From a virus (lineage: Duplodnaviria; Caudoviricetes), in IMG/VR virus record IMGVR_UViG_3300005662_000052, positions 1-56,024 of that record: a DNA stretch of 56,024 bases; one strand, written 5' to 3'. Of the stretch, positions 1-56,024 are shown piece by piece. The notes below the pieces were generated by a model. That model was not told where the DNA came from and ran no database searches. It saw only the letters and a program-made list of their open reading frames with translations. The translations under genes were made by a program, and so were the position numbers. Numbering within the stretch: the stretch's first letter is position 1; each line of letters opens with the position of its first letter.

Positions 1-24
1 CAAGTTAAAATTTTAATTTCCATA

Positions 25-834
25 TTATTTATTTTCTTCTAAAAAATTATTTATTTCTTCTTCTGTTGGGACTAGGTCTTCTTTAAACTTTTGCAAATAT
101 AATTCTTTTTTCTCAATTGGTATAACTTTTTTTTCTAATCTAATATTTTTTTCATCAATTTTTTTTATATAAAAGACTAAAAAGTGGTCTTGAGTATTAT
201 TTTGTTTGTTTATTATACCGCTTAAATTTTGAACTTTTGTTCCACTTTCCGGTGTATTTGCCACTTCAAATACTCCTCTAACTAATACTCCTCGTTCTCC
301 TTTTACCGCATACTCTTCAGGATTATCAAAAACTTTGTCCAATAAATCGTGTAATTCTTGTCTTATTAATTCTTCTGACCCCATCTCATTTGCGGGTCTT
401 TCAGGTGAATAAGTTAATACGATTTTTTTGGTAGGTTCAAATGTTTCGGGGTTATAAAATGTTGGTGTTATACACACTCCGTCTTTAACCGGCTGATTAA
501 CTTTATTTGGGTCATACATTTCAGGTGATAACATTACGGATAACAAATAACCTTTACCCATTAATCTAACTCCATCATTAATTTTAAATGATTGAGCCAT
601 TAAAGGATTCCCGTCAACACTAATTATAGGTGTTGACATAAATTCTAATTCAGTGACTTCACTAAATTCTTCACATTCTAATAATTTTTCTTTAATGTCG
701 GATAATTCGTCTTCCCCATACAATGTATAATTTTTAAGACCAATTAGGTTTATATTACCCACTGATGATGGTATGTTGTAAGGTTTTTTCTCACCATCCT
801 TAAACACGTCTTCTAGTAATTCTTTTAACTTCAT
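25..834 (-). CDS. hypothetical phage protein (269 aa)
   Basis: Long ORF in the co-directional minus-strand series, start overlaps the upstream stop; no motif recognised. Confidence 0.8.
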   Translation of the reverse strand: MKLKELLEDVFKDGEKKPYNIPSSVGNINLIGLKNYTLYGEDELSDIKEKLLECEEFSEVTELEFMSTPIISVDGNPLMAQSFKINDGVRLMGKGYLLSVMLSPEMYDPNKVNQPVKDGVCITPTFYNPETFEPTKKIVLTYSPERPANEMGSEELIRQELHDLLDKVFDNPEEYAVKGERGVLVRGVFEVANTPESGTKVQNLSGIINKQNNTQDHFLVFYIKKIDEKNIRLEKKVIPIEKKELYLQKFKEDLVPTEEEINNFLEENK

Positions 835-1391
835 AATGATTGATTTAAATTGGAGCCTTTTAAAAATATAGCTCCTTGGTTTATTGTTAATTTTTCTAAC
901 TCAATTATTTTATTCTCGAGCTCTTTTATTTTTTCGTCTTTTAATATTAAGTTTTTTTTTAGATTTAACAAAGTGTTTTGTAATAATTTTAATTTTTCTT
1001 CTTTATTATCTTCCGAATTTGTTATGTAAACTATTTTTTCTACCGGAACTTCCTTTTCAACTATTTTCTCAACAACTACTTCATTGTTAATCGGTACTTG
1101 TTTTTCTATAATCTTTTCAACAATAACTTCTTTCTCAACAGGTACTTCCACAATCTTCTCAATAATTTTCTCAACAACAACTTCTCTATCTACAAGGACT
1201 TCAACAATCTTTTCAATAATTTTAGTTTCATCTTGTCCAAGTAATCCGTATTTGTTAATATCAAATCCTTTTTTGAAACATTCATTAACAAAAGAATTTA
1301 TATCCATTATACCATTAAGATAACAATAGTCATAAACATCTTTGAAATTTTTTATTTCAAATTTATGCGTTTGTGAGTTTTTCTGTTCCAT
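831..1391 (-). CDS. hypothetical protein with low-complexity V-E-K-I-(I/V)-E repeats and a C-terminal coiled coil
   Basis: Repeated IIEKIVEV / VVEKIIEKIVEVPVEKEV / VVEKIVEKEVPVEKIV; heptad-like LKLLQNTLLNLKKNL...IKELENKIIELEKL. Confidence 0.8.
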   Translation of the reverse strand: MEQKNSQTHKFEIKNFKDVYDYCYLNGIMDINSFVNECFKKGFDINKYGLLGQDETKIIEKIVEVLVDREVVVEKIIEKIVEVPVEKEVIVEKIIEKQVPINNEVVVEKIVEKEVPVEKIVYITNSEDNKEEKLKLLQNTLLNLKKNLILKDEKIKELENKIIELEKLTINQGAIFLKGSNLNQSL

Positions 1392-2142
1392 CTATAATAT
1401 CTTCGTATGAATCTATGGTAAACGATAAGAATGGTTTTGGGTTAATTAAATTAATAAACTCGTAATTATCTTGTTCAACGTCATATATTCCAAACCCGTG
1501 TTTATTTATAGTTTCTCCAAAGTTTTGTTGTATTGTTGAGCCAACCATATACGCTTTTTTACCTCCAGGTATGTTGAATACTTGTCTTTTATGAATATCC
1601 CCACATAACACTAAATCACATCCATTAAACTTGTCAACTTCAAATCCTGTATCAAACTTATATCCAATATCAGTTGTTAATCCTTGGACAGGTCCGTGGA
1701 ATAAACCTATCTTCTTTCTATTTGACTTCTCAATATCAGGAGGTATGTTATGGTCCATAAGTGAATACACAACCCAATCAATATTATCGTCTTTATATAC
1801 ACCTCTATTTTTATAATATACTATATTATTATTCTCTAATGAATCAATAATTGGTGTTAGAGCGTCTAATCTTGACAAATTGCTCTCAAGAAAGTCGTGG
1901 TTTCCAATTATTAAAACGGTTTTAGCGATTTTTGAACATTCCGTTAAGGTCCAAGCAACAAATTCAATTAACTCAGGCGTCATTTGATTTTTGGAGTGAA
2001 CTAAGTCACCTGTAAACACGATTCTATCGGGTTTAATTTCTCTAAATTGATTAAGCATATCATTTAATATACCACGATAAAGTTCGTGGTCTTTAAATAA
2101 TCTTATATGTAAATCAGAGAAGTGTACTAATTTTTTTATCAT
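1363..2142 (-). CDS. sbcD: SbcD/Mre11 (T4 gp47-like) metallophosphoesterase nuclease
   Basis: Calcineurin-like motifs in order: HFSDLH, FTGDLVH, IGNHD, FHG, GDIH, then GSTIQQNFGE. Confidence 0.88.
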   Translation of the reverse strand: MIKKLVHFSDLHIRLFKDHELYRGILNDMLNQFREIKPDRIVFTGDLVHSKNQMTPELIEFVAWTLTECSKIAKTVLIIGNHDFLESNLSRLDALTPIIDSLENNNIVYYKNRGVYKDDNIDWVVYSLMDHNIPPDIEKSNRKKIGLFHGPVQGLTTDIGYKFDTGFEVDKFNGCDLVLCGDIHKRQVFNIPGGKKAYMVGSTIQQNFGETINKHGFGIYDVEQDNYEFINLINPKPFLSFTIDSYEDIIDGTEKLTNA

Positions 2143-2402
2143 TGCATTACAATTTTTGGTGGATATCCTAAATCATCGTCTTTTTTTATGTTAATCTCAA
2201 CCGGTTCAATACCATATAATTTATTTTTTGTTTCACAACCTCTTTTGGTGAATAATCTTGATAAATCTTCTTCTTCAACTTTTTTCATCTTTTCTATTAT
2301 TGGAAAAACATCCATATAATAAACATTACCATCGTTTTCTTCTTTAGATTTGGCGGATAGATATCCGTCCAACCAAATGTAAAATTCTTTGTGACTTAAC
2401 AT
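2139..2402 (-). CDS. hypothetical protein (87 aa)
   Basis: ATG start, 4-nt overlap with next gene; N-terminal EFYIWLDGYL resembles small phage proteins. Confidence 0.7.
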   Translation of the reverse strand: MLSHKEFYIWLDGYLSAKSKEENDGNVYYMDVFPIIEKMKKVEEEDLSRLFTKRGCETKNKLYGIEPVEINIKKDDDLGYPPKIVMQ

Positions 2403-2404
2403 AT

Positions 2405-2614
2405 TTAAAATAATTCAAATTCTTTATTAACGTGTCCACAACTATTACACATATAAGTTGGGAACGGTACCATAGTGTCTTCCCCACTACCAGTTAAAAT
2501 TTTAGATACTTTCTTAATGAGAACAACTTCTTTAAAGTATTTTGATTGACAATTCTCACATTCAACAGTCGGCTGTTGTTTTAAATCGATTTTTGGTTTT
2601 CCTATTTCTTCCAT
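2405..2614 (-). CDS. small zinc-ribbon protein
   Basis: Two CxxC pairs (CENC, CNSC); has its own promoter directly upstream. Confidence 0.75.
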   Translation of the reverse strand: MEEIGKPKIDLKQQPTVECENCQSKYFKEVVLIKKVSKILTGSGEDTMVPFPTYMCNSCGHVNKEFELF

Positions 2615-2618
2615 ATCA

Positions 2619-2650
2619 CAAATATAATTTATTTTTTTATTTTAGTCAAA
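2619..2650 (-). promoter_or_regulatory. Bacteroidota-type housekeeping-sigma promoter (TTTG-N20-TATATTTG)
   Basis: Minus strand TTTG at 2650-2647 and TATATTTG at 2626-2619, matching the -33 TTTG / -7 TAnnTTTG consensus; 4 nt from the ATG at 2614. Confidence 0.7.
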
Positions 2651-3498
2651 TAATCTGACATATTCATATTAAGAATCGTTGAGATTACTTCTTTAGGTAC
2701 TCTATATTCTTCAAATGTTGAATCGTCTTTTAGGTGGACAATGATACAACCGTAAAGTTTAATATTTTCATATTTTGTACCTTTTAGCATTTTAAGTAAA
2801 AGTTTTCCGTAAAATGGTAATTGTGTAAAGTAATGTCCTAATGAAATGTTTGGATGTTTTTCAAATGGTGGTTTCATTCTTTTTGTAAACTGGTTTTCTT
2901 GAAAATTCTTTGGTTTGTTTGTTTTATAATCAGTTATAATAAACCCGTACTCATTTTTTTCTTTATTATGAATTAACCATCCAGTATCTCCCTGTCCAGT
3001 ATATCCTAATTCAGGGTCTCCAAGGACAATCTCAGTATCTAATAGTACCGCACCTCTTTCTTTCATCAACTCTAAAAAGTTTGTACCGGCATGAATCATT
3101 GAATCTCCCTTTAATACTTGGGTAAAATCACACTCAAATATTGGTTCTCTAACCTCTTTATTAAGACTAAACATATCAAGTGATTTCTTTTCTAATAGGA
3201 AATGGACTCTACTTCCCATATTAGTTGAGTATGTTCCAGCTTCCGCCCATTCCTTTAATAATCTTTCTTTAACAACCGGGTCTCCTTTACTTTTGTTTTC
3301 CGCAGCTTTGTCGGTCGGGAACTCGTCATAAAAAATTTTCATTACCTTGGAAACCGAAGGGTAGTCCTCCTTCAATTCTCCTTTTGTATCTTTCATAAAG
3401 TATTTGTGGTCTTCCTCAATGAAAGTAAGTTCAATTTCTTTTCTTCTTTCATCCAACACTTTTCTTATGTCTTCCGCTATTTCAATTAAATTATTCAT
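2629..3498 (-). CDS. PD-(D/E)XK family exonuclease (lambda-exo/Cas4-like fold, no Fe-S cluster Cys set)
   Basis: PSVS, GSRVH, TE, GQGD, ITDYKT and QLPFY motifs in canonical order. Confidence 0.8.
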   Translation of the reverse strand: MNNLIEIAEDIRKVLDERRKEIELTFIEEDHKYFMKDTKGELKEDYPSVSKVMKIFYDEFPTDKAAENKSKGDPVVKERLLKEWAEAGTYSTNMGSRVHFLLEKKSLDMFSLNKEVREPIFECDFTQVLKGDSMIHAGTNFLELMKERGAVLLDTEIVLGDPELGYTGQGDTGWLIHNKEKNEYGFIITDYKTNKPKNFQENQFTKRMKPPFEKHPNISLGHYFTQLPFYGKLLLKMLKGTKYENIKLYGCIIVHLKDDSTFEEYRVPKEVISTILNMNMSDYLTKIKK

Positions 3499-3823
3499 CT
3501 TTTTTTTTAGTTACCGCTAATATTAAACCGAAAATAAACAATAAAGGTATTAATATGTGTAAAATTACATCATATATTTTTTTATTTATTGGTATTTTAA
3601 TTACCTCAGTGTCAAACTCTTCTCCAAATTCCTCAAGAAGTACACAATATCTGTGATTACCGTCAATTATTTTATAATCTTTACTTATAACTATCGGTTT
3701 TTTTAATCTACCTTCATTATTTATAATTTCTTTCGACATTAAAACATGATGTTCATACCAATCAATACAATAAGGAAATTGGATATCTTTTAATTTTATT
3801 ATTAATCTATAGTTTAATCTCAC
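3491..3823 (-). CDS. ParB/Srx-like N-terminal domain protein with a C-terminal hydrophobic helix
   Basis: KPIVISKDYKIIDGNHRY signature; VILHILIPLLFIFGLILAV then KKK; GTG start overlapping the primase stop. Confidence 0.7.
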   Translation of the reverse strand: MRLNYRLIIKLKDIQFPYCIDWYEHHVLMSKEIINNEGRLKKPIVISKDYKIIDGNHRYCVLLEEFGEEFDTEVIKIPINKKIYDVILHILIPLLFIFGLILAVTKKKDE

Positions 3824-4728
3824 TAATATTTCATTTTATAATAATATTCATTTATTTCACCTCTTAAATCACATATGTCTTTGTCTTTTGGCATTTTTAA
3901 TATTTTTATTTTACCGAACAATCTTCCTCCGTTTAGTTGGTCATATAGTTTTAAAGAGTCGTTCCAAGCATCACCGTCAAGACCAATTGTTATTTCCCCT
4001 CTCGCCTTTTCATATATAGTATTGAATAATAAATCACTCATATATTTTCCCAATAATGGAATGCTATTATCAACAAAGAACCCATCAAATACCCCTTCAA
4101 CTAAGAATATATCTTTTTTCCAATTAATTATACTCTCATTGAAAATTATCTTGTCCTTTTCGTAGTCCGGGTTTTTGTATTTTGCTCTTGAGTGTGGGTC
4201 CCAACTTCTTGCAATATAATAATTAAGCTCTCCCTCTTTATCAAAAGAAGGGACAATAATTCTTCCCATATGAGAACCTTTATCACAAAAACCAATTTGG
4301 TATTTTCTAATCATATTATCGCCAATACCTCTATTTTTAAGATAAGTATAGGCTTGTCTTCTAACGGGATATTTCTCAGAAGAATCCATTATTCTTACAT
4401 AACTTTCAGGTAATTTGATTTTTGGTTTCTTAACTTCTTTTACCGTTAAGTCTTCAGGTTTAAAAACACTATATACCTTTTTTTGTTTTTTATTCCCATA
4501 TTGGTCAATTAGTTTACCAAGAGGACCTTTCATCTCGTTAATCTCAGCACAGCTCCAACACTTAAAAACGTGTTGATGATAGTTAATTTCTAAATTACCT
4601 TTATGTTTACCATCATCGCATTGTGGGCAGTCCACCGCTATCTGCCCTTTGGATTCGTAGTGTTGTTTCTCTTTACCAAATAAATCTCTAATTAAATCAA
4701 CTATTATTTCTCCATCATCCGTCATCAT
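3823..4728 (-). CDS. dnaG: DNA primase (DnaG/T4 gp61-like)
   Basis: Zn finger CPQC...CWSC, YLKNRGI, RIIVP, KYKNP, TOPRIM LVEGVFD and LDGDA. Confidence 0.92.
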   Translation of the reverse strand: MMTDDGEIIVDLIRDLFGKEKQHYESKGQIAVDCPQCDDGKHKGNLEINYHQHVFKCWSCAEINEMKGPLGKLIDQYGNKKQKKVYSVFKPEDLTVKEVKKPKIKLPESYVRIMDSSEKYPVRRQAYTYLKNRGIGDNMIRKYQIGFCDKGSHMGRIIVPSFDKEGELNYYIARSWDPHSRAKYKNPDYEKDKIIFNESIINWKKDIFLVEGVFDGFFVDNSIPLLGKYMSDLLFNTIYEKARGEITIGLDGDAWNDSLKLYDQLNGGRLFGKIKILKMPKDKDICDLRGEINEYYYKMKY

Positions 4729-4730
4729 AT

Positions 4731-4761
4731 CAAATATAACTAAAAATATTCAATAATCAAA
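4731..4761 (-). promoter_or_regulatory. Bacteroidota-type promoter (TTTG-N19-TATATTTG) for the primase operon
   Basis: Minus strand TTTG at 4761-4758 and TATATTTG at 4738-4731; exact consensus and spacing. Confidence 0.72.
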
Positions 4762-4786
4762 CTTCACAAGTTTTTCCAACACACTA

Positions 4787-4793
4787 TATTTAT
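4787..4793 (+). promoter_or_regulatory. TATTTAT motif, putative phage late promoter
   Basis: 6 nt upstream of ATG 4800; the same motif precedes many structural genes. Confidence 0.6.
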
Positions 4794-4799
4794 GGTAAA

Positions 4800-5015
4800 A
4801 TGCCTACCGATATTACAATAACAAATATTACCGGCTCATCTCCATATGATATATATTTGTGTGATGACCCTGTGGTTACTTGTGTTTATATTAACACTAT
4901 AACAACATTACCATATGTTTTTCAAATACCTCCAGTTTTGGACGGACAAACAAGTTATAATTTGAAAGTGGTAGATAATGACAATTGTATTAAAATAACA
5001 AATTTAACACCATGA
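4800..5015 (+). CDS. small putative virion protein, single SprB-like beta unit; paralog of 14634..14858
   Basis: ITNITGSSPYDIYLC...C...NLKVVDNDNC aligns by eye with ITSITGLTFPYDVYAC...C...NIKIVASNGC. Confidence 0.75.
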   Translation: MPTDITITNITGSSPYDIYLCDDPVVTCVYINTITTLPYVFQIPPVLDGQTSYNLKVVDNDNCIKITNLTP

Positions 5016-8000
5016 GTTGTACTTGCGTATTAGTTAGAGTTGACCAAAATGATTTAATTTCTGCCACAGGAAACACAAATCCGTTATACGATAATAAAGT
5101 TTTTTTTAGCGGTATTACGGGATGTAATAATACCTCAATATCCGTTGAATATAGTGGTAGTGGTTATTATTTTCACTGTGCTCATACGACCGGATATACT
5201 TGTAATTGTTCGGGTAGTGGTTGGGTTAAATACAACGAAACCGCTTGTATTAAATCGGCAACCACTGCAGGATACACTCCAGACCCATCGGATTTATATG
5301 AGGTAGAAGATGCGGTGTCTAACATTCAAAGTTGTCTTTATGGAACACTTTTTTTTGATTCGGGATATAGTTTATGTGGTTCAGGTGTTGCGGTGGCCTC
5401 GGTTCCTTCGGGGACTTATTGGGCGAATACAACTCTAAGTACCCTTAACGGACCTTACAATAGAGAGGCCATTTGGACTGATTTACCGGCGGATAAACCT
5501 TACGACACTTGGTTAGGTCTTTCATATTGTACTCTTACAGGAACAACCGACATGAAAACATACTATATTGGTATTGGCGCGGTTAACAATTTTAAAGTAG
5601 TTTTAGATGGTGTCGAAATTTTAGACACTACGGCCGGTCCCTGCATTACAGGAACTCAATCATTAACTACTTGGAGGGTTTACCCAATAAGTGTTGGTGT
5701 TGGTAGCCATATCATCGAGTATTACGGATATAATTATGGTAACCCAGGCGGTGTTGGGTTTGTTATTTATGATAAAGACTTATCTTCTTTAACCGCGTCA
5801 ACCACAGATGTTGCTGCCGGAGTTATTTATAATAGTAGTTCTGAAATTGGGAATAATTTTGAATTTTGTCAAGATTTATCTGGTGATTATTTAATATCAG
5901 GGTATACTTGTCCTGTTGGTTATACATATTCGGTTTGTTTAGGAACCTGTGTTAAATTTAATTATTGTGAATTAACACCTATTTTGACTGACACTCCGAG
6001 TTTATTTTATTACCAAGATAATATTTTACTTAGCGGTACCAGTATTAATAGTATATATGATGACAGAGAGTCGTTATGTTCTACATCAGGAGATTGTACA
6101 AGTAGTATTTGTACGTCAACTTCAGGATTTTGTTTGAACGATACTGGTTATGATACTTATGATGATTATTATATTGAGTCGGGTTATCATAACGGTAATC
6201 CTTATTGGTCTGGCGAAACGGATGGATTATTGATTTATTATTCCACCGGAAACACTCAATGGTGTTTATCAACAGTTTTAGATGGAGATTGTCTTTTATT
6301 TGGCAAATCACCTTGTGTTAGCGTTTGTCCTGATTTATGTGACACATATTTCTCAAACGTAATATGTCCGCCTCCAACTCCTAGTCCAACAGTTCCGTGT
6401 AGTGCGTTAAATTTTGACGCAATTTTTAATTGTAATGTTCCGTCTCCGAGTGTTACCCCCACAATGACACCAACAATTACTCCAACCCCAACTCAAAGTC
6501 CAGCAGTTTTATGTCCTAATATATTCGTTAACGCATCTATAAATAGTTATTCTCCAACCCCTACACCAACTCAAACTGTTACACCAACACCTTCAGGAGT
6601 GGTTAATAGACCTTTTGGTTTAAGTGGTGATGTTACTTTTAATACGGTTGATGAAAAAATAAAATGTCCCGTTAGTTTACAATTTCAAGATTGTATAACC
6701 GGTATGATATATAGTACTATGGATGATGTTGAAACTCCTTTGGGGGGTTCATTATCACAATATATGGTTTTTGAAGGTACTGTAAATGGGGATATTAAGT
6801 GTATGTACTATATAGGTCAAAATCAAAATATTTCAGGTATTGACCAAATTATTTTAACTAACGGACCTCTTGGATATTCTAATCTTGATGGTTGTAATAA
6901 TTGTTTTTTACCTACTCCAACCCCTACTCCAACTCCTACAATAACACCAACAATGACTTTAACTCCAACTAACACTCCAACTCCAACAATAACTCCTAGT
7001 CAAGGACTTTGTACTTGCCCTGAAGGGTACACTTTAATCGGTGATTTATGTGAACAGGTATTATTCACTTTTGCAACTCCTCCAGAAAATCCAATTATTA
7101 TAGGTAATAATTTTGAAGACTACCCAACCACATTTGGTGGTGATAGAGGTTTAATAATATATGAGGAAGTTACAAATAAAGGTTGGCCTTTGTTTGGTTT
7201 ACCTAATATACAAGGTTCAGGAATTTTTCCTAACACCTTACCAAGTACCAATAACGCAACACCTAGTAGTTTAAGTCTAATTCCGAATACAGGATATACC
7301 AATCAAGGAATCTTATACACGTCTTTATCCCCATCTTCATCTCCTGGTTCTCCTCACGCACCTTTAAATTATCCAACAGGATATTGGCCGGAAACACGAC
7401 CTTTATCTAACAATCCACCTAATTTACCAAATATTAATTTATATAGTGCACCAAATAATTTAACTTATTTAGCGGAAAGTTATGTTTCTTCAGGTGTTTT
7501 AAATTTAGGTAGTGGAAGCTCTGTTAACTTAGAATATAATAGAAGAAATGGTGTTTTTTGGGGTTTGTCATCCAATTCAAATTCTTGGCAAAATCAAGTC
7601 GGTATTTGGTCAGACGCACCTTCTCCTTATGACTCTAACCCAACGTATAGTTTATTTAACAAATGGGTTGGGGTAACTTCTTGTGTTGAAATACCAGAGA
7701 GTAAATTATATTACATCCTTATAACCGCAAATAACGCATTTAGAATAAGTGTTAATGGATTATTAATGGTGGAAATTAATGTTGGTGATGGTAATTATCA
7801 ACCTCTTGGATTTACTAATTGTTTCCCAATAACCTTATCATCAGGAACTAATACAGTTACTTTTGAAGGGGGTAACTATGGTGGTGGTGGGTTATTATCC
7901 GCAGAAATTTTAAATGTTGATACTGTAGATAATATCCTAACCGCAACAACTTATTCTCATTTAACACCATATTCAATATTTTCGACTAAAGAAAAAAGAC

Positions 8001-8359
8001 CTAGAGCTTTTGACATTAATTTTACAAGCGGTAGTACAACAATAACCTCATCAGGTCAATTTTTACCAAAGGATGTTGGGGCTTTTGTTCAATTCCCTTC
8101 CTTTGTTTTATCGGGAACTTATATTTCAAATGTTATTGATTCAAGTACCGCCATAATAACTTCAGGCGCAACCGCGACCGGATTAGGTGTTGCTGGAAAT
8201 GTGAACGGGACATCAACCGGAAGAATTTATTTTATATATGATTCGGGTACGTTATTTGCGAGTGGTTTACCACAAGGCTTTACTTGTCCAGAAGGTTATG
8301 AGTATTCTAATTGTTCGGGACCTGAATGTATTCAAGTATCTAAAATACTTTGTCCTTAA
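5012..8359 (+). CDS. large Cys-rich putative virion adhesin with two PA14/GLEYA-like beta-sandwich modules and Pro-Thr linkers
   Basis: Internal duplication (KTYYIGIGAVNNFKVVLDG..YPISVGVGSHIIEYYGYNYG vs KLYYILITANNAFRISVNG..FPITLSSGTNTVTFEGGNYG), CPxGY motifs, three PT-rich tracts. Confidence 0.7.
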   Translation: MSCTCVLVRVDQNDLISATGNTNPLYDNKVFFSGITGCNNTSISVEYSGSGYYFHCAHTTGYTCNCSGSGWVKYNETACIKSATTAGYTPDPSDLYEVEDAVSNIQSCLYGTLFFDSGYSLCGSGVAVASVPSGTYWANTTLSTLNGPYNREAIWTDLPADKPYDTWLGLSYCTLTGTTDMKTYYIGIGAVNNFKVVLDGVEILDTTAGPCITGTQSLTTWRVYPISVGVGSHIIEYYGYNYGNPGGVGFVIYDKDLSSLTASTTDVAAGVIYNSSSEIGNNFEFCQDLSGDYLISGYTCPVGYTYSVCLGTCVKFNYCELTPILTDTPSLFYYQDNILLSGTSINSIYDDRESLCSTSGDCTSSICTSTSGFCLNDTGYDTYDDYYIESGYHNGNPYWSGETDGLLIYYSTGNTQWCLSTVLDGDCLLFGKSPCVSVCPDLCDTYFSNVICPPPTPSPTVPCSALNFDAIFNCNVPSPSVTPTMTPTITPTPTQSPAVLCPNIFVNASINSYSPTPTPTQTVTPTPSGVVNRPFGLSGDVTFNTVDEKIKCPVSLQFQDCITGMIYSTMDDVETPLGGSLSQYMVFEGTVNGDIKCMYYIGQNQNISGIDQIILTNGPLGYSNLDGCNNCFLPTPTPTPTPTITPTMTLTPTNTPTPTITPSQGLCTCPEGYTLIGDLCEQVLFTFATPPENPIIIGNNFEDYPTTFGGDRGLIIYEEVTNKGWPLFGLPNIQGSGIFPNTLPSTNNATPSSLSLIPNTGYTNQGILYTSLSPSSSPGSPHAPLNYPTGYWPETRPLSNNPPNLPNINLYSAPNNLTYLAESYVSSGVLNLGSGSSVNLEYNRRNGVFWGLSSNSNSWQNQVGIWSDAPSPYDSNPTYSLFNKWVGVTSCVEIPESKLYYILITANNAFRISVNGLLMVEINVGDGNYQPLGFTNCFPITLSSGTNTVTFEGGNYGGGGLLSAEILNVDTVDNILTATTYSHLTPYSIFSTKEKRPRAFDINFTSGSTTITSSGQFLPKDVGAFVQFPSFVLSGTYISNVIDSSTAIITSGATATGLGVAGNVNGTSTGRIYFIYDSGTLFASGLPQGFTCPEGYEYSNCSGPECIQVSKILCP
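6911..7000 (+). repeat. coding Pro-Thr repeat tract (PTPTPTPTPTITPTMTLTPTNTPTPTITPS)
   Basis: Degenerate CCN-ACN hexamer repeats; further tracts near 6370-6500 and 6550-6595. Confidence 0.85.
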
Positions 8360-8361
8360 AC

Positions 8362-8392
8362 AAAAAAGTCCGTTATTAAAACGGACTTTTTT
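8362..8392. terminator. bidirectional intrinsic terminator
   Basis: Perfect 13-bp inverted repeat AAAAAAGTCCGTT-ATTAA-AACGGACTTTTTT between convergent genes, with a U-tract on both strands. Confidence 0.88.
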
Positions 8393-8394
8393 TA

Positions 8395-8994
8395 TTACCA
8401 AATTTTTTCTTGTTTCATATAACCTAAAACACAACAATAGGCATCTGATTGGTCATAGTTTTCTTTTTTGAGTGTGTTGTTTTTTGTATATAACCATTGG
8501 ATTTGAGGTTCTCTTTTCGCAACTAAATCCCAAATTATTTGTTTTTTATCACAATCTTTAGGATATCCGCCAAATAACACAAATTTACCCTTATCATTTT
8601 GTTGTACCAAATTTGGGAATGCGGTTTTTCTTGAGTTATACGTGGATATAAAATTAGGAACAATACCTAATTCATCGAATATTAATTTACATATAAAACT
8701 ATTAAATCTTAATAACGTTTGAATAGTATATACATTATTTGAATTCAATAACGGTTCTTCAATTATCACTTTTGTAATACCTAATTCTTTGTATTGAATT
8801 AATTTACTTTTAAAAATTTCACTTTTTAAAAGGAGTTCTTTCATTTTATCTTCTTCTTTTGGTTTTGGGACCGGTGAAATGTGTGTTAATTCCAATAATT
8901 GTTCTGTTTGAATGTCAAACAATGCCCACCCTATCGTTCTTGTGGATACGTCAAGCCCTAGTACTTTAGGGCTTTCTTTTAAATTTTTTTTCAT
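8395..8994 (-). CDS. ruvC: RuvC-like Holliday junction resolvase
   Basis: VLGLDVSTRTIGWA, VIIEEP, C-terminal DQSDAY. Confidence 0.85.
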   Translation of the reverse strand: MKKNLKESPKVLGLDVSTRTIGWALFDIQTEQLLELTHISPVPKPKEEDKMKELLLKSEIFKSKLIQYKELGITKVIIEEPLLNSNNVYTIQTLLRFNSFICKLIFDELGIVPNFISTYNSRKTAFPNLVQQNDKGKFVLFGGYPKDCDKKQIIWDLVAKREPQIQWLYTKNNTLKKENYDQSDAYCCVLGYMKQEKIW

Positions 8995-8995
8995 A

Positions 8996-11434
8996 TTAGA
9001 AATCGAATTTTACTAAGAACTGCTGAATACCTTGTCTTAATACGGGTGATTGCAGTTTAGATACAATCATAAGTGTTTTGTCAGAATCGTAAAGTCCAAT
9101 TTCTGTAATATATGATGGATTACCTTGTGTCCAAGTAGGGTTTGTAGTTGCTTGGAATTCAGATTCTCCTAAATTTACTTTATATCTCATTTCGTAAATC
9201 GTTGCCTGTATGTCACTCTCTAACGCCCCATAAAAATAATACTCATCACCGAAATTTAATGACACTCCACTATATCCTACAGGAGTTAACGGAACATAAT
9301 CATTTAAATCATAAGTAGGTGCGGAGTCATATTGGTCTTTTGTAATTACAAAAGTATTACCCGTTAATCCTTCTTTGGTGATATAATTATTAACTGTAGT
9401 CGCAGTAAGTTGGTCTGTAAAATCAATTATCTTCCATAAAGAAGAGTTTGGTCTTCCGTTACCTTCAACTTTTTGACAAATTATTTCAAATTTATCAGCA
9501 TAAAATCCTGTAATTTGATTACAACAAGAAAGGTCTGGTTGTGTTAAACAAGGAAACTCGTCCCCAAATCTAATAGCAATATTTTGAGATGTTAGGTTAC
9601 TACAAACAATATTAGGCCCTTCTATTACAGAATAATAATTACAATGTAATGAATTGCCTGATAAACATCCGCTTGTATTTGTAAACCTGTAAGTAACGTG
9701 CATATATTCAGTACTCGCCGTTAATACTCCTTCTGGAGAAGAACCATCTCCACCGCAAACATTTGGGGTCATTAATGATATTTTTGGTGCGGGTAATGTC
9801 CAATTTCTATTTGATTTATAAGACATCGCGGCAATTAATTCTTCATCATCAATTACCACTATTTTTTGGTCTGGAAATACTTTACCAACTCTATTAGGAT
9901 AACCGTCAATAGAATTAGGGTTAGTGTCCCATAAATGATAATATCTAATACCAGGTGAGTTCATATCCAAATTTTTATTAGATTCTATATAATGAACTTG
10001 GAATAAATTAACATTTTCAAAATTAGGTGGGTCAACCCAAAAAGTTTGTCCAAAACAACAACTTTCGTTTTTATGCCACATTATCCAAGGAATATGTAAC
10101 TTAAAGTTTCTTGCTTGACCTGTGGTGTCTCCTTCATTTGAAGGGTCAAATGGTTCGAACGCAAATTTTTCTCCGTAGAAGAAATCAATGGTTTGATTTG
10201 TATAATGTATTACCGCTATCGCCTTTTGTTCTTTAGGTGTTACCACAACTTTTTCATCAAAAGAATTATAGTAAAAAACTTCACTACTATCTGTCTGACC
10301 GCTATCTGATTGATATCCTAAATATTCTTTAGTTCCTAAGTAATTTATAGAACCAAATTTAGTATAATCTTTATTTAGAGAAGATATTAATCCCGCAGGA
10401 TTTTCAGACCAAGGAATATTCATATTCCAAACTTTAACATCAAATTGGTCTATATCACAAATCGATTCATAATTAATAACATCGTCAGCCCAATGAGGTC
10501 TTGGTGTTACACTATCATAAATTTTTGTCATATTTGATGGGTACACTAATACTCTAGAATAACAACTCGCACTTAACTCAGTAAAGTCAGGTGTTGGTCT
10601 ATCTAAGGTTATTTGATTTCCGCAAACCGAAACTATCCTATAAGTCATCATTGGATAACAACTATATATAGGAACTTTACAATCAGGGGGTGGAGGTGGT
10701 GGGCACGACCTACTAGCACTTGGTGTTAAACAAGGTGTGCTAGATGGTGTTGGTGTTGGGCTAGGGTTACAATCGTAAGGTGTTTTTGTCGGTGTTGGGG
10801 TAGGTGTTGGACTTTCAAATAATCCTGATGTAGATGTTGGTGTTGGTGTAGGTGTTGGTGTAGGCAAATTGGTACAATAACAATCGTCCAATCCTTTACC
10901 ATCATAATAAATTGTTATAAAATCTCCTACCGCAGGTTGTCTTTCTGATGGATAACCACATGGTGAGTAGATTAAATTTATTACTTTTCCACACTGAAGT
11001 GTTGACATATCAACAATATAATCTGAATTAATTACATATCGACTATCGGTTAAAGCACTCCATGTTATTGTTTCGGCAGTTAAATTACCACCAAAAAAAC
11101 CTCTCAAGGGAGCTCTATTAAACACAGGACTAACAATAGAGTCCATGTATGGAATTCCATATGTATTTCCTGTTATACCATCAACAAAATAAGGGTATTT
11201 AACATTTTGTTTATTTGAATTTGGAACTCCACTAGTATTTTGTGAATTAAAGTTGGGTTCTAATATGTTTGTGTTAAATTGATTGTATATTGACGGTGCA
11301 AGACCATAAGAAACTTCACTATCTCCAATTTGGAAATAAGAAATATTAAATTGACCTTGAGACATTTTTTGTCTTCCCGCGTCGGTTACTCTTGTGTTAA
11401 CTAAACCAGAAGTATTTTTTAAAATATATGCCAT
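8996..11434 (-). CDS. putative baseplate/tail-fibre attachment structural protein with a Pro-Thr/Cys insert
   Basis: N-terminal VTDAGRQKM..FQIGDSE and C-terminal YITEIGLYD..LMIVSKL resemble a split tail-collar/fibre-attachment domain; late motif upstream. Confidence 0.65.
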   Translation of the reverse strand: MAYILKNTSGLVNTRVTDAGRQKMSQGQFNISYFQIGDSEVSYGLAPSIYNQFNTNILEPNFNSQNTSGVPNSNKQNVKYPYFVDGITGNTYGIPYMDSIVSPVFNRAPLRGFFGGNLTAETITWSALTDSRYVINSDYIVDMSTLQCGKVINLIYSPCGYPSERQPAVGDFITIYYDGKGLDDCYCTNLPTPTPTPTPTSTSGLFESPTPTPTPTKTPYDCNPSPTPTPSSTPCLTPSASRSCPPPPPPDCKVPIYSCYPMMTYRIVSVCGNQITLDRPTPDFTELSASCYSRVLVYPSNMTKIYDSVTPRPHWADDVINYESICDIDQFDVKVWNMNIPWSENPAGLISSLNKDYTKFGSINYLGTKEYLGYQSDSGQTDSSEVFYYNSFDEKVVVTPKEQKAIAVIHYTNQTIDFFYGEKFAFEPFDPSNEGDTTGQARNFKLHIPWIMWHKNESCCFGQTFWVDPPNFENVNLFQVHYIESNKNLDMNSPGIRYYHLWDTNPNSIDGYPNRVGKVFPDQKIVVIDDEELIAAMSYKSNRNWTLPAPKISLMTPNVCGGDGSSPEGVLTASTEYMHVTYRFTNTSGCLSGNSLHCNYYSVIEGPNIVCSNLTSQNIAIRFGDEFPCLTQPDLSCCNQITGFYADKFEIICQKVEGNGRPNSSLWKIIDFTDQLTATTVNNYITKEGLTGNTFVITKDQYDSAPTYDLNDYVPLTPVGYSGVSLNFGDEYYFYGALESDIQATIYEMRYKVNLGESEFQATTNPTWTQGNPSYITEIGLYDSDKTLMIVSKLQSPVLRQGIQQFLVKFDF
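10685..10864 (-). repeat. coding Pro-Thr/Pro-Ser repeats and poly-Pro
   Basis: PTPTPTPTPTST...SPTPTPTPTKTP...PSPTPTPSSTP...SCPPPPPP. Confidence 0.85.
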
Positions 11435-11439
11435 TTATA

Positions 11440-11447
11440 TATAAATA
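11440..11447 (-). promoter_or_regulatory. TATTTATA putative late promoter
   Basis: Immediately upstream of ATG 11434. Confidence 0.6.
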
Positions 11448-11460
11448 TATCGTATTGATT

Positions 11461-12243
11461 TTATGTTATAATAATCTCACTTTCACAATTACCTGTGTAA
11501 ACCTGAACTGTAACCGGTTGTGGACTTGGTACTCCTAACACAATCCACCCTGTATTTGGTGGTGAAGATGTGTTATTATTTATAATGTATCCTCCTATAG
11601 GGGAAGGATAGATAAACCATTGATTTGTTGATGCACTCCAAAGAATTTGACTCGTACTCGCACTCCAAGATTGTTTACCATTAAAAGTTCCACTAGGGAT
11701 GTATGTTTCACTATTTACTTCATCTTGATATGTTATGTTAACACATAATGAATATCCTATACTAGCCGGTGTTTGCGTTGGGGTTGGTGTTGGGGTTGGT
11801 GTCGGCATTGTTCCTACTAACTTACAACTTGTGTATGCTGTGAAATCACCATAATAATCCACCACAACTGCGGTGTATGTACCAACAGATAAATTAGTTA
11901 TTGTATTACCAAAATTACCGTTATCCCAATTTATTGTATATGGAGATGTTCCTCCTGTTACAATTAAGGTAATTGTTCCGTCAGAAGAGGTTAATGTACT
12001 AGGTTCTATAACTTCGCAAGTCGCTCCCATTGTAAATATTGTCAAAACATTACATTCGTTAACACCCTCTTCACCACATTCTAATTTTCTTGGTGGTTTT
12101 TTTGTTGGGGTGGGTGTTGGAGTCTTTGTTGGTGTAGGTGTTGGAGTTGTTGTTAGAGTAGGTGTAATAGTCGGACTTGGTGTAGGCGTAGGTGTTTGAC
12201 TCTCTTCAGGAAGTTGTTGTATTATAATATCATTATCACCCAT
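11461..12243 (-). CDS. Pro-Thr-rich putative virion protein with one SprB-like repeat
   Basis: DGTITLIVTGGTSPYTINWDNG...ITNLSVGTYTAVVVD is a SprB-type repeat; two PT tracts; TATTTAT at 12260-12254. Confidence 0.75.
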   Translation of the reverse strand: MGDNDIIIQQLPEESQTPTPTPSPTITPTLTTTPTPTPTKTPTPTPTKKPPRKLECGEEGVNECNVLTIFTMGATCEVIEPSTLTSSDGTITLIVTGGTSPYTINWDNGNFGNTITNLSVGTYTAVVVDYYGDFTAYTSCKLVGTMPTPTPTPTPTQTPASIGYSLCVNITYQDEVNSETYIPSGTFNGKQSWSASTSQILWSASTNQWFIYPSPIGGYIINNNTSSPPNTGWIVLGVPSPQPVTVQVYTGNCESEIIIT

Positions 12244-12263
12244 AGTTATTTAAATAAATACTT

Positions 12264-13241
12264 TTATAGTTCTTTTTTAATTATTGATTTCATTATTTCA
12301 ATATATTTTATTGTTGAACTATTCTTGTCAACATAATTAAAATAATTTGGGTTTTCTTTTAATTTGTCAAAAGGGTTAACATTTATAAATTCTCCTTTAT
12401 AAAATTTGGTAGTTTTTAATCCATCTGTAACTCCAGCCATATGTAAAATAGGTTTTTTTTCATATATGAATATTGTATCGGTAGCCCAAGAAAAATCTAA
12501 ATTTTTGGTGATTAATGTTTCTTTACCTAATAACCAAATGTTCCATAAAACCGCCCACATATCTGATGTCCACATTTGTATGTGATGATTAATTGGGTAT
12601 TTTTTACTAAATGATAGTAACATTTCGTATAGTTTAATACTATCGTTAAATACTTTTTCCCAAAAAAGATAATCAGTATTTTTAATCAAATATTGAGCAC
12701 CTCCAGAATTTTTCTGATTGTTTTTAACCGTATCAGATGAGATTCCAATTATTTCACACATCTTAGTTAATAATTCACCATTTGATAGTGTGTTATGTTG
12801 AGTTTCGTATCTTTTACAACATTCTAAAATATAATCGTGTCCAATATATGATATTGTGTCTGAGACATAACAAATATCATCATTTAATAAAGAATTAAAA
12901 TCAGGTAATTCCCTAAAAACAATATCTGAATCGTGATAAAAATAACATTTACCTAATTCAGGATTATTTTTTAACCATTCTTTTAAGGCTAAAGGTCTAA
13001 GTGTTGGAATGTATTTTTTTTGATTTTTTTCTCTAGTGTCTTTAATGTGGTGAACATTAATTCCATAATCTTTTAATTTTAAAGATTCTTCAGATTCTTG
13101 GTCTCTATCTACCATAACAAATAACACATGAATTTTATCAGGTTTAATACCTTTATCGATAAAATTATTTACATATATTTTTGTTTGCCAATGAAAATAT
13201 GGTATGTCTGGTTGAGCACTTACAAATACTAAATCTTCCAT
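12264..13241 (-). CDS. GT-A fold glycosyltransferase resembling HPAT/SRGT1 (GT95/GT96-like) protein O-glycosyltransferases
   Basis: YFHWQ near N-terminus, YIPTLRPLALKEWL, DxD (YHDSDIVF), GGAQYL, WTSDMWA, ILHMAG, in the same order as motifs recalled for plant SRGT1/HPAT. Confidence 0.7.
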   Translation of the reverse strand: MEDLVFVSAQPDIPYFHWQTKIYVNNFIDKGIKPDKIHVLFVMVDRDQESEESLKLKDYGINVHHIKDTREKNQKKYIPTLRPLALKEWLKNNPELGKCYFYHDSDIVFRELPDFNSLLNDDICYVSDTISYIGHDYILECCKRYETQHNTLSNGELLTKMCEIIGISSDTVKNNQKNSGGAQYLIKNTDYLFWEKVFNDSIKLYEMLLSFSKKYPINHHIQMWTSDMWAVLWNIWLLGKETLITKNLDFSWATDTIFIYEKKPILHMAGVTDGLKTTKFYKGEFINVNPFDKLKENPNYFNYVDKNSSTIKYIEIMKSIIKKEL

Positions 13242-13312
13242 GTTATTTTTATTTTAAAATATAAAGAACATAGTAATTTAATAAATGTTACTTTTGGAGA
13301 TATTTATAATAT

Positions 13313-13483
13313 ATGAAATTACTTAAAACAGTGTCGAAATTGGTTGAAGAATCTAAGTTAAGATATGAGGAAGCTTGTGATAAAGGAGTTCCTGAAAAAG
13401 AATTGGATAAACTTGAAAAAAATTATCAAGAATCATTGCGACTAATGAGATTAATCAATAAAGATTCTAATCCTAAAAAATAA
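13313..13483 (+). CDS. small 56-aa charged helical protein (absent from ORF track)
   Basis: MKLLKTVSKLVEESKLRYEEACDKGVPEKELDKLEKNYQESLRLMRLINKDSNPKK*; TATTTATA at 13301-13308; its stop abuts the stop of the convergent gene at 13484. Confidence 0.65.
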   Translation: MKLLKTVSKLVEESKLRYEEACDKGVPEKELDKLEKNYQESLRLMRLINKDSNPKK

Positions 13484-14596
13484 TTAGAATCCGTAAACCA
13501 GCTGAGTTCTACCCCAACCAGAAAAAGTTTTTAAATATATATAATCATCGTCCCAAGCAACATCTCCAACATTACCATTAGTATCTGTTGTTCCAGAAGG
13601 AGTAAATCCAACTTCCATTCTAAATTGATTATATCCAGTGTCACCAACTACGTGTAATTTTGAAGTTGGTGCCGATGTGTTAATACCCACCGACGCAAAT
13701 CCGTTTCCTAAAACAATACTACCGCTTTGTGAAACTATCGCCCCACTTCCAATCGCAGTTGCATTTGTTAAATTTCCAGATGAACAGTCCGCACCTGCTC
13801 CAATAAATGTGTTATCATCTCCACTAATATTAGCATAACCCGCATTCATTCCTAAAGCAACATTATTATTACCATTAATATTAAACGCCAATGAAAAATT
13901 GCCAACGGAAGTGTTGGAAATTCCAACTGTATTACCGGCCAATGTAGTATACCCTAAAGCAACGTTATCACTTCCTGAAGTATTACTATATAAAGAAAGT
14001 CCGCCTATCGATGTATTATATGAACCATTACTGTTAGTAAATAAGACTTTTGAACCTAACGCGGTATTAAAATCTCCATCATTTAATATTAATGATGTTG
14101 ACCCAAACGAAGTATTATCATTTCCCACCATATTACTTTTCAACGCGTTATACCCAAAAGCAGAATTATCATTTCCTATGGTATTAGACATTAAACTTTC
14201 TTTACCCATTGTGGTTAAATATTGACCTGTAGTATTCGCGGTTAAACTATCTTTACCAACTGTTGTATTCTTATCCCAATCACCCTCACCTCGACCAATT
14301 TTAACATCATTAACAACAACATCTTTAACCGTTCCAAACGTATCGGAAATACATAATTTTTTCAAACACAATCCGTCAGACTCTAATAATGTCGTACCCC
14401 CTATTGTAATGGTACTTGCGGTCATTCCACTTGAAAATGTTGAAGGTGTTGTTGATATTAATGATAGTATTTGCCCTATATTCGCTTTATATGATGAGCC
14501 CGCCGAATTCTGCGATGTATCTCCAGTTATAACAATATGAAATAAATCTTCGCCCGTTACTCCCGATGCTAATGTTCTACTTGTTAGAAATGCCAT
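13484..14596 (-). CDS. tail fibre/spike-like protein with YadA/Hep_Hag-like beta-roll repeats
   Basis: About 14-aa repeats N(T/V)(A/S)xGxx(S/A)LxxNxxGxx; VGINTSAPTSKLHVVG; C-terminal GDVAWDDDYIYLKT..GW; TATTTAT at 14616-14610. Confidence 0.75.
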   Translation of the reverse strand: MAFLTSRTLASGVTGEDLFHIVITGDTSQNSAGSSYKANIGQILSLISTTPSTFSSGMTASTITIGGTTLLESDGLCLKKLCISDTFGTVKDVVVNDVKIGRGEGDWDKNTTVGKDSLTANTTGQYLTTMGKESLMSNTIGNDNSAFGYNALKSNMVGNDNTSFGSTSLILNDGDFNTALGSKVLFTNSNGSYNTSIGGLSLYSNTSGSDNVALGYTTLAGNTVGISNTSVGNFSLAFNINGNNNVALGMNAGYANISGDDNTFIGAGADCSSGNLTNATAIGSGAIVSQSGSIVLGNGFASVGINTSAPTSKLHVVGDTGYNQFRMEVGFTPSGTTDTNGNVGDVAWDDDYIYLKTFSGWGRTQLVYGF

Positions 14597-14633
14597 GTTT
14601 TTTTATTTTATAAATATTTATTTTTTATTATTT

Positions 14634-14858
14634 TTAACAATTTTCCAAATTAAATCTATAACATCCGTTACTTGCTACAATTTTAATATTAACTACTGGC
14701 GCGGTGTCAAATTCGGTAGGTAATGGTATTGTTATTGCCGGTGGTACTGAAACATTTATACTACCAATTAAAACACAATATTGTTCATACGCATTACAAG
14801 CATAAACATCATATGGAAATGTTAAACCGGTTATTGATGTTATTTGTACTGAAGCCAT
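14634..14858 (-). CDS. small putative virion protein; paralog of 4800..5015
   Basis: Shared ITxITG..PYD(I/V)YxC, Cys spacing and N(L/I)K(V/I)V..NxC. Confidence 0.75.
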   Translation of the reverse strand: MASVQITSITGLTFPYDVYACNAYEQYCVLIGSINVSVPPAITIPLPTEFDTAPVVNIKIVASNGCYRFNLENC

Positions 14859-14862
14859 TTCT

Positions 14863-17091
14863 TTACCCTTGGAATAAATAGTCGTCTCCGTTCATGAAGT
14901 TAAAGTCATCTCCATTCTGGAACTGTTTTATTTCTCCGCAACATTCGCATGATATATCATAAGTTATTAATAAATTAATTATTACATTATTATCTTCTAA
15001 TCCTGATTCACCACTACAAGATGTTGTTAAACTAACCTCGTTATTTTCTGTGTTAATTTCAACATTACCGACTTCACTATAACTCGATATGATATATTCT
15101 AATACTTCTGCCCATTCTTGGACTGTCGGGTATTCTGATAACGTATTCCCGGTAAAAAACGGTTGTGTTATTGTAACACCATTTATTGTTACTTGAGCAT
15201 AAAATATTGCCTCATTTAAAATACAATTAGTGTCACCTGATGTTAAATCGTAGAATCCTTCCAATAACATTTCTTCAGGACTTTTAACACCTGTTTCTCC
15301 CGTATTTTGAAATTCAGATTCACATATATTAAACAACTCGTAGGCCAGAACATTGTTCGCCCCATTTAATGTTGTGGTAACTGTTTTGACACACCCATCA
15401 TCTCCTGTAATTGTTAATGAGTATGTTCCGGCAGAAAGATTACTAACTGTTATTCCTGTCTGACCGTTTACGTTAGAACTCCAATTTAGAGTTAATGGTG
15501 GTATTCCGTTAGTGATTAAAGCACTTATAGAACCATTATTACCAATTGTGGGATTAACACCCGCTAAAGTAAAATCTAATGTTGATGTGGATGTAATTGT
15601 GAATGGAAATGTGTTTTGGCAAGAGTTCGCATCTGTTACAGTTGCAACATATGAACCTTCGGTTAAACTACTGAATGTATAGGCGGTTGTTGTAACTATT
15701 ACGACATCGTCTCCAATATCATAAGTGTACGGAGCCGTTCCTCCTGAGCTAATACTAACAGTTGCAAAACCATATAACTCGTTACAAGTAATTCCCGTAG
15801 TTTGTGCCGATACTGTAAATGGTATGTCATTATCCACAACGTATGTCCCATTAAATACACAAGGACTTGGTGCCGAACTACTAACAGTTAAAGTGTATGT
15901 GTCACTAGCAAGTGCGTTAAATTTAACATTTTTTGAACTCGTTACATTTTCCGTTATATCCCCGTTTGTATTGGTTAATGTATATGTGTAAGTTGATGGT
16001 GGTCCTACAAGGTTTACAGTTATTGACCCGTTACCTGTATTACAACTAGAATTACAGAAGGCATTTACCACAGAAACCGATAATACATCAAAAGATGATG
16101 GTGAGACTAAGTTAATCGACTCTTGGAAATTACATAGTCCCGCGTCTGTAACTGCAACAGTAAATAAACCACTACTTAAACCTGTAAATGTGTATACTTC
16201 TCCAAATGAAATTACGGACGCTCCGTTTGAACCCAAATAATAATATGGTGGAGTTCCTCCGTTTATTACCACGGTTACTTCCCCATTTGATTGTAAACAA
16301 GATGGTCCTTCAACTATAAAATGACTAAATTCTACAGGCGGTACTTTTTCTATGAAAGTTGTTTTACTCACAGAACACCCAACAGAATCCGTCACGGTTA
16401 AAGAATATAAACCTTCCGTTAATCCTGTTAGTGTTGTTCCAGTACTTGAGTCAGACCAAACATATGTATAAGGGGGTATTCCTGTTAATCCTGTAACATA
16501 CAAAGCCCCGTTATCTTCCGCACAACCAGCGTTATTTATTTTATAAAAATCAAAATCTAATAGTGAAACGTTTTTAATTATACACGATTCACTTTTTCCC
16601 GAACATCCACCACCATCGTCAGCAATTACGTAATAAATACCCGAATATAAATTAGTAAATTCATAAGCATCCGATAATGTATAGGCCGAGTCGATATAAC
16701 CCTCAGTTAATTCATAAAGATAAAATTTTGCTTCACCGTAAAAATTAGAAGTTTTCGCAGTTAACGAACCGTTATCATATCCACAAGTAGTGTCAACAGT
16801 ATTTATGATACTGGCACAAGTTCCATTGGAAATATAAACATTAACCGTTAATTCGTTTGGTGTTGGTAAGTTACAACTATCGGTTATAGTAAATGTATAA
16901 GTACCGGCACTTAAATTTGTTACCGTATAGTTATATGGGGTTGTTATTGGAGTGACAATATCAAAATAGGGAGACACCCAAGTTATTGAGTAATTTGGGG
17001 CACTGCCAACTATGTCTAGACTAAACGCACCAGAATTATTATTTCCACAGTCGCCCGTTACACTTAAATTATATGTTAAAAGACAAGGCAT
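14863..17091 (-). CDS. SprB-repeat putative virion/fibre protein
   Basis: About 7 repeats of C..NG...GxxPYxY...LxxGxYx(V/L)T(V/I)TDxxxC. Confidence 0.8.
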   Translation of the reverse strand: MPCLLTYNLSVTGDCGNNNSGAFSLDIVGSAPNYSITWVSPYFDIVTPITTPYNYTVTNLSAGTYTFTITDSCNLPTPNELTVNVYISNGTCASIINTVDTTCGYDNGSLTAKTSNFYGEAKFYLYELTEGYIDSAYTLSDAYEFTNLYSGIYYVIADDGGGCSGKSESCIIKNVSLLDFDFYKINNAGCAEDNGALYVTGLTGIPPYTYVWSDSSTGTTLTGLTEGLYSLTVTDSVGCSVSKTTFIEKVPPVEFSHFIVEGPSCLQSNGEVTVVINGGTPPYYYLGSNGASVISFGEVYTFTGLSSGLFTVAVTDAGLCNFQESINLVSPSSFDVLSVSVVNAFCNSSCNTGNGSITVNLVGPPSTYTYTLTNTNGDITENVTSSKNVKFNALASDTYTLTVSSSAPSPCVFNGTYVVDNDIPFTVSAQTTGITCNELYGFATVSISSGGTAPYTYDIGDDVVIVTTTAYTFSSLTEGSYVATVTDANSCQNTFPFTITSTSTLDFTLAGVNPTIGNNGSISALITNGIPPLTLNWSSNVNGQTGITVSNLSAGTYSLTITGDDGCVKTVTTTLNGANNVLAYELFNICESEFQNTGETGVKSPEEMLLEGFYDLTSGDTNCILNEAIFYAQVTINGVTITQPFFTGNTLSEYPTVQEWAEVLEYIISSYSEVGNVEINTENNEVSLTTSCSGESGLEDNNVIINLLITYDISCECCGEIKQFQNGDDFNFMNGDDYLFQG

Positions 17092-20000
17092 TAATTACAA
17101 GAGATTTGAAAGTTTATACCAATATTTAATTTAAAATTAACATCTTCTTCGCTAACAGAACAAATTTTATTATACACCACTACTGTGTTATCACTATTAG
17201 TGAAATAATAACCATATCCATAACTATATAAAGAATTTAAACCATCGATTAATGCTAATGACCAATTTGTAGGTGTTGGTACACTTAAATTCGGGTCATT
17301 ATAACCATATCCAGTAAAAAATTCTCCACTATAGACAACAACATCATCTATTCTTATATCTATGAACCATGTTGAAATTATACTATTTAAAACACAATTA
17401 TTAATATCTAAAGAATTTGAATTTAAATAATTATTTAGTAACGTGGTCAATACCAAATTATATGCGTTTTGTGAGGTTCGATACTGAGTTATATTACACT
17501 GTATAGATTGAGTCGGACAATCATTATTTAATAAATTAGTCGTTAAATTACATGGTTTACAAGGTATTGGTATTAATTGACATCCTCTTTGTCTTCTCCA
17601 AACAAATTTTTGTCTATGAAATATTGAATTTTCATACCTAACTCCTGTATTCCATATTGTAGTTGCGGGAATCATTTGTTCAATTAACCTAATCCAATAA
17701 CTACCCAATCCGTTTACATAATCCATCATTGTTTGATATGTAAAATTATCGTTAGGTATATTAACAGTTTCATTAGACTCTAAATATTTCCAATATATAG
17801 ACTGTAATGTCGGATATCCACCGGTCTTACCGTCAGTAATAAATTGTCTATTTCTTACATTAATTGTGTTTTTCCAAAAAGTTTGTGCAAATTCAAAAAA
17901 TGTTCTTTTATTTGGTTGTGGATTTATCTCAGTCCAATCTATACCCCCTCTTTGAGGGTATGGTGTATTTGGGTTTGGGTCGCAAGGTGTTGGTTGTACC
18001 CAATTTAAACCTTGATTCGGTATCGGATAATTAAATTCTTTAGACATTGACCAAACATCGTATACCAATCCTTGTGCTGGATTTAAAAATAAATCTACAT
18101 TTTTTACATTAATAACTAACCTATCATCTGATGTTTGATAAAGGGCGTTGAATGTACTATCTAAATTAGACCTTAATCCAACTTCATAATCCGCCCAACT
18201 CTTATTATTGTCAACTTGTTTAATTAACTTAAACCCTAAATCCATGAATGGAAAATTCTTATATTTTTCTAAATAAATTTCACCATAAGTATAAGGTGAT
18301 AAGATAGTTTGATAATTGGGGTTCTGACCTGTAAATACACTATTTGTAATATCAACGATTTCAGGTGCTCTATGTTGAGGTGTTTGTTCGAACCATCCAC
18401 TACCCATTTGAAAGAAGTAGTTTTCTCCGTTTTCAATTGCCGATGGATAACCTTCATCATCAATAGGAAATTCGTCAGATGTTATATTAGCATCCTTAAT
18501 TATTGTTGTTGTGGTAAATCCGGTGTATTCAATCCCTTGAATTTTGAATAGGTTAGCCGGGTCTAAACTTGGTAATTCTTGTACATAAGTTCCTCCCGAT
18601 ATTCTAACATATTGTTGTTCAAATTGAGATAAATTAATTTTTTGGTCGGCAACATAAACATATTCGTTAAAATCTATTAAAGCGTCTGGCGCTCCAATTA
18701 ACCTTAATAAAATCTCTATCGATTTTCTAGTTCCTTTAGATTTAAAAAGGTAAGCGGAATTTAAAATTAAATTTCTATAAAATTGATAATTAAGTTCGTC
18801 AGGTGTTTGAGATATTGGAACTCCCTCATAAACTGATTTTTGTAAATTTTTTTGACCGAAAACTGAAGATAATAAATCATCATTACTAATTGGTGAGATG
18901 TTAGTATTCCACCCTAATGTTTGAGCTAAATTTTTAAGTAATTGTGAAGGTATATCATCACCAACATTATAATTTACAGATGTCATAAATGATAATGAAG
19001 ACACAAATTTTTGTGTTTCATCAAAACTTCTACCATAAATCTGTAGAACTTTTTCCATTTTTTGACCGACAGTATCAAATTCTTTAAAGGCTCCGGTTGT
19101 CATGAACCTAGAAATTAAATTGGTTCTAAACAAATCGAAAAATTCACTTATTTGATTCAACTCATCAAGATAAGATGTAAAACTTTCGGTTAAAATATCT
19201 AAATTCCAATCACCATAAAGAGGCCACGTTACCGTACTTTTTTCCACGTAATATGTCCCATCATTACTTTCTGTCGGTACGTTAAATGTTGCGGTGTATA
19301 TCGGGCTTACAGTTCTATTTAATAGAAAATTTTCAACCTCGTCTAAATTTTCTTTAAATACTTTATTAACTTCATAGTCATTAGGTCTGAGAACTAAATT
19401 ATCGTAAATTAATGTTTCGCCAGAAAAAAGATTCCCTGAAACATAAAATTTTAAAACTCCATTAGTTAAAGAATCTGTTGGGTCAATTCCTTTTAGTTCA
19501 TATCCAATACCTTTATAGTATAAAGAATATTTGGTGTAATTATTTGTTAAATCTCTTAATTCTGAAACTTCCATTTCTCTTAAAGAGATATTTCTTTGCG
19601 AGTTAAAAGTAAAATCAATGTCAAATGGGTTTCTAATTCTAGCTAAATCAAACTCTAAACTCGTTTCATCTCTTAATCCATCGTATTCGATGTTGTTTGC
19701 CGTAACACCAGTACTAATATCTAAACCAATAAAATTAGATTCTATACCTGCGGGAAAATAATTAATAATGTTTGTAATTGAGGTTGAAATTCTTTTAACT
19801 AATGAACCATAAAGTGTGAATGTCGAAACTTGTGATAAATCAAAATTAGGATATACTTTAAATGTATTTTCAACAATCGTTTTAGATTGAGTAATATTTT
19901 CGATTTTTAACGAATCGAGACTTATAGGCCCTGAAAAAGTACCCGTTCCAAAATTTCTATTTGTCTTCTCTGTTACGGATTCAACAAATTCAAAATTACC

Positions 20001-20108
20001 CTGTGTTAAACCTCCCCCTTGTACTAATTGGAAACCAACTAGATTATCGGAAAAAGTTCCTTGTCCAGATGCTGTTTGTGGGGGGCAAGTAAATTTATTA
20101 CGACTCAT
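17091..20108 (-). CDS. baseplate wedge protein (T4 gp7/P2 gpI-like)
   Basis: LKNLAQTLGW and YLFKSKGTRKSIEILLRLIG motif; downstream of gp25/gp6-like genes. Confidence 0.62.
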   Translation of the reverse strand: MSRNKFTCPPQTASGQGTFSDNLVGFQLVQGGGLTQGNFEFVESVTEKTNRNFGTGTFSGPISLDSLKIENITQSKTIVENTFKVYPNFDLSQVSTFTLYGSLVKRISTSITNIINYFPAGIESNFIGLDISTGVTANNIEYDGLRDETSLEFDLARIRNPFDIDFTFNSQRNISLREMEVSELRDLTNNYTKYSLYYKGIGYELKGIDPTDSLTNGVLKFYVSGNLFSGETLIYDNLVLRPNDYEVNKVFKENLDEVENFLLNRTVSPIYTATFNVPTESNDGTYYVEKSTVTWPLYGDWNLDILTESFTSYLDELNQISEFFDLFRTNLISRFMTTGAFKEFDTVGQKMEKVLQIYGRSFDETQKFVSSLSFMTSVNYNVGDDIPSQLLKNLAQTLGWNTNISPISNDDLLSSVFGQKNLQKSVYEGVPISQTPDELNYQFYRNLILNSAYLFKSKGTRKSIEILLRLIGAPDALIDFNEYVYVADQKINLSQFEQQYVRISGGTYVQELPSLDPANLFKIQGIEYTGFTTTTIIKDANITSDEFPIDDEGYPSAIENGENYFFQMGSGWFEQTPQHRAPEIVDITNSVFTGQNPNYQTILSPYTYGEIYLEKYKNFPFMDLGFKLIKQVDNNKSWADYEVGLRSNLDSTFNALYQTSDDRLVINVKNVDLFLNPAQGLVYDVWSMSKEFNYPIPNQGLNWVQPTPCDPNPNTPYPQRGGIDWTEINPQPNKRTFFEFAQTFWKNTINVRNRQFITDGKTGGYPTLQSIYWKYLESNETVNIPNDNFTYQTMMDYVNGLGSYWIRLIEQMIPATTIWNTGVRYENSIFHRQKFVWRRQRGCQLIPIPCKPCNLTTNLLNNDCPTQSIQCNITQYRTSQNAYNLVLTTLLNNYLNSNSLDINNCVLNSIISTWFIDIRIDDVVVYSGEFFTGYGYNDPNLSVPTPTNWSLALIDGLNSLYSYGYGYYFTNSDNTVVVYNKICSVSEEDVNFKLNIGINFQISCN

Positions 20109-21016
20109 TACTGTGTTATATTTGTAAAGTTTTTACTGAAATCAATGTTATTACCTCTATCTTGTCTAACTTCATATAACAATTTATTAAATTGGTCTCT
20201 AACTTCGTATAAATTGTATTGTTTATAAATATTGTTATTTGTGTCGTATATTGTGTAAATACCGTCATCCATAGATTTAGTTTGATTACCGAGCAACGCT
20301 ATCGCCATAGTTGAGAAGTCGTGTTCAGCAATCTCAATGTCTAAAGATATTGGATTAAAAAAAGTATTTGTTATAATAATATTTTGGTCAGGTTGTCCTA
20401 TAAATGGAACTGAGCTAGGTTTGTTTGTTGGTGCCGATGAAGGTGATAAAGTACAAAAAATAAGATTACTATTACCGTCAGTATATCTATATCTGATAGA
20501 TTTTTGTGATGTATTTGTTAAATTTAACACAACCGGTTCGCAAAAGAATGATGATGTTATTAATCTATAAAAATTAGGTATTTTAGTACCGTCAGAATTA
20601 AGATATTCTACTCTAAAACCAACAAGACCTTGATTAACAAATTTATTTCTATATCCCGCGGGCACGGCGTTTAAATCTATTACCAATCCTCTAACATTTG
20701 GTAACGCAGATAATATACCACAATCCAATATTTTTGTTCTAATTTGTGCGGGTCTTATCATTAATGTATAAATCCCTATTTTATTAAATTGTTCCGCAGG
20801 TAATCTTAAATTATATAAACCACCTAAAATTTCAACATTCGCATTTCCTCCCGTATTGTTGTTATTAAAATATGGCTTTAAAATAGCATTAGCATCTAAT
20901 TTAGTTAATAAAAAATTTTGCGTTTCATCTCTTGACGGTGTGTAGTTCAAAATTATCTCAACATCTTCCGGTGATACATCTGCCGGCCTTATTGTCCCAT
21001 ATGTTCCTGTTGCCAT
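20108..21016 (-). CDS. putative virion structural protein (302 aa)
   Basis: Translationally coupled within the baseplate operon; no specific motif. Confidence 0.7.
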   Translation of the reverse strand: MATGTYGTIRPADVSPEDVEIILNYTPSRDETQNFLLTKLDANAILKPYFNNNNTGGNANVEILGGLYNLRLPAEQFNKIGIYTLMIRPAQIRTKILDCGILSALPNVRGLVIDLNAVPAGYRNKFVNQGLVGFRVEYLNSDGTKIPNFYRLITSSFFCEPVVLNLTNTSQKSIRYRYTDGNSNLIFCTLSPSSAPTNKPSSVPFIGQPDQNIIITNTFFNPISLDIEIAEHDFSTMAIALLGNQTKSMDDGIYTIYDTNNNIYKQYNLYEVRDQFNKLLYEVRQDRGNNIDFSKNFTNITQ

Positions 21017-21020
21017 ATTA

Positions 21021-22175
21021 TTAAATTATATTAAAAAACTTATATCCATATTTAACTAAATCTCCAACATTATCAACTTCTCCGAGTCTTTGGAAAGATT
21101 CTAATGCGGAACGTTTCCCTCGTTCTATAAATACACCAGAATAAATTTCTGGCGGAGATATTACATTCAATAACGCCTCATTTTTTGTAATTCCTGAACA
21201 AACCAACATATCAGGAATAATTCCTGAAGAATATGTTGCAAATATTGTAGTACCATCGAAAAAATCATAATAATCAATTCCATTTACCGTATATGCAGTA
21301 TATAACCCTGACGGGTCCGCTCCATAATACGTACCGACAACATTAGATGTTCCTGTGACTTGAATACCTATTTTAAACTTTGGGGTACCATATTGTTCTA
21401 AATCATTTAACGTTGATTTTGTGTAACCGGTTATTAAAAAAGGTACGGTTGTGTAATTACTACTTATTTGCGAATCTTCGTCACAGACAGAATCCCCACT
21501 AAATAAATAATCGTATGATATTGGTGTTCCCGACCAATTACCCCCTGAAGGATAAAAATACGCCGTACCATATTCATTGTCAATTGTAACTGATGAATAA
21601 GGTACATATATATCTTTTTTAATTAAATTAATACCCCAAGGGCTCATTCCGGATAACGTTATGGTATATTTACCCGTAGCTCCGTAAGTGTGTGAATAAC
21701 CAACAATAGTTGAATTAACGACTTGTCCTGGTGTCCCGTCTCCCCAATCTACTTTGTAGTTTGAGAACTCCAAATATTTTTTAAATTCTCTATCCGATGT
21801 ATTGTAAAAATAATAAGTGTTTGGAGTGTCGGTTGATGATGAAAAAATAAAATTCGCCATCGTGTCTTGTTGATTTATTATCCCGTCAAAAATAGTATAA
21901 TAACCTATATCAACAGTGTTTTCAGTTAAAAAAATTGGTATTGTTAAACCTGTCAATATTGATGTTCCGTTAGTTCCTCCCGATAATATTTCAGTCATTG
22001 AAGAATAAACGTAAGTTATTCCTGAGATTCTTTGCGTTGTTGTGGTTGTCGTTAGGTCGCAGCACTCATCATCAATTACATCTGGAATTATAGTTCCTCC
22101 GTACCAAACCGCCGGAAATATTTTATTACTAATATTTTCGGGTGAAATCCTTATATTAAAAATTCTTTCGTCCAT
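21021..22175 (-). CDS. putative structural protein with a PKD-like domain
   Basis: YKVDWGDGT...SHTYGATGKYTITL PKD signature. Confidence 0.72.
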   Translation of the reverse strand: MDERIFNIRISPENISNKIFPAVWYGGTIIPDVIDDECCDLTTTTTTQRISGITYVYSSMTEILSGGTNGTSILTGLTIPIFLTENTVDIGYYTIFDGIINQQDTMANFIFSSSTDTPNTYYFYNTSDREFKKYLEFSNYKVDWGDGTPGQVVNSTIVGYSHTYGATGKYTITLSGMSPWGINLIKKDIYVPYSSVTIDNEYGTAYFYPSGGNWSGTPISYDYLFSGDSVCDEDSQISSNYTTVPFLITGYTKSTLNDLEQYGTPKFKIGIQVTGTSNVVGTYYGADPSGLYTAYTVNGIDYYDFFDGTTIFATYSSGIIPDMLVCSGITKNEALLNVISPPEIYSGVFIERGKRSALESFQRLGEVDNVGDLVKYGYKFFNII

Positions 22176-22984
22176 TATTGAGGTGGATTAACATATTCAT
22201 ACCATTTAATAGGTGTGGTAGTTCCAACCCTATTATTTGATTCGTTAAATACTTTATAAGTTTTTGTATTATAGTCTAAAGAAACTCTATAATAAAAATA
22301 ATCATTTCCGTTAAATGAAAATTTATTAGGTAAAGTCGATTGTGGTTTATTCATCATTTTAACAAAAACACCTAATCTACCATCAAAAAATTTCGCACTC
22401 ATATAAAAAGTTTCAAGGTTTAGAAATTCAAGATTCCTTAACCAATAAATAAAAAACCCTTCTTTGTCTCCAACAAAATCTAATTTATATGACGGTTTCT
22501 TTATTAGTATATTATTAAATGGTGGTGTTGGTGATACGTTAGCAAATTCACTATCCCCTTGTTGTACCGGTATTATTATTGTAAAATAATTTTTTTGAGT
22601 TACATTGTCTTTTGTATCATAAAAATCCAATTTAAAAAAAGATTTTGTAAATGGTTTTGAAAAGTAGAAGATTTCTTTTGCGGTAAATCCTTCCGCCAAA
22701 TAACTATTTACCCAACTAGCATCCGTTGCGGTTGTCACTGTTGTAGGGTTACCACTAAAAAAATAAAAATTATATTTAATATTTGTTTGACTATATGGTG
22801 TGTACTCATCGTGAGAGAATCGAGCAATTTCAAAATCTTCGGGTAAACCTATAACTTCTTCAAGTACAGTATATTGGTACTCGTCAATAGCATCTGTTCT
22901 ACCTTCAAAATCCCATTTGATTTCAACGGGTAAATCAATACCTCTATCAGTTTCTTGTATTGTAAAATAATATTTGTTATTCAC
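22175..22984 (-). CDS. putative structural protein (269 aa)
   Basis: Coupled ORF in the baseplate operon, aromatic/beta-rich. Confidence 0.7.
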   Translation of the reverse strand: MNNKYYFTIQETDRGIDLPVEIKWDFEGRTDAIDEYQYTVLEEVIGLPEDFEIARFSHDEYTPYSQTNIKYNFYFFSGNPTTVTTATDASWVNSYLAEGFTAKEIFYFSKPFTKSFFKLDFYDTKDNVTQKNYFTIIIPVQQGDSEFANVSPTPPFNNILIKKPSYKLDFVGDKEGFFIYWLRNLEFLNLETFYMSAKFFDGRLGVFVKMMNKPQSTLPNKFSFNGNDYFYYRVSLDYNTKTYKVFNESNNRVGTTTPIKWYEYVNPPQ

Positions 22985-24707
22985 AGTTATCTATTGTTGG
23001 TTGTTGGGTTATTTGATATCCATAATTATAATTAGTACCTTCAGGAATTATTCTAAATATATAATTATCATAAGGATAATGTGTACCATTTAAAAATGGA
23101 AAATTAGTACCTATTCCTTCACTATCAATAAATCCATATGGATACAAGTCTCTCCATATAAAAACATTTTTATTAGTTGAGTAATAAGAGTAATTAGGTA
23201 TATCATCCACATTTTTAACGGAACCTTCTTCAATATAATCAGAAAAGTCTCTAATTTTTATAGGGTGATGTACTTTATAATAATACCCTAAACCTAACGA
23301 ATCAACCGGTTTAAAATTACTATTATTGAATTTAAATCTATGGTGTAGATTTGAAATCACTCTTTCTTTTTGTTCATAATCGTTCCATTCACAATATTCT
23401 CCGTCAATTGTACTTCCGCTTCTTAAATCATCTGTGTATATAAATTTAGGCGTCCAATTACTTTTTGTATAATTTTTTAATGGTAAATTTGTTTTTGATT
23501 TGGAGTTTGTATCGTCCCACCATGATGTTGGTTGGCCACTAGGTAATAACGGTAAATTAAACTCCCATCCTTGTTGTTTTGCACCACCCGTCCATCCGAA
23601 ATATCCTTTCCATAAAACAGTAAAATAGAAATGCGATATTGGTCTTTTTTGGTTATCTATTAACGGGTATATGTCAAAATCTCTGTTAAAAGATAAAGTA
23701 TAAGATTGTCCGCCTTCTTTTATAGAAACTCTGGATTGTTTGTTTGGGGTGTATTGTTTGCTTTCATATTTTTTGGTTATCCCAAAAACACTTTCTTCAA
23801 ATCCACACTTTGTTAACACACTATCGGTAGTGTTGGTTAAAATTTTATGTCTTCTAACATAATATTTAGAAGTTGTGTCGGATTGTTCATCACCTAATAT
23901 AACTCTTTTAAATGTTCCACTCACCCCATCGTTAAATGTAGTTCCAGTATACCCGACATTTACTATATTAAAATAGTAATCAGAATTACCAAAATAGTCA
24001 TCCCCTAATGAGTCCACTTGAAATAAATCAACTCCGTTGTATAATATATTCAATTTTACAAACTCTCCAACGGATAATCCGTGTTTCATTGGACATCTAA
24101 ATCTAATAATGTTTAATCCATTTAAACTTGAGTTTGTTATCACAAATGGTATTCCGCTAGAACAAGTCCAATTAATTGTTTGTTGGGTTTCATTATCGTA
24201 AAAACTCATTTGTTTATTGTAATTATTTTCAAACGGATATGATAAATAAAATGTCCAATTATATGTTGAAGCGCTTTTTGCGGTAAATAAAATATGTTCT
24301 CCAGGTGGTTGAGTGTACCCTGTTAAGTTATAATCGTTTCTAATAAAATCAAATTCGTTATATTGCGGATAACCTGACCAAATAATACTTTCATTTATTG
24401 GACAATTTTGTAATGCAGATATTTTCTCATTTATATAAAACAAATTATTCTTAAAAGGGGTGTAAGTACTGTATCCAACATAAGAATTTTTAAATAAAAC
24501 CATAAATTTACAACTAGGTCTAAAGATTGTGGATGTTTGTCTTTCTGACTCAAATACATCCGCTAATGAAACATCAATTGTTCTATCAAATTCAGTGTTT
24601 TGTTTTGTAGTATTCACTAATGGAACACTAAAGATATAATCAGTATTAGACGCCGTTTTAAATTTTAACGAACTTAATATTACTTTATTTTCATTTGTAT
24701 TACCCAT
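22977..24707 (-). CDS. putative structural protein (576 aa)
   Basis: Coupled ORF in the baseplate operon. Confidence 0.7.
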   Translation of the reverse strand: MGNTNENKVILSSLKFKTASNTDYIFSVPLVNTTKQNTEFDRTIDVSLADVFESERQTSTIFRPSCKFMVLFKNSYVGYSTYTPFKNNLFYINEKISALQNCPINESIIWSGYPQYNEFDFIRNDYNLTGYTQPPGEHILFTAKSASTYNWTFYLSYPFENNYNKQMSFYDNETQQTINWTCSSGIPFVITNSSLNGLNIIRFRCPMKHGLSVGEFVKLNILYNGVDLFQVDSLGDDYFGNSDYYFNIVNVGYTGTTFNDGVSGTFKRVILGDEQSDTTSKYYVRRHKILTNTTDSVLTKCGFEESVFGITKKYESKQYTPNKQSRVSIKEGGQSYTLSFNRDFDIYPLIDNQKRPISHFYFTVLWKGYFGWTGGAKQQGWEFNLPLLPSGQPTSWWDDTNSKSKTNLPLKNYTKSNWTPKFIYTDDLRSGSTIDGEYCEWNDYEQKERVISNLHHRFKFNNSNFKPVDSLGLGYYYKVHHPIKIRDFSDYIEEGSVKNVDDIPNYSYYSTNKNVFIWRDLYPYGFIDSEGIGTNFPFLNGTHYPYDNYIFRIIPEGTNYNYGYQITQQPTIDNCE

Positions 24708-24708
24708 T

Positions 24709-27700
24709 TTATTCTATATTAATCTCGGTATTAACCCATTTAGTTAAAAATCTATCAAATGCTGTTTTACCTTTTTTAAGTCCAAAGTAAAAATGTTGTG
24801 GTGCCCCAACCGTAACCGTTCTTGGTTGTCCCGCATTACCTTCTTGGTTTGAGACACTCGCGGATATATTACCACTAGAGTCAACAACGTATATATAACC
24901 TTTAAAATATTGTGTTTGTAATGTAGTTGCCGGCCTAACATATCTTGATGATGAATTAACTCTATCCATCTCTTGATAATTATATGACATAAAAGAGTTT
25001 CCAAAAATAGGATATGTGTACCATTCATTTTGTTGTGAACCGAATATACTATCAGAATCATTATTTTTCTTAATTTCCCATTGGTAAAATGGTACTTTTT
25101 GAGTAAACACTTTAATGTAACTAAACGCACAATCGCTAGATGGTCCTTCAGTTGGGTCTATTATGGTTCTTCTAGGTGAAATATAATCCCTTGTTTGAGT
25201 TTCAGACGAATAAAAAATTCCAATTACAACATCTGTTGCGTTACCGTTAGAAAAGATTGGATTTTGTCCTGAAGGTGAATCAGGATAATTAGCAGCTTCA
25301 AATGGAGATACTCCGGTCTCCGATTGAATTGAGATTAATTGAGAGTAGTCTCCGTCAACCATGTTTTTACTTCTACTATTAAAGTATGTGAAAATACCGG
25401 CATTATTCGTTCCTAGTAATTGTTGTAATACGTTTGAATTAACTAATCTACTTAAAATTAAATAATTTAAAATTTCAGAAACATCGGAATAAGTTGTTGA
25501 ATTTAATTTATCAACTACATAACCGTCATAATCATCGGACATAACTATTTCTTGTATATAAAGGTTTCTAGGGCCTAAATCCATAATTGTTGTTGGGAAT
25601 AACAAATTTCTTTTATTTCCATCCCCTCCTTGAGCTTGTGGCGCTCCTAAAAACTGTTTAGTTGTGGAATCGTAAGGACTACTTCTGTAATAAAAATTAT
25701 TGGTTGGGTGTAATATCACAGTGTCTTTACAATAGTCTGAATATGGTTCGGTTGTTTGAGTCCCAATTATTCTAAAAAATCTATCGTTTTTAATCGCAAA
25801 CGCGTATAATGTTCCATTTATCCAATTATTGGTGAAAATGTGTGACCATACATTTCTACAAGCCGCAAATGAAATTTGCATTCTTGTTGCCCATTCACCA
25901 ACCAGTTTTAAGTCTTTAAATAAACTTAAAAAAATTACAGTTACTAATACAAAACATCCTTTGTCGATAATATTGGTACCATTAACTCCATTCTTATAAC
26001 ATCCGTCTGACGTTGGTTTTACTTTAAAACTATTACTTGAGGTATCAAAATAGTAACATGAAAGTGGAACAAATCCGTCACAAGTTAATGAATCAAATAA
26101 TGCGTTTATTTGGCCTGTATTATCACTAGGGTCATCATCACTAGTTAATTGACTAGTTGGATTAGTTATTAAAACTCCTGCGGAATTATTAGTATATCCA
26201 CTATCACTAACATAATACGTGGCCAAGTTTAAATTATTTTGTAATGAGAAACTATTATTACCAATTTGTAAGGGATTTGTTGAGGTTGGTAGTCTATCTG
26301 ACCTCATTATTATTTGTCTACCGTTTGACCCTAAACTATAATTAATCGAAACTGAATTATATGTTGGGGCGTAATAATATGTTGTGGATTTAAGGGGGTC
26401 TGAAGGGTCTACAGTTAATATTTGATACATTGCAGAACCTCCCTCAACTCTTTCTCTATCGTAATAACCTCTATTTTCAACAACTAAGTTATTTGTATTA
26501 GAACTTAAAAAATTACAAGACCAATATGGTGGTGGAACGACAATAGATTTTTCTTGACCAATATAATTTGTTGGATAATTAATCATTAAGGAATCAAAAG
26601 TAGTGTCAAAAACAAAACTAACTAATGGTGCGGGAGCTCCTGGTGTAAAAAATGTTTGATTATTTCCTAATGAAGAATAATACTTAGGTAAATCTGAAGT
26701 AAACGCACTAAACGAGCCTGTACCTGCCGACGCAGGTTGAAATAAAAATGATTCGTAATATAAATCCTGATTAGAGTACGATGTATCTCCAGCCGAGGAT
26801 GAAGATATATTGTGGTCAACCGCCCTAAACCCTCCTTTAATTGGGTGGTTTAATTTATATTGACCGTTAATAAGTTTATTACCCCAAGAATTATAACCAA
26901 ATATTTTACTTAAATCGTAACTAACCGGCGTTCTTGTTGAATACGGGTCAACTCCTCTAACCAAAAATACAATAACTTGGTCTTTATAATCTAAAAATGA
27001 TGTTAAAGGATTCATTGAGATTGATTGTACGTAACATTTTGTTGTTGGATTAACAACCTCGAATCTCATGTTATTATTTAAAAATCTATCTCTAAAATTA
27101 TTAGGTAATTGTGACACACACTGACTGTTAAAATTATTATAAGTCATTGCGGTAATAACTTGGAAATACTCGATGTCCATTGCGAATTTTGCGTATGTAA
27201 AATCTGAGGTTTTACCTGTAATAGCGTATGTAACAACGTCTGTAGTATTTGCCGGTGTTGTATAAACAATATCAACTTCTCTATAAACCATTTGATTTGG
27301 TTCTGTTCCAAATATAGTCCCGACAGGTGTTCCTAAAATAGCGTTAGTCCCGTATTCATTGGTTTCCGCCCCTTTTAAATTAACATCTTTAGATAATTCA
27401 ATATTTTGGAAGGTGATTAATTGTCCGGTTTTAAAATTAGCCAATTTTGTTTTTTTACAAGATATTACAACAATATTATCCGTATGATATTTTATTGTAT
27501 TAGGTTCGAAAGAAACTTTTATTTGGTTAACCCCTCCGTAAGGATTATCGGCAGCATTTTCAAAATATTTTGCTTTGGTATTAAATAGATTTATTCTCTC
27601 AGCTAAAGTTAAACTAGATGTGAAAATAGAATTTGTCTCATAACCTCCTAATTGTGGTGCTAACGCGGTTGGTGGTCCTGAGATATTTGTCGCGTTGGTT

Positions 27701-29733
27701 AAGCTAGTTCCCACCATTAACTTAACAACACTTTGAAATTGAGATGAGGTATAACCTGGTGGAGTATTGTTATAAAAACTCACATCTGTAAATTCAGACA
27801 ATACCAAATCCATTGTAGAATTTTGTATGGTGTTATTAATCGCCGGATTACTCAATGGGGATGGAGCGCTAGGTGAAGTATTTAAAGATTGACCTTCTTT
27901 ACAGGAACATAAAATACATTCCGGGTAAGTTAAATTTGGGATATTAATTAATGTAAAAAAATCTAAAGCCTGCCATAATTTACCAATTAATTCAATATAA
28001 TCAGATAAATTTGGACAATCTTTATAATCTATACTAACATAAGGAACTGAATTAAGTATAGAAATCATTCCGTTAATAAAATAACATAATCCAACAATAA
28101 AAAGAAAAACTACAGTAATTAAAACCGTAAAAATTGGTAATATTATAAATTTCATTAAGAACGCTAATACGTGTAATACTATCGTTAGTAAATAAAACAC
28201 AATTCTCAAAGGAAACATAAGAATTAGAAATAATAAAAATATTATATCAAATCTGAACATAGCATCATTAGTGGGAAATTTCACATTTTCACTTTCACAT
28301 TGTTCCGCCAAGATATCTTTAACGGTTATGATTCTATTTGGTAGAGTTCCTTTTCTGTATTGTGTTATTAGTTGTGAAACAGTATAGACTTTATTATACT
28401 CCATCTCATAAAAAGTATCTTCACAATCGATAGCCGCTTGGATATCCGCATAGTCGTTCCAATCCAAACTAAAAGCATATGATTTTAATGCCAGTTGGTA
28501 TGGTGGTAAAGATGTTGACGCTTTTAACGGGTCACTGTTTGGCGAAGATGTTATCCAACCGTATTCTCTAATATTTGGAACTAAAAAATAGGCTCTTTTA
28601 ACGGTTTCGGATAATGATGGTGATTGACTCCATTTTACTTTAAATCGATATTTTGCCTTTGTTGGTATTCCGACTTTAGGGTCTAAGGACAAAACCCTCT
28701 CTCCAAATTCATTAGTTGTAACATAATCTAAATTCATAGGTACGTCTATCAACCATGTTCCGTTATCATCAATTGCCCTTCCTCCGCTATCTAAGTCCAC
28801 TGTTTCTAATCCGGGTCTTCCGTTTTCATCAACTAAAACTGTTTGTCTTATTGCTAATATTTCACCGGGACCTGTAACTAAACTACATAAATTACCTTGT
28901 TTTAATTTTGGCTTGCAATTTCTTTTTTGGAATTCATCATCGTTAGATGATATAATTGAACCCATAAAGATTGCGGTCGGCATTATGTTTACATTATATT
29001 GTTCTGTTAGGTCAAAATCAATTCTTGTTATACCTAAATTACAAACTTCAGGTTCTCCCCACAAAGGTTCTACCTGAATTATTTGATTTAAACTTAAAAT
29101 TTGTGGTAGTTCCGCTAAATTACTAGACGTTCTAAATTTAGTTCCCGAAACTTGTAATTCGTTTGCCAAATCCATTCTAATTAAGTCTTGTGGTGATAAT
29201 GAAAACTCACCTATATCGGATAAATCAACATCCATGTGGATTGTTTGTTGTCCAACCGGAACACCAAAAATCATAAAATCCCCACTTTCATTTGTTCTTG
29301 CGGTGTATCTATAATATTTGTCAAAAACTTCGATTAATGAAGTATCTATTAGAACATCTTCTCTTGTTGGAAATGTTCCTGTTGGAGAGTGTTCGCTGTA
29401 AGATTTTACGTATGGTAGTAGATTATACCTATAACCGTCTTCATTAACATCACTTACATCTTTATAAGGGTATAATTCTGAAATTATTGGATTATTTTGG
29501 TCTTCCCTAGATAAGGGTATAAATATCGAAACCTTAGCGTTTGGTATTCCAAACCCTCCGTTACTTATAACCCTACCAACAACAACTCCATAATCTGAAC
29601 ATTGTCTGGTGTATATTTGGCTTTGTAATATCTTTAAAGATAAAATTTCCAAATATTCAAAGTCTTGGTCTAATAAAACTCTGATTGATTTATCGACGCC
29701 AACCTGCGTCCTTATTCTGTAAGAATTAGACAT
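24709..29733 (-). CDS. large putative baseplate-associated protein with an N-terminal prealbumin/carboxypeptidase-regulatory-like domain and a long hydrophobic segment
   Basis: GVVVGRV...GIPNAKVSIF...TNESGDFMIFGVPVG; about 64-aa hydrophobic tract; TATTTAT at 29759-29753. Confidence 0.68.
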   Translation of the reverse strand: MSNSYRIRTQVGVDKSIRVLLDQDFEYLEILSLKILQSQIYTRQCSDYGVVVGRVISNGGFGIPNAKVSIFIPLSREDQNNPIISELYPYKDVSDVNEDGYRYNLLPYVKSYSEHSPTGTFPTREDVLIDTSLIEVFDKYYRYTARTNESGDFMIFGVPVGQQTIHMDVDLSDIGEFSLSPQDLIRMDLANELQVSGTKFRTSSNLAELPQILSLNQIIQVEPLWGEPEVCNLGITRIDFDLTEQYNVNIMPTAIFMGSIISSNDDEFQKRNCKPKLKQGNLCSLVTGPGEILAIRQTVLVDENGRPGLETVDLDSGGRAIDDNGTWLIDVPMNLDYVTTNEFGERVLSLDPKVGIPTKAKYRFKVKWSQSPSLSETVKRAYFLVPNIREYGWITSSPNSDPLKASTSLPPYQLALKSYAFSLDWNDYADIQAAIDCEDTFYEMEYNKVYTVSQLITQYRKGTLPNRIITVKDILAEQCESENVKFPTNDAMFRFDIIFLLFLILMFPLRIVFYLLTIVLHVLAFLMKFIILPIFTVLITVVFLFIVGLCYFINGMISILNSVPYVSIDYKDCPNLSDYIELIGKLWQALDFFTLINIPNLTYPECILCSCKEGQSLNTSPSAPSPLSNPAINNTIQNSTMDLVLSEFTDVSFYNNTPPGYTSSQFQSVVKLMVGTSLTNATNISGPPTALAPQLGGYETNSIFTSSLTLAERINLFNTKAKYFENAADNPYGGVNQIKVSFEPNTIKYHTDNIVVISCKKTKLANFKTGQLITFQNIELSKDVNLKGAETNEYGTNAILGTPVGTIFGTEPNQMVYREVDIVYTTPANTTDVVTYAITGKTSDFTYAKFAMDIEYFQVITAMTYNNFNSQCVSQLPNNFRDRFLNNNMRFEVVNPTTKCYVQSISMNPLTSFLDYKDQVIVFLVRGVDPYSTRTPVSYDLSKIFGYNSWGNKLINGQYKLNHPIKGGFRAVDHNISSSSAGDTSYSNQDLYYESFLFQPASAGTGSFSAFTSDLPKYYSSLGNNQTFFTPGAPAPLVSFVFDTTFDSLMINYPTNYIGQEKSIVVPPPYWSCNFLSSNTNNLVVENRGYYDRERVEGGSAMYQILTVDPSDPLKSTTYYYAPTYNSVSINYSLGSNGRQIIMRSDRLPTSTNPLQIGNNSFSLQNNLNLATYYVSDSGYTNNSAGVLITNPTSQLTSDDDPSDNTGQINALFDSLTCDGFVPLSCYYFDTSSNSFKVKPTSDGCYKNGVNGTNIIDKGCFVLVTVIFLSLFKDLKLVGEWATRMQISFAACRNVWSHIFTNNWINGTLYAFAIKNDRFFRIIGTQTTEPYSDYCKDTVILHPTNNFYYRSSPYDSTTKQFLGAPQAQGGDGNKRNLLFPTTIMDLGPRNLYIQEIVMSDDYDGYVVDKLNSTTYSDVSEILNYLILSRLVNSNVLQQLLGTNNAGIFTYFNSRSKNMVDGDYSQLISIQSETGVSPFEAANYPDSPSGQNPIFSNGNATDVVIGIFYSSETQTRDYISPRRTIIDPTEGPSSDCAFSYIKVFTQKVPFYQWEIKKNNDSDSIFGSQQNEWYTYPIFGNSFMSYNYQEMDRVNSSSRYVRPATTLQTQYFKGYIYVVDSSGNISASVSNQEGNAGQPRTVTVGAPQHFYFGLKKGKTAFDRFLTKWVNTEINIE

Positions 29734-29810
29734 TATATAAAAAATCTTTTAGATAAATAGTTTATGCTCTATTTTCAAAAAGATAAGTTATGTTTTTTTA
29801 AAATAAATTA

Positions 29811-31649
29811 TCAAGAAAAATTAACTGTATTCATATTTTTAACCCTTACAATAATATCTTTACCGGGGAATCTAATTTGATATATCTGACTTGGTTGTGC
29901 GAATATAGTTTCATCAATTAATTCAATCTCTTTAGTTTCGTTATCTAAATATCTTTGAGATGTTTGTGATGAGGAGTATTGTCCACCAACTTTATTAAAT
30001 ATTCTAATTGACGCAACACTAATAACCCCGTTTTCACTTTGTGCTAATCTTCTTATTTCGGACACATTTACATTTTCCCCCATTTGTCTATTTCCTGGGT
30101 CAAAATATTCAGAAATAACATTAATTACCGCCGAGATTACCGCTCCTTGATTTTGACTCGAATCTAATATCAAATCGATATTAACACCTAAATCAATTAC
30201 ATTAGCGGTTTCTATTGAAATGTAGTCATTAATCATTCTATAATTAGATAAATAATTTGCGACGTTACTTTTTAATGTGGTTGATATAATTTCAGTTAGG
30301 CTGCCCGAATCGTCATAAGATAACATCTTAACTTTAATTTTATTATTTTCTTCTAAAATTGCAACTTTTGCAGGTGCTCCAAATTGTGAAGGCATTGTCC
30401 TTATTAGTGATTCATAATCATTAATAGTTACCGCCCTATTTTGTGCGGAAAAATTAAATGAAACCATATTTCTAACTTCTTCGGTTGTTGGGTTTGACGC
30501 TCCTCCAATCGCAGCAGTAACATTATTACATCTTAACGAATTAACTACACTTGTATTAGTACTACTTAGAGGTCCGTTAACAAAAAAAGAAACAGTACCT
30601 ATTTGTGTTATAACATTAACACCTAAATTACTTCCGGTTCCTCCACCAATCCTATATTGTATAAAGAGAGTACTATTAGATTTTAAAGTACTTCCTAGTG
30701 CGATATTGTTAGAATATTTATATAAATCTAATTTATAACCATTTCTCGCAAATTCTCTTAATTGTTCATCTGCGGATTGCGAACCACCCCCAAAGGTAAT
30801 TTTGCAAAAACCTTCAGGTGTAAATTCAGTAATGAATTTGTCTTGCACTGTAAGATATTTCCCAACTTTAATGCCGGGTCTATCAGAAGTTTTAGTGGGG
30901 TCTTCAACAAAGACTCTATCTTCCGCCAACGCCTTAACCTCATACCATCTATTATCTAAACCCAAAAATTCTTGTGATGTTGGTACATTAGCGTATTGTG
31001 TTCCATCTTTTAATAAAACACTTGTAATTCCTAAAACGTTTCTATCGGGTAAGAATAATTCAAAAAAGGGTTTAACATCATTTGGATTTATAACCGTTTT
31101 AAAAACTTTTGTAATACCGTTAACCACAGTTTCTCTTTTAACTATGGTGTAATTTAATAACTTATTATTAGAATCAAAATTTGGTATTTTTAACCTATTT
31201 GGAAATCCTTCCGCATTAATCGGTGATGAAAAATCAATATCATAAACAGTTTCAAACACTTGTCCAGCTCCGTTAACTTGAGCACCTCTTCTTAAAATAC
31301 CGCAATATCTTAAATCCTCTTTATCTCCATCAGCCGGAACCGTTATTGAAAAATCAACTAAAGCAACTGAGGGTCTTTGTCCGGGAACTTTTAATCCATA
31401 AGTTCTTGCAATATTATATATTGACGACCTTTGTTGTGCATATTGTAAAACGGTTTCTTGGATACTTCTATCAATATTAAATTGTAGGTTATCAGTTACC
31501 GCCGCGTTTAAATCAATTAACACTGAAAATATTGAAGCGTCGTTAAAATTTTCAACTAAGTCAGGATAGTAAGTTTTTGTGAAATTTAACAATTCGGTTC
31601 TTATCGATTGAAAATCTCTTGTTAGATATGATATTTTTTTATTAGCCAT
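29811..31649 (-). CDS. baseplate wedge protein (T4 gp6/baseplate J-like)
   Basis: RDFQSIRTEL, SIYNIARTYG, YRIGGGTGSN, AQNRAVTINDY; follows the gp25-like gene. Confidence 0.87.
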   Translation of the reverse strand: MANKKISYLTRDFQSIRTELLNFTKTYYPDLVENFNDASIFSVLIDLNAAVTDNLQFNIDRSIQETVLQYAQQRSSIYNIARTYGLKVPGQRPSVALVDFSITVPADGDKEDLRYCGILRRGAQVNGAGQVFETVYDIDFSSPINAEGFPNRLKIPNFDSNNKLLNYTIVKRETVVNGITKVFKTVINPNDVKPFFELFLPDRNVLGITSVLLKDGTQYANVPTSQEFLGLDNRWYEVKALAEDRVFVEDPTKTSDRPGIKVGKYLTVQDKFITEFTPEGFCKITFGGGSQSADEQLREFARNGYKLDLYKYSNNIALGSTLKSNSTLFIQYRIGGGTGSNLGVNVITQIGTVSFFVNGPLSSTNTSVVNSLRCNNVTAAIGGASNPTTEEVRNMVSFNFSAQNRAVTINDYESLIRTMPSQFGAPAKVAILEENNKIKVKMLSYDDSGSLTEIISTTLKSNVANYLSNYRMINDYISIETANVIDLGVNIDLILDSSQNQGAVISAVINVISEYFDPGNRQMGENVNVSEIRRLAQSENGVISVASIRIFNKVGGQYSSSQTSQRYLDNETKEIELIDETIFAQPSQIYQIRFPGKDIIVRVKNMNTVNFS

Positions 31650-31653
31650 AATT

Positions 31654-32109
31654 TTATACGTTAATAATTATAAAATCAGGGGCGTTGAACGCACTATCAG
31701 TTACTATATAGTCTATTTTGATAGTTGCGGTATGTTCCTGTTGAGAGATGTTTGATACTCTAAAAACTCTTTTGTCGTCCTCAATGTAAGTACCTTTATT
31801 TTCTTCTCCGTCAGATGCCGCCTTTATATTTATACTTGTTATTGTTATTCCCGGTATGTATTCTTCAACACTTTCTCTAATTTCAGATTCAATATCTGAA
31901 AAAGTTAAACTGTCCATGGGTTCAAATATGAATTCCAAAAGTCTAGTTCCAAAATCGGGTAAATAATATCTAGTTCCTTTTCTGGTTAATAATAAATGAA
32001 TTAAATTTGACCTAATTTCTTCATCAGCAGTATTTGATAAATCAAAATACGTGCCTGTATAAGAATCCCTAAAAGGAAAATTTATTCCATATGTTGGATT
32101 TTCTGCCAT
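31654..32109 (-). CDS. baseplate wedge protein (T4 gp25/GPW-like)
   Basis: GINFPF, IRSNLIHLLLTRKGTRYYLPDFGTRLLEFIFEP. Confidence 0.88.
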   Translation of the reverse strand: MAENPTYGINFPFRDSYTGTYFDLSNTADEEIRSNLIHLLLTRKGTRYYLPDFGTRLLEFIFEPMDSLTFSDIESEIRESVEEYIPGITITSINIKAASDGEENKGTYIEDDKRVFRVSNISQQEHTATIKIDYIVTDSAFNAPDFIIINV

Positions 32110-32113
32110 ACAT

Positions 32114-32156
32114 ATAAATATATGTTCTGTTTATTTTCTATAAATAGATATAAATA
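32114..32156 (-). promoter_or_regulatory. three TATTTAT putative late-promoter motifs upstream of the gp25-like gene
   Basis: ATAAATA on + strand at 32114-32120, 32140-32146 and 32150-32156. Confidence 0.6.
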
Positions 32157-32182
32157 AAAAATCCCGACATTATATCGGGATT
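32156..32182 (-). terminator. intrinsic terminator after nrdA
   Basis: Stem AATCCCGA / TCGGGATT with 7-nt loop, followed by a U-tract on the minus strand. Confidence 0.8.
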
Positions 32183-32191
32183 AATATTAAG

Positions 32192-34615
32192 TTATGATGA
32201 ACAACCAAAACATTCAAATTCACTATTCTTTGGTTTTTCCGGTAGTATTAAATCTACCTTCGGAGCTTCTGGCATTGATTTAGGTTTTTCCATTTTGGAA
32301 ATATCTACCGCCAAATGTTTTGCTCCCGTGGATATTGCTTTAGTTCTAACATAATAACATAATGTCTTTAATCCTTTCTCCCATGAGTGAAAATGTGATG
32401 ATGTTATCTTTGATAGAGTTGGATTACCCATATAGATATTCATTGATTGTGATTGGTCAATGAACGGAGCTCTATCGGCTGCCATATCAATTAGTTCTTT
32501 TTGTGAAATCTCCCAAATTGTTTTATATTTTGGAATTAAATTTTCAATTCGTTTAACTTTTTTATGATAATTTTTATCTTCAGTATCTAAATAATTATTA
32601 AAATTAATACCTTGAATTGAGCCTTCGTTTAGAATAATTTCGTTCTTTAGGTCTTCGCACCAAATTCCAAGTTTTTCGAAGTCATTAATCAAATACTTGT
32701 TAACAATCATAATTTCACCACCTACCACTCTTCTATTAAAGATTGCCGAATGAGCCGGTTCTGTCATTTCATAAGAACCTGTTATCTTTGCGGAAGACGC
32801 CACCGGCATCTGAGCCGTAAATAATGAGTTACATACCCCATAATTCTTAACATCTTCTTTTAATTGAGACCAATCCCACATTCCTGACAAATCAATATCT
32901 TTTAATCCCCACATATCAAATTGAAATACTCCTTTTGACATTGGAGAACCATCGAAGAACTCATATGGTTTCCTTTTTCCATTTTTACATAAATCATTAC
33001 TTTCGGTAATTGCCGCAAAATAGATTGTTTCAAAAATAAATTTGTTTAGTTTTTTTGCTTCAGGTGATGTAAAACCATAATCCATTAAGTAGAAAACATC
33101 CGCAAGTCCTTGTGTTCCTATTGCAATTGCTCTTTGTTCTAATCCACCTTTTCTACCTTTTTCAGTTGAGTAGTTATTAATATCAACAACTTTGTTTAAC
33201 GCTCTAACCACTTTTCTCGCCTCATCATAAAGTAATTTAAAATCGAACTTGCCGTCAATAATAAAGTTCTTTAATACCATTGAGGATAGTGTACAAATCG
33301 CGGTTGTTTTCTCGTCAGTGTATTGATAAATCTCATTACAAAGATTTGATTGTTTGATAACCCCAATATTTTGATGGTTTGTTTTTCTATTCGCACTATC
33401 TTTAGAACATAGATAAGGCACTCCTGTCTCAACCTGAGATTCAATAACTTTAGTCCAAACATCTTGAGCTTTAACTTTTTTACCAAGTCCTTTTGAAACC
33501 GCAAGAGCGTAGTTGGATTCGTATTCATCACCATAACATTCTTGTAACGGTTTAATACCCGCCTTTTTAATGTCGTTAGGGCAGAATAAATACCAATCTT
33601 CATTATTTTTAACCGCTCTCATAAAGTTATCAGGAATCCAAAGAGCCGTGAACAAATCTCTTGCTCTTAACTCTTCCGCACCTGTGTTCTTTTTAATTTC
33701 TAATAAGTCAAATATGTCTTTATGCCAAGGTTCAAGATAAATCGCTGCGCTACCAGGTCTTCTACCTTGTTGATTAAAGAATCTAAGTGATTCGTTAACT
33801 ATTTTAAGGTATTTTAATAAACCACCCGCAAATCCGCCTGACGATGAAATTCTACTTTCTTTACTTCTAATATTACTCATAGATAATCCAATACCAGCAG
33901 CATCAGATGAATAGGTTGAGATGTCATTCATAGTATCAAGTAAACCCTGTCTTGAATCTGAGTTATTATAATGTAACACACAAGACGCTAATTGAGGTAC
34001 TTTTGTACCCGCATTAATCATAATTGGTGTTGCCGGTGATATTAATTGATTAGATAACGATTTGTAATACTCAATAGCATCTTCAAAGTTATTTGTTATC
34101 CATAATGCAACTCTCATATACATATGTTGAGGTCTTTCAATGGTTTTACCGTTAGGTAATTTTAAAAGATACATCTCTTGTAATGACCTCCAAGCAAAGT
34201 AATCGAAATTGTAATCATTATCGTGATTAATAATCGAGTCAATTTTTTCTTTACCAAACATTTGCATTAAAATGATTAAATCATTATTAACAATACCTTC
34301 TTTGTGTAACTCTTCCATTGTTTCGTAGAAACTTGGATTTGTTTCTTTATGGTAAGACGATATTGCGACTGAAGACGCTAAACGAGAATAGTCGTGATGA
34401 CTACCGGTGTAAGCCGCGGCAATCTCATATACTAACTTATCCAACTCTTTTGTTGTGATATGTCCCTCAACAGGAACTGATGTTATAACTTTTATAAAAA
34501 TCTCATCAGAATTAACATTTAATCCCTTTGCGGCTCTTTTAATTCTATTATAAATCTTTTGTGGGTTAAAGGATACTTCATCTCCACTTCTTTTTTTTAT
34601 TTTTAGTGACATCAT
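32192..34615 (-). CDS. nrdA: class Ia ribonucleotide reductase alpha subunit with ATP-cone
   Basis: KKRSG ATP-cone, SPATP, QLASC, SNLCNE, CTLSS, PVASS, YYVRT, C-terminal CFGC; likely start at ATG 34615 or 34612 rather than 34648. Confidence 0.96.
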   Translation of the reverse strand: MMSLKIKKRSGDEVSFNPQKIYNRIKRAAKGLNVNSDEIFIKVITSVPVEGHITTKELDKLVYEIAAAYTGSHHDYSRLASSVAISSYHKETNPSFYETMEELHKEGIVNNDLIILMQMFGKEKIDSIINHDNDYNFDYFAWRSLQEMYLLKLPNGKTIERPQHMYMRVALWITNNFEDAIEYYKSLSNQLISPATPIMINAGTKVPQLASCVLHYNNSDSRQGLLDTMNDISTYSSDAAGIGLSMSNIRSKESRISSSGGFAGGLLKYLKIVNESLRFFNQQGRRPGSAAIYLEPWHKDIFDLLEIKKNTGAEELRARDLFTALWIPDNFMRAVKNNEDWYLFCPNDIKKAGIKPLQECYGDEYESNYALAVSKGLGKKVKAQDVWTKVIESQVETGVPYLCSKDSANRKTNHQNIGVIKQSNLCNEIYQYTDEKTTAICTLSSMVLKNFIIDGKFDFKLLYDEARKVVRALNKVVDINNYSTEKGRKGGLEQRAIAIGTQGLADVFYLMDYGFTSPEAKKLNKFIFETIYFAAITESNDLCKNGKRKPYEFFDGSPMSKGVFQFDMWGLKDIDLSGMWDWSQLKEDVKNYGVCNSLFTAQMPVASSAKITGSYEMTEPAHSAIFNRRVVGGEIMIVNKYLINDFEKLGIWCEDLKNEIILNEGSIQGINFNNYLDTEDKNYHKKVKRIENLIPKYKTIWEISQKELIDMAADRAPFIDQSQSMNIYMGNPTLSKITSSHFHSWEKGLKTLCYYVRTKAISTGAKHLAVDISKMEKPKSMPEAPKVDLILPEKPKNSEFECFGCSS

Positions 34616-34616
34616 A

Positions 34617-35564
34617 TTAAAAATCTTCTGTAAAATTAATTGTTTCATTCAATTTGGCTTTTTGGTACTCAACGGTTCTTGACTCAAAGAAGTTTCCTTT
34701 GGTTTCAACTGCGATTTGTTCCATAAATTTAAAAGGTTGTTCAACATTAAATTGTTTTTTACAACCCATTTTAACAAGTAGACCATCTACCACAAATTCT
34801 AAATATTGTTTCATTAGATTTGAATTCATCCCTATTAAAGACACCGGTAAAGATTCTGTAATAAATTCTTTTTCAATCTCTAATGCCGATAATAGAATTT
34901 CTCTGATTCGTTTCTCACTTGGTTTATCTTCAACGTGATTATTCAACAAATGAATTGCGAAATCGCAATGTAAGTTTTCATCTTTAAATATTAATGCGTT
35001 TGCATTACACAAACCCTGCATTATCCCTCTTGATTTTAACCAAAATACAGAACAGAAAGAACCTGAAAAAAATATTCCTTCTACCGCGGCAAATGCCACC
35101 AATCTTTCTTGGAAAGATGCGTTTTTAATCCACTCAAGAGCCCACGTAGCTTTTTTCTGAACCGCAGGTAACTTGTCGATTGCGTTAAAGCAATCATCTT
35201 TTTCTTTAGGGTTAGAGACATATGTGTCAATTAATAAAGAATACATTAATGAGTGTATGTTCTCCATCATCAACTGAAATCCGTAAAAGAATTTAGCCTC
35301 AGGATATTGAACTTCTCTGTAGAAATTTTCTGCCAGATTTTCATTTACAATACCGTCTGACGCGGCGAAAAATGATAAAATATTTTTGATGAAATATCTT
35401 TCATTATCTGATAGTGTTTCCCAATCTCTAATGTCCCCAGTTAAGTCAATTTCTTCTGCCGTCCAAAAAGCTGCTTGATGTTGTTTATAGTACTCCCAAA
35501 TATCATTATATTCGATAGGGAATATAACAAATCTGTTTGGATTTTCTTTTAAAATTTTTTCCAT
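34617..35564 (-). CDS. nrdB: class Ia ribonucleotide reductase beta subunit
   Basis: [46 protein letters not shown]. Confidence 0.96.
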
Positions 35565-35566
35565 AA

Positions 35567-36946
35567 TTAATTATTTTGTTGTCTTTGTTTTCTCTTTTCA
35601 AGTAAATCTTTTACTCGTTGTCTATTTTGTTCTTCTTTTTGTTCTTCTAATCCTAAGAATGTAACCGAACTTTCAGTATCTATTTCTAACATTCCGTTAT
35701 CGAATTTACAATTCTCAAAAACCACACCGTCATCACCGATACGTGATTTTGTAATCGCAATTGTTGCCAATTTCATCTCTTTTTGTTGTAATGTTTTAGC
35801 CACCGATATGATAACGTGACCAACTTGAGCCTTTTTAATTGACCCGCCCATTTGGTCTGTGGTTACAACTTCAGATGAAATTGAACTTCTATTACCTTGT
35901 GTTGCCGTCCATCCAACTATTGATAATTCGTGACACATCGCCTCAAACGCTCTCATTACAGAACCCTCTGATTTCCATTCGTCTCCCAAGTTTTTATCTG
36001 GAACAACACAATCAATATAATCCAAAAGAATCATATCAACTTTAATACCATCCGCAATCATTTTTCTAACTTGATTTTTAATCTGTAACATAGTCATTGT
36101 ATCAGATGGTAATTTTTTTAAGATTAACTTGTTTGGCATTGAATCTCTAACCTCTTGAACTTTAGTCATTACTTCATCTTTCTTAATTGATAATTCATCA
36201 GGATGAACTTTAGTCCACAAAGTTATATGTTTTCTTTGAATAATCTTAGGATTATCTTCAAAAAATATTTGAAGTACGTTATATCCAAGATTGTAAGCGT
36301 GGTTTGAGATTTTGGTTAGGAATGTTGATTTACCAACACCCGTTGGTGCCAAGATAACTCCAATCTCACCTTTCGCCAATCCTCCCTTTAATAATCTGTC
36401 AATACCCGGGATTCCCATAGGTATTGGATGTCTATAATCTTCATTTAAAACGTCATCTAGGTTAAAGAAAACATCAGACATACCGTCTTCTCTCTCTCCA
36501 ACTTGTAAAGCCTCTCTAACCAAGGTCTCTAATTGTTCATAGTTCTCAAATTCACCACCATCAATTACTTTTTGAGCCTTATTTAAGGCCTTTTGTAACT
36601 CTTGTTGTTTACAGAATTTCATCGCCTTATCCTGAACAAATGCACTACCCTCAAAAGGAGCGTCTTTAATTTTAACCAAGGTATCAAGAACTATTTTAGA
36701 AGCCAATTCTTGTTGTAACTCTGATTTTGTAATCTGTTCTAAGGTATCAAAATTAGGGGTGTGTTCGTATTTTACATAATATTCCTTAATCATTTGGAAT
36801 ATTAATTTGAAATACTTGTTCTCAAAATATTGAGAGTCCATAACGTCAATAATCGACCTTGAGAAATCTTTATCTACGATAATTTGGTTTAGAAGTTGAA
36901 GTTGAAAAGTGCTACCGAGATATTCGAAATTTTTGTTTGACGCCAT
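35567..36946 (-). CDS. dnaB: replicative helicase (DnaB/T4 gp41-like)
   Basis: Walker [26 protein letters not shown]. Confidence 0.92.
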
Positions 36947-36975
36947 AATTTATATTGTTGTATTGATAAATATTC

Positions 36976-37428
36976 TTAAATTGTATTAACTTCAAGGTAT
37001 TTGTAAGTTAAATTTTCAGATGAAAAAATGTCAGTTAACACCGAAAGAATACTTTTTATATGCGGGCGTATGTCCACGGTGTATCTTATTTTAGGTGGGT
37101 ATATTTTTGCGTTGAACTGTCTATGACAAATTGTCTTGTCTCCTTCTTTAAGGAAGATGTTAAAGTACTCAGGTCCGTCAGTGTAAGACGTGTTTAAAAC
37201 TTCGGGATTGTTTTCAATCTCATACCTGTTGTCTAACATATAGACCGCGGTTTTCATTTTTAACTCATAGGATAGTTGGTCCTTTAAGTCTTTTAAGTAC
37301 TCGTAAAGTTCTGATGAACTTTTTGCGTTAGAGTTATAATCTCTAACATTGAAGAATCTTTGTACTATGATGTTGTTATTAACCATCATTACAAATTCTA
37401 ACTTTGTTGTGTCTTGTTGCTCTTTCAT
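36976..37428 (-). CDS. hypothetical protein in the replication operon
   Basis: 150-aa coupled ORF between exonuclease and helicase. Confidence 0.75.
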   Translation of the reverse strand: MKEQQDTTKLEFVMMVNNNIIVQRFFNVRDYNSNAKSSSELYEYLKDLKDQLSYELKMKTAVYMLDNRYEIENNPEVLNTSYTDGPEYFNIFLKEGDKTICHRQFNAKIYPPKIRYTVDIRPHIKSILSVLTDIFSSENLTYKYLEVNTI

Positions 37429-37429
37429 A

Positions 37430-38437
37430 TTATTTGTTTGTTTGGTATTTTTTCTTTTCTTTTCTTGTTAACTTTAAAAAGGGTTTTACAAAATTAACCC
37501 ACGCATCGTCCCCTTTAGGTAGGAACTTAAAAAAACCGTCTTCCATCATAAGTTTAATTAAGTTTCGATAACCTCTACCTTCAGGGTCTAATGTCTCATT
37601 ACAATAAAGTTCAACGATTTCTTTTCCTTCTTCTGTGATAATTGGGTTTGATAAGTCAACAATCTTTTGATTGATTTCGAAGAATTCCTCTCCATATATT
37701 CCCGTTTTTGTTTTTCCTGTTAGTAAATTCTTTAATACCTTGTTCTCTTTGTCCTCTTTTAAGAGTTCTTCAGCTCTATTTAAAATATCGGTAAAAGAAA
37801 TTGGTTTTTCAAGTATCTCAGGAAATAATTTTACTAAAGTTTTTTCCCCCAAATAGTAGATTCCGTCAATATTGTCTGATTTATCACCGGATAATATCTT
37901 AAAAGTCTTAACATTATAGTGTGGGAACTCGTAATCATAAATTTTAATTTTATCCCCAAACTTATAGTATTTCCTTGTTGATGGTGAATATATTGTTACG
38001 TTTTCAGAAATTAATTGGGTTAAATCTTTATCGGATGAAAAAATTGTTTTTTGTTCATTTGTGGAAATTTGACAATAATAAGCCATTAAATCATCGGCCT
38101 CATTTTTTTCAACATTTATTTGTCTAACAAATGTTTCTTCTAAATATTGTTTGATTCTTTCTTTTTGATAATTTGAAGATTCTTCCTTAAATGGATTATC
38201 TGAATCTCGTCTGTTTTCTTTATACTGGGGATATAAGGTTTTTCTTGCGATTGAGTTTTCATTTCCGTCCCAAAACACAACCACCTTATCGAAATTACTT
38301 TCCTCAATAAACTTTCTTAGAGTGTTCACGAAGTGCCAGATTGCTCCAATATGTCTACCGTTATGGTAATAATCCTTTACTCCGTGAAATCCAATTTTAA
38401 ATAGGTTGTTTCCATCAACCAATAATGTTTTTATCAC
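37430..38437 (-). CDS. 5'-3' exonuclease / flap endonuclease (T4 RNase H, PolI N-terminal-like)
   Basis: LLVDGNNL, YKENR, EADDL, SSDKDLTQL, GDKSDNIDGI. Confidence 0.92.
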   Translation of the reverse strand: MIKTLLVDGNNLFKIGFHGVKDYYHNGRHIGAIWHFVNTLRKFIEESNFDKVVVFWDGNENSIARKTLYPQYKENRRDSDNPFKEESSNYQKERIKQYLEETFVRQINVEKNEADDLMAYYCQISTNEQKTIFSSDKDLTQLISENVTIYSPSTRKYYKFGDKIKIYDYEFPHYNVKTFKILSGDKSDNIDGIYYLGEKTLVKLFPEILEKPISFTDILNRAEELLKEDKENKVLKNLLTGKTKTGIYGEEFFEINQKIVDLSNPIITEEGKEIVELYCNETLDPEGRGYRNLIKLMMEDGFFKFLPKGDDAWVNFVKPFLKLTRKEKKKYQTNK

Positions 38438-38447
38438 TTTTTATTTT

Positions 38448-39437
38448 TTAGTCTTCCAAACTATCCACCATTTCCTCATCCAATAAAATCTCACCAGTGC
38501 CTGAAAGAACCGCGTTCCAATAACTTGAGTATTGTTTTTTATATTCTTCCAAAGCCTCTTTTGTGTCAGCAATATATCCTTGTGGGACTGCAATAATTTT
38601 ACCATCATTATACCCTAAACCATTTACGTGATTTTTGATAATTGATATTTTGGTTCTAATTGCGTATCTAACAGTTCTACCGTTTTTAGTTGCGGTAATG
38701 TGGTTAATACCCGCTTTCTTCTGATTTCCAAATAGGAATACTAATGAGGACGCTAACCATAATGCTTCTCCACCTTTTGCCTTAATTTCAGGTTGTCCAA
38801 ATGGATTATCAGGTAAATCAACCCAAGGTTGATTAACTACTACCATAGTGTTATAATATGGATAATCTTCTTTTTTTGATTTCGAAATTCTTGAATGAAC
38901 TCCCATACCAATTCTATCGGCTAAAGCAGATGCGTTGTGCATTTTCCCACCCTTACCTTCAAATGTCATTTTGCAAGGAATTGAGCCAACTGAGTCCCAT
39001 AAGAATAATAAACTATATGGTAAGTCTCCTTTTTCTTGAGTATCCAATACTTCGTTAATGAAATCGGTTGCCTGTTCAATATAATCAAAACTATCGTTAA
39101 AAATAAAATCCCCATCCCACTCTCCTTGTTCATTTTGTTCTGCCTTTAAACCAAGTTCAACCGCGTGAGACCAACTCCATTTTTTTTCCGTAATTATGAA
39201 TACAGGTAGATGTCCTTTCTTTTGAGCGTCGACACCTGCCAAAATCATCGCGGTTGTCTTGCTACTATTAGAGTGACCTAAGAACATATTAATACCTCCC
39301 ATAATAGGGCCTGGTAACCCGCAAGCCCCCATAAAAGCGTCTCCACAACTATAATAACTTTCAGGTTTATATTTAGTTTTAGTAGAGAATTTAGATTTTA
39401 TGGAATCTAATGTAATTTCTTTCTTTTTAATTGCCAT
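38448..39437 (-). CDS. uvsX: RecA/UvsX-like recombinase
   Basis: Variant P-loop GHSNSSKTT, FLWDSVG, VVVNQ, KGGEAL, IIKNHV. Confidence 0.85.
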   Translation of the reverse strand: MAIKKKEITLDSIKSKFSTKTKYKPESYYSCGDAFMGACGLPGPIMGGINMFLGHSNSSKTTAMILAGVDAQKKGHLPVFIITEKKWSWSHAVELGLKAEQNEQGEWDGDFIFNDSFDYIEQATDFINEVLDTQEKGDLPYSLLFLWDSVGSIPCKMTFEGKGGKMHNASALADRIGMGVHSRISKSKKEDYPYYNTMVVVNQPWVDLPDNPFGQPEIKAKGGEALWLASSLVFLFGNQKKAGINHITATKNGRTVRYAIRTKISIIKNHVNGLGYNDGKIIAVPQGYIADTKEALEEYKKQYSSYWNAVLSGTGEILLDEEMVDSLED

Positions 39438-39654
39438 AGTATTTATAAAAAGTTTTAATTGTTTCTAATTTATCATTAGCATTTGCAATTTTTTCTACTA
39501 ATTTATCCATCTCTTCTATATGTTGTGGATGTTCTCCAATACCAACAGGTGATTGAAAATAAACTAATAGTGATGCTTCAGCTTCTAATGCTTGTGAATT
39601 GTATTTGGCACATAAAGCCTCGTACATTTTTTCTGTGATTCTTTTTTCGTTCAT
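39427..39654 (-). CDS. small conserved-looking phage protein
   Basis: PVGIGEHP motif resembling small T4-like phage proteins; coupled to uvsX. Confidence 0.7.
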   Translation of the reverse strand: MNEKRITEKMYEALCAKYNSQALEAEASLLVYFQSPVGIGEHPQHIEEMDKLVEKIANANDKLETIKTFYKYYGN

Positions 39655-39671
39655 AAGTTAAATGTAATAAA

Positions 39672-39692
39672 GCGTGGACGAATAGTCCACGC
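39672..39692 (-). terminator. hairpin / probable intrinsic terminator after ssb
   Basis: GCGTGGAC-N5-GTCCACGC perfect 8-bp stem followed by TTTATT on the minus strand. Confidence 0.72.
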
Positions 39693-39707
39693 CAAGATTA
39701 ATAAATA

Positions 39708-40553
39708 TTAGAATGGCATATCTCCATCCGGTTCCGCATCTTCTTGTGGGTCTTTTGTAGATTTTTTACTACCCATATCGATAGTTTCTTCGTGAGAATT
39801 ACTATACATATACTTACCCGCATCTGAATCCCAACGTGGAGTTTCTCCTCTTGCAATTGCTTCAAGATATTCTTCAGGTTTTTTAGAGTAAACATCTTCC
39901 CAAGTTAACTCATCATTAACCCAAGAATCCATTGTTTCTTTCTTTTCGTGGATTGATGCCGGGTCGTCATACATAATTGTTTGAATAACCGTATATACAG
40001 CGCCTGTTGGTGTTTTCGCTTTGGTTAATTCAAGAATAATATCTCTTCCTTTTTCAGGGTCTGTGATATCTCCTTTGTTTTTCCAAATCGGAATAATTTT
40101 ATCTAAGATTCCTTCGTTTTTGTAGTTGTGTTTGAATCTCCAGAACTTTACTCCGTCAGCTTCGTTATCTCTATCAACAACTTTAACGATATAAAACTTA
40201 CGTGGTTTGTATTGTGTTGCCAATTTCTTATCCGATTCTTTTCCAGTTGCCATTAACTCTTCATAAACTTCACTTAAAGGTGAACGTTCATTGTCGTTTT
40301 TACCTGGGTCATAGAATTTTTGCCATTTACCGTCTACCTGAACTTCATGAAACCATACTTCTTTGAATGGTGAAGAACCGTCTTTTGTCGGTAGAATTCT
40401 TAGTCGTTTTTGTCCTTGTTTTTCATTGTCTTTAAGGATTGCTGCGAAGTATTTTTTCATCCTGTCTTCTTGAGACATTTTAGAGGTGGATGAAGACCCC
40501 TGTTTTGAATTTTCGTACTGTGCTAGTACCGCGTCTAAACTGTTTGTCGCCAT
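39708..40553 (-). CDS. ssb: single-stranded DNA-binding protein (T4 gp32-like)
   Basis: RLRILP..DGSSPF, DITDPEKGRDI, acidic tail ending DGDMPF. Confidence 0.85.
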   Translation of the reverse strand: MATNSLDAVLAQYENSKQGSSSTSKMSQEDRMKKYFAAILKDNEKQGQKRLRILPTKDGSSPFKEVWFHEVQVDGKWQKFYDPGKNDNERSPLSEVYEELMATGKESDKKLATQYKPRKFYIVKVVDRDNEADGVKFWRFKHNYKNEGILDKIIPIWKNKGDITDPEKGRDIILELTKAKTPTGAVYTVIQTIMYDDPASIHEKKETMDSWVNDELTWEDVYSKKPEEYLEAIARGETPRWDSDAGKYMYSNSHEETIDMGSKKSTKDPQEDAEPDGDMPF

Positions 40554-40581
40554 AATTGTATAAAATTTAATTGTTTATGAT

Positions 40582-40613
40582 AAAATATAAGTGTCAGCCC
40601 TTGTAATGTCAAA
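40582..40613 (-). promoter_or_regulatory. near-consensus Bacteroidota-type promoter (TTTG-N20-TATATTTT) for ssb
   Basis: TTTG at 40613-40610, TATATTTT at 40589-40582 (1 mismatch). Confidence 0.58.
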
Positions 40614-40618
40614 TAATT

Positions 40619-40636
40619 GGAGGAATTTCTTCCTCC
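40619..40636 (-). terminator. short hairpin, possible terminator of the upstream late operon
   Basis: GGAGGAA-N4-TTCCTCC; weak U-tract. Confidence 0.45.
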
Positions 40637-40649
40637 CGTTATATATTAT

Positions 40650-41330
40650 TTAGTATTTAAATTGGTTGAAAGCGTTGGTATCACCGTCTCTTCCTTCTTC
40701 AAAATTTCTAAAACTTTTTTTAACTTCTGATGGTGAAAAATCTTCAACCTCATCCTTTGTTAAAATGTATTCTTCTCTACCTTGTTTTTCAAAATCGTCT
40801 TGTTTGTCTTCAAAATATTGTGATAATTTTTGATTGAAAGGTCCTGAATCTAAACTTCTTAATTCCATTTTTTCTTCAGGAGATTTAACTCTATATTTCT
40901 CAACTTTAGCCTCTAAGTCATTTAACTTATTAACAATTGTATCCATACTGGATAATTTTTGTTCTAAATCTTGTAATGATTTAAATAGGTTGTTAAAATA
41001 TTCTTCTTGTTTATCCTCAACCTTTTTTTGGGAGGTTACTAAATCAGTAATATCTAATTCTTTTTTATTTTCTTCTTTTTCATCCCCAATTTTTTCAACA
41101 TCAGGGTCTGTTGTTGTATCAACAGGTGATGGTGGTGGTGTTCCTGCCGCCGCTGGGTCTGCCGGTGGAACTGCCGCTGGGTCTGCCGGTGGAACTGCCG
41201 CTGGGTCTGCTGGTGGAATTCCCGCTGCCGCTGGGTCTGCCGGTGGTGGAGGTAATTCTTGTTCAGATATATAACGATTAATGTTATTATATCTTCTAAC
41301 TTCCTCTAATATTTTTTGTTCTATTTTCAT
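40650..41330 (-). CDS. acidic coiled-coil protein with PPADPAA repeats (possible scaffold/internal virion protein)
   Basis: 4x PPADPAA, coiled coil LQDLEQKLSSMDTIVNKLNDLEAKV. Confidence 0.72.
   Translation of the reverse strand: MKIEQKILEEVRRYNNINRYISEQELPPPPADPAAAGIPPADPAAVPPADPAAVPPADPAAAGTPPPSPVDTTTDPDVEKIGDEKEENKKELDITDLVTSQKKVEDKQEEYFNNLFKSLQDLEQKLSSMDTIVNKLNDLEAKVEKYRVKSPEEKMELRSLDSGPFNQKLSQYFEDKQDDFEKQGREEYILTKDEVEDFSPSEVKKSFRNFEEGRDGDTNAFNQFKY
41149..41247 (-). repeat. GC-rich 24-bp tandem repeat (about 4 copies) encoding PPADPAA(V)
   Basis: GCCGCTGGGTCTGCCGGTGGAACT at 41149 and 41173 (identical), 41197 (2 mismatches), partial at 41227. Confidence 0.9.
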
Positions 41331-41331
41331 T

Positions 41332-41556
41332 TTATCCGTTTAATAATTGTTTAACTCCAGTTGTTGTTTCAACTTGAATTTTTTTATTAGTTTTCATGGT
41401 GTTATCAACTCTTTCAATAAGACCATCTTTCATTCTTACCATATAACATTCTCCGGTGTCTAAATCACAAACTTGTTTTGACCCATTACCTAAATCCTTT
41501 TCAGATGTTCTTGTATTCTTACCAAGATAACTATCTAATATTAGTTTTGTACTCAT
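41332..41556 (-). CDS. hypothetical late protein (74 aa)
   Basis: ATG with TATTTAT at 41576-41570; CDLDTGEC. Confidence 0.72.
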   Translation of the reverse strand: MSTKLILDSYLGKNTRTSEKDLGNGSKQVCDLDTGECYMVRMKDGLIERVDNTMKTNKKIQVETTTGVKQLLNG

Positions 41557-41599
41557 ATCTTTTTTTATTATAAATATCTTTTATTTGTAAAAAATATTT

Positions 41600-44500
41600 T
41601 TAAACTATTGTTTGTTCAAAAATATTTATAGCGTTTTTGGTTCTACCTTCAAAATTACTTTTAGATTCGCTTGATAAACCGTCATAAATATTGTTGTCTT
41701 TTGTTGTGGGTGATGAGTTTAAAAATACAAACTTAGAAATACTTTTTTCATTAAGTTGGACTAAACTCATTTTATTTTTCCACCTAGAAACAAAAAAATC
41801 AACTAACTTTTCCGGACTTTCAAAAATTGCCGTTGGTTTTTTTAATTTATTAGAACAATAGTAATTATCTTTAACAAAAAATTGTTCCCCATTTGACCAA
41901 TATTCATCTAAAGTAACGTACGCATAATTGTTACCATAAGCATTCAATGTATTATTTCTAAAACTAGATAAGTAAAATTTGGCAAATATTGTATATCCCA
42001 ATTTACTATCAAATCCAATTGTTTTTTGGTTAATTATTCTTTTCATATCTGAAAATGATATACTAACAAATCCAGTGTCTTGATTAATATACTTACTATA
42101 TTTAGGGTCTAAATTTTCAATACAAGCATTAATATTTGCGGAAACCGATGTTGTTGAAGTACCATCTAAAGTTTTACTAATATCGGTTTGTTGTTGTGAA
42201 TTTGTTGTGTTTCCAGTGGTACTACTATCTTTCTCTTTGTTTTTCTTTTCCGCCTTAGCAATTACAGAACTAATAATGTTAGCCTTTAGCGATTGTAAAT
42301 AATCGTCAACAAATGAGAGTTGTGCAATACTTTGTCTACTTCCTTTAATATAAGTCATGAAAGAACCTTGTGATATTGTATGATTAACTTCCAATATCAT
42401 ATATGGCCCACTAAACATAGGTACGTGTCTTAAATTAAAATACATCGTTGGTTGTATTAACGCATTTCCCATCATAGTTAATGAACAGGTATAACTTCTG
42501 TTTTTATACAGATTATATAATGATATACTTTGAGTTGAGCCTCCTCGGCTATTATTAACGTTCCCCATTTGAGTAATAATCTCAATCGATTCTGTGGTTG
42601 CTTTACCAACGGTTTGAGCAACATCAAATCCAACAAAAATTTGTTGATTTTGTGGTCCGATATCAACGTTAAACCCAACAACTTTATTAGAAAGAGCCCA
42701 ATCTTTCTTGTCAACTAAATCATCAGATAAAACATCCCCCGCTCTTCTTAAATCAAACGCGTCTGTTCTATATCTAAAATCAACATTGTCTTTCAAGTCT
42801 AAATTTTCACCTGGTTTACCCGCATAAAAACAAACCATCTTTGCGGAAGATTCTCGATAATCAACATTCATATGGGTACCAAATAAAGTATTTGCAAACT
42901 CTAAAGTTCCTTCGCTTCTTGGTATTGGATTTTTTACCGCGTCTTGTACGTTATAAAAATTAACATACGATGGTAAATTCATAACTAAAAAGTGATTGTC
43001 GATTAAGATAGATTGGACATATGTTAACACACTGGTTGTGGTATTTGGTTTGGATAACATGGTTTGTAACTTTGATATGTCGACCAATACTTTTTCACCT
43101 ATATTTCTACTTGCCCTATCCATTAATAAAACATCTTCAAATAATGTTTTATTTTCAAAATCATTTCCCGCAATCCACTTATCATTTAACGCCTTAAATG
43201 ATTGATATATTTCCGATTTTGTTTGTTGTCCACCTGAAATAACACTTACCTGTCTTCTGTCTGAAGTTATTGTTGTTTTTGGTAGTTTAGTTTGTAATTT
43301 GATAAACAAACTATTTAATATTTTATTTGAAAAGGAATCTAAACTATCAAAGTACTGTCTTAACAATTCATCAAAAATTATTTTTTTATTTTTTAATTTA
43401 TGTGTCGCGTATAGTTTTATTATGGGTGCAAAATTTTTAATGTTATTAACAGTAAACGCAATATTAAGGTCAATAAAAAAGTCGGTAATATAAGAACCAT
43501 TTGTTTTATATTTTAATTCATCGATTTCTGAAAACCCAATATGAACTTGCAACGCCTTCCATTCATCAGGGTAATTATTCACGGATTGCGCCAATGTTGT
43601 AACTCCTGTTTGACTTGGTAATGCGTTAGGTGTTAATACGGTGTACGCCTCCCAAGTATATGGGTCGACAATATTTTGATTAGCAAATGTTTTAAATAAT
43701 CGAGTGTCAAAAGATGATGGGTTACCATATTTAAAAACGACATCATAATTTAAGAACCCAGATATTTTTTGCATCACATTGTCCAATTGTACACTTTGTA
43801 TTTTTTTAACAAAATCATCCCCATTCAAATAAGTTTGTTTGGTGACTTTCATCATTTCCCTCATTAGACCTTGGAAATTTTTAAATGTATTTTCAGATGG
43901 AGAGTCTTGTATGTTTCCGTCATACTTATCGTTTTGTGAAATTGGGTCTTTAAAATCGTAAATCGATTTTGAAAAATCTAAAAAGATACTTTCAAATTTA
44001 TCTAAAACTCCTTTTTCAAAAACCGAAAACATTTCTGATATTGGAGTGTATTCTCCGTAGTATCTGATTGAAAAATTTTCTTGATTTTTTTCCCTACTAA
44101 AAACTTTTTTCATATACTCAAAAGGGGCTGGTTTGTATAATAATTCATCATCAAAAAATCCGTAATTTGGTGCTGCCCAAAACAATCTAACAGACCCATT
44201 GTACATAGCGGTATTACCAATAACTTCATTTTTTAATTTATTAGGGATACTATTAATATCAAAACACTCATTTAATGTTTGATTTATTAAAGAGCCGTGT
44301 GATGGTAAAACAAATAAATTGGTATTATCTTTATAATCATTTATGGCTAATGACCAAGGAACGATTCTCATTTGTCTTTGATTATTTATTGGGTCAAATC
44401 CTTTTGGGGAATCGATAATGGAACTTTGTGAGTAGTTTAACGTTATACCCGAACTAAACCCTAATTCTATATCAGCACTAGTATAATTTCCATAAACTTG

Positions 44501-47500
44501 AAATCCTTGTAAGAACACATTAAAATCGTCAATCAATTTTGGATAAAACCCAAGATTAATTGTGTTATATTCTTCAGGTCCGTTATAAGTTGTTTTTTGT
44601 AATGTGAATTCAGTTAAAGCGCTTTTGTTTATAAACGTATAGGTTTTTGACGGATTATTAGTTATCGGGTCATAATTATTTACGTAACTAAATCCTGTCC
44701 AAGAAGTGTTTAATATATCATTTCCTGTTTCAACATATTTTTTATATCTATGCCATATAGAACCAAATTTTAAAATCCATGCGTATGGGACTTTATGTAC
44801 CGCACCAAATTTTTTGATTGTTGCGAAAATATAGTCTAAATCGGTTACACTACCGTTTTCATAAGTTTTATATTTTTCTCTTAATGTTGATAACGGTAAA
44901 CTATTAATAAAATAATAAGCCGAGCTAACAAAAGGATATGGTGAATAATTTCTGAAATTAGAAATACCTTCCTGTATTGAATTAATAAAATACGGTGTGT
45001 TAAAAATTGATGTTGTTTGTATGTAATTAAGTTGATTTACATACCCACTATAAATAACATTCCCTTCGGAAGGTAATTGTTTGTCATTAGTCCTATTCTT
45101 ATAAAAATCTTTTAGATTAAATGTTGCTAATTGATTTCCGTTTGATTTTGGGAAGTCGTAATTTATATAATTAAAATTACTTATTGGTCTTCTATTATAC
45201 GAATCTGCGTTATCCACAAAATTACAAATTATCTTTCTGTTTTGATTGAAACTAAGGACTTTATTTGTATTAAAAGCCAAAATAGAATTAGGCGCGGTTG
45301 ATGAATCCGATAAATTTTCAATTATCCATTTTTGATTTGTAAAAGGATATATGTCGGTAAAATCAATAAAATTAGATGTAACCGAATTACCAATATAATT
45401 AGATAAATCACTTTCCTTTAATAATGAAACCATAGGACTTGTTTTAGAATTTTCTAAGATATTTTTACTATAAATTAAAAAACCATTATCAACGCTTTTA
45501 TTTTTAATATAGGTTGTGTTATATACACCTCTTATATGATTCTGCCAACTTTGACCGACCCCTTCGTTTGAAAAATGTCGTATCGCTTCTAAAAAATTAT
45601 TAGCATTAAATCCGTATTCTGTTAACTTTTTAATAATATATGGGTCTGAACTTGACAAACTATTTAACATATTTTCAGTTTCAGACTCCGAAATTAAATC
45701 TATGATTTTATCAGTATCAGGAAGTGAATTAACGACTCTTGATAATTTTGAAACGGTGGTTATGAACTGAATTCGTTCATATATCTCAAAAAAATATTTA
45801 ACCTCTTCTTTATTTGAATAAATGTTATTTTCTATTGGGAATTCTATTACATTTAAGGATATTCTTTTAATATCTAATCCTTCATTACTAACCAAATCAC
45901 CGCCTGAAGGTAGGTTGTCTTTTTCAACTAACGCGCTTATAAACTCTTCAACAAATTCAACTTCTGGCCAAGCATCCGGGTCATTAGATTTTATTTGACT
46001 TTGGAAGGTAATATCTCCAGGATATCTTATTTCATATTTTTCTTTACCTTTTTCATTAGCCGTTGCAACAATAAATTGAGGCCAAGGATATATAGGTTGG
46101 TCACCATCAACTCCCGGAGTTAAATTATCGGGTGACGCAATTGCGGTTTCAGAATTAAAAATCGCATCTCTTCTATATTTTCTAATAGTTTTGTTTTCGT
46201 TTAATAACCAAGCGTTTTTTGATGTCTCATCCAATAATCTAATAAACGCTTCTGCAGATGCGAAGAAAACGGATAATATATTTCTTATATTTGGTACAAA
46301 ACCAATACCCGAGTCCTTACTTTGTAATAAATCATATAAAGCGTTTGTTAAATCATCCTCAATTTTTTTTCTATGGTCTTTTAATTGTTTAGATAACGCA
46401 CTTAATTTTTCGACAAAAGTTGTATTAGGTTTTAATACCGAATTATTAAAATCAACCACTTTAGGACCTATTGTTAAACCAACATTTTCATTGTCGAACT
46501 TAAACCAATATTGTACTTTCACTAGTTCCCCATCAACTTTTTTAGTTTCACCTATATTAAATTTATTCTCTAATTTTTGGTCTGATTTAAATTTCATAAA
46601 ATCAGGGTCATTATCATCTGGAATTGTTTTTAATTTTTTTCTAGATATGTAAGTTTCTTTTATATCAATATCAGTATCAAAATCTGTTACTTGAACTTGG
46701 AATGTTGATAACCGAATATTACAATCTATTGTTGATGAGAATGTTTTATTACCTATTTTATAACTTCCATTACTTCCAACAGTTTCGTTTAAATTTAGTT
46801 TATTATTAAATTTTGTTATTAAATCATTAAGTTCGTTTATTGCGGTTGTTGAATTTGGTATTGTATTTTTTAACGGATAAATTTTTATTTTTTGATTCAA
46901 TCCTGTGTTATAGATAAAATAATTTTCGGTATCGATATTTCTTTTAAACCAAGAATCGTTAACCGCGGTATAAACTTCTTTTTTATAATCTGAGATTGTA
47001 TCTTGATATTCTTTCATTTTGGTCAGTGGGTATGTATTTTCTTGACTAAGTGATTCAAATATAGATTTAATAAAATTATCTATTCTATTTTTTAATTGTA
47101 TTATGGTTAATTCTGGAAAATCGTCAGGTATTAACCCTTTTGTTTTATATTCACTATAAACCTCTTTAATTTTTTGATAACCTTTCGCAACAACACTATC
47201 TTTTACTGGTGTGTATTGGGACGGAGTTCCTTGTTTAGTTTCAACAGATAAACTACTTTTAAACATATGGGGAACGGCCAATAAAGCCCCCATACTAACT
47301 TCGCTAAGTAATGTGAACTTATAAGAGTAAAATGTTAATGTAATTTCAAAATTTGTTGTTGAGTAATTATATGAGGATGTAAAATTCTGTAACATTAAGG
47401 TTAATCTAACCGCCTTACCATAATAACCTTTTAAGGTAAGATAAAACATAGGATATGGTAGATTAAAAAACGCCGCATATGGTGAATTGTCCGCACCTTC

Positions 47501-48019
47501 AAATAACGCTCTTCCTTTAACATCTATTAATTTTATAACCACAGTAGGCATAAAAGATGTATTTTGTCTAACATTAATTGATTGGATTCCTAAAAGTCCG
47601 TTATCAACCACCCCAGGTTTGCCGTTTGTATATGTTTGTTGCGTAACAAATTTGTCGTTTTTGTTAAATGGATTTATAACAGTATTTAGTTTTACTTGAT
47701 TAACTCCTTTTCCTTCTAACGAACCTTTTCCTGTTACCTCATCTGTCCATTGATTATCTAAAAATTGTTTATTACCTGGTTTTAAAAAATTTATACTAGC
47801 GATAGATACCGTCTTTATTGAGTCATTATTTGCAACCCCTAAAGCCAATTTAGTTCTAGGTAATAATGAACATTCAAGATTGGCGTACATTACCATATCT
47901 TCTTGTTTAACCACCCTCTCTTTCGCCTTCCCGTTATCATCAATGACTTTGTTTGGGTCGACAATACTAATGTTGTTATAGTCAAACTCAACTAGAATGT
48001 TTTCGTTGTTACCTACCAT
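41600..48019 (-). CDS. very large baseplate hub protein (gp27/gpD/VgrG-like) with a possible degenerate muramidase-like C-terminus
   Basis: N-terminal LGIQSINV..F.P.V.I.L.DVKG and C-terminal SYTCSLTMMGNALIQPTMYFNL..FSGPYMILEVNHTI; follows the LysM gene as in contractile-tail operons. Confidence 0.7.
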   Translation of the reverse strand: MVGNNENILVEFDYNNISIVDPNKVIDDNGKAKERVVKQEDMVMYANLECSLLPRTKLALGVANNDSIKTVSIASINFLKPGNKQFLDNQWTDEVTGKGSLEGKGVNQVKLNTVINPFNKNDKFVTQQTYTNGKPGVVDNGLLGIQSINVRQNTSFMPTVVIKLIDVKGRALFEGADNSPYAAFFNLPYPMFYLTLKGYYGKAVRLTLMLQNFTSSYNYSTTNFEITLTFYSYKFTLLSEVSMGALLAVPHMFKSSLSVETKQGTPSQYTPVKDSVVAKGYQKIKEVYSEYKTKGLIPDDFPELTIIQLKNRIDNFIKSIFESLSQENTYPLTKMKEYQDTISDYKKEVYTAVNDSWFKRNIDTENYFIYNTGLNQKIKIYPLKNTIPNSTTAINELNDLITKFNNKLNLNETVGSNGSYKIGNKTFSSTIDCNIRLSTFQVQVTDFDTDIDIKETYISRKKLKTIPDDNDPDFMKFKSDQKLENKFNIGETKKVDGELVKVQYWFKFDNENVGLTIGPKVVDFNNSVLKPNTTFVEKLSALSKQLKDHRKKIEDDLTNALYDLLQSKDSGIGFVPNIRNILSVFFASAEAFIRLLDETSKNAWLLNENKTIRKYRRDAIFNSETAIASPDNLTPGVDGDQPIYPWPQFIVATANEKGKEKYEIRYPGDITFQSQIKSNDPDAWPEVEFVEEFISALVEKDNLPSGGDLVSNEGLDIKRISLNVIEFPIENNIYSNKEEVKYFFEIYERIQFITTVSKLSRVVNSLPDTDKIIDLISESETENMLNSLSSSDPYIIKKLTEYGFNANNFLEAIRHFSNEGVGQSWQNHIRGVYNTTYIKNKSVDNGFLIYSKNILENSKTSPMVSLLKESDLSNYIGNSVTSNFIDFTDIYPFTNQKWIIENLSDSSTAPNSILAFNTNKVLSFNQNRKIICNFVDNADSYNRRPISNFNYINYDFPKSNGNQLATFNLKDFYKNRTNDKQLPSEGNVIYSGYVNQLNYIQTTSIFNTPYFINSIQEGISNFRNYSPYPFVSSAYYFINSLPLSTLREKYKTYENGSVTDLDYIFATIKKFGAVHKVPYAWILKFGSIWHRYKKYVETGNDILNTSWTGFSYVNNYDPITNNPSKTYTFINKSALTEFTLQKTTYNGPEEYNTINLGFYPKLIDDFNVFLQGFQVYGNYTSADIELGFSSGITLNYSQSSIIDSPKGFDPINNQRQMRIVPWSLAINDYKDNTNLFVLPSHGSLINQTLNECFDINSIPNKLKNEVIGNTAMYNGSVRLFWAAPNYGFFDDELLYKPAPFEYMKKVFSREKNQENFSIRYYGEYTPISEMFSVFEKGVLDKFESIFLDFSKSIYDFKDPISQNDKYDGNIQDSPSENTFKNFQGLMREMMKVTKQTYLNGDDFVKKIQSVQLDNVMQKISGFLNYDVVFKYGNPSSFDTRLFKTFANQNIVDPYTWEAYTVLTPNALPSQTGVTTLAQSVNNYPDEWKALQVHIGFSEIDELKYKTNGSYITDFFIDLNIAFTVNNIKNFAPIIKLYATHKLKNKKIIFDELLRQYFDSLDSFSNKILNSLFIKLQTKLPKTTITSDRRQVSVISGGQQTKSEIYQSFKALNDKWIAGNDFENKTLFEDVLLMDRASRNIGEKVLVDISKLQTMLSKPNTTTSVLTYVQSILIDNHFLVMNLPSYVNFYNVQDAVKNPIPRSEGTLEFANTLFGTHMNVDYRESSAKMVCFYAGKPGENLDLKDNVDFRYRTDAFDLRRAGDVLSDDLVDKKDWALSNKVVGFNVDIGPQNQQIFVGFDVAQTVGKATTESIEIITQMGNVNNSRGGSTQSISLYNLYKNRSYTCSLTMMGNALIQPTMYFNLRHVPMFSGPYMILEVNHTISQGSFMTYIKGSRQSIAQLSFVDDYLQSLKANIISSVIAKAEKKNKEKDSSTTGNTTNSQQQTDISKTLDGTSTTSVSANINACIENLDPKYSKYINQDTGFVSISFSDMKRIINQKTIGFDSKLGYTIFAKFYLSSFRNNTLNAYGNNYAYVTLDEYWSNGEQFFVKDNYYCSNKLKKPTAIFESPEKLVDFFVSRWKNKMSLVQLNEKSISKFVFLNSSPTTKDNNIYDGLSSESKSNFEGRTKNAINIFEQTIV

Positions 48020-48335
48020 AATAGAAAAAATGATTATTTAATTCGTTGTTATAATCTTGTAAAGAAGCTACTAAAGGAAATGGAATTGTCAATATTGAAC
48101 CGTCAGGTATATTCCATTCTTGTCCACCGTATTTGGGATTTGCCATTAATATTAACCATCCAAATGTCCCAGAACCATAATATTGTTGGGATATTTTATC
48201 CATTCTACTTTGCCCCACTTTATAAACAAACCTTTTGTCTGTTGTTTTTGAGGGTAAGTTAATATACGGGACAACTGTTTGGTTTCCGTTTATTACGAAT
48301 TGTGAATATCTATTATATGATTGTCTTGTTGCCAT
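48009..48335 (-). CDS. LysM-like baseplate protein (T4 gp53/P2 gpX-like)
   Basis: YKVGQSRMDKISQQYYG...WLILMANP...IPDGSILTIP. Confidence 0.82.
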   Translation of the reverse strand: MATRQSYNRYSQFVINGNQTVVPYINLPSKTTDKRFVYKVGQSRMDKISQQYYGSGTFGWLILMANPKYGGQEWNIPDGSILTIPFPLVASLQDYNNELNNHFFYYGR

Positions 48336-51300
48336 TAGTCAAATTTTATCTTGCCATCAAAGGTTTTATTGTCAGTATTTGGATTTACCGTTGAATATAA
48401 ATCTTTAAAGATTTTAAAGTTAGGTTCGGTTTGAGAACCTTTCACACTTTGATATTTCAACTTTCTAAATTTTTCTTTTCGTTTTTTAAACATCTTATCT
48501 TCAATATCCTTAGTGAATTTTCTATATTTTGAACTATCTTTAAATTTACTAAATTTAGATTCTTCTTTATCTAATTCTTTATTATATTCTGAAATTAACT
48601 TATCGGTTATTTTACTAAATTCTAATTGTAAGTCAACCGGTGTTTTAATTTCAATTAATTGCCCTGATATTATTTTTGATTTAAAAAATGTTAGATTGTT
48701 AGAGTTACTTAGTTTTCTAGAAACAATCATAAAGAAAACTTTTTCGGGCGTTGTTCCTGCATATCCACCAACAAAATTAGTTTTAACAGGTTTAAAATTT
48801 CCCGGTACATTATAAAAGTTAGTTAATATATCCTCAGTTTTTATTAATTCGTTAAACTCTATCATTGTTTTTTCAAACTCGTAAGCATCATCGATTAATG
48901 TTTTGTAATTATCATTCCCATCAACAGGTTCTTCTGATAAAGTATAAATTTGAGGGTTACCGCTATCAAGTATTTTACCATCAAACTTGGTATTAATGAT
49001 TCCAACCTTTCTAATTACTTGTACAAACTCTTGTTCTTGATTAACAATTTCTTGTAGTGTTGTAAAAATATCATTACTAATTTCAGATTCTATAGATTTT
49101 ACATAGTTTGTTAAATTTCTCTTAATATCTCTAAGATAGATTTGAACTCCTGATAGTTTTTTAAACTCAAAAATCAAAGGGTTTGTTTCATTATCTATTT
49201 GAGTATAAGCAGTCTTAAATAATTCATCGATTCTTTTTTGCACTTCTTCAGCTTTACCCCAAATTTCAACCCCCAATTTAACATTATTGTTAATTAGCAA
49301 ATGACCTTTATCGTATAATCTTTTCTGATTAACTAATTGTAACATACCATAATTTGTTGTTAAGACTATCTTTTCCATTTGATTGATTAGATTAGTATAA
49401 TAATTACTTGTTGTATCAACCAATTTGTCCATAATTGTTTTATACGAAATTAAACCTTCAGTTCCGTCAGCGGTATTAACTGTTGTTAATATTTGACCAA
49501 TAGTGTCTCCACCATTATTCTCAGGTTTATTATCTATATTTTGTTCGGTCGCCGGAGTTTCCTTATTTTCAATCGCATCTAACACTTCTTTATCTAAGGT
49601 GGATGTATCTTCCGTTGCCACCGCTCTTTCATCATAAATTTCGGTATTGGCATAATAATTAAAAGATAACGCATTTTGAAGTTGTTCGACAGGTTTTGCC
49701 AATCCATGTCCTCCAATCATTTTGAATCCCATATTTACGGTCACAATCATTGGTTGTACCCCAATACCTTCAGGATTCATATCAAAAACTAACGGTTCGT
49801 AGCTGAAAGATAATGTTTCTGGAATAATTTTTGTGTGATAAAAATCACCAATTCTTAAAATTAATACGGGTGGTGCCCCAAAAGACGTATTTAAAGCGTC
49901 ATTATATTTTGGATTACCATTGCTATCAATAACCGGGATAGTTTCACCAGGTCTAACACACTGATTTAAGAAATTTAATCTCGCATTTAATCCTTCCGGT
50001 GTCATTGAGTGAAAAGCCGGATTAAAATATTTTATTTTTTCTTTAATCGAGTCGTAAATAAATGGTGTGTTTTTTTCCAACATTGTAAAATAATCACACT
50101 CAGTTAAAAGATTTCTTAAAACTATTTTAGAAATACCTTCTTTTTTTGTTGTTTGAAAACTTTTTTGTGGTTCAGGTTTTTTTGGTACTATAGTTTGTTT
50201 AGTAACAGTTTTTCTGTCAGGAACTTCAGGGTTTTGAGTATTAGTCTGAGGTTTAACATCTTTTTTAGGGTTTGGTGTAAATTCTATCCCAACAATAGAT
50301 ACTCTTCTACACGCCATAGAGTCTGTTGAGTACACATTTCCTCTAGTTTCGCCGTTATTTCCAGCTACAACTTTTTGACTACAAGTTACGGTGTCTCCTT
50401 TAGTATTACCTTTTGTTACTGGTGTTGCGTTTTGTCTATTTCCTTGAGAATCTTCTTTAATTATAACTTTCTTATTGTCAAAATAAGTTTTTAAACTAAT
50501 ATTCCCATTAAAAGTTTTATTGGAATAAAAATTTCTAACCGACTCAATTCTTCTTGTTGACAAATCATCATTATAACTTTCCTTTCCAGCAGCAGACGCA
50601 GAACCCGCCATACTAATAACTACAGTGCCTAAGTCGTCTTTTAATATATTATATAAATCGTTAACAAAATCAGTAGTTAAATACGAATAATTACCCTCAA
50701 CGTAGGTTGAAAAAAATTGTCCAACATTTTTATTTCTTTTACAATAATTTTCTTTATTACCCTTACAATTAGGTAAATTACTATCAAAAATTTCATTAGC
50801 AATTCTTTCATATTTGGGTTTTTGACTAACGTATTTATTGTATGTCGTTTCGTAAGATTCAGGATTTGATGATGTAGGGACATCATTTTCAAAATAAAAC
50901 GAATAATCTTTATAATTAGTTTTAAAATCGGCAACTTGTTTGTCTTGATTTACTTTTTGGGTATCGACATTTGCCTGCCCATCTTTAGTATTACCTCCCG
51001 TATTATCAATTTCTATATTTTTAGTTACCAACAAAAGTTCTTCAGGGGTTAATTTTGGATTGTTTAATATTTCTTGTATTTGATATAGAGTACTTGGTTT
51101 AAGTCTATTGAACTGTTTACCCAATTTGTAAATATCGAATTTTGTGCATCCCGCAAAGAAAGAATCTAAAATTGAATTTATTTTTGCCTTATCTTTAACA
51201 TCCTTTAGTTGTTGTTCAACAATTACATTTAATACTGATGGGTGGTCAACAATAATTTTCCAAGACAATGTTCCACTTCTTGTAGTACTTTTATATGTAT

Positions 51301-53341
51301 ATATAGGTTCAGGTCTTCCCATAAAGTCGGTGGGTGTCCAAGACGCCGAACTAGAGTCTCCAAATTTAATTTCATAAGGAGGAAACCACATTACTCTACC
51401 TCCGTTTGGGCCTTTTTCGCAATCAGGTAATTCATCATATGTAAATCCAGGTCTACTTGATGTTCTCCACGCCAAGTTTTCGATTGAAAACATATATTTT
51501 TTTGCAACTGTAACATTTTTACTGTTTGGTTTTATATTTGTTGAGTTAGGACCTTTTAATGGTGCAATATTCAAATTAAAAGTGTTATCTAAAACTGAAT
51601 TTGTAAATCTTCTTCCCTCTGTTGTTATACCATCAACTTTTTGTAAATCATTAAATGTATAATAAGGAGTGTCTTTAGCAAAAACCCTACAATATTCTAT
51701 ACCTTGTTCAACACCTGTAGTAAAATCTTTATAAGACACTACTCTTGAACCTTTAGTTATTTCTTTGTATCCATCATTAAACACTTTGCTAACCTGATTA
51801 ATTGCGTTACCAACGTGTTTTAATCTATTTATTCCTGTAACATTATCAGCAGAATCGATTAGTCTTTGTGTTTGGTCTAATATTGACGAATCTTTAAAGT
51901 CGACAAGTATTGATTCACTTTTTTCGTAAGTACTTGATATTAAATTATAATCAGAATCTATACTACCAATATTACCTCCTGGGGTTGCTTTATATCCGGC
52001 GGCTCCCGCTCTCTTAGGAGAAACCCAAACAAAATTACCTTCTATTCCTCCACCATCATTTAATGTTTTTCCCGCCAATCCAAACTTTAAAACATCCAAA
52101 TTACCTTCGTAAAGATTTGCTAATTCACTTGGCCCATAAACAGGCGCTAAAACTTGTTTACCTTGTGAGTTTACGGGTATTTGATTTGGTGGTGACGTTA
52201 TATAAAAAGGGTCGTTATTTTTACTCCCAACATAATATTCGCCGGCAACAGTTCCGTTGTTCGGATTGATTAATGATTCGGCTAAACTAACCAATCTTTC
52301 GGACGATAATATCCCTCCATAATTTTTATCATACGCCGGTTGATACCTATTTAAATTTAGATTAACAAACAACGCCGACCTTTGTCCGTTACCTGTGTTT
52401 GCTAAAAAAATTTGTGACGGATTTCTAATAGTATTAAGAATTGGGCCTAAAAATCCTCCCGTTAAACGATTAATAACGTTTAATGCGTTACTTTTTTGTT
52501 GTGTTGGTATTGAATTATTTTCATTCTCAATAAAATAGTCACCGGGTATTGGTGAAGCCGTGGTATAAACTCCGGCAAGTCTTGACAAGAATTCTTGGGT
52601 AGTTAATAATGGATTTTCGGGTAATGTGATTCTCCAATTTTTTTGATTGGCCAATTGTTGTCCCGCAGCAATTTGTGTTAAACTAAAACTATCCGATAAA
52701 GAATCAAAATTAGTCGCGTTTTGTAACATTTTTGCCTGTGCGGATAATCTTTCCTCTAAAGCCTTCTTTAAGTTTTGAGCTCCTAATTTTGCTAAATACG
52801 AGTCTTGACTTAAACTACCGTTAGAACCGGTCGGATTTTGAGACATTAAAATCTCATAGGGTCTGTACGATGACGGATTAAAAGATGATGGTGCCCAGTA
52901 TGGTAAATAAATTTTATCGTTATTCTGTAAATTATCAATTGTTACCATGTCCAAATACCCTCCTTCGGGAAGATATTTGTTCTCTACTTGAATAACATCA
53001 ATAGAATATTCATTAATAACGTCTAATTTCGTTTCTGATGGGTCATATTCTCCTTGATTTGGAATTACGGGATATGGTGCTCCGTTATATGTTGTATTAG
53101 TATAATTACCACCTTGTGTTCCGTATCTATTTAACACATATAAATCGGTTAAATATGGTGGATTTTTAATTAATCTATCGGGAGAATCTATAACATTATA
53201 GTCGCTTAGTTGCGTTTCATAGGAAGTATTTGAAGTATTTGGACTAAACACCCCATCAACTTTATATGGTTTAAGATTTTTAGTAATTAATCTATTCCTA
53301 AAATAGTCCGTTGATATATATGAAAGTGTACTATCAGACAT
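48335..53341 (-). CDS. large baseplate/tube-initiator-like protein (gp48/gp54-like segments) with an inserted OmpA-like domain
   Basis: WFPPY...W..TDFMGRPEPIYTYKSTTRSGTLSW and APPVLILRIGDFY..KII flank GSAS..G...YNDDLSTRRIESV...RRVSI; TATTTAT at 53364-53358. Confidence 0.7.
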   Translation of the reverse strand: MSDSTLSYISTDYFRNRLITKNLKPYKVDGVFSPNTSNTSYETQLSDYNVIDSPDRLIKNPPYLTDLYVLNRYGTQGGNYTNTTYNGAPYPVIPNQGEYDPSETKLDVINEYSIDVIQVENKYLPEGGYLDMVTIDNLQNNDKIYLPYWAPSSFNPSSYRPYEILMSQNPTGSNGSLSQDSYLAKLGAQNLKKALEERLSAQAKMLQNATNFDSLSDSFSLTQIAAGQQLANQKNWRITLPENPLLTTQEFLSRLAGVYTTASPIPGDYFIENENNSIPTQQKSNALNVINRLTGGFLGPILNTIRNPSQIFLANTGNGQRSALFVNLNLNRYQPAYDKNYGGILSSERLVSLAESLINPNNGTVAGEYYVGSKNNDPFYITSPPNQIPVNSQGKQVLAPVYGPSELANLYEGNLDVLKFGLAGKTLNDGGGIEGNFVWVSPKRAGAAGYKATPGGNIGSIDSDYNLISSTYEKSESILVDFKDSSILDQTQRLIDSADNVTGINRLKHVGNAINQVSKVFNDGYKEITKGSRVVSYKDFTTGVEQGIEYCRVFAKDTPYYTFNDLQKVDGITTEGRRFTNSVLDNTFNLNIAPLKGPNSTNIKPNSKNVTVAKKYMFSIENLAWRTSSRPGFTYDELPDCEKGPNGGRVMWFPPYEIKFGDSSSASWTPTDFMGRPEPIYTYKSTTRSGTLSWKIIVDHPSVLNVIVEQQLKDVKDKAKINSILDSFFAGCTKFDIYKLGKQFNRLKPSTLYQIQEILNNPKLTPEELLLVTKNIEIDNTGGNTKDGQANVDTQKVNQDKQVADFKTNYKDYSFYFENDVPTSSNPESYETTYNKYVSQKPKYERIANEIFDSNLPNCKGNKENYCKRNKNVGQFFSTYVEGNYSYLTTDFVNDLYNILKDDLGTVVISMAGSASAAGKESYNDDLSTRRIESVRNFYSNKTFNGNISLKTYFDNKKVIIKEDSQGNRQNATPVTKGNTKGDTVTCSQKVVAGNNGETRGNVYSTDSMACRRVSIVGIEFTPNPKKDVKPQTNTQNPEVPDRKTVTKQTIVPKKPEPQKSFQTTKKEGISKIVLRNLLTECDYFTMLEKNTPFIYDSIKEKIKYFNPAFHSMTPEGLNARLNFLNQCVRPGETIPVIDSNGNPKYNDALNTSFGAPPVLILRIGDFYHTKIIPETLSFSYEPLVFDMNPEGIGVQPMIVTVNMGFKMIGGHGLAKPVEQLQNALSFNYYANTEIYDERAVATEDTSTLDKEVLDAIENKETPATEQNIDNKPENNGGDTIGQILTTVNTADGTEGLISYKTIMDKLVDTTSNYYTNLINQMEKIVLTTNYGMLQLVNQKRLYDKGHLLINNNVKLGVEIWGKAEEVQKRIDELFKTAYTQIDNETNPLIFEFKKLSGVQIYLRDIKRNLTNYVKSIESEISNDIFTTLQEIVNQEQEFVQVIRKVGIINTKFDGKILDSGNPQIYTLSEEPVDGNDNYKTLIDDAYEFEKTMIEFNELIKTEDILTNFYNVPGNFKPVKTNFVGGYAGTTPEKVFFMIVSRKLSNSNNLTFFKSKIISGQLIEIKTPVDLQLEFSKITDKLISEYNKELDKEESKFSKFKDSSKYRKFTKDIEDKMFKKRKEKFRKLKYQSVKGSQTEPNFKIFKDLYSTVNPNTDNKTFDGKIKFD

Positions 53342-53394
53342 AATTTATTAGTTTATTATAAATAGATTTGTTAACTATTTTTTTTAGTTTTTTT

Positions 53395-55386
53395 TTAACT
53401 ATATCCAAAACGAGAGTTTTCAGGTTGTATTGTTTGCTGTCCAATACCATAACCACCTTGTTCCATTTTAATATTTTGAATTATACTTTGAATTACCGAT
53501 TGGTCGCTAATAGATTTTGTTAAAATTCTTGCAATATCTTCCTCATTTAAGTTTGGTGGTAAATTACTAAAATCGTGACTCATTTTAACATTTATGTCTG
53601 ATGTTGTTTTTTCAGGGTTTGTGGTTTTTTTATTGTTTAACGCAATATTATTTGGTTCATATTTGTCAATAATGATGTCAGATATGTCTTTTTCCATAAT
53701 ATCATTCATCACTACACGTTCTTTTTCAACTTTTAAATCATTATAATTAGGTAATTTTGTATTGCTTACAGTTTCGTTTGTTTTTACCCCTTTTGATGCC
53801 GTTGTTTCGGTGATAAAGGTCTCAACACTCTTTAAGATTTCATAAAATACATTTTTATTTTCTTTTAATTTATCTAATTCTTTGTTAATATCATCAAGAG
53901 TGTCTTTAACATTATTCTCCATATTTGTTTTAAAAGTATTAAAAAGGTCAGTTCCATTTTTTACGAATTCTTCGAAAGTAGTTTTTCCTTCCAAAATTTC
54001 GGTTATAGAACCAAGACCTTTTTCATATATTTGGTCAAAAGTATTTGATTGTTGTTCGGTTGTTTTACCTAACGGATTTATGGTTTTAGTCCCCTCGATA
54101 ACCGATTTACTAGTCGCCTTTGCCGCGTCTAATATGTCGGTTCCTAATTGAGAACCTCCAAGAGAATACCCTGTTTGCGCAATTGTTTTCATATAACCTT
54201 TAATCTCGTCTAAAGTACTTAATTGGTCTTTTGCCAAATCTTCCATCGATTTTGGTTTTTGGTCTTCCATAAACTTATTAAATAACTTTTGACCTTCTTC
54301 GGTTTGTGAGTTTGCGGATTCTGCCAATTTTTTAACCCCCTCATCTAATCCGTAAACTTTTCCATTAATTTTTAATTCGTATTCACCCTTATTATTCATT
54401 TCGGCCATATTGGCAATGAATTTTTGTTGGTCATCACTAAAAGCGTTGTCTGGGAACTTTATCTTACTCATCTTATCTTCAAACTCCGCTCCTGATAACG
54501 CCATGTTAGTTAATGTTTCATACGGTATTTGTAATTCTTTCGCAATTTCTCTCAATCTTAATTTACCCTCTTTAAATAACTCAAATTTACCTTGCTCATT
54601 CATAAAGACAAATTGTTTTGTCATTTGAGCGATTTGATTTTGTAATTCTGTTGGGTCGTTTTGAGCTAAATCCATTAACCTCAACGGGTCTAATAAATCT
54701 CCTTGAGCAACACCTAACCTTTGCATTGCCGCCGCCATCTCAATCGCTTTTTCAGGTTCAAATAATTTTTCAGCGAAACTTAAGGTTTGTTTCATATCAA
54801 CTCTTAAATTAACCGCTTGTGCGGCCATCTTCGCTAATCCTTCTACTCCTCCTTGAAAGTTGAATTCATTCATTCTTTTTAAGTTGTCCACCGCCATTGA
54901 GGAGACCGCTTGAGCACTAACCCCAATTGATTTGGCTGCCGATACAACGGTTTCCATTTCTTTACCGACCATTGAAGCTGAGACACCAATATCTTTAAAG
55001 TTTCCTGACATTTTACCAACCTCAATTCCAGCGACTTTAGAAGTCGCATATAACGATTTAACGGTTTCGTTACTCATTAAGGTATTTCTACCCAAATCAC
55101 TAGATACCGCTTGTTGTATTTTATATACATCATCCCATTCTCCACCCAATAACATTACATCCGTTATTGATTCGCTAATAGCTTTGTTGATATTAACAAT
55201 ATTATCCCTACCGTAACCAAATTGTTTTATTAATTTAGATGCTGCCTCATCTAAATCCAATAATTGACTTTCAATAGTTTCGGGATTAAACGCTTTTGCA
55301 AGTTCATCTTGTAGGGCTTTGGAATATTTACCAACGGCCTTAAACATGGTATCAAACGCATTATTTTCATCTTTTTTTGGCGGCAT
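53395..55386 (-). CDS. tape-measure-like protein
   Basis: Helical Ala/Met/Lys-rich sequence, located between the tail chaperone and baseplate genes; TATTTAT at 55410-55404. Confidence 0.62.
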   Translation of the reverse strand: MPPKKDENNAFDTMFKAVGKYSKALQDELAKAFNPETIESQLLDLDEAASKLIKQFGYGRDNIVNINKAISESITDVMLLGGEWDDVYKIQQAVSSDLGRNTLMSNETVKSLYATSKVAGIEVGKMSGNFKDIGVSASMVGKEMETVVSAAKSIGVSAQAVSSMAVDNLKRMNEFNFQGGVEGLAKMAAQAVNLRVDMKQTLSFAEKLFEPEKAIEMAAAMQRLGVAQGDLLDPLRLMDLAQNDPTELQNQIAQMTKQFVFMNEQGKFELFKEGKLRLREIAKELQIPYETLTNMALSGAEFEDKMSKIKFPDNAFSDDQQKFIANMAEMNNKGEYELKINGKVYGLDEGVKKLAESANSQTEEGQKLFNKFMEDQKPKSMEDLAKDQLSTLDEIKGYMKTIAQTGYSLGGSQLGTDILDAAKATSKSVIEGTKTINPLGKTTEQQSNTFDQIYEKGLGSITEILEGKTTFEEFVKNGTDLFNTFKTNMENNVKDTLDDINKELDKLKENKNVFYEILKSVETFITETTASKGVKTNETVSNTKLPNYNDLKVEKERVVMNDIMEKDISDIIIDKYEPNNIALNNKKTTNPEKTTSDINVKMSHDFSNLPPNLNEEDIARILTKSISDQSVIQSIIQNIKMEQGGYGIGQQTIQPENSRFGYS

Positions 55387-55419
55387 ATATAAAACTTTTA
55401 TTAATAAATATTAGAATTA

Positions 55420-55578
55420 TTAATTTGATGTATTTAATTCTATGACTTTATTAATGAGATATTTTCTAGTGTAGGTTGGCATAGACATAAAGTCTTGATA
55501 CGAGGTTCTTAAAAACTTCGCTAAAAGGTAGTATTCATCGATGATATGTTTTCTATACTCAGAAGAAAGGCCGAAAAA
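55420..55578 (-). CDS. 52-codon frame, probable frameshift extension of the tail assembly chaperone (gpGT/gp51-like)
   Basis: FFGLSSEYRKHIIDEYYLLAKFLRTSYQDFMSMPTYTRKYLINKVIELNTSN*; overlaps the chaperone end at a T6 run; no early ATG. Confidence 0.6.
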   Translation of the reverse strand, partial: FFGLSSEYRKHIIDEYYLLAKFLRTSYQDFMSMPTYTRKYLINKVIELNTSN

Positions 55579-56023
55579 ATTCCACCCCAAAGGTAATGTC
55601 GGTTTTTACCATTTCTCCTGATGGGGCTAAAATATCTTTTGTTAAGTCTAATGAAGGTACGTTTTCTTTTAAGAATGATTTAATAAATTTGGAATCACCA
55701 ATTGGTAGGTTGTCAACGAATTTTATGATGTTTCCTTTGTCGGTATCTCCGTTTAATTCCACAATTTGTCTTGATAATCTCCAAGTTATTTTTGGAGCAA
55801 TTCTACCCGCAGGGTATTGTTGTGACATATTTTCAATGTCCAATATATCAAAATATGTTAACGGTTTTAATTTAACCGTTACATTAGTTCTAGGTAGAGT
55901 TACAGTAAACAAACCGTTTTCATCTGGTTTGTTCTCGGTTCTTTTAATATTTATCTCATCTAACAATATTGATGATTTAAATATTTTATCTGTTTTTGGG
56001 TCAATTAAAGATACATTATATTC
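55559..56023 (-). CDS. tail/baseplate assembly chaperone (T4 gp26-like), 5' end beyond the window
   Basis: Frame is open to the window edge (EYNVSLIDPKTDKIFKSSILLDE...); LP....VKLKPLT, I.KFVDNLPIGDS, ends FFRPFF. Confidence 0.72.
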   Translation of the reverse strand, partial: EYNVSLIDPKTDKIFKSSILLDEINIKRTENKPDENGLFTVTLPRTNVTVKLKPLTYFDILDIENMSQQYPAGRIAPKITWRLSRQIVELNGDTDKGNIIKFVDNLPIGDSKFIKSFLKENVPSLDLTKDILAPSGEMVKTDITFGVEFFRPFF

Positions 56024-56024
56024 A

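What the first reader, a model, noticed from the sequence alone, without database searches (positions are those of the whole stretch)
5012..13241. Candidate phage-encoded virion O-glycosylation system: HPAT/SRGT1-like glycosyltransferase beside mucin/extensin-like Pro-Thr proteins
Seen: ORF 12264..13241 has YFHWQ, YIPTLRPLALKEWL, a DxD motif (DSD, about 12924-12932), GGAQYL and WTSDMWA. It lies directly upstream of, and co-directional with, two genes carrying long (Pro-Thr)n / Ser-Pro / poly-Pro tracts (11461..12243, 8996..11434). A third such gene (5012..8359) is nearby, and the long PT tracts I noticed all fall in this neighbourhood. Knowledge (from memory): plant peptidyl-serine alpha-galactosyltransferase SRGT1 (GT96) and hydroxyproline O-arabinosyltransferases (GT95) have Y(F)xWQ, YxxxN(K/R)P...WL, DxD and WxxEMY motifs in this order and glycosylate Pro-rich extensins. 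Inference: the phage O-glycosylates its own fibre/adhesin linkers, giving stiff, protease-resistant, mucin-like stalks or a glycan shield.
Basis: partly seen in the sequence, partly recalled or inferred. Interest (0 to 1): 0.9.

Follow-up and report, generated by a model that had tools for sequence, protein, structure and literature searches.

The report
Phage sugar-transferase beside threonine-rich virion proteins
A fragment of a large uncultured phage encodes an unannotated sugar-adding enzyme next to three proteins with proline-threonine tracts, and in many unrelated phages the same enzyme family travels together with threonine tags on capsid and tail proteins, so these phages probably sugar-coat their own particles, though no sugar has yet been shown.

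Summary
ORF 12264-13241 (-) encodes a soluble 325-aa protein with the quoted motifs. Two co-directional Pro-Thr-tract genes follow it and a third lies nearby; no other ORF in the window has such tracts.

The protein has no Pfam hit and belongs to phrog_4417, function unknown. Its model (pLDDT 97.8) is a GT-A glycosyltransferase with an invariant DxD and a late His. The nearest solved folds are retaining GT8, GT24 and GT6 enzymes.

It is a distant, specific relative of the Pfam HPAT family (hhalign 70-86%, controls 0.6% or less) but not a member.

My own comparisons link the family to Thr tags:
- In 27 relatives of the phiFL1A tail protein, 12 have both a poly-Thr tail and the enzyme and 15 have neither.
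- Stand-alone bacterial and prophage copies have a Thr-tagged gene directly upstream in 23 of 34 loci.
- Cultured phages 1706 and VPE25 carry the tags.

No prolyl hydroxylase occurs in three complete relatives. I read it as a cytoplasmic Thr O-glycosyltransferase for virion proteins; this is inferred, not shown.

This scan has already flagged the same family on other DNA.

The parts
12264..13241 (-). 325-aa soluble GT-A glycosyltransferase of the uncharacterised phage family phrog_4417, a distant relative of Pfam HPAT (PF23452)
   Evidence: ORF. phrog_4417 at 3e-64 and no Pfam hit. AF2 model pLDDT 97.8. Foldseek best hits are UGGT, glycogenin, XXYLT1 and GTA/GTB. hhalign to HPAT-positive proteins. 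No hydrophobic segment: maximum 19-residue Kyte-Doolittle mean is 0.75.
12924..12932 (-). DSD (D104-S105-D106), the DxD metal and nucleotide-sugar motif
   Evidence: D104 and D106 are invariant in 60 family members. They align with the invariant D96-P97-D98 of the HPAT-positive alignment.
13185..13199 (-). YFHWQ motif (aa 15-19)
   Evidence: W18 is invariant and Q19 at least 90% conserved. It aligns with YMQWQ of the HPAT-positive proteins.
12972..13013 (-). YIPTLRPLALKEWL motif (aa 77-90)
   Evidence: Y77 is invariant. It aligns with YPIYNKPASLLEWL of the HPAT-positive proteins.
12552..12572 (-). WTSDMWA motif (aa 224-230)
   Evidence: M228 is invariant; W224 and W229 are at least 90% conserved. 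It aligns with WESDMF.
12432..12449 (-). ILHMAG (aa 265-270) with invariant H267, the likely third metal ligand
   Evidence: H267 and G270 are invariant. H267 aligns with the invariant H232 of the HPAT-positive alignment. The metal-ligand role is inferred.
11461..12243 (-). 260-aa protein with two (PT)n tracts (aa 14-48 = nt 12100-12204; aa 144-161 = nt 11761-11814) and one SprB-type repeat; candidate acceptor
   Evidence: Tracts. PF13573 SprB at 3.5e-7. Weak Hoc-like PHROG hit at 0.003. The +1 gene carries a tract in 48 of 79 related loci.
8996..11434 (-). 812-aa conserved protein with a PT/SP/poly-Pro tract at aa 188-239 (nt 10718-10873); candidate acceptor; virion role not shown
   Evidence: Tracts. 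Homologues found in 66 ORFs of the related loci. Most relatives carry an extra poly-Thr tract that the window copy lacks. No Pfam family above its cut-off and no phage-record match. AF2 model unusable, pLDDT 44.
5012..8359 (+). 1115-aa Cys-rich protein with PT tracts at aa 477-528 (nt 6440-6595) and aa 632-663 (nt 6905-7000); candidate acceptor
   Evidence: Tracts. An opposite-strand tract ORF lies at +4 in 35 of 67 and at +5 in 16 of 64 related loci.
13484..14596 (-). 370-aa tail-fibre or tail-spike-like virion protein immediately upstream of the enzyme gene; no Thr tract
   Evidence: phrog_6002 virion structural protein at 6e-29 and phrog_4636 tail spike at 7e-23. No tract.
14863..17091 (-). 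742-aa SprB-repeat protein, the fibre or adhesin-like end of the baseplate-fibre module
   Evidence: PF13573 SprB at 3.3e-11 with 4 stretches.

Best explanation
ORF 12264-13241 encodes a soluble, cytoplasmic, metal-dependent GT-A glycosyltransferase. It uses a host nucleotide-sugar to put a sugar on threonine (or serine) hydroxyls in Thr-rich, disordered tracts of the phage's own structural proteins before or during assembly. In this phage the likely acceptors are the (PT)n tracts of the three neighbouring fibre-like proteins. In other phage lineages the same family serves short C-terminal poly-Thr tags on capsid and tail-tube proteins. Shown: the fold, the conserved catalytic motifs, a distant homology to HPAT-type peptide glycosyltransferases, and the genomic coupling to Thr tracts. 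Inferred: that the acceptor is protein, that Thr is the modified residue, the sugar and its linkage, and any role such as shielding, stiffening or protease resistance.
For: 1. It is a glycosyltransferase. The AF2 model has pLDDT 97.8. Foldseek against the PDB finds GT-A enzymes only: UGGT catalytic domain at E about 4e-7, glycogenin with TMt up to 0.54, XXYLT1, GTA/GTB and WbbM. D104, D106 and H267 are invariant in 60 members. Longer homologues are fused to other glycosyltransferase domains: PF11397 GlcNAc, PF10250 protein O-FucT and PF02709.
2. It is related to peptide-acting enzymes. hhalign of the family profile against PF23452-positive proteins gives 86.4% (E 4.7e-6) and 70.2% (E 4e-5) over 272 columns with five motifs in register. 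Reversed, shuffled and PF11397 controls give 0.6% or less. The language-model atlas also points to HPAT clusters.
3. It is coupled to Thr tags in independent lineages.
(a) Of 27 viral loci with close relatives of the phiFL1A major tail protein, 12 have a C-terminal poly-Thr tail and the enzyme as the next gene, and 15 have neither. There are no mixed cases, and presence occurs in at least two tail-protein sublineages.
(b) Of 80 bacterial or prophage loci, 37 hold the stand-alone form. Of the 34 with an upstream neighbour, a Thr-tract ORF sits at -1 in 16 by the strict rule and 23 by the relaxed rule. The 43 long fused forms have 1 of 41. Background is 1 of 478 ORFs (strict) and 2 of 478 (relaxed).
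(c) In cultured phages, 1706 orf10 (capsid/protease) and orf13 (major structural protein) both end in T9-10-HHD and orf14 is the enzyme. The VPE25 major tail protein ends in T10-AGK. Chryseobacterium phage MA9V-3 has a 65-residue Thr/Ser tract two genes upstream.
4. In this clade, 77 of 80 related loci have tract ORFs. These concentrate at +1 (48 of 79), +2 (49 of 73) and +4 (35 of 67), with none more than 8 kb away.
5. Three distant baseplate relatives that lack the enzyme have 0 (PT)4 and 0 T8 sites in 834 kb. The enzyme-bearing relatives have 12-13 (PT)4 sites each.
6. A complete relative has a poly-Thr/Ser insert in its tail sheath.
7. Neither the enzyme nor the tract proteins have a signal peptide or membrane segment.
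Against: No glycan has been observed for any member of this family; the evidence is entirely genomic. In this window the tracts are internal (PT)n linkers downstream of the gene. They are not the C-terminal poly-Thr tags directly upstream that give the tight coupling elsewhere, and PT runs are common flexible linkers that need no modification. The gene directly upstream here has no tract. The 80 related loci are one clade with 53-69% identity, so their synteny is not independent evidence. In complete relatives about half of the tract sites are far from the enzyme gene. Five stand-alone loci with adequate flanks have no Thr run even by the relaxed rule. The 43 long fused bacterial homologues have essentially no tract neighbours, so the family is not used only for Thr tags. 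The 812-aa and 1115-aa proteins are not shown to be virion parts: there is no family hit above cut-off, no match in phage records, and the model is unusable. The HPAT link is moderate (70-86%), and the Pfam model itself does not hit the protein.
Confidence: 0.55

Rival explanations
1. The enzyme does glycosylate phage proteins, but the (PT)n tracts of the three neighbouring genes are ordinary flexible linkers and are not its targets. The real acceptors are other Thr/Ser-rich virion proteins encoded outside this fragment, such as a tail sheath with a poly-Thr/Ser insert as seen in a complete relative.
For: The tight presence/absence coupling was found for poly-Thr tags, not for PT repeats. A complete relative has a poly-Thr/Ser insert in the tail sheath, 54 kb from the enzyme gene. 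The window is only 19% of a genome. Most relatives of the 812-aa protein carry a poly-Thr tract that the window copy lacks.
Against: Tract ORFs crowd the 6 kb downstream of the gene in 77 of 80 related loci. The three enzyme-less distant relatives have no (PT)4 sites at all. Thr is half of every PT tract.
Confidence: 0.2
2. The enzyme acts on a non-protein acceptor, such as a host envelope polysaccharide, lipid-linked glycan or small molecule, as in phage serotype conversion. The nearby Thr-rich genes are then a coincidence of the structural module.
For: Fold neighbours include the O-antigen enzyme WbbM and GT8 enzymes. The 43 long bacterial homologues are fused to other glycosyltransferase domains and lack tract neighbours. 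Complete relatives carry 7-8 GT2 hits elsewhere.
Against: The split among tail-protein relatives is perfect: 12 with both, 15 with neither, none mixed. Thr-tagged genes are strongly enriched at -1 (23 of 34) against a background of 2 of 478. The gene sits inside head and tail operons of small siphophages. The enzyme is soluble and has no membrane segment.
Confidence: 0.15
3. It works: prolines in the tracts are hydroxylated, and the enzyme arabinosylates Hyp or galactosylates Ser next to Hyp, as in extensins.
For: It shares motif order and a distant homology with the Pfam HPAT family. Poly-Pro and Ser-Pro stretches occur in the 812-aa protein.
Against: There is no PF13640 prolyl hydroxylase in 0 of 3 near-complete relatives, and the control genomes did ring. 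The tags linked to the family elsewhere contain no proline. PF23452 does not hit the protein.
Confidence: 0.03
4. It glycosylates phage DNA (base hypermodification).
For: Many large phages encode DNA glycosyltransferases (papers listed; titles and abstracts seen only).
Against: None of the top 50 PDB fold matches is a DNA glycosyltransferase. The gene lies in structural modules next to Thr-tagged proteins. I did not search systematically for hydroxymethyl-pyrimidine pathway genes.
Confidence: 0.03

Closest known systems
Mycobacteriophage virion glycosylation (Che8, Corndog, Myrna; Freeman et al. 2023, Cell Host Microbe 31:1216)
   Same: Phage-encoded glycosyltransferases modify the phage's own capsid and tail-tube proteins. 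I saw this as stated in passages of PMC12363180 and in the reference list of PMC12582341. In relatives of the present family the tags also sit on capsid-like and major tail proteins.
   Different: The paper itself is not held, so I could not compare its enzymes or acceptor sites. I did not test homology to Che8 gp110 or Corndog gp38. Here the hosts are Bacillota, Bacteroidota and others, the enzyme family is the unannotated phrog_4417, the acceptor signature is poly-Thr or (PT)n, and no glycan has been demonstrated.
Plant and algal hydroxyproline O-arabinosyltransferases (Pfam PF23452 HPAT; CAZy GT95) and peptidyl-serine alpha-galactosyltransferase SRGT1 (GT96). The CAZy numbers and the biology are recalled, not from a call.
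   Same: The order of five motifs is the same (YxxWQ; Y..(K/R)P...W; DxD; WxxDM; late His), and there is a specific profile-level similarity to PF23452-positive proteins. Both act, or are inferred to act, on disordered Pro/Ser/Thr-rich peptides.
   Different: It falls below the Pfam HPAT threshold. It is soluble rather than membrane-anchored (the plant topology is recalled). No prolyl hydroxylase is present in complete relatives. The likely acceptor is Thr, not Hyp or Ser. I compared against bacterial PF23452 proteins only, not plant sequences.
Retaining GT-A enzymes of GT8, GT24 and GT6 (glycogenin, UGGT catalytic domain, XXYLT1, blood-group GTA/GTB)
   Same: These are the best solved structural matches, and they share the DxD plus late His arrangement. 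Several of them act on proteins or protein-bound glycans.
   Different: The TM-scores are only 0.37-0.54 at 7-14% identity. There is no Pfam GT8 or GT6 hit. A retaining mechanism is an inference only.
Bacterial PF23452 (HPAT) proteins fused to a PqqD domain (PF05402)
   Same: This is the nearest sequence family with a Pfam name. The catalytic motifs align in register.
   Different: They carry a C-terminal PqqD-type domain, which I recall as a peptide-recognition element. They are bacterial, uncharacterised as far as the source names show, and share only about 18% identity in the hhalign alignment.
Chlorovirus PBCV-1 capsid glycosylation by virus-encoded glycosyltransferases (recalled, no call)
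   Same: A virus glycosylates its own capsid in the cytoplasm with its own enzymes.
   Different: That is a eukaryotic virus with different enzymes and linkages. It was not examined here.

Membership tests
GT-A fold, DxD-dependent nucleotide-sugar glycosyltransferases | Rossmann-like GT-A fold | tested here: met
   The model has pLDDT 97.8 and pTM 0.93. 205 PDB matches have E <= 0.001, and every one of the top 50 is a GT-A enzyme.
GT-A fold, DxD-dependent nucleotide-sugar glycosyltransferases | Conserved DxD motif and a C-terminal His for the metal | tested here: met
   D104, D106 and H267 are invariant in 60 sequences. Their position in the active site was not inspected in 3D.
Pfam PF23452 HPAT (GT95-type hydroxyproline O-arabinosyltransferases) | Score above the curated Pfam cut-off (23.9 bits) | tested here: not met
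   The window protein has no Pfam hit at E <= 1. A six-frame search of the window found no PF23452 match at E <= 10. Only 2 of 60 family members hit, with best E 0.09.
Pfam PF23452 HPAT (GT95-type hydroxyproline O-arabinosyltransferases) | Homology at profile level with the ordered motifs aligned | tested here: met
   hhalign gives 86.4% (E 4.7e-6) against one PF23452-positive protein, 34.9% against a second, and 70.2% (E 4e-5) against a 34-sequence alignment, over 272 columns. Controls give 0.6% or less. The support is moderate and at superfamily level.
Pfam PF23452 HPAT (GT95-type hydroxyproline O-arabinosyltransferases) | Hydroxyproline acceptor, which requires a prolyl 4-hydroxylase | tested here: not met
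   PF13640 is absent from 0 of 3 near-complete relatives, and the control genomes rang. The window itself is only 19% of a genome. Other 2OG-oxygenase families were not searched.
Pfam PF23452 HPAT (GT95-type hydroxyproline O-arabinosyltransferases) | Type II membrane anchor and secretory-pathway location (recalled for the plant enzymes) | tested here: not met
   The maximum 19-residue Kyte-Doolittle mean is 0.75, and the N-terminus runs straight into the first strand.
SRGT1 / GT96 peptidyl-serine alpha-galactosyltransferase | Sequence membership and UDP-Gal transfer to Ser | not tested
No GT96 sequence or model was available from any tool.
Phage virion glycosylation systems (mycobacteriophage type) | Phage-encoded glycosyltransferase in or beside the structural genes | tested here: met
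   In the window the gene sits at the end of the baseplate-fibre module. In phiFL1A it lies between the major tail protein and the tail chaperones. In 1706 it follows the major structural protein.
Phage virion glycosylation systems (mycobacteriophage type) | Acceptor tags on capsid and tail-tube proteins | tested here: inconclusive
   Candidate tags are present on those proteins in relatives. In this window the tracts are internal PT linkers of fibre-like proteins whose virion role is unproven.
Phage virion glycosylation systems (mycobacteriophage type) | Glycan demonstrated on virion proteins | not testable with these tools
   This needs mass spectrometry or glycan staining of virions.
Phage virion glycosylation systems (mycobacteriophage type) | Homology to the mycobacteriophage enzymes (Che8 gp110, Corndog gp38) | not tested
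   I did not fetch those sequences, and the paper is not held.

The most novel reading that the evidence does not exclude
A single HPAT-superfamily enzyme and a portable poly-Thr or (PT)n tag form a mobile two-part cassette. Tailed phages of many bacterial phyla swap it in and out to sugar-coat whichever particle protein carries the tag: capsid, tail tube, sheath or fibres. That would make Thr-tag O-glycosylation a widespread and so far unrecognised feature of phage particles, including laboratory and therapy-relevant Enterococcus, Staphylococcus, Lactococcus and Lactobacillus phages.
Probability: 0.45. Interest if true: 0.8.

Novelty: new variant of a known kind. Interest (0 to 1): 0.6.

Why it matters
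Glycosylation of phage particles is experimentally established only for mycobacteriophages, where it is reported to shield virions from antibodies (passages of PMC12363180). If this unannotated family does the same job, particle glycosylation extends to phages of Bacillota, Bacteroidota and other phyla. That includes well-studied phages such as VPE25, phiFL1 and 1706. It would bear on phage immunogenicity, stability, adsorption and the interpretation of cryo-EM and proteomic data. It would also provide a compact enzyme-plus-tag pair for engineering glycans onto proteins in the bacterial cytoplasm. Cultured carriers exist, so the hypothesis can be tested directly. My eight literature searches found no paper describing this family or poly-Thr tags as phage glycosylation sites. 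Most subscription-journal papers, and all supplements, were not searchable.

Tried and rejected
Sequence search of the PDB. The single protein gave nothing. The family profile gave only TALE-repeat hits built from many tiny repeated matches, which I judge spurious.

Direct Pfam HPAT tests on the window were negative. Only the bridge through PF23452-positive bacterial proteins gave a signal.

Structure of the 812-aa neighbour. The AF2 model built from 24 homologues had mean pLDDT 44, so I ran no fold search on it. A profile search of the PDB hit only through the PT tract. tblastn against phage records found nothing. Its virion role stays unproven.

Enzyme-less members of this phage's own clade. 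The baseplate marker returned 80 close relatives at 81-100% identity, mostly short fragments, which were useless for a presence/absence test. I fell back on three distant, complete, enzyme-less relatives. That is a small and distant sample.

The promoter and terminator scan was uninformative: 34 promoter-like sites against 38 expected.

'Relatives' cannot be drawn for a virus record.

I considered DNA glycosylation and host polysaccharide modification; see the rival explanations. I did not use complex prediction (the tool's own text says an enzyme with its substrate is rarely worth a job), the look-up of sequencing runs or read laying.

Supplementary files of papers were not consulted. The Freeman et al. 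2023 paper is not held, so details of its acceptor sites and enzymes are unknown to me.

Full report
What is there. The window is an entire IMG/VR viral record of 56,024 bases that CheckV rates 19% complete. That implies a genome of about 295 kb by my arithmetic. Three near-complete relatives are 274-318 kb. The minus-strand genes 12264-13241, 11461-12243, 8996-11434 and 8395-8994 are separated by 20, 26 and 1 nt, which suggests co-transcription (read directly from the sequence). Upstream lie:
- a tail-fibre or tail-spike-like gene at 13484-14596 (phrog_6002 and phrog_4636);
- a SprB-repeat protein at 14863-17091;
- a run of large unknown proteins;
- gp6-like and gp25-like baseplate genes at 29811-32109.

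The candidate enzyme therefore sits at the distal end of a baseplate-fibre module. The DNA pattern for (PT)4 occurs 7 times, all in those ORFs, against 0 in 100 shuffles.

What the 325-aa protein is. It has no Pfam match at E <= 1 and no PDB match by sequence. It matches phrog_4417, 'unknown function', at 3e-64. The family is large:
- 1675 proteins at E <= 0.001 in the word-indexed search;
- 820 cluster representatives in the exhaustive search;
- 77 phage records, almost all annotated 'hypothetical protein'.

An alignment of 60 members (A1) has invariant W18, Y77, D104, D106, Y132, G181, M228, F250, H267, G270 and Y313. The AlphaFold2 model is very confident, with pLDDT 97.8 and pTM 0.93. Foldseek against the PDB returns only GT-A glycosyltransferases. 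The best are the UGGT catalytic domain (GT24), WbbM, glycogenin and XXYLT1 (GT8) and GTA/GTB (GT6), with TM-scores of 0.37-0.54 at 7-14% identity. In the viral structure library the only close matches are two uncharacterised family members. Longer homologues are fused to other glycosyltransferase domains: PF11397 'GlcNAc', PF10250 protein O-fucosyltransferase, PF02709, and F5/8-type-C lectin-like domains. The protein has no hydrophobic segment. I conclude that it is a soluble, DxD-dependent GT-A glycosyltransferase of an unnamed family.

The HPAT/SRGT1 claim. The Pfam HPAT model (PF23452) does not hit the window protein. It reaches only 2 of 60 family members, with best E 0.09. The language-model atlas nevertheless placed HPAT-bearing clusters among the nearest named neighbours; 19 of the 30 hits in the named-cluster search fall in the HPAT set, which is a lead only.

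To test this, I searched five bacterial genomes that carry the family for PF23452. Two proteins scored above the curated cut-off of 23.9 bits, at 34.6 and 30.6 bits. hhalign of A1 against them gave 86.4% (E 4.7e-6, 272 columns) and 34.9%. I then collected their family. Nearly all members carry precomputed PF23452, and most also carry PF05402 PqqD. I aligned 34 of the 120 listed as A2. A1 against A2 gave 70.2%, E 4e-5, over 272 columns. The motifs align in register:
- YxxWQ with YMQWQ;
- YiPSIRP with YPIYNKP;
- DSD with DPD;
- W(T/A)(S/A)DMW with WESDMF;
- H267 with H232.

Controls gave 0.6% or less: A2 reversed, five column shuffles, and a three-sequence PF11397 alignment. It is not a member by Pfam's criterion. 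I could not compare it with plant sequences or with GT96.

Is it linked to Thr-rich proteins? I ran four tests.

1. Own clade. I fetched 80 IMG/VR loci at 53-69% identity. Of these, 77 have at least one tract ORF. The three without (L040, L068, L078) have under 0.7 kb of sequence downstream of the gene (at most 645 bases by my arithmetic). Tract ORFs occupy +1 in 48 of 79, +2 in 49 of 73, +4 in 35 of 67 and -1 in 18 of 76. There are none at 7 or more genes away on either side, and none more than 8 kb away. This shows conserved synteny within one clade, not independent association.

2. An independent lineage with gains and losses. In Enterococcus phage phiFL1A the homologue (gp51) lies directly after the major tail protein gp50. 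That protein ends in a tail of about 25 residues made almost entirely of Thr and Ser. Among 27 viral loci encoding close relatives of that tail protein, 12 have a C-terminal poly-Thr tail and the enzyme as the next gene, and 15 have neither. There are no mixed cases, and presence occurs in both the 83-100% and the 66-67% identity groups. By my arithmetic the exact probability of that split is about 6e-8, but the loci are related, so this overstates the evidence.

3. Bacterial genomes and prophages. I fetched 80 loci from Bacteroidota, Bacillota, Actinomycetota and others. The 37 stand-alone forms of 400 aa or less behave differently from the 43 long fused forms.
- Stand-alone forms: a tract ORF somewhere in the locus in 21 of 37. 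Of the 34 with an upstream neighbour, a tract ORF at -1 in 16 by the strict rule and 23 when runs of at least 5 Thr/Ser are counted.
- Fused forms: 1 of 43 loci, and 1 of 41 at -1.
- Background in the fused-form loci: 1 of 478 ORFs (strict) and 2 of 478 (relaxed).

The tags are C-terminal on proteins of about 200 aa at -1 (the size of a major tail protein) and of about 390-400 aa at -6 (the size of a capsid protein).

4. Cultured phages.
- Lactococcus phage 1706: orf10 (capsid/protease) and orf13 (major structural protein) both end in T9-10-HHD, and orf14 is the homologue.
- Enterococcus phage VPE25: the major tail protein ends in a T10 run.
- Chryseobacterium phage MA9V-3, the closest cultured relative at 42% identity, has a 65-residue Thr/Ser tract two genes upstream of the homologue.

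Results that go the other way:
- Five stand-alone loci with good flanks have no Thr run at all.
- In Lactobacillus phage Lpa804 the homologue is not among annotated structural genes, and I did not scan that genome for tags.
- In a complete relative only 4 of 11 tract ORFs are near the enzyme gene.

Genome-wide view in relatives. The enzyme is single-copy in three near-complete relatives. None has a PF13640 prolyl hydroxylase. Each has 7-8 PF00535 GT2 matches elsewhere, and two have an NAD-dependent epimerase, so further glycan-building capacity exists in this phage group. The window itself has no GT2 match. One relative's tail sheath carries a 33-residue poly-Thr/Ser insert. Three distant baseplate relatives lack the family: Flavobacterium phage immuto, an uncultured 484-kb phage and a Microcystis phage. 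Together they have no (PT)4 or T8 coding sites in 834 kb.

Mechanism. The most economical reading has four parts. It is a cytoplasmic enzyme. It uses a host nucleotide-sugar. It O-glycosylates Thr (perhaps also Ser) in disordered Thr-rich tracts of virion proteins. Recognition depends on the tract rather than on a folded domain, because tags on unrelated proteins (capsid, tail tube, fibres, sheath) accompany the same enzyme. Thr rather than Pro or Hyp is the likely target, because the tags in other lineages contain no proline and no hydroxylase is present. The closest solved folds are retaining enzymes, so an alpha-linkage is plausible but unproven. Whether the GT2 enzymes elsewhere in related genomes extend the sugar is unknown. 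The biological role (shielding, solubility, stiffness or protease resistance) is speculation.

Novelty and prior notes. Published phage virion glycosylation, as far as I could see it, concerns mycobacteriophages (passages in PMC12363180; reference in PMC12582341). The primary paper is not held. Eight full-text searches found nothing on this family or on poly-Thr tags as phage glycosylation sites. Earlier notes of this same scan describe the same family and the same poly-Thr link on other genomes. My reading was formed before I saw them, and my tests were run independently. For the scan, this window is therefore a further instance, not a first sighting. I class it as a new variant of a known kind: virion glycosylation by a different enzyme family with a distinct tag.

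Confidence is 0.55 that the enzyme glycosylates Thr-rich tracts of this phage's virion proteins, including the neighbouring PT proteins. It is higher (about 0.7) for the broader claim that the stand-alone family glycosylates Thr-tagged phage proteins.

Noticed in passing
L209:1006-2139 (-) and proteins P0272-P0391: Bacterial proteins with a Pfam HPAT domain (PF23452) are mostly fused to a PqqD domain (PF05402), which I recall as the peptide-recognition element of RiPP pathways. Sources name them only 'PqqD family protein'. They may be peptide O-glycosyltransferases of RiPP-like pathways.
   Followed up: partly
L136 and L210 (same contig of a Candidatus Microthrix MAG): A PF23452-positive gene lies about 4 kb from a 1012-aa fused form of the family. 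I ran Pfam on the similar 1013-aa form in L130, which carries a PF11397 GlcNAc domain, but not on this one. This suggests a multi-enzyme glycosylation cluster in a bacterial chromosome.
   Followed up: no
G001 (L099:15741-19127, -): The tail sheath of a complete relative (1128 aa, phrog_23 at 2.5e-55 over aa 836-1126) has a long N-terminal extension that carries a 33-residue poly-Thr/Ser tract.
   Followed up: partly
G001-G003, whole records: Near-complete relatives carry 7-8 GT2 (PF00535) matches each, and two carry an NAD-dependent epimerase. Some GT2 genes lie within about 10 kb of other PT-tract genes (for example G001 at 17-19 kb against tract ORFs at 7.6-10.4 kb).
   Followed up: partly
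window 14863-17091 (-) and 11461-12243 (-): SprB-type repeats (PF13573), typical of Bacteroidota gliding adhesins, occur in two phage structural proteins. The nearest cultured baseplate relative is a Flavobacterium phage at 27.6% identity. Together these hint at a Bacteroidota host.
   Followed up: partly
window 8395-8994 (-): A RuvC-like Holliday-junction resolvase gene (phrog_159 at 3e-7) is wedged between the PT-tract genes, 1 nt after the 812-aa ORF.
   Followed up: no
window 32192-35564 (-) and 48009-48335 (-): Ribonucleotide reductase, helicase, exonuclease, recombinase and SSB genes separate two sets of baseplate-like genes (gp6/gp25-like at 29.8-32.1 kb and a wedge-like gene at 48.0-48.3 kb), so the structural genes are split by a replication block.
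   Followed up: no
alignment A3 (homologues of window 8996-11434): Most relatives of the 812-aa protein have a second tract, of poly-Thr, about two-thirds of the way along the protein. The window copy lacks it.
   Followed up: no
window 11873-12199 (+): A 108-aa ORF rich in Gly-Val repeats is the reverse-strand shadow of the PT-coding tracts and is not a gene.
   Followed up: yes
IMG/VR collection: This phage clade is very abundant in metagenomes.
   Followed up: no
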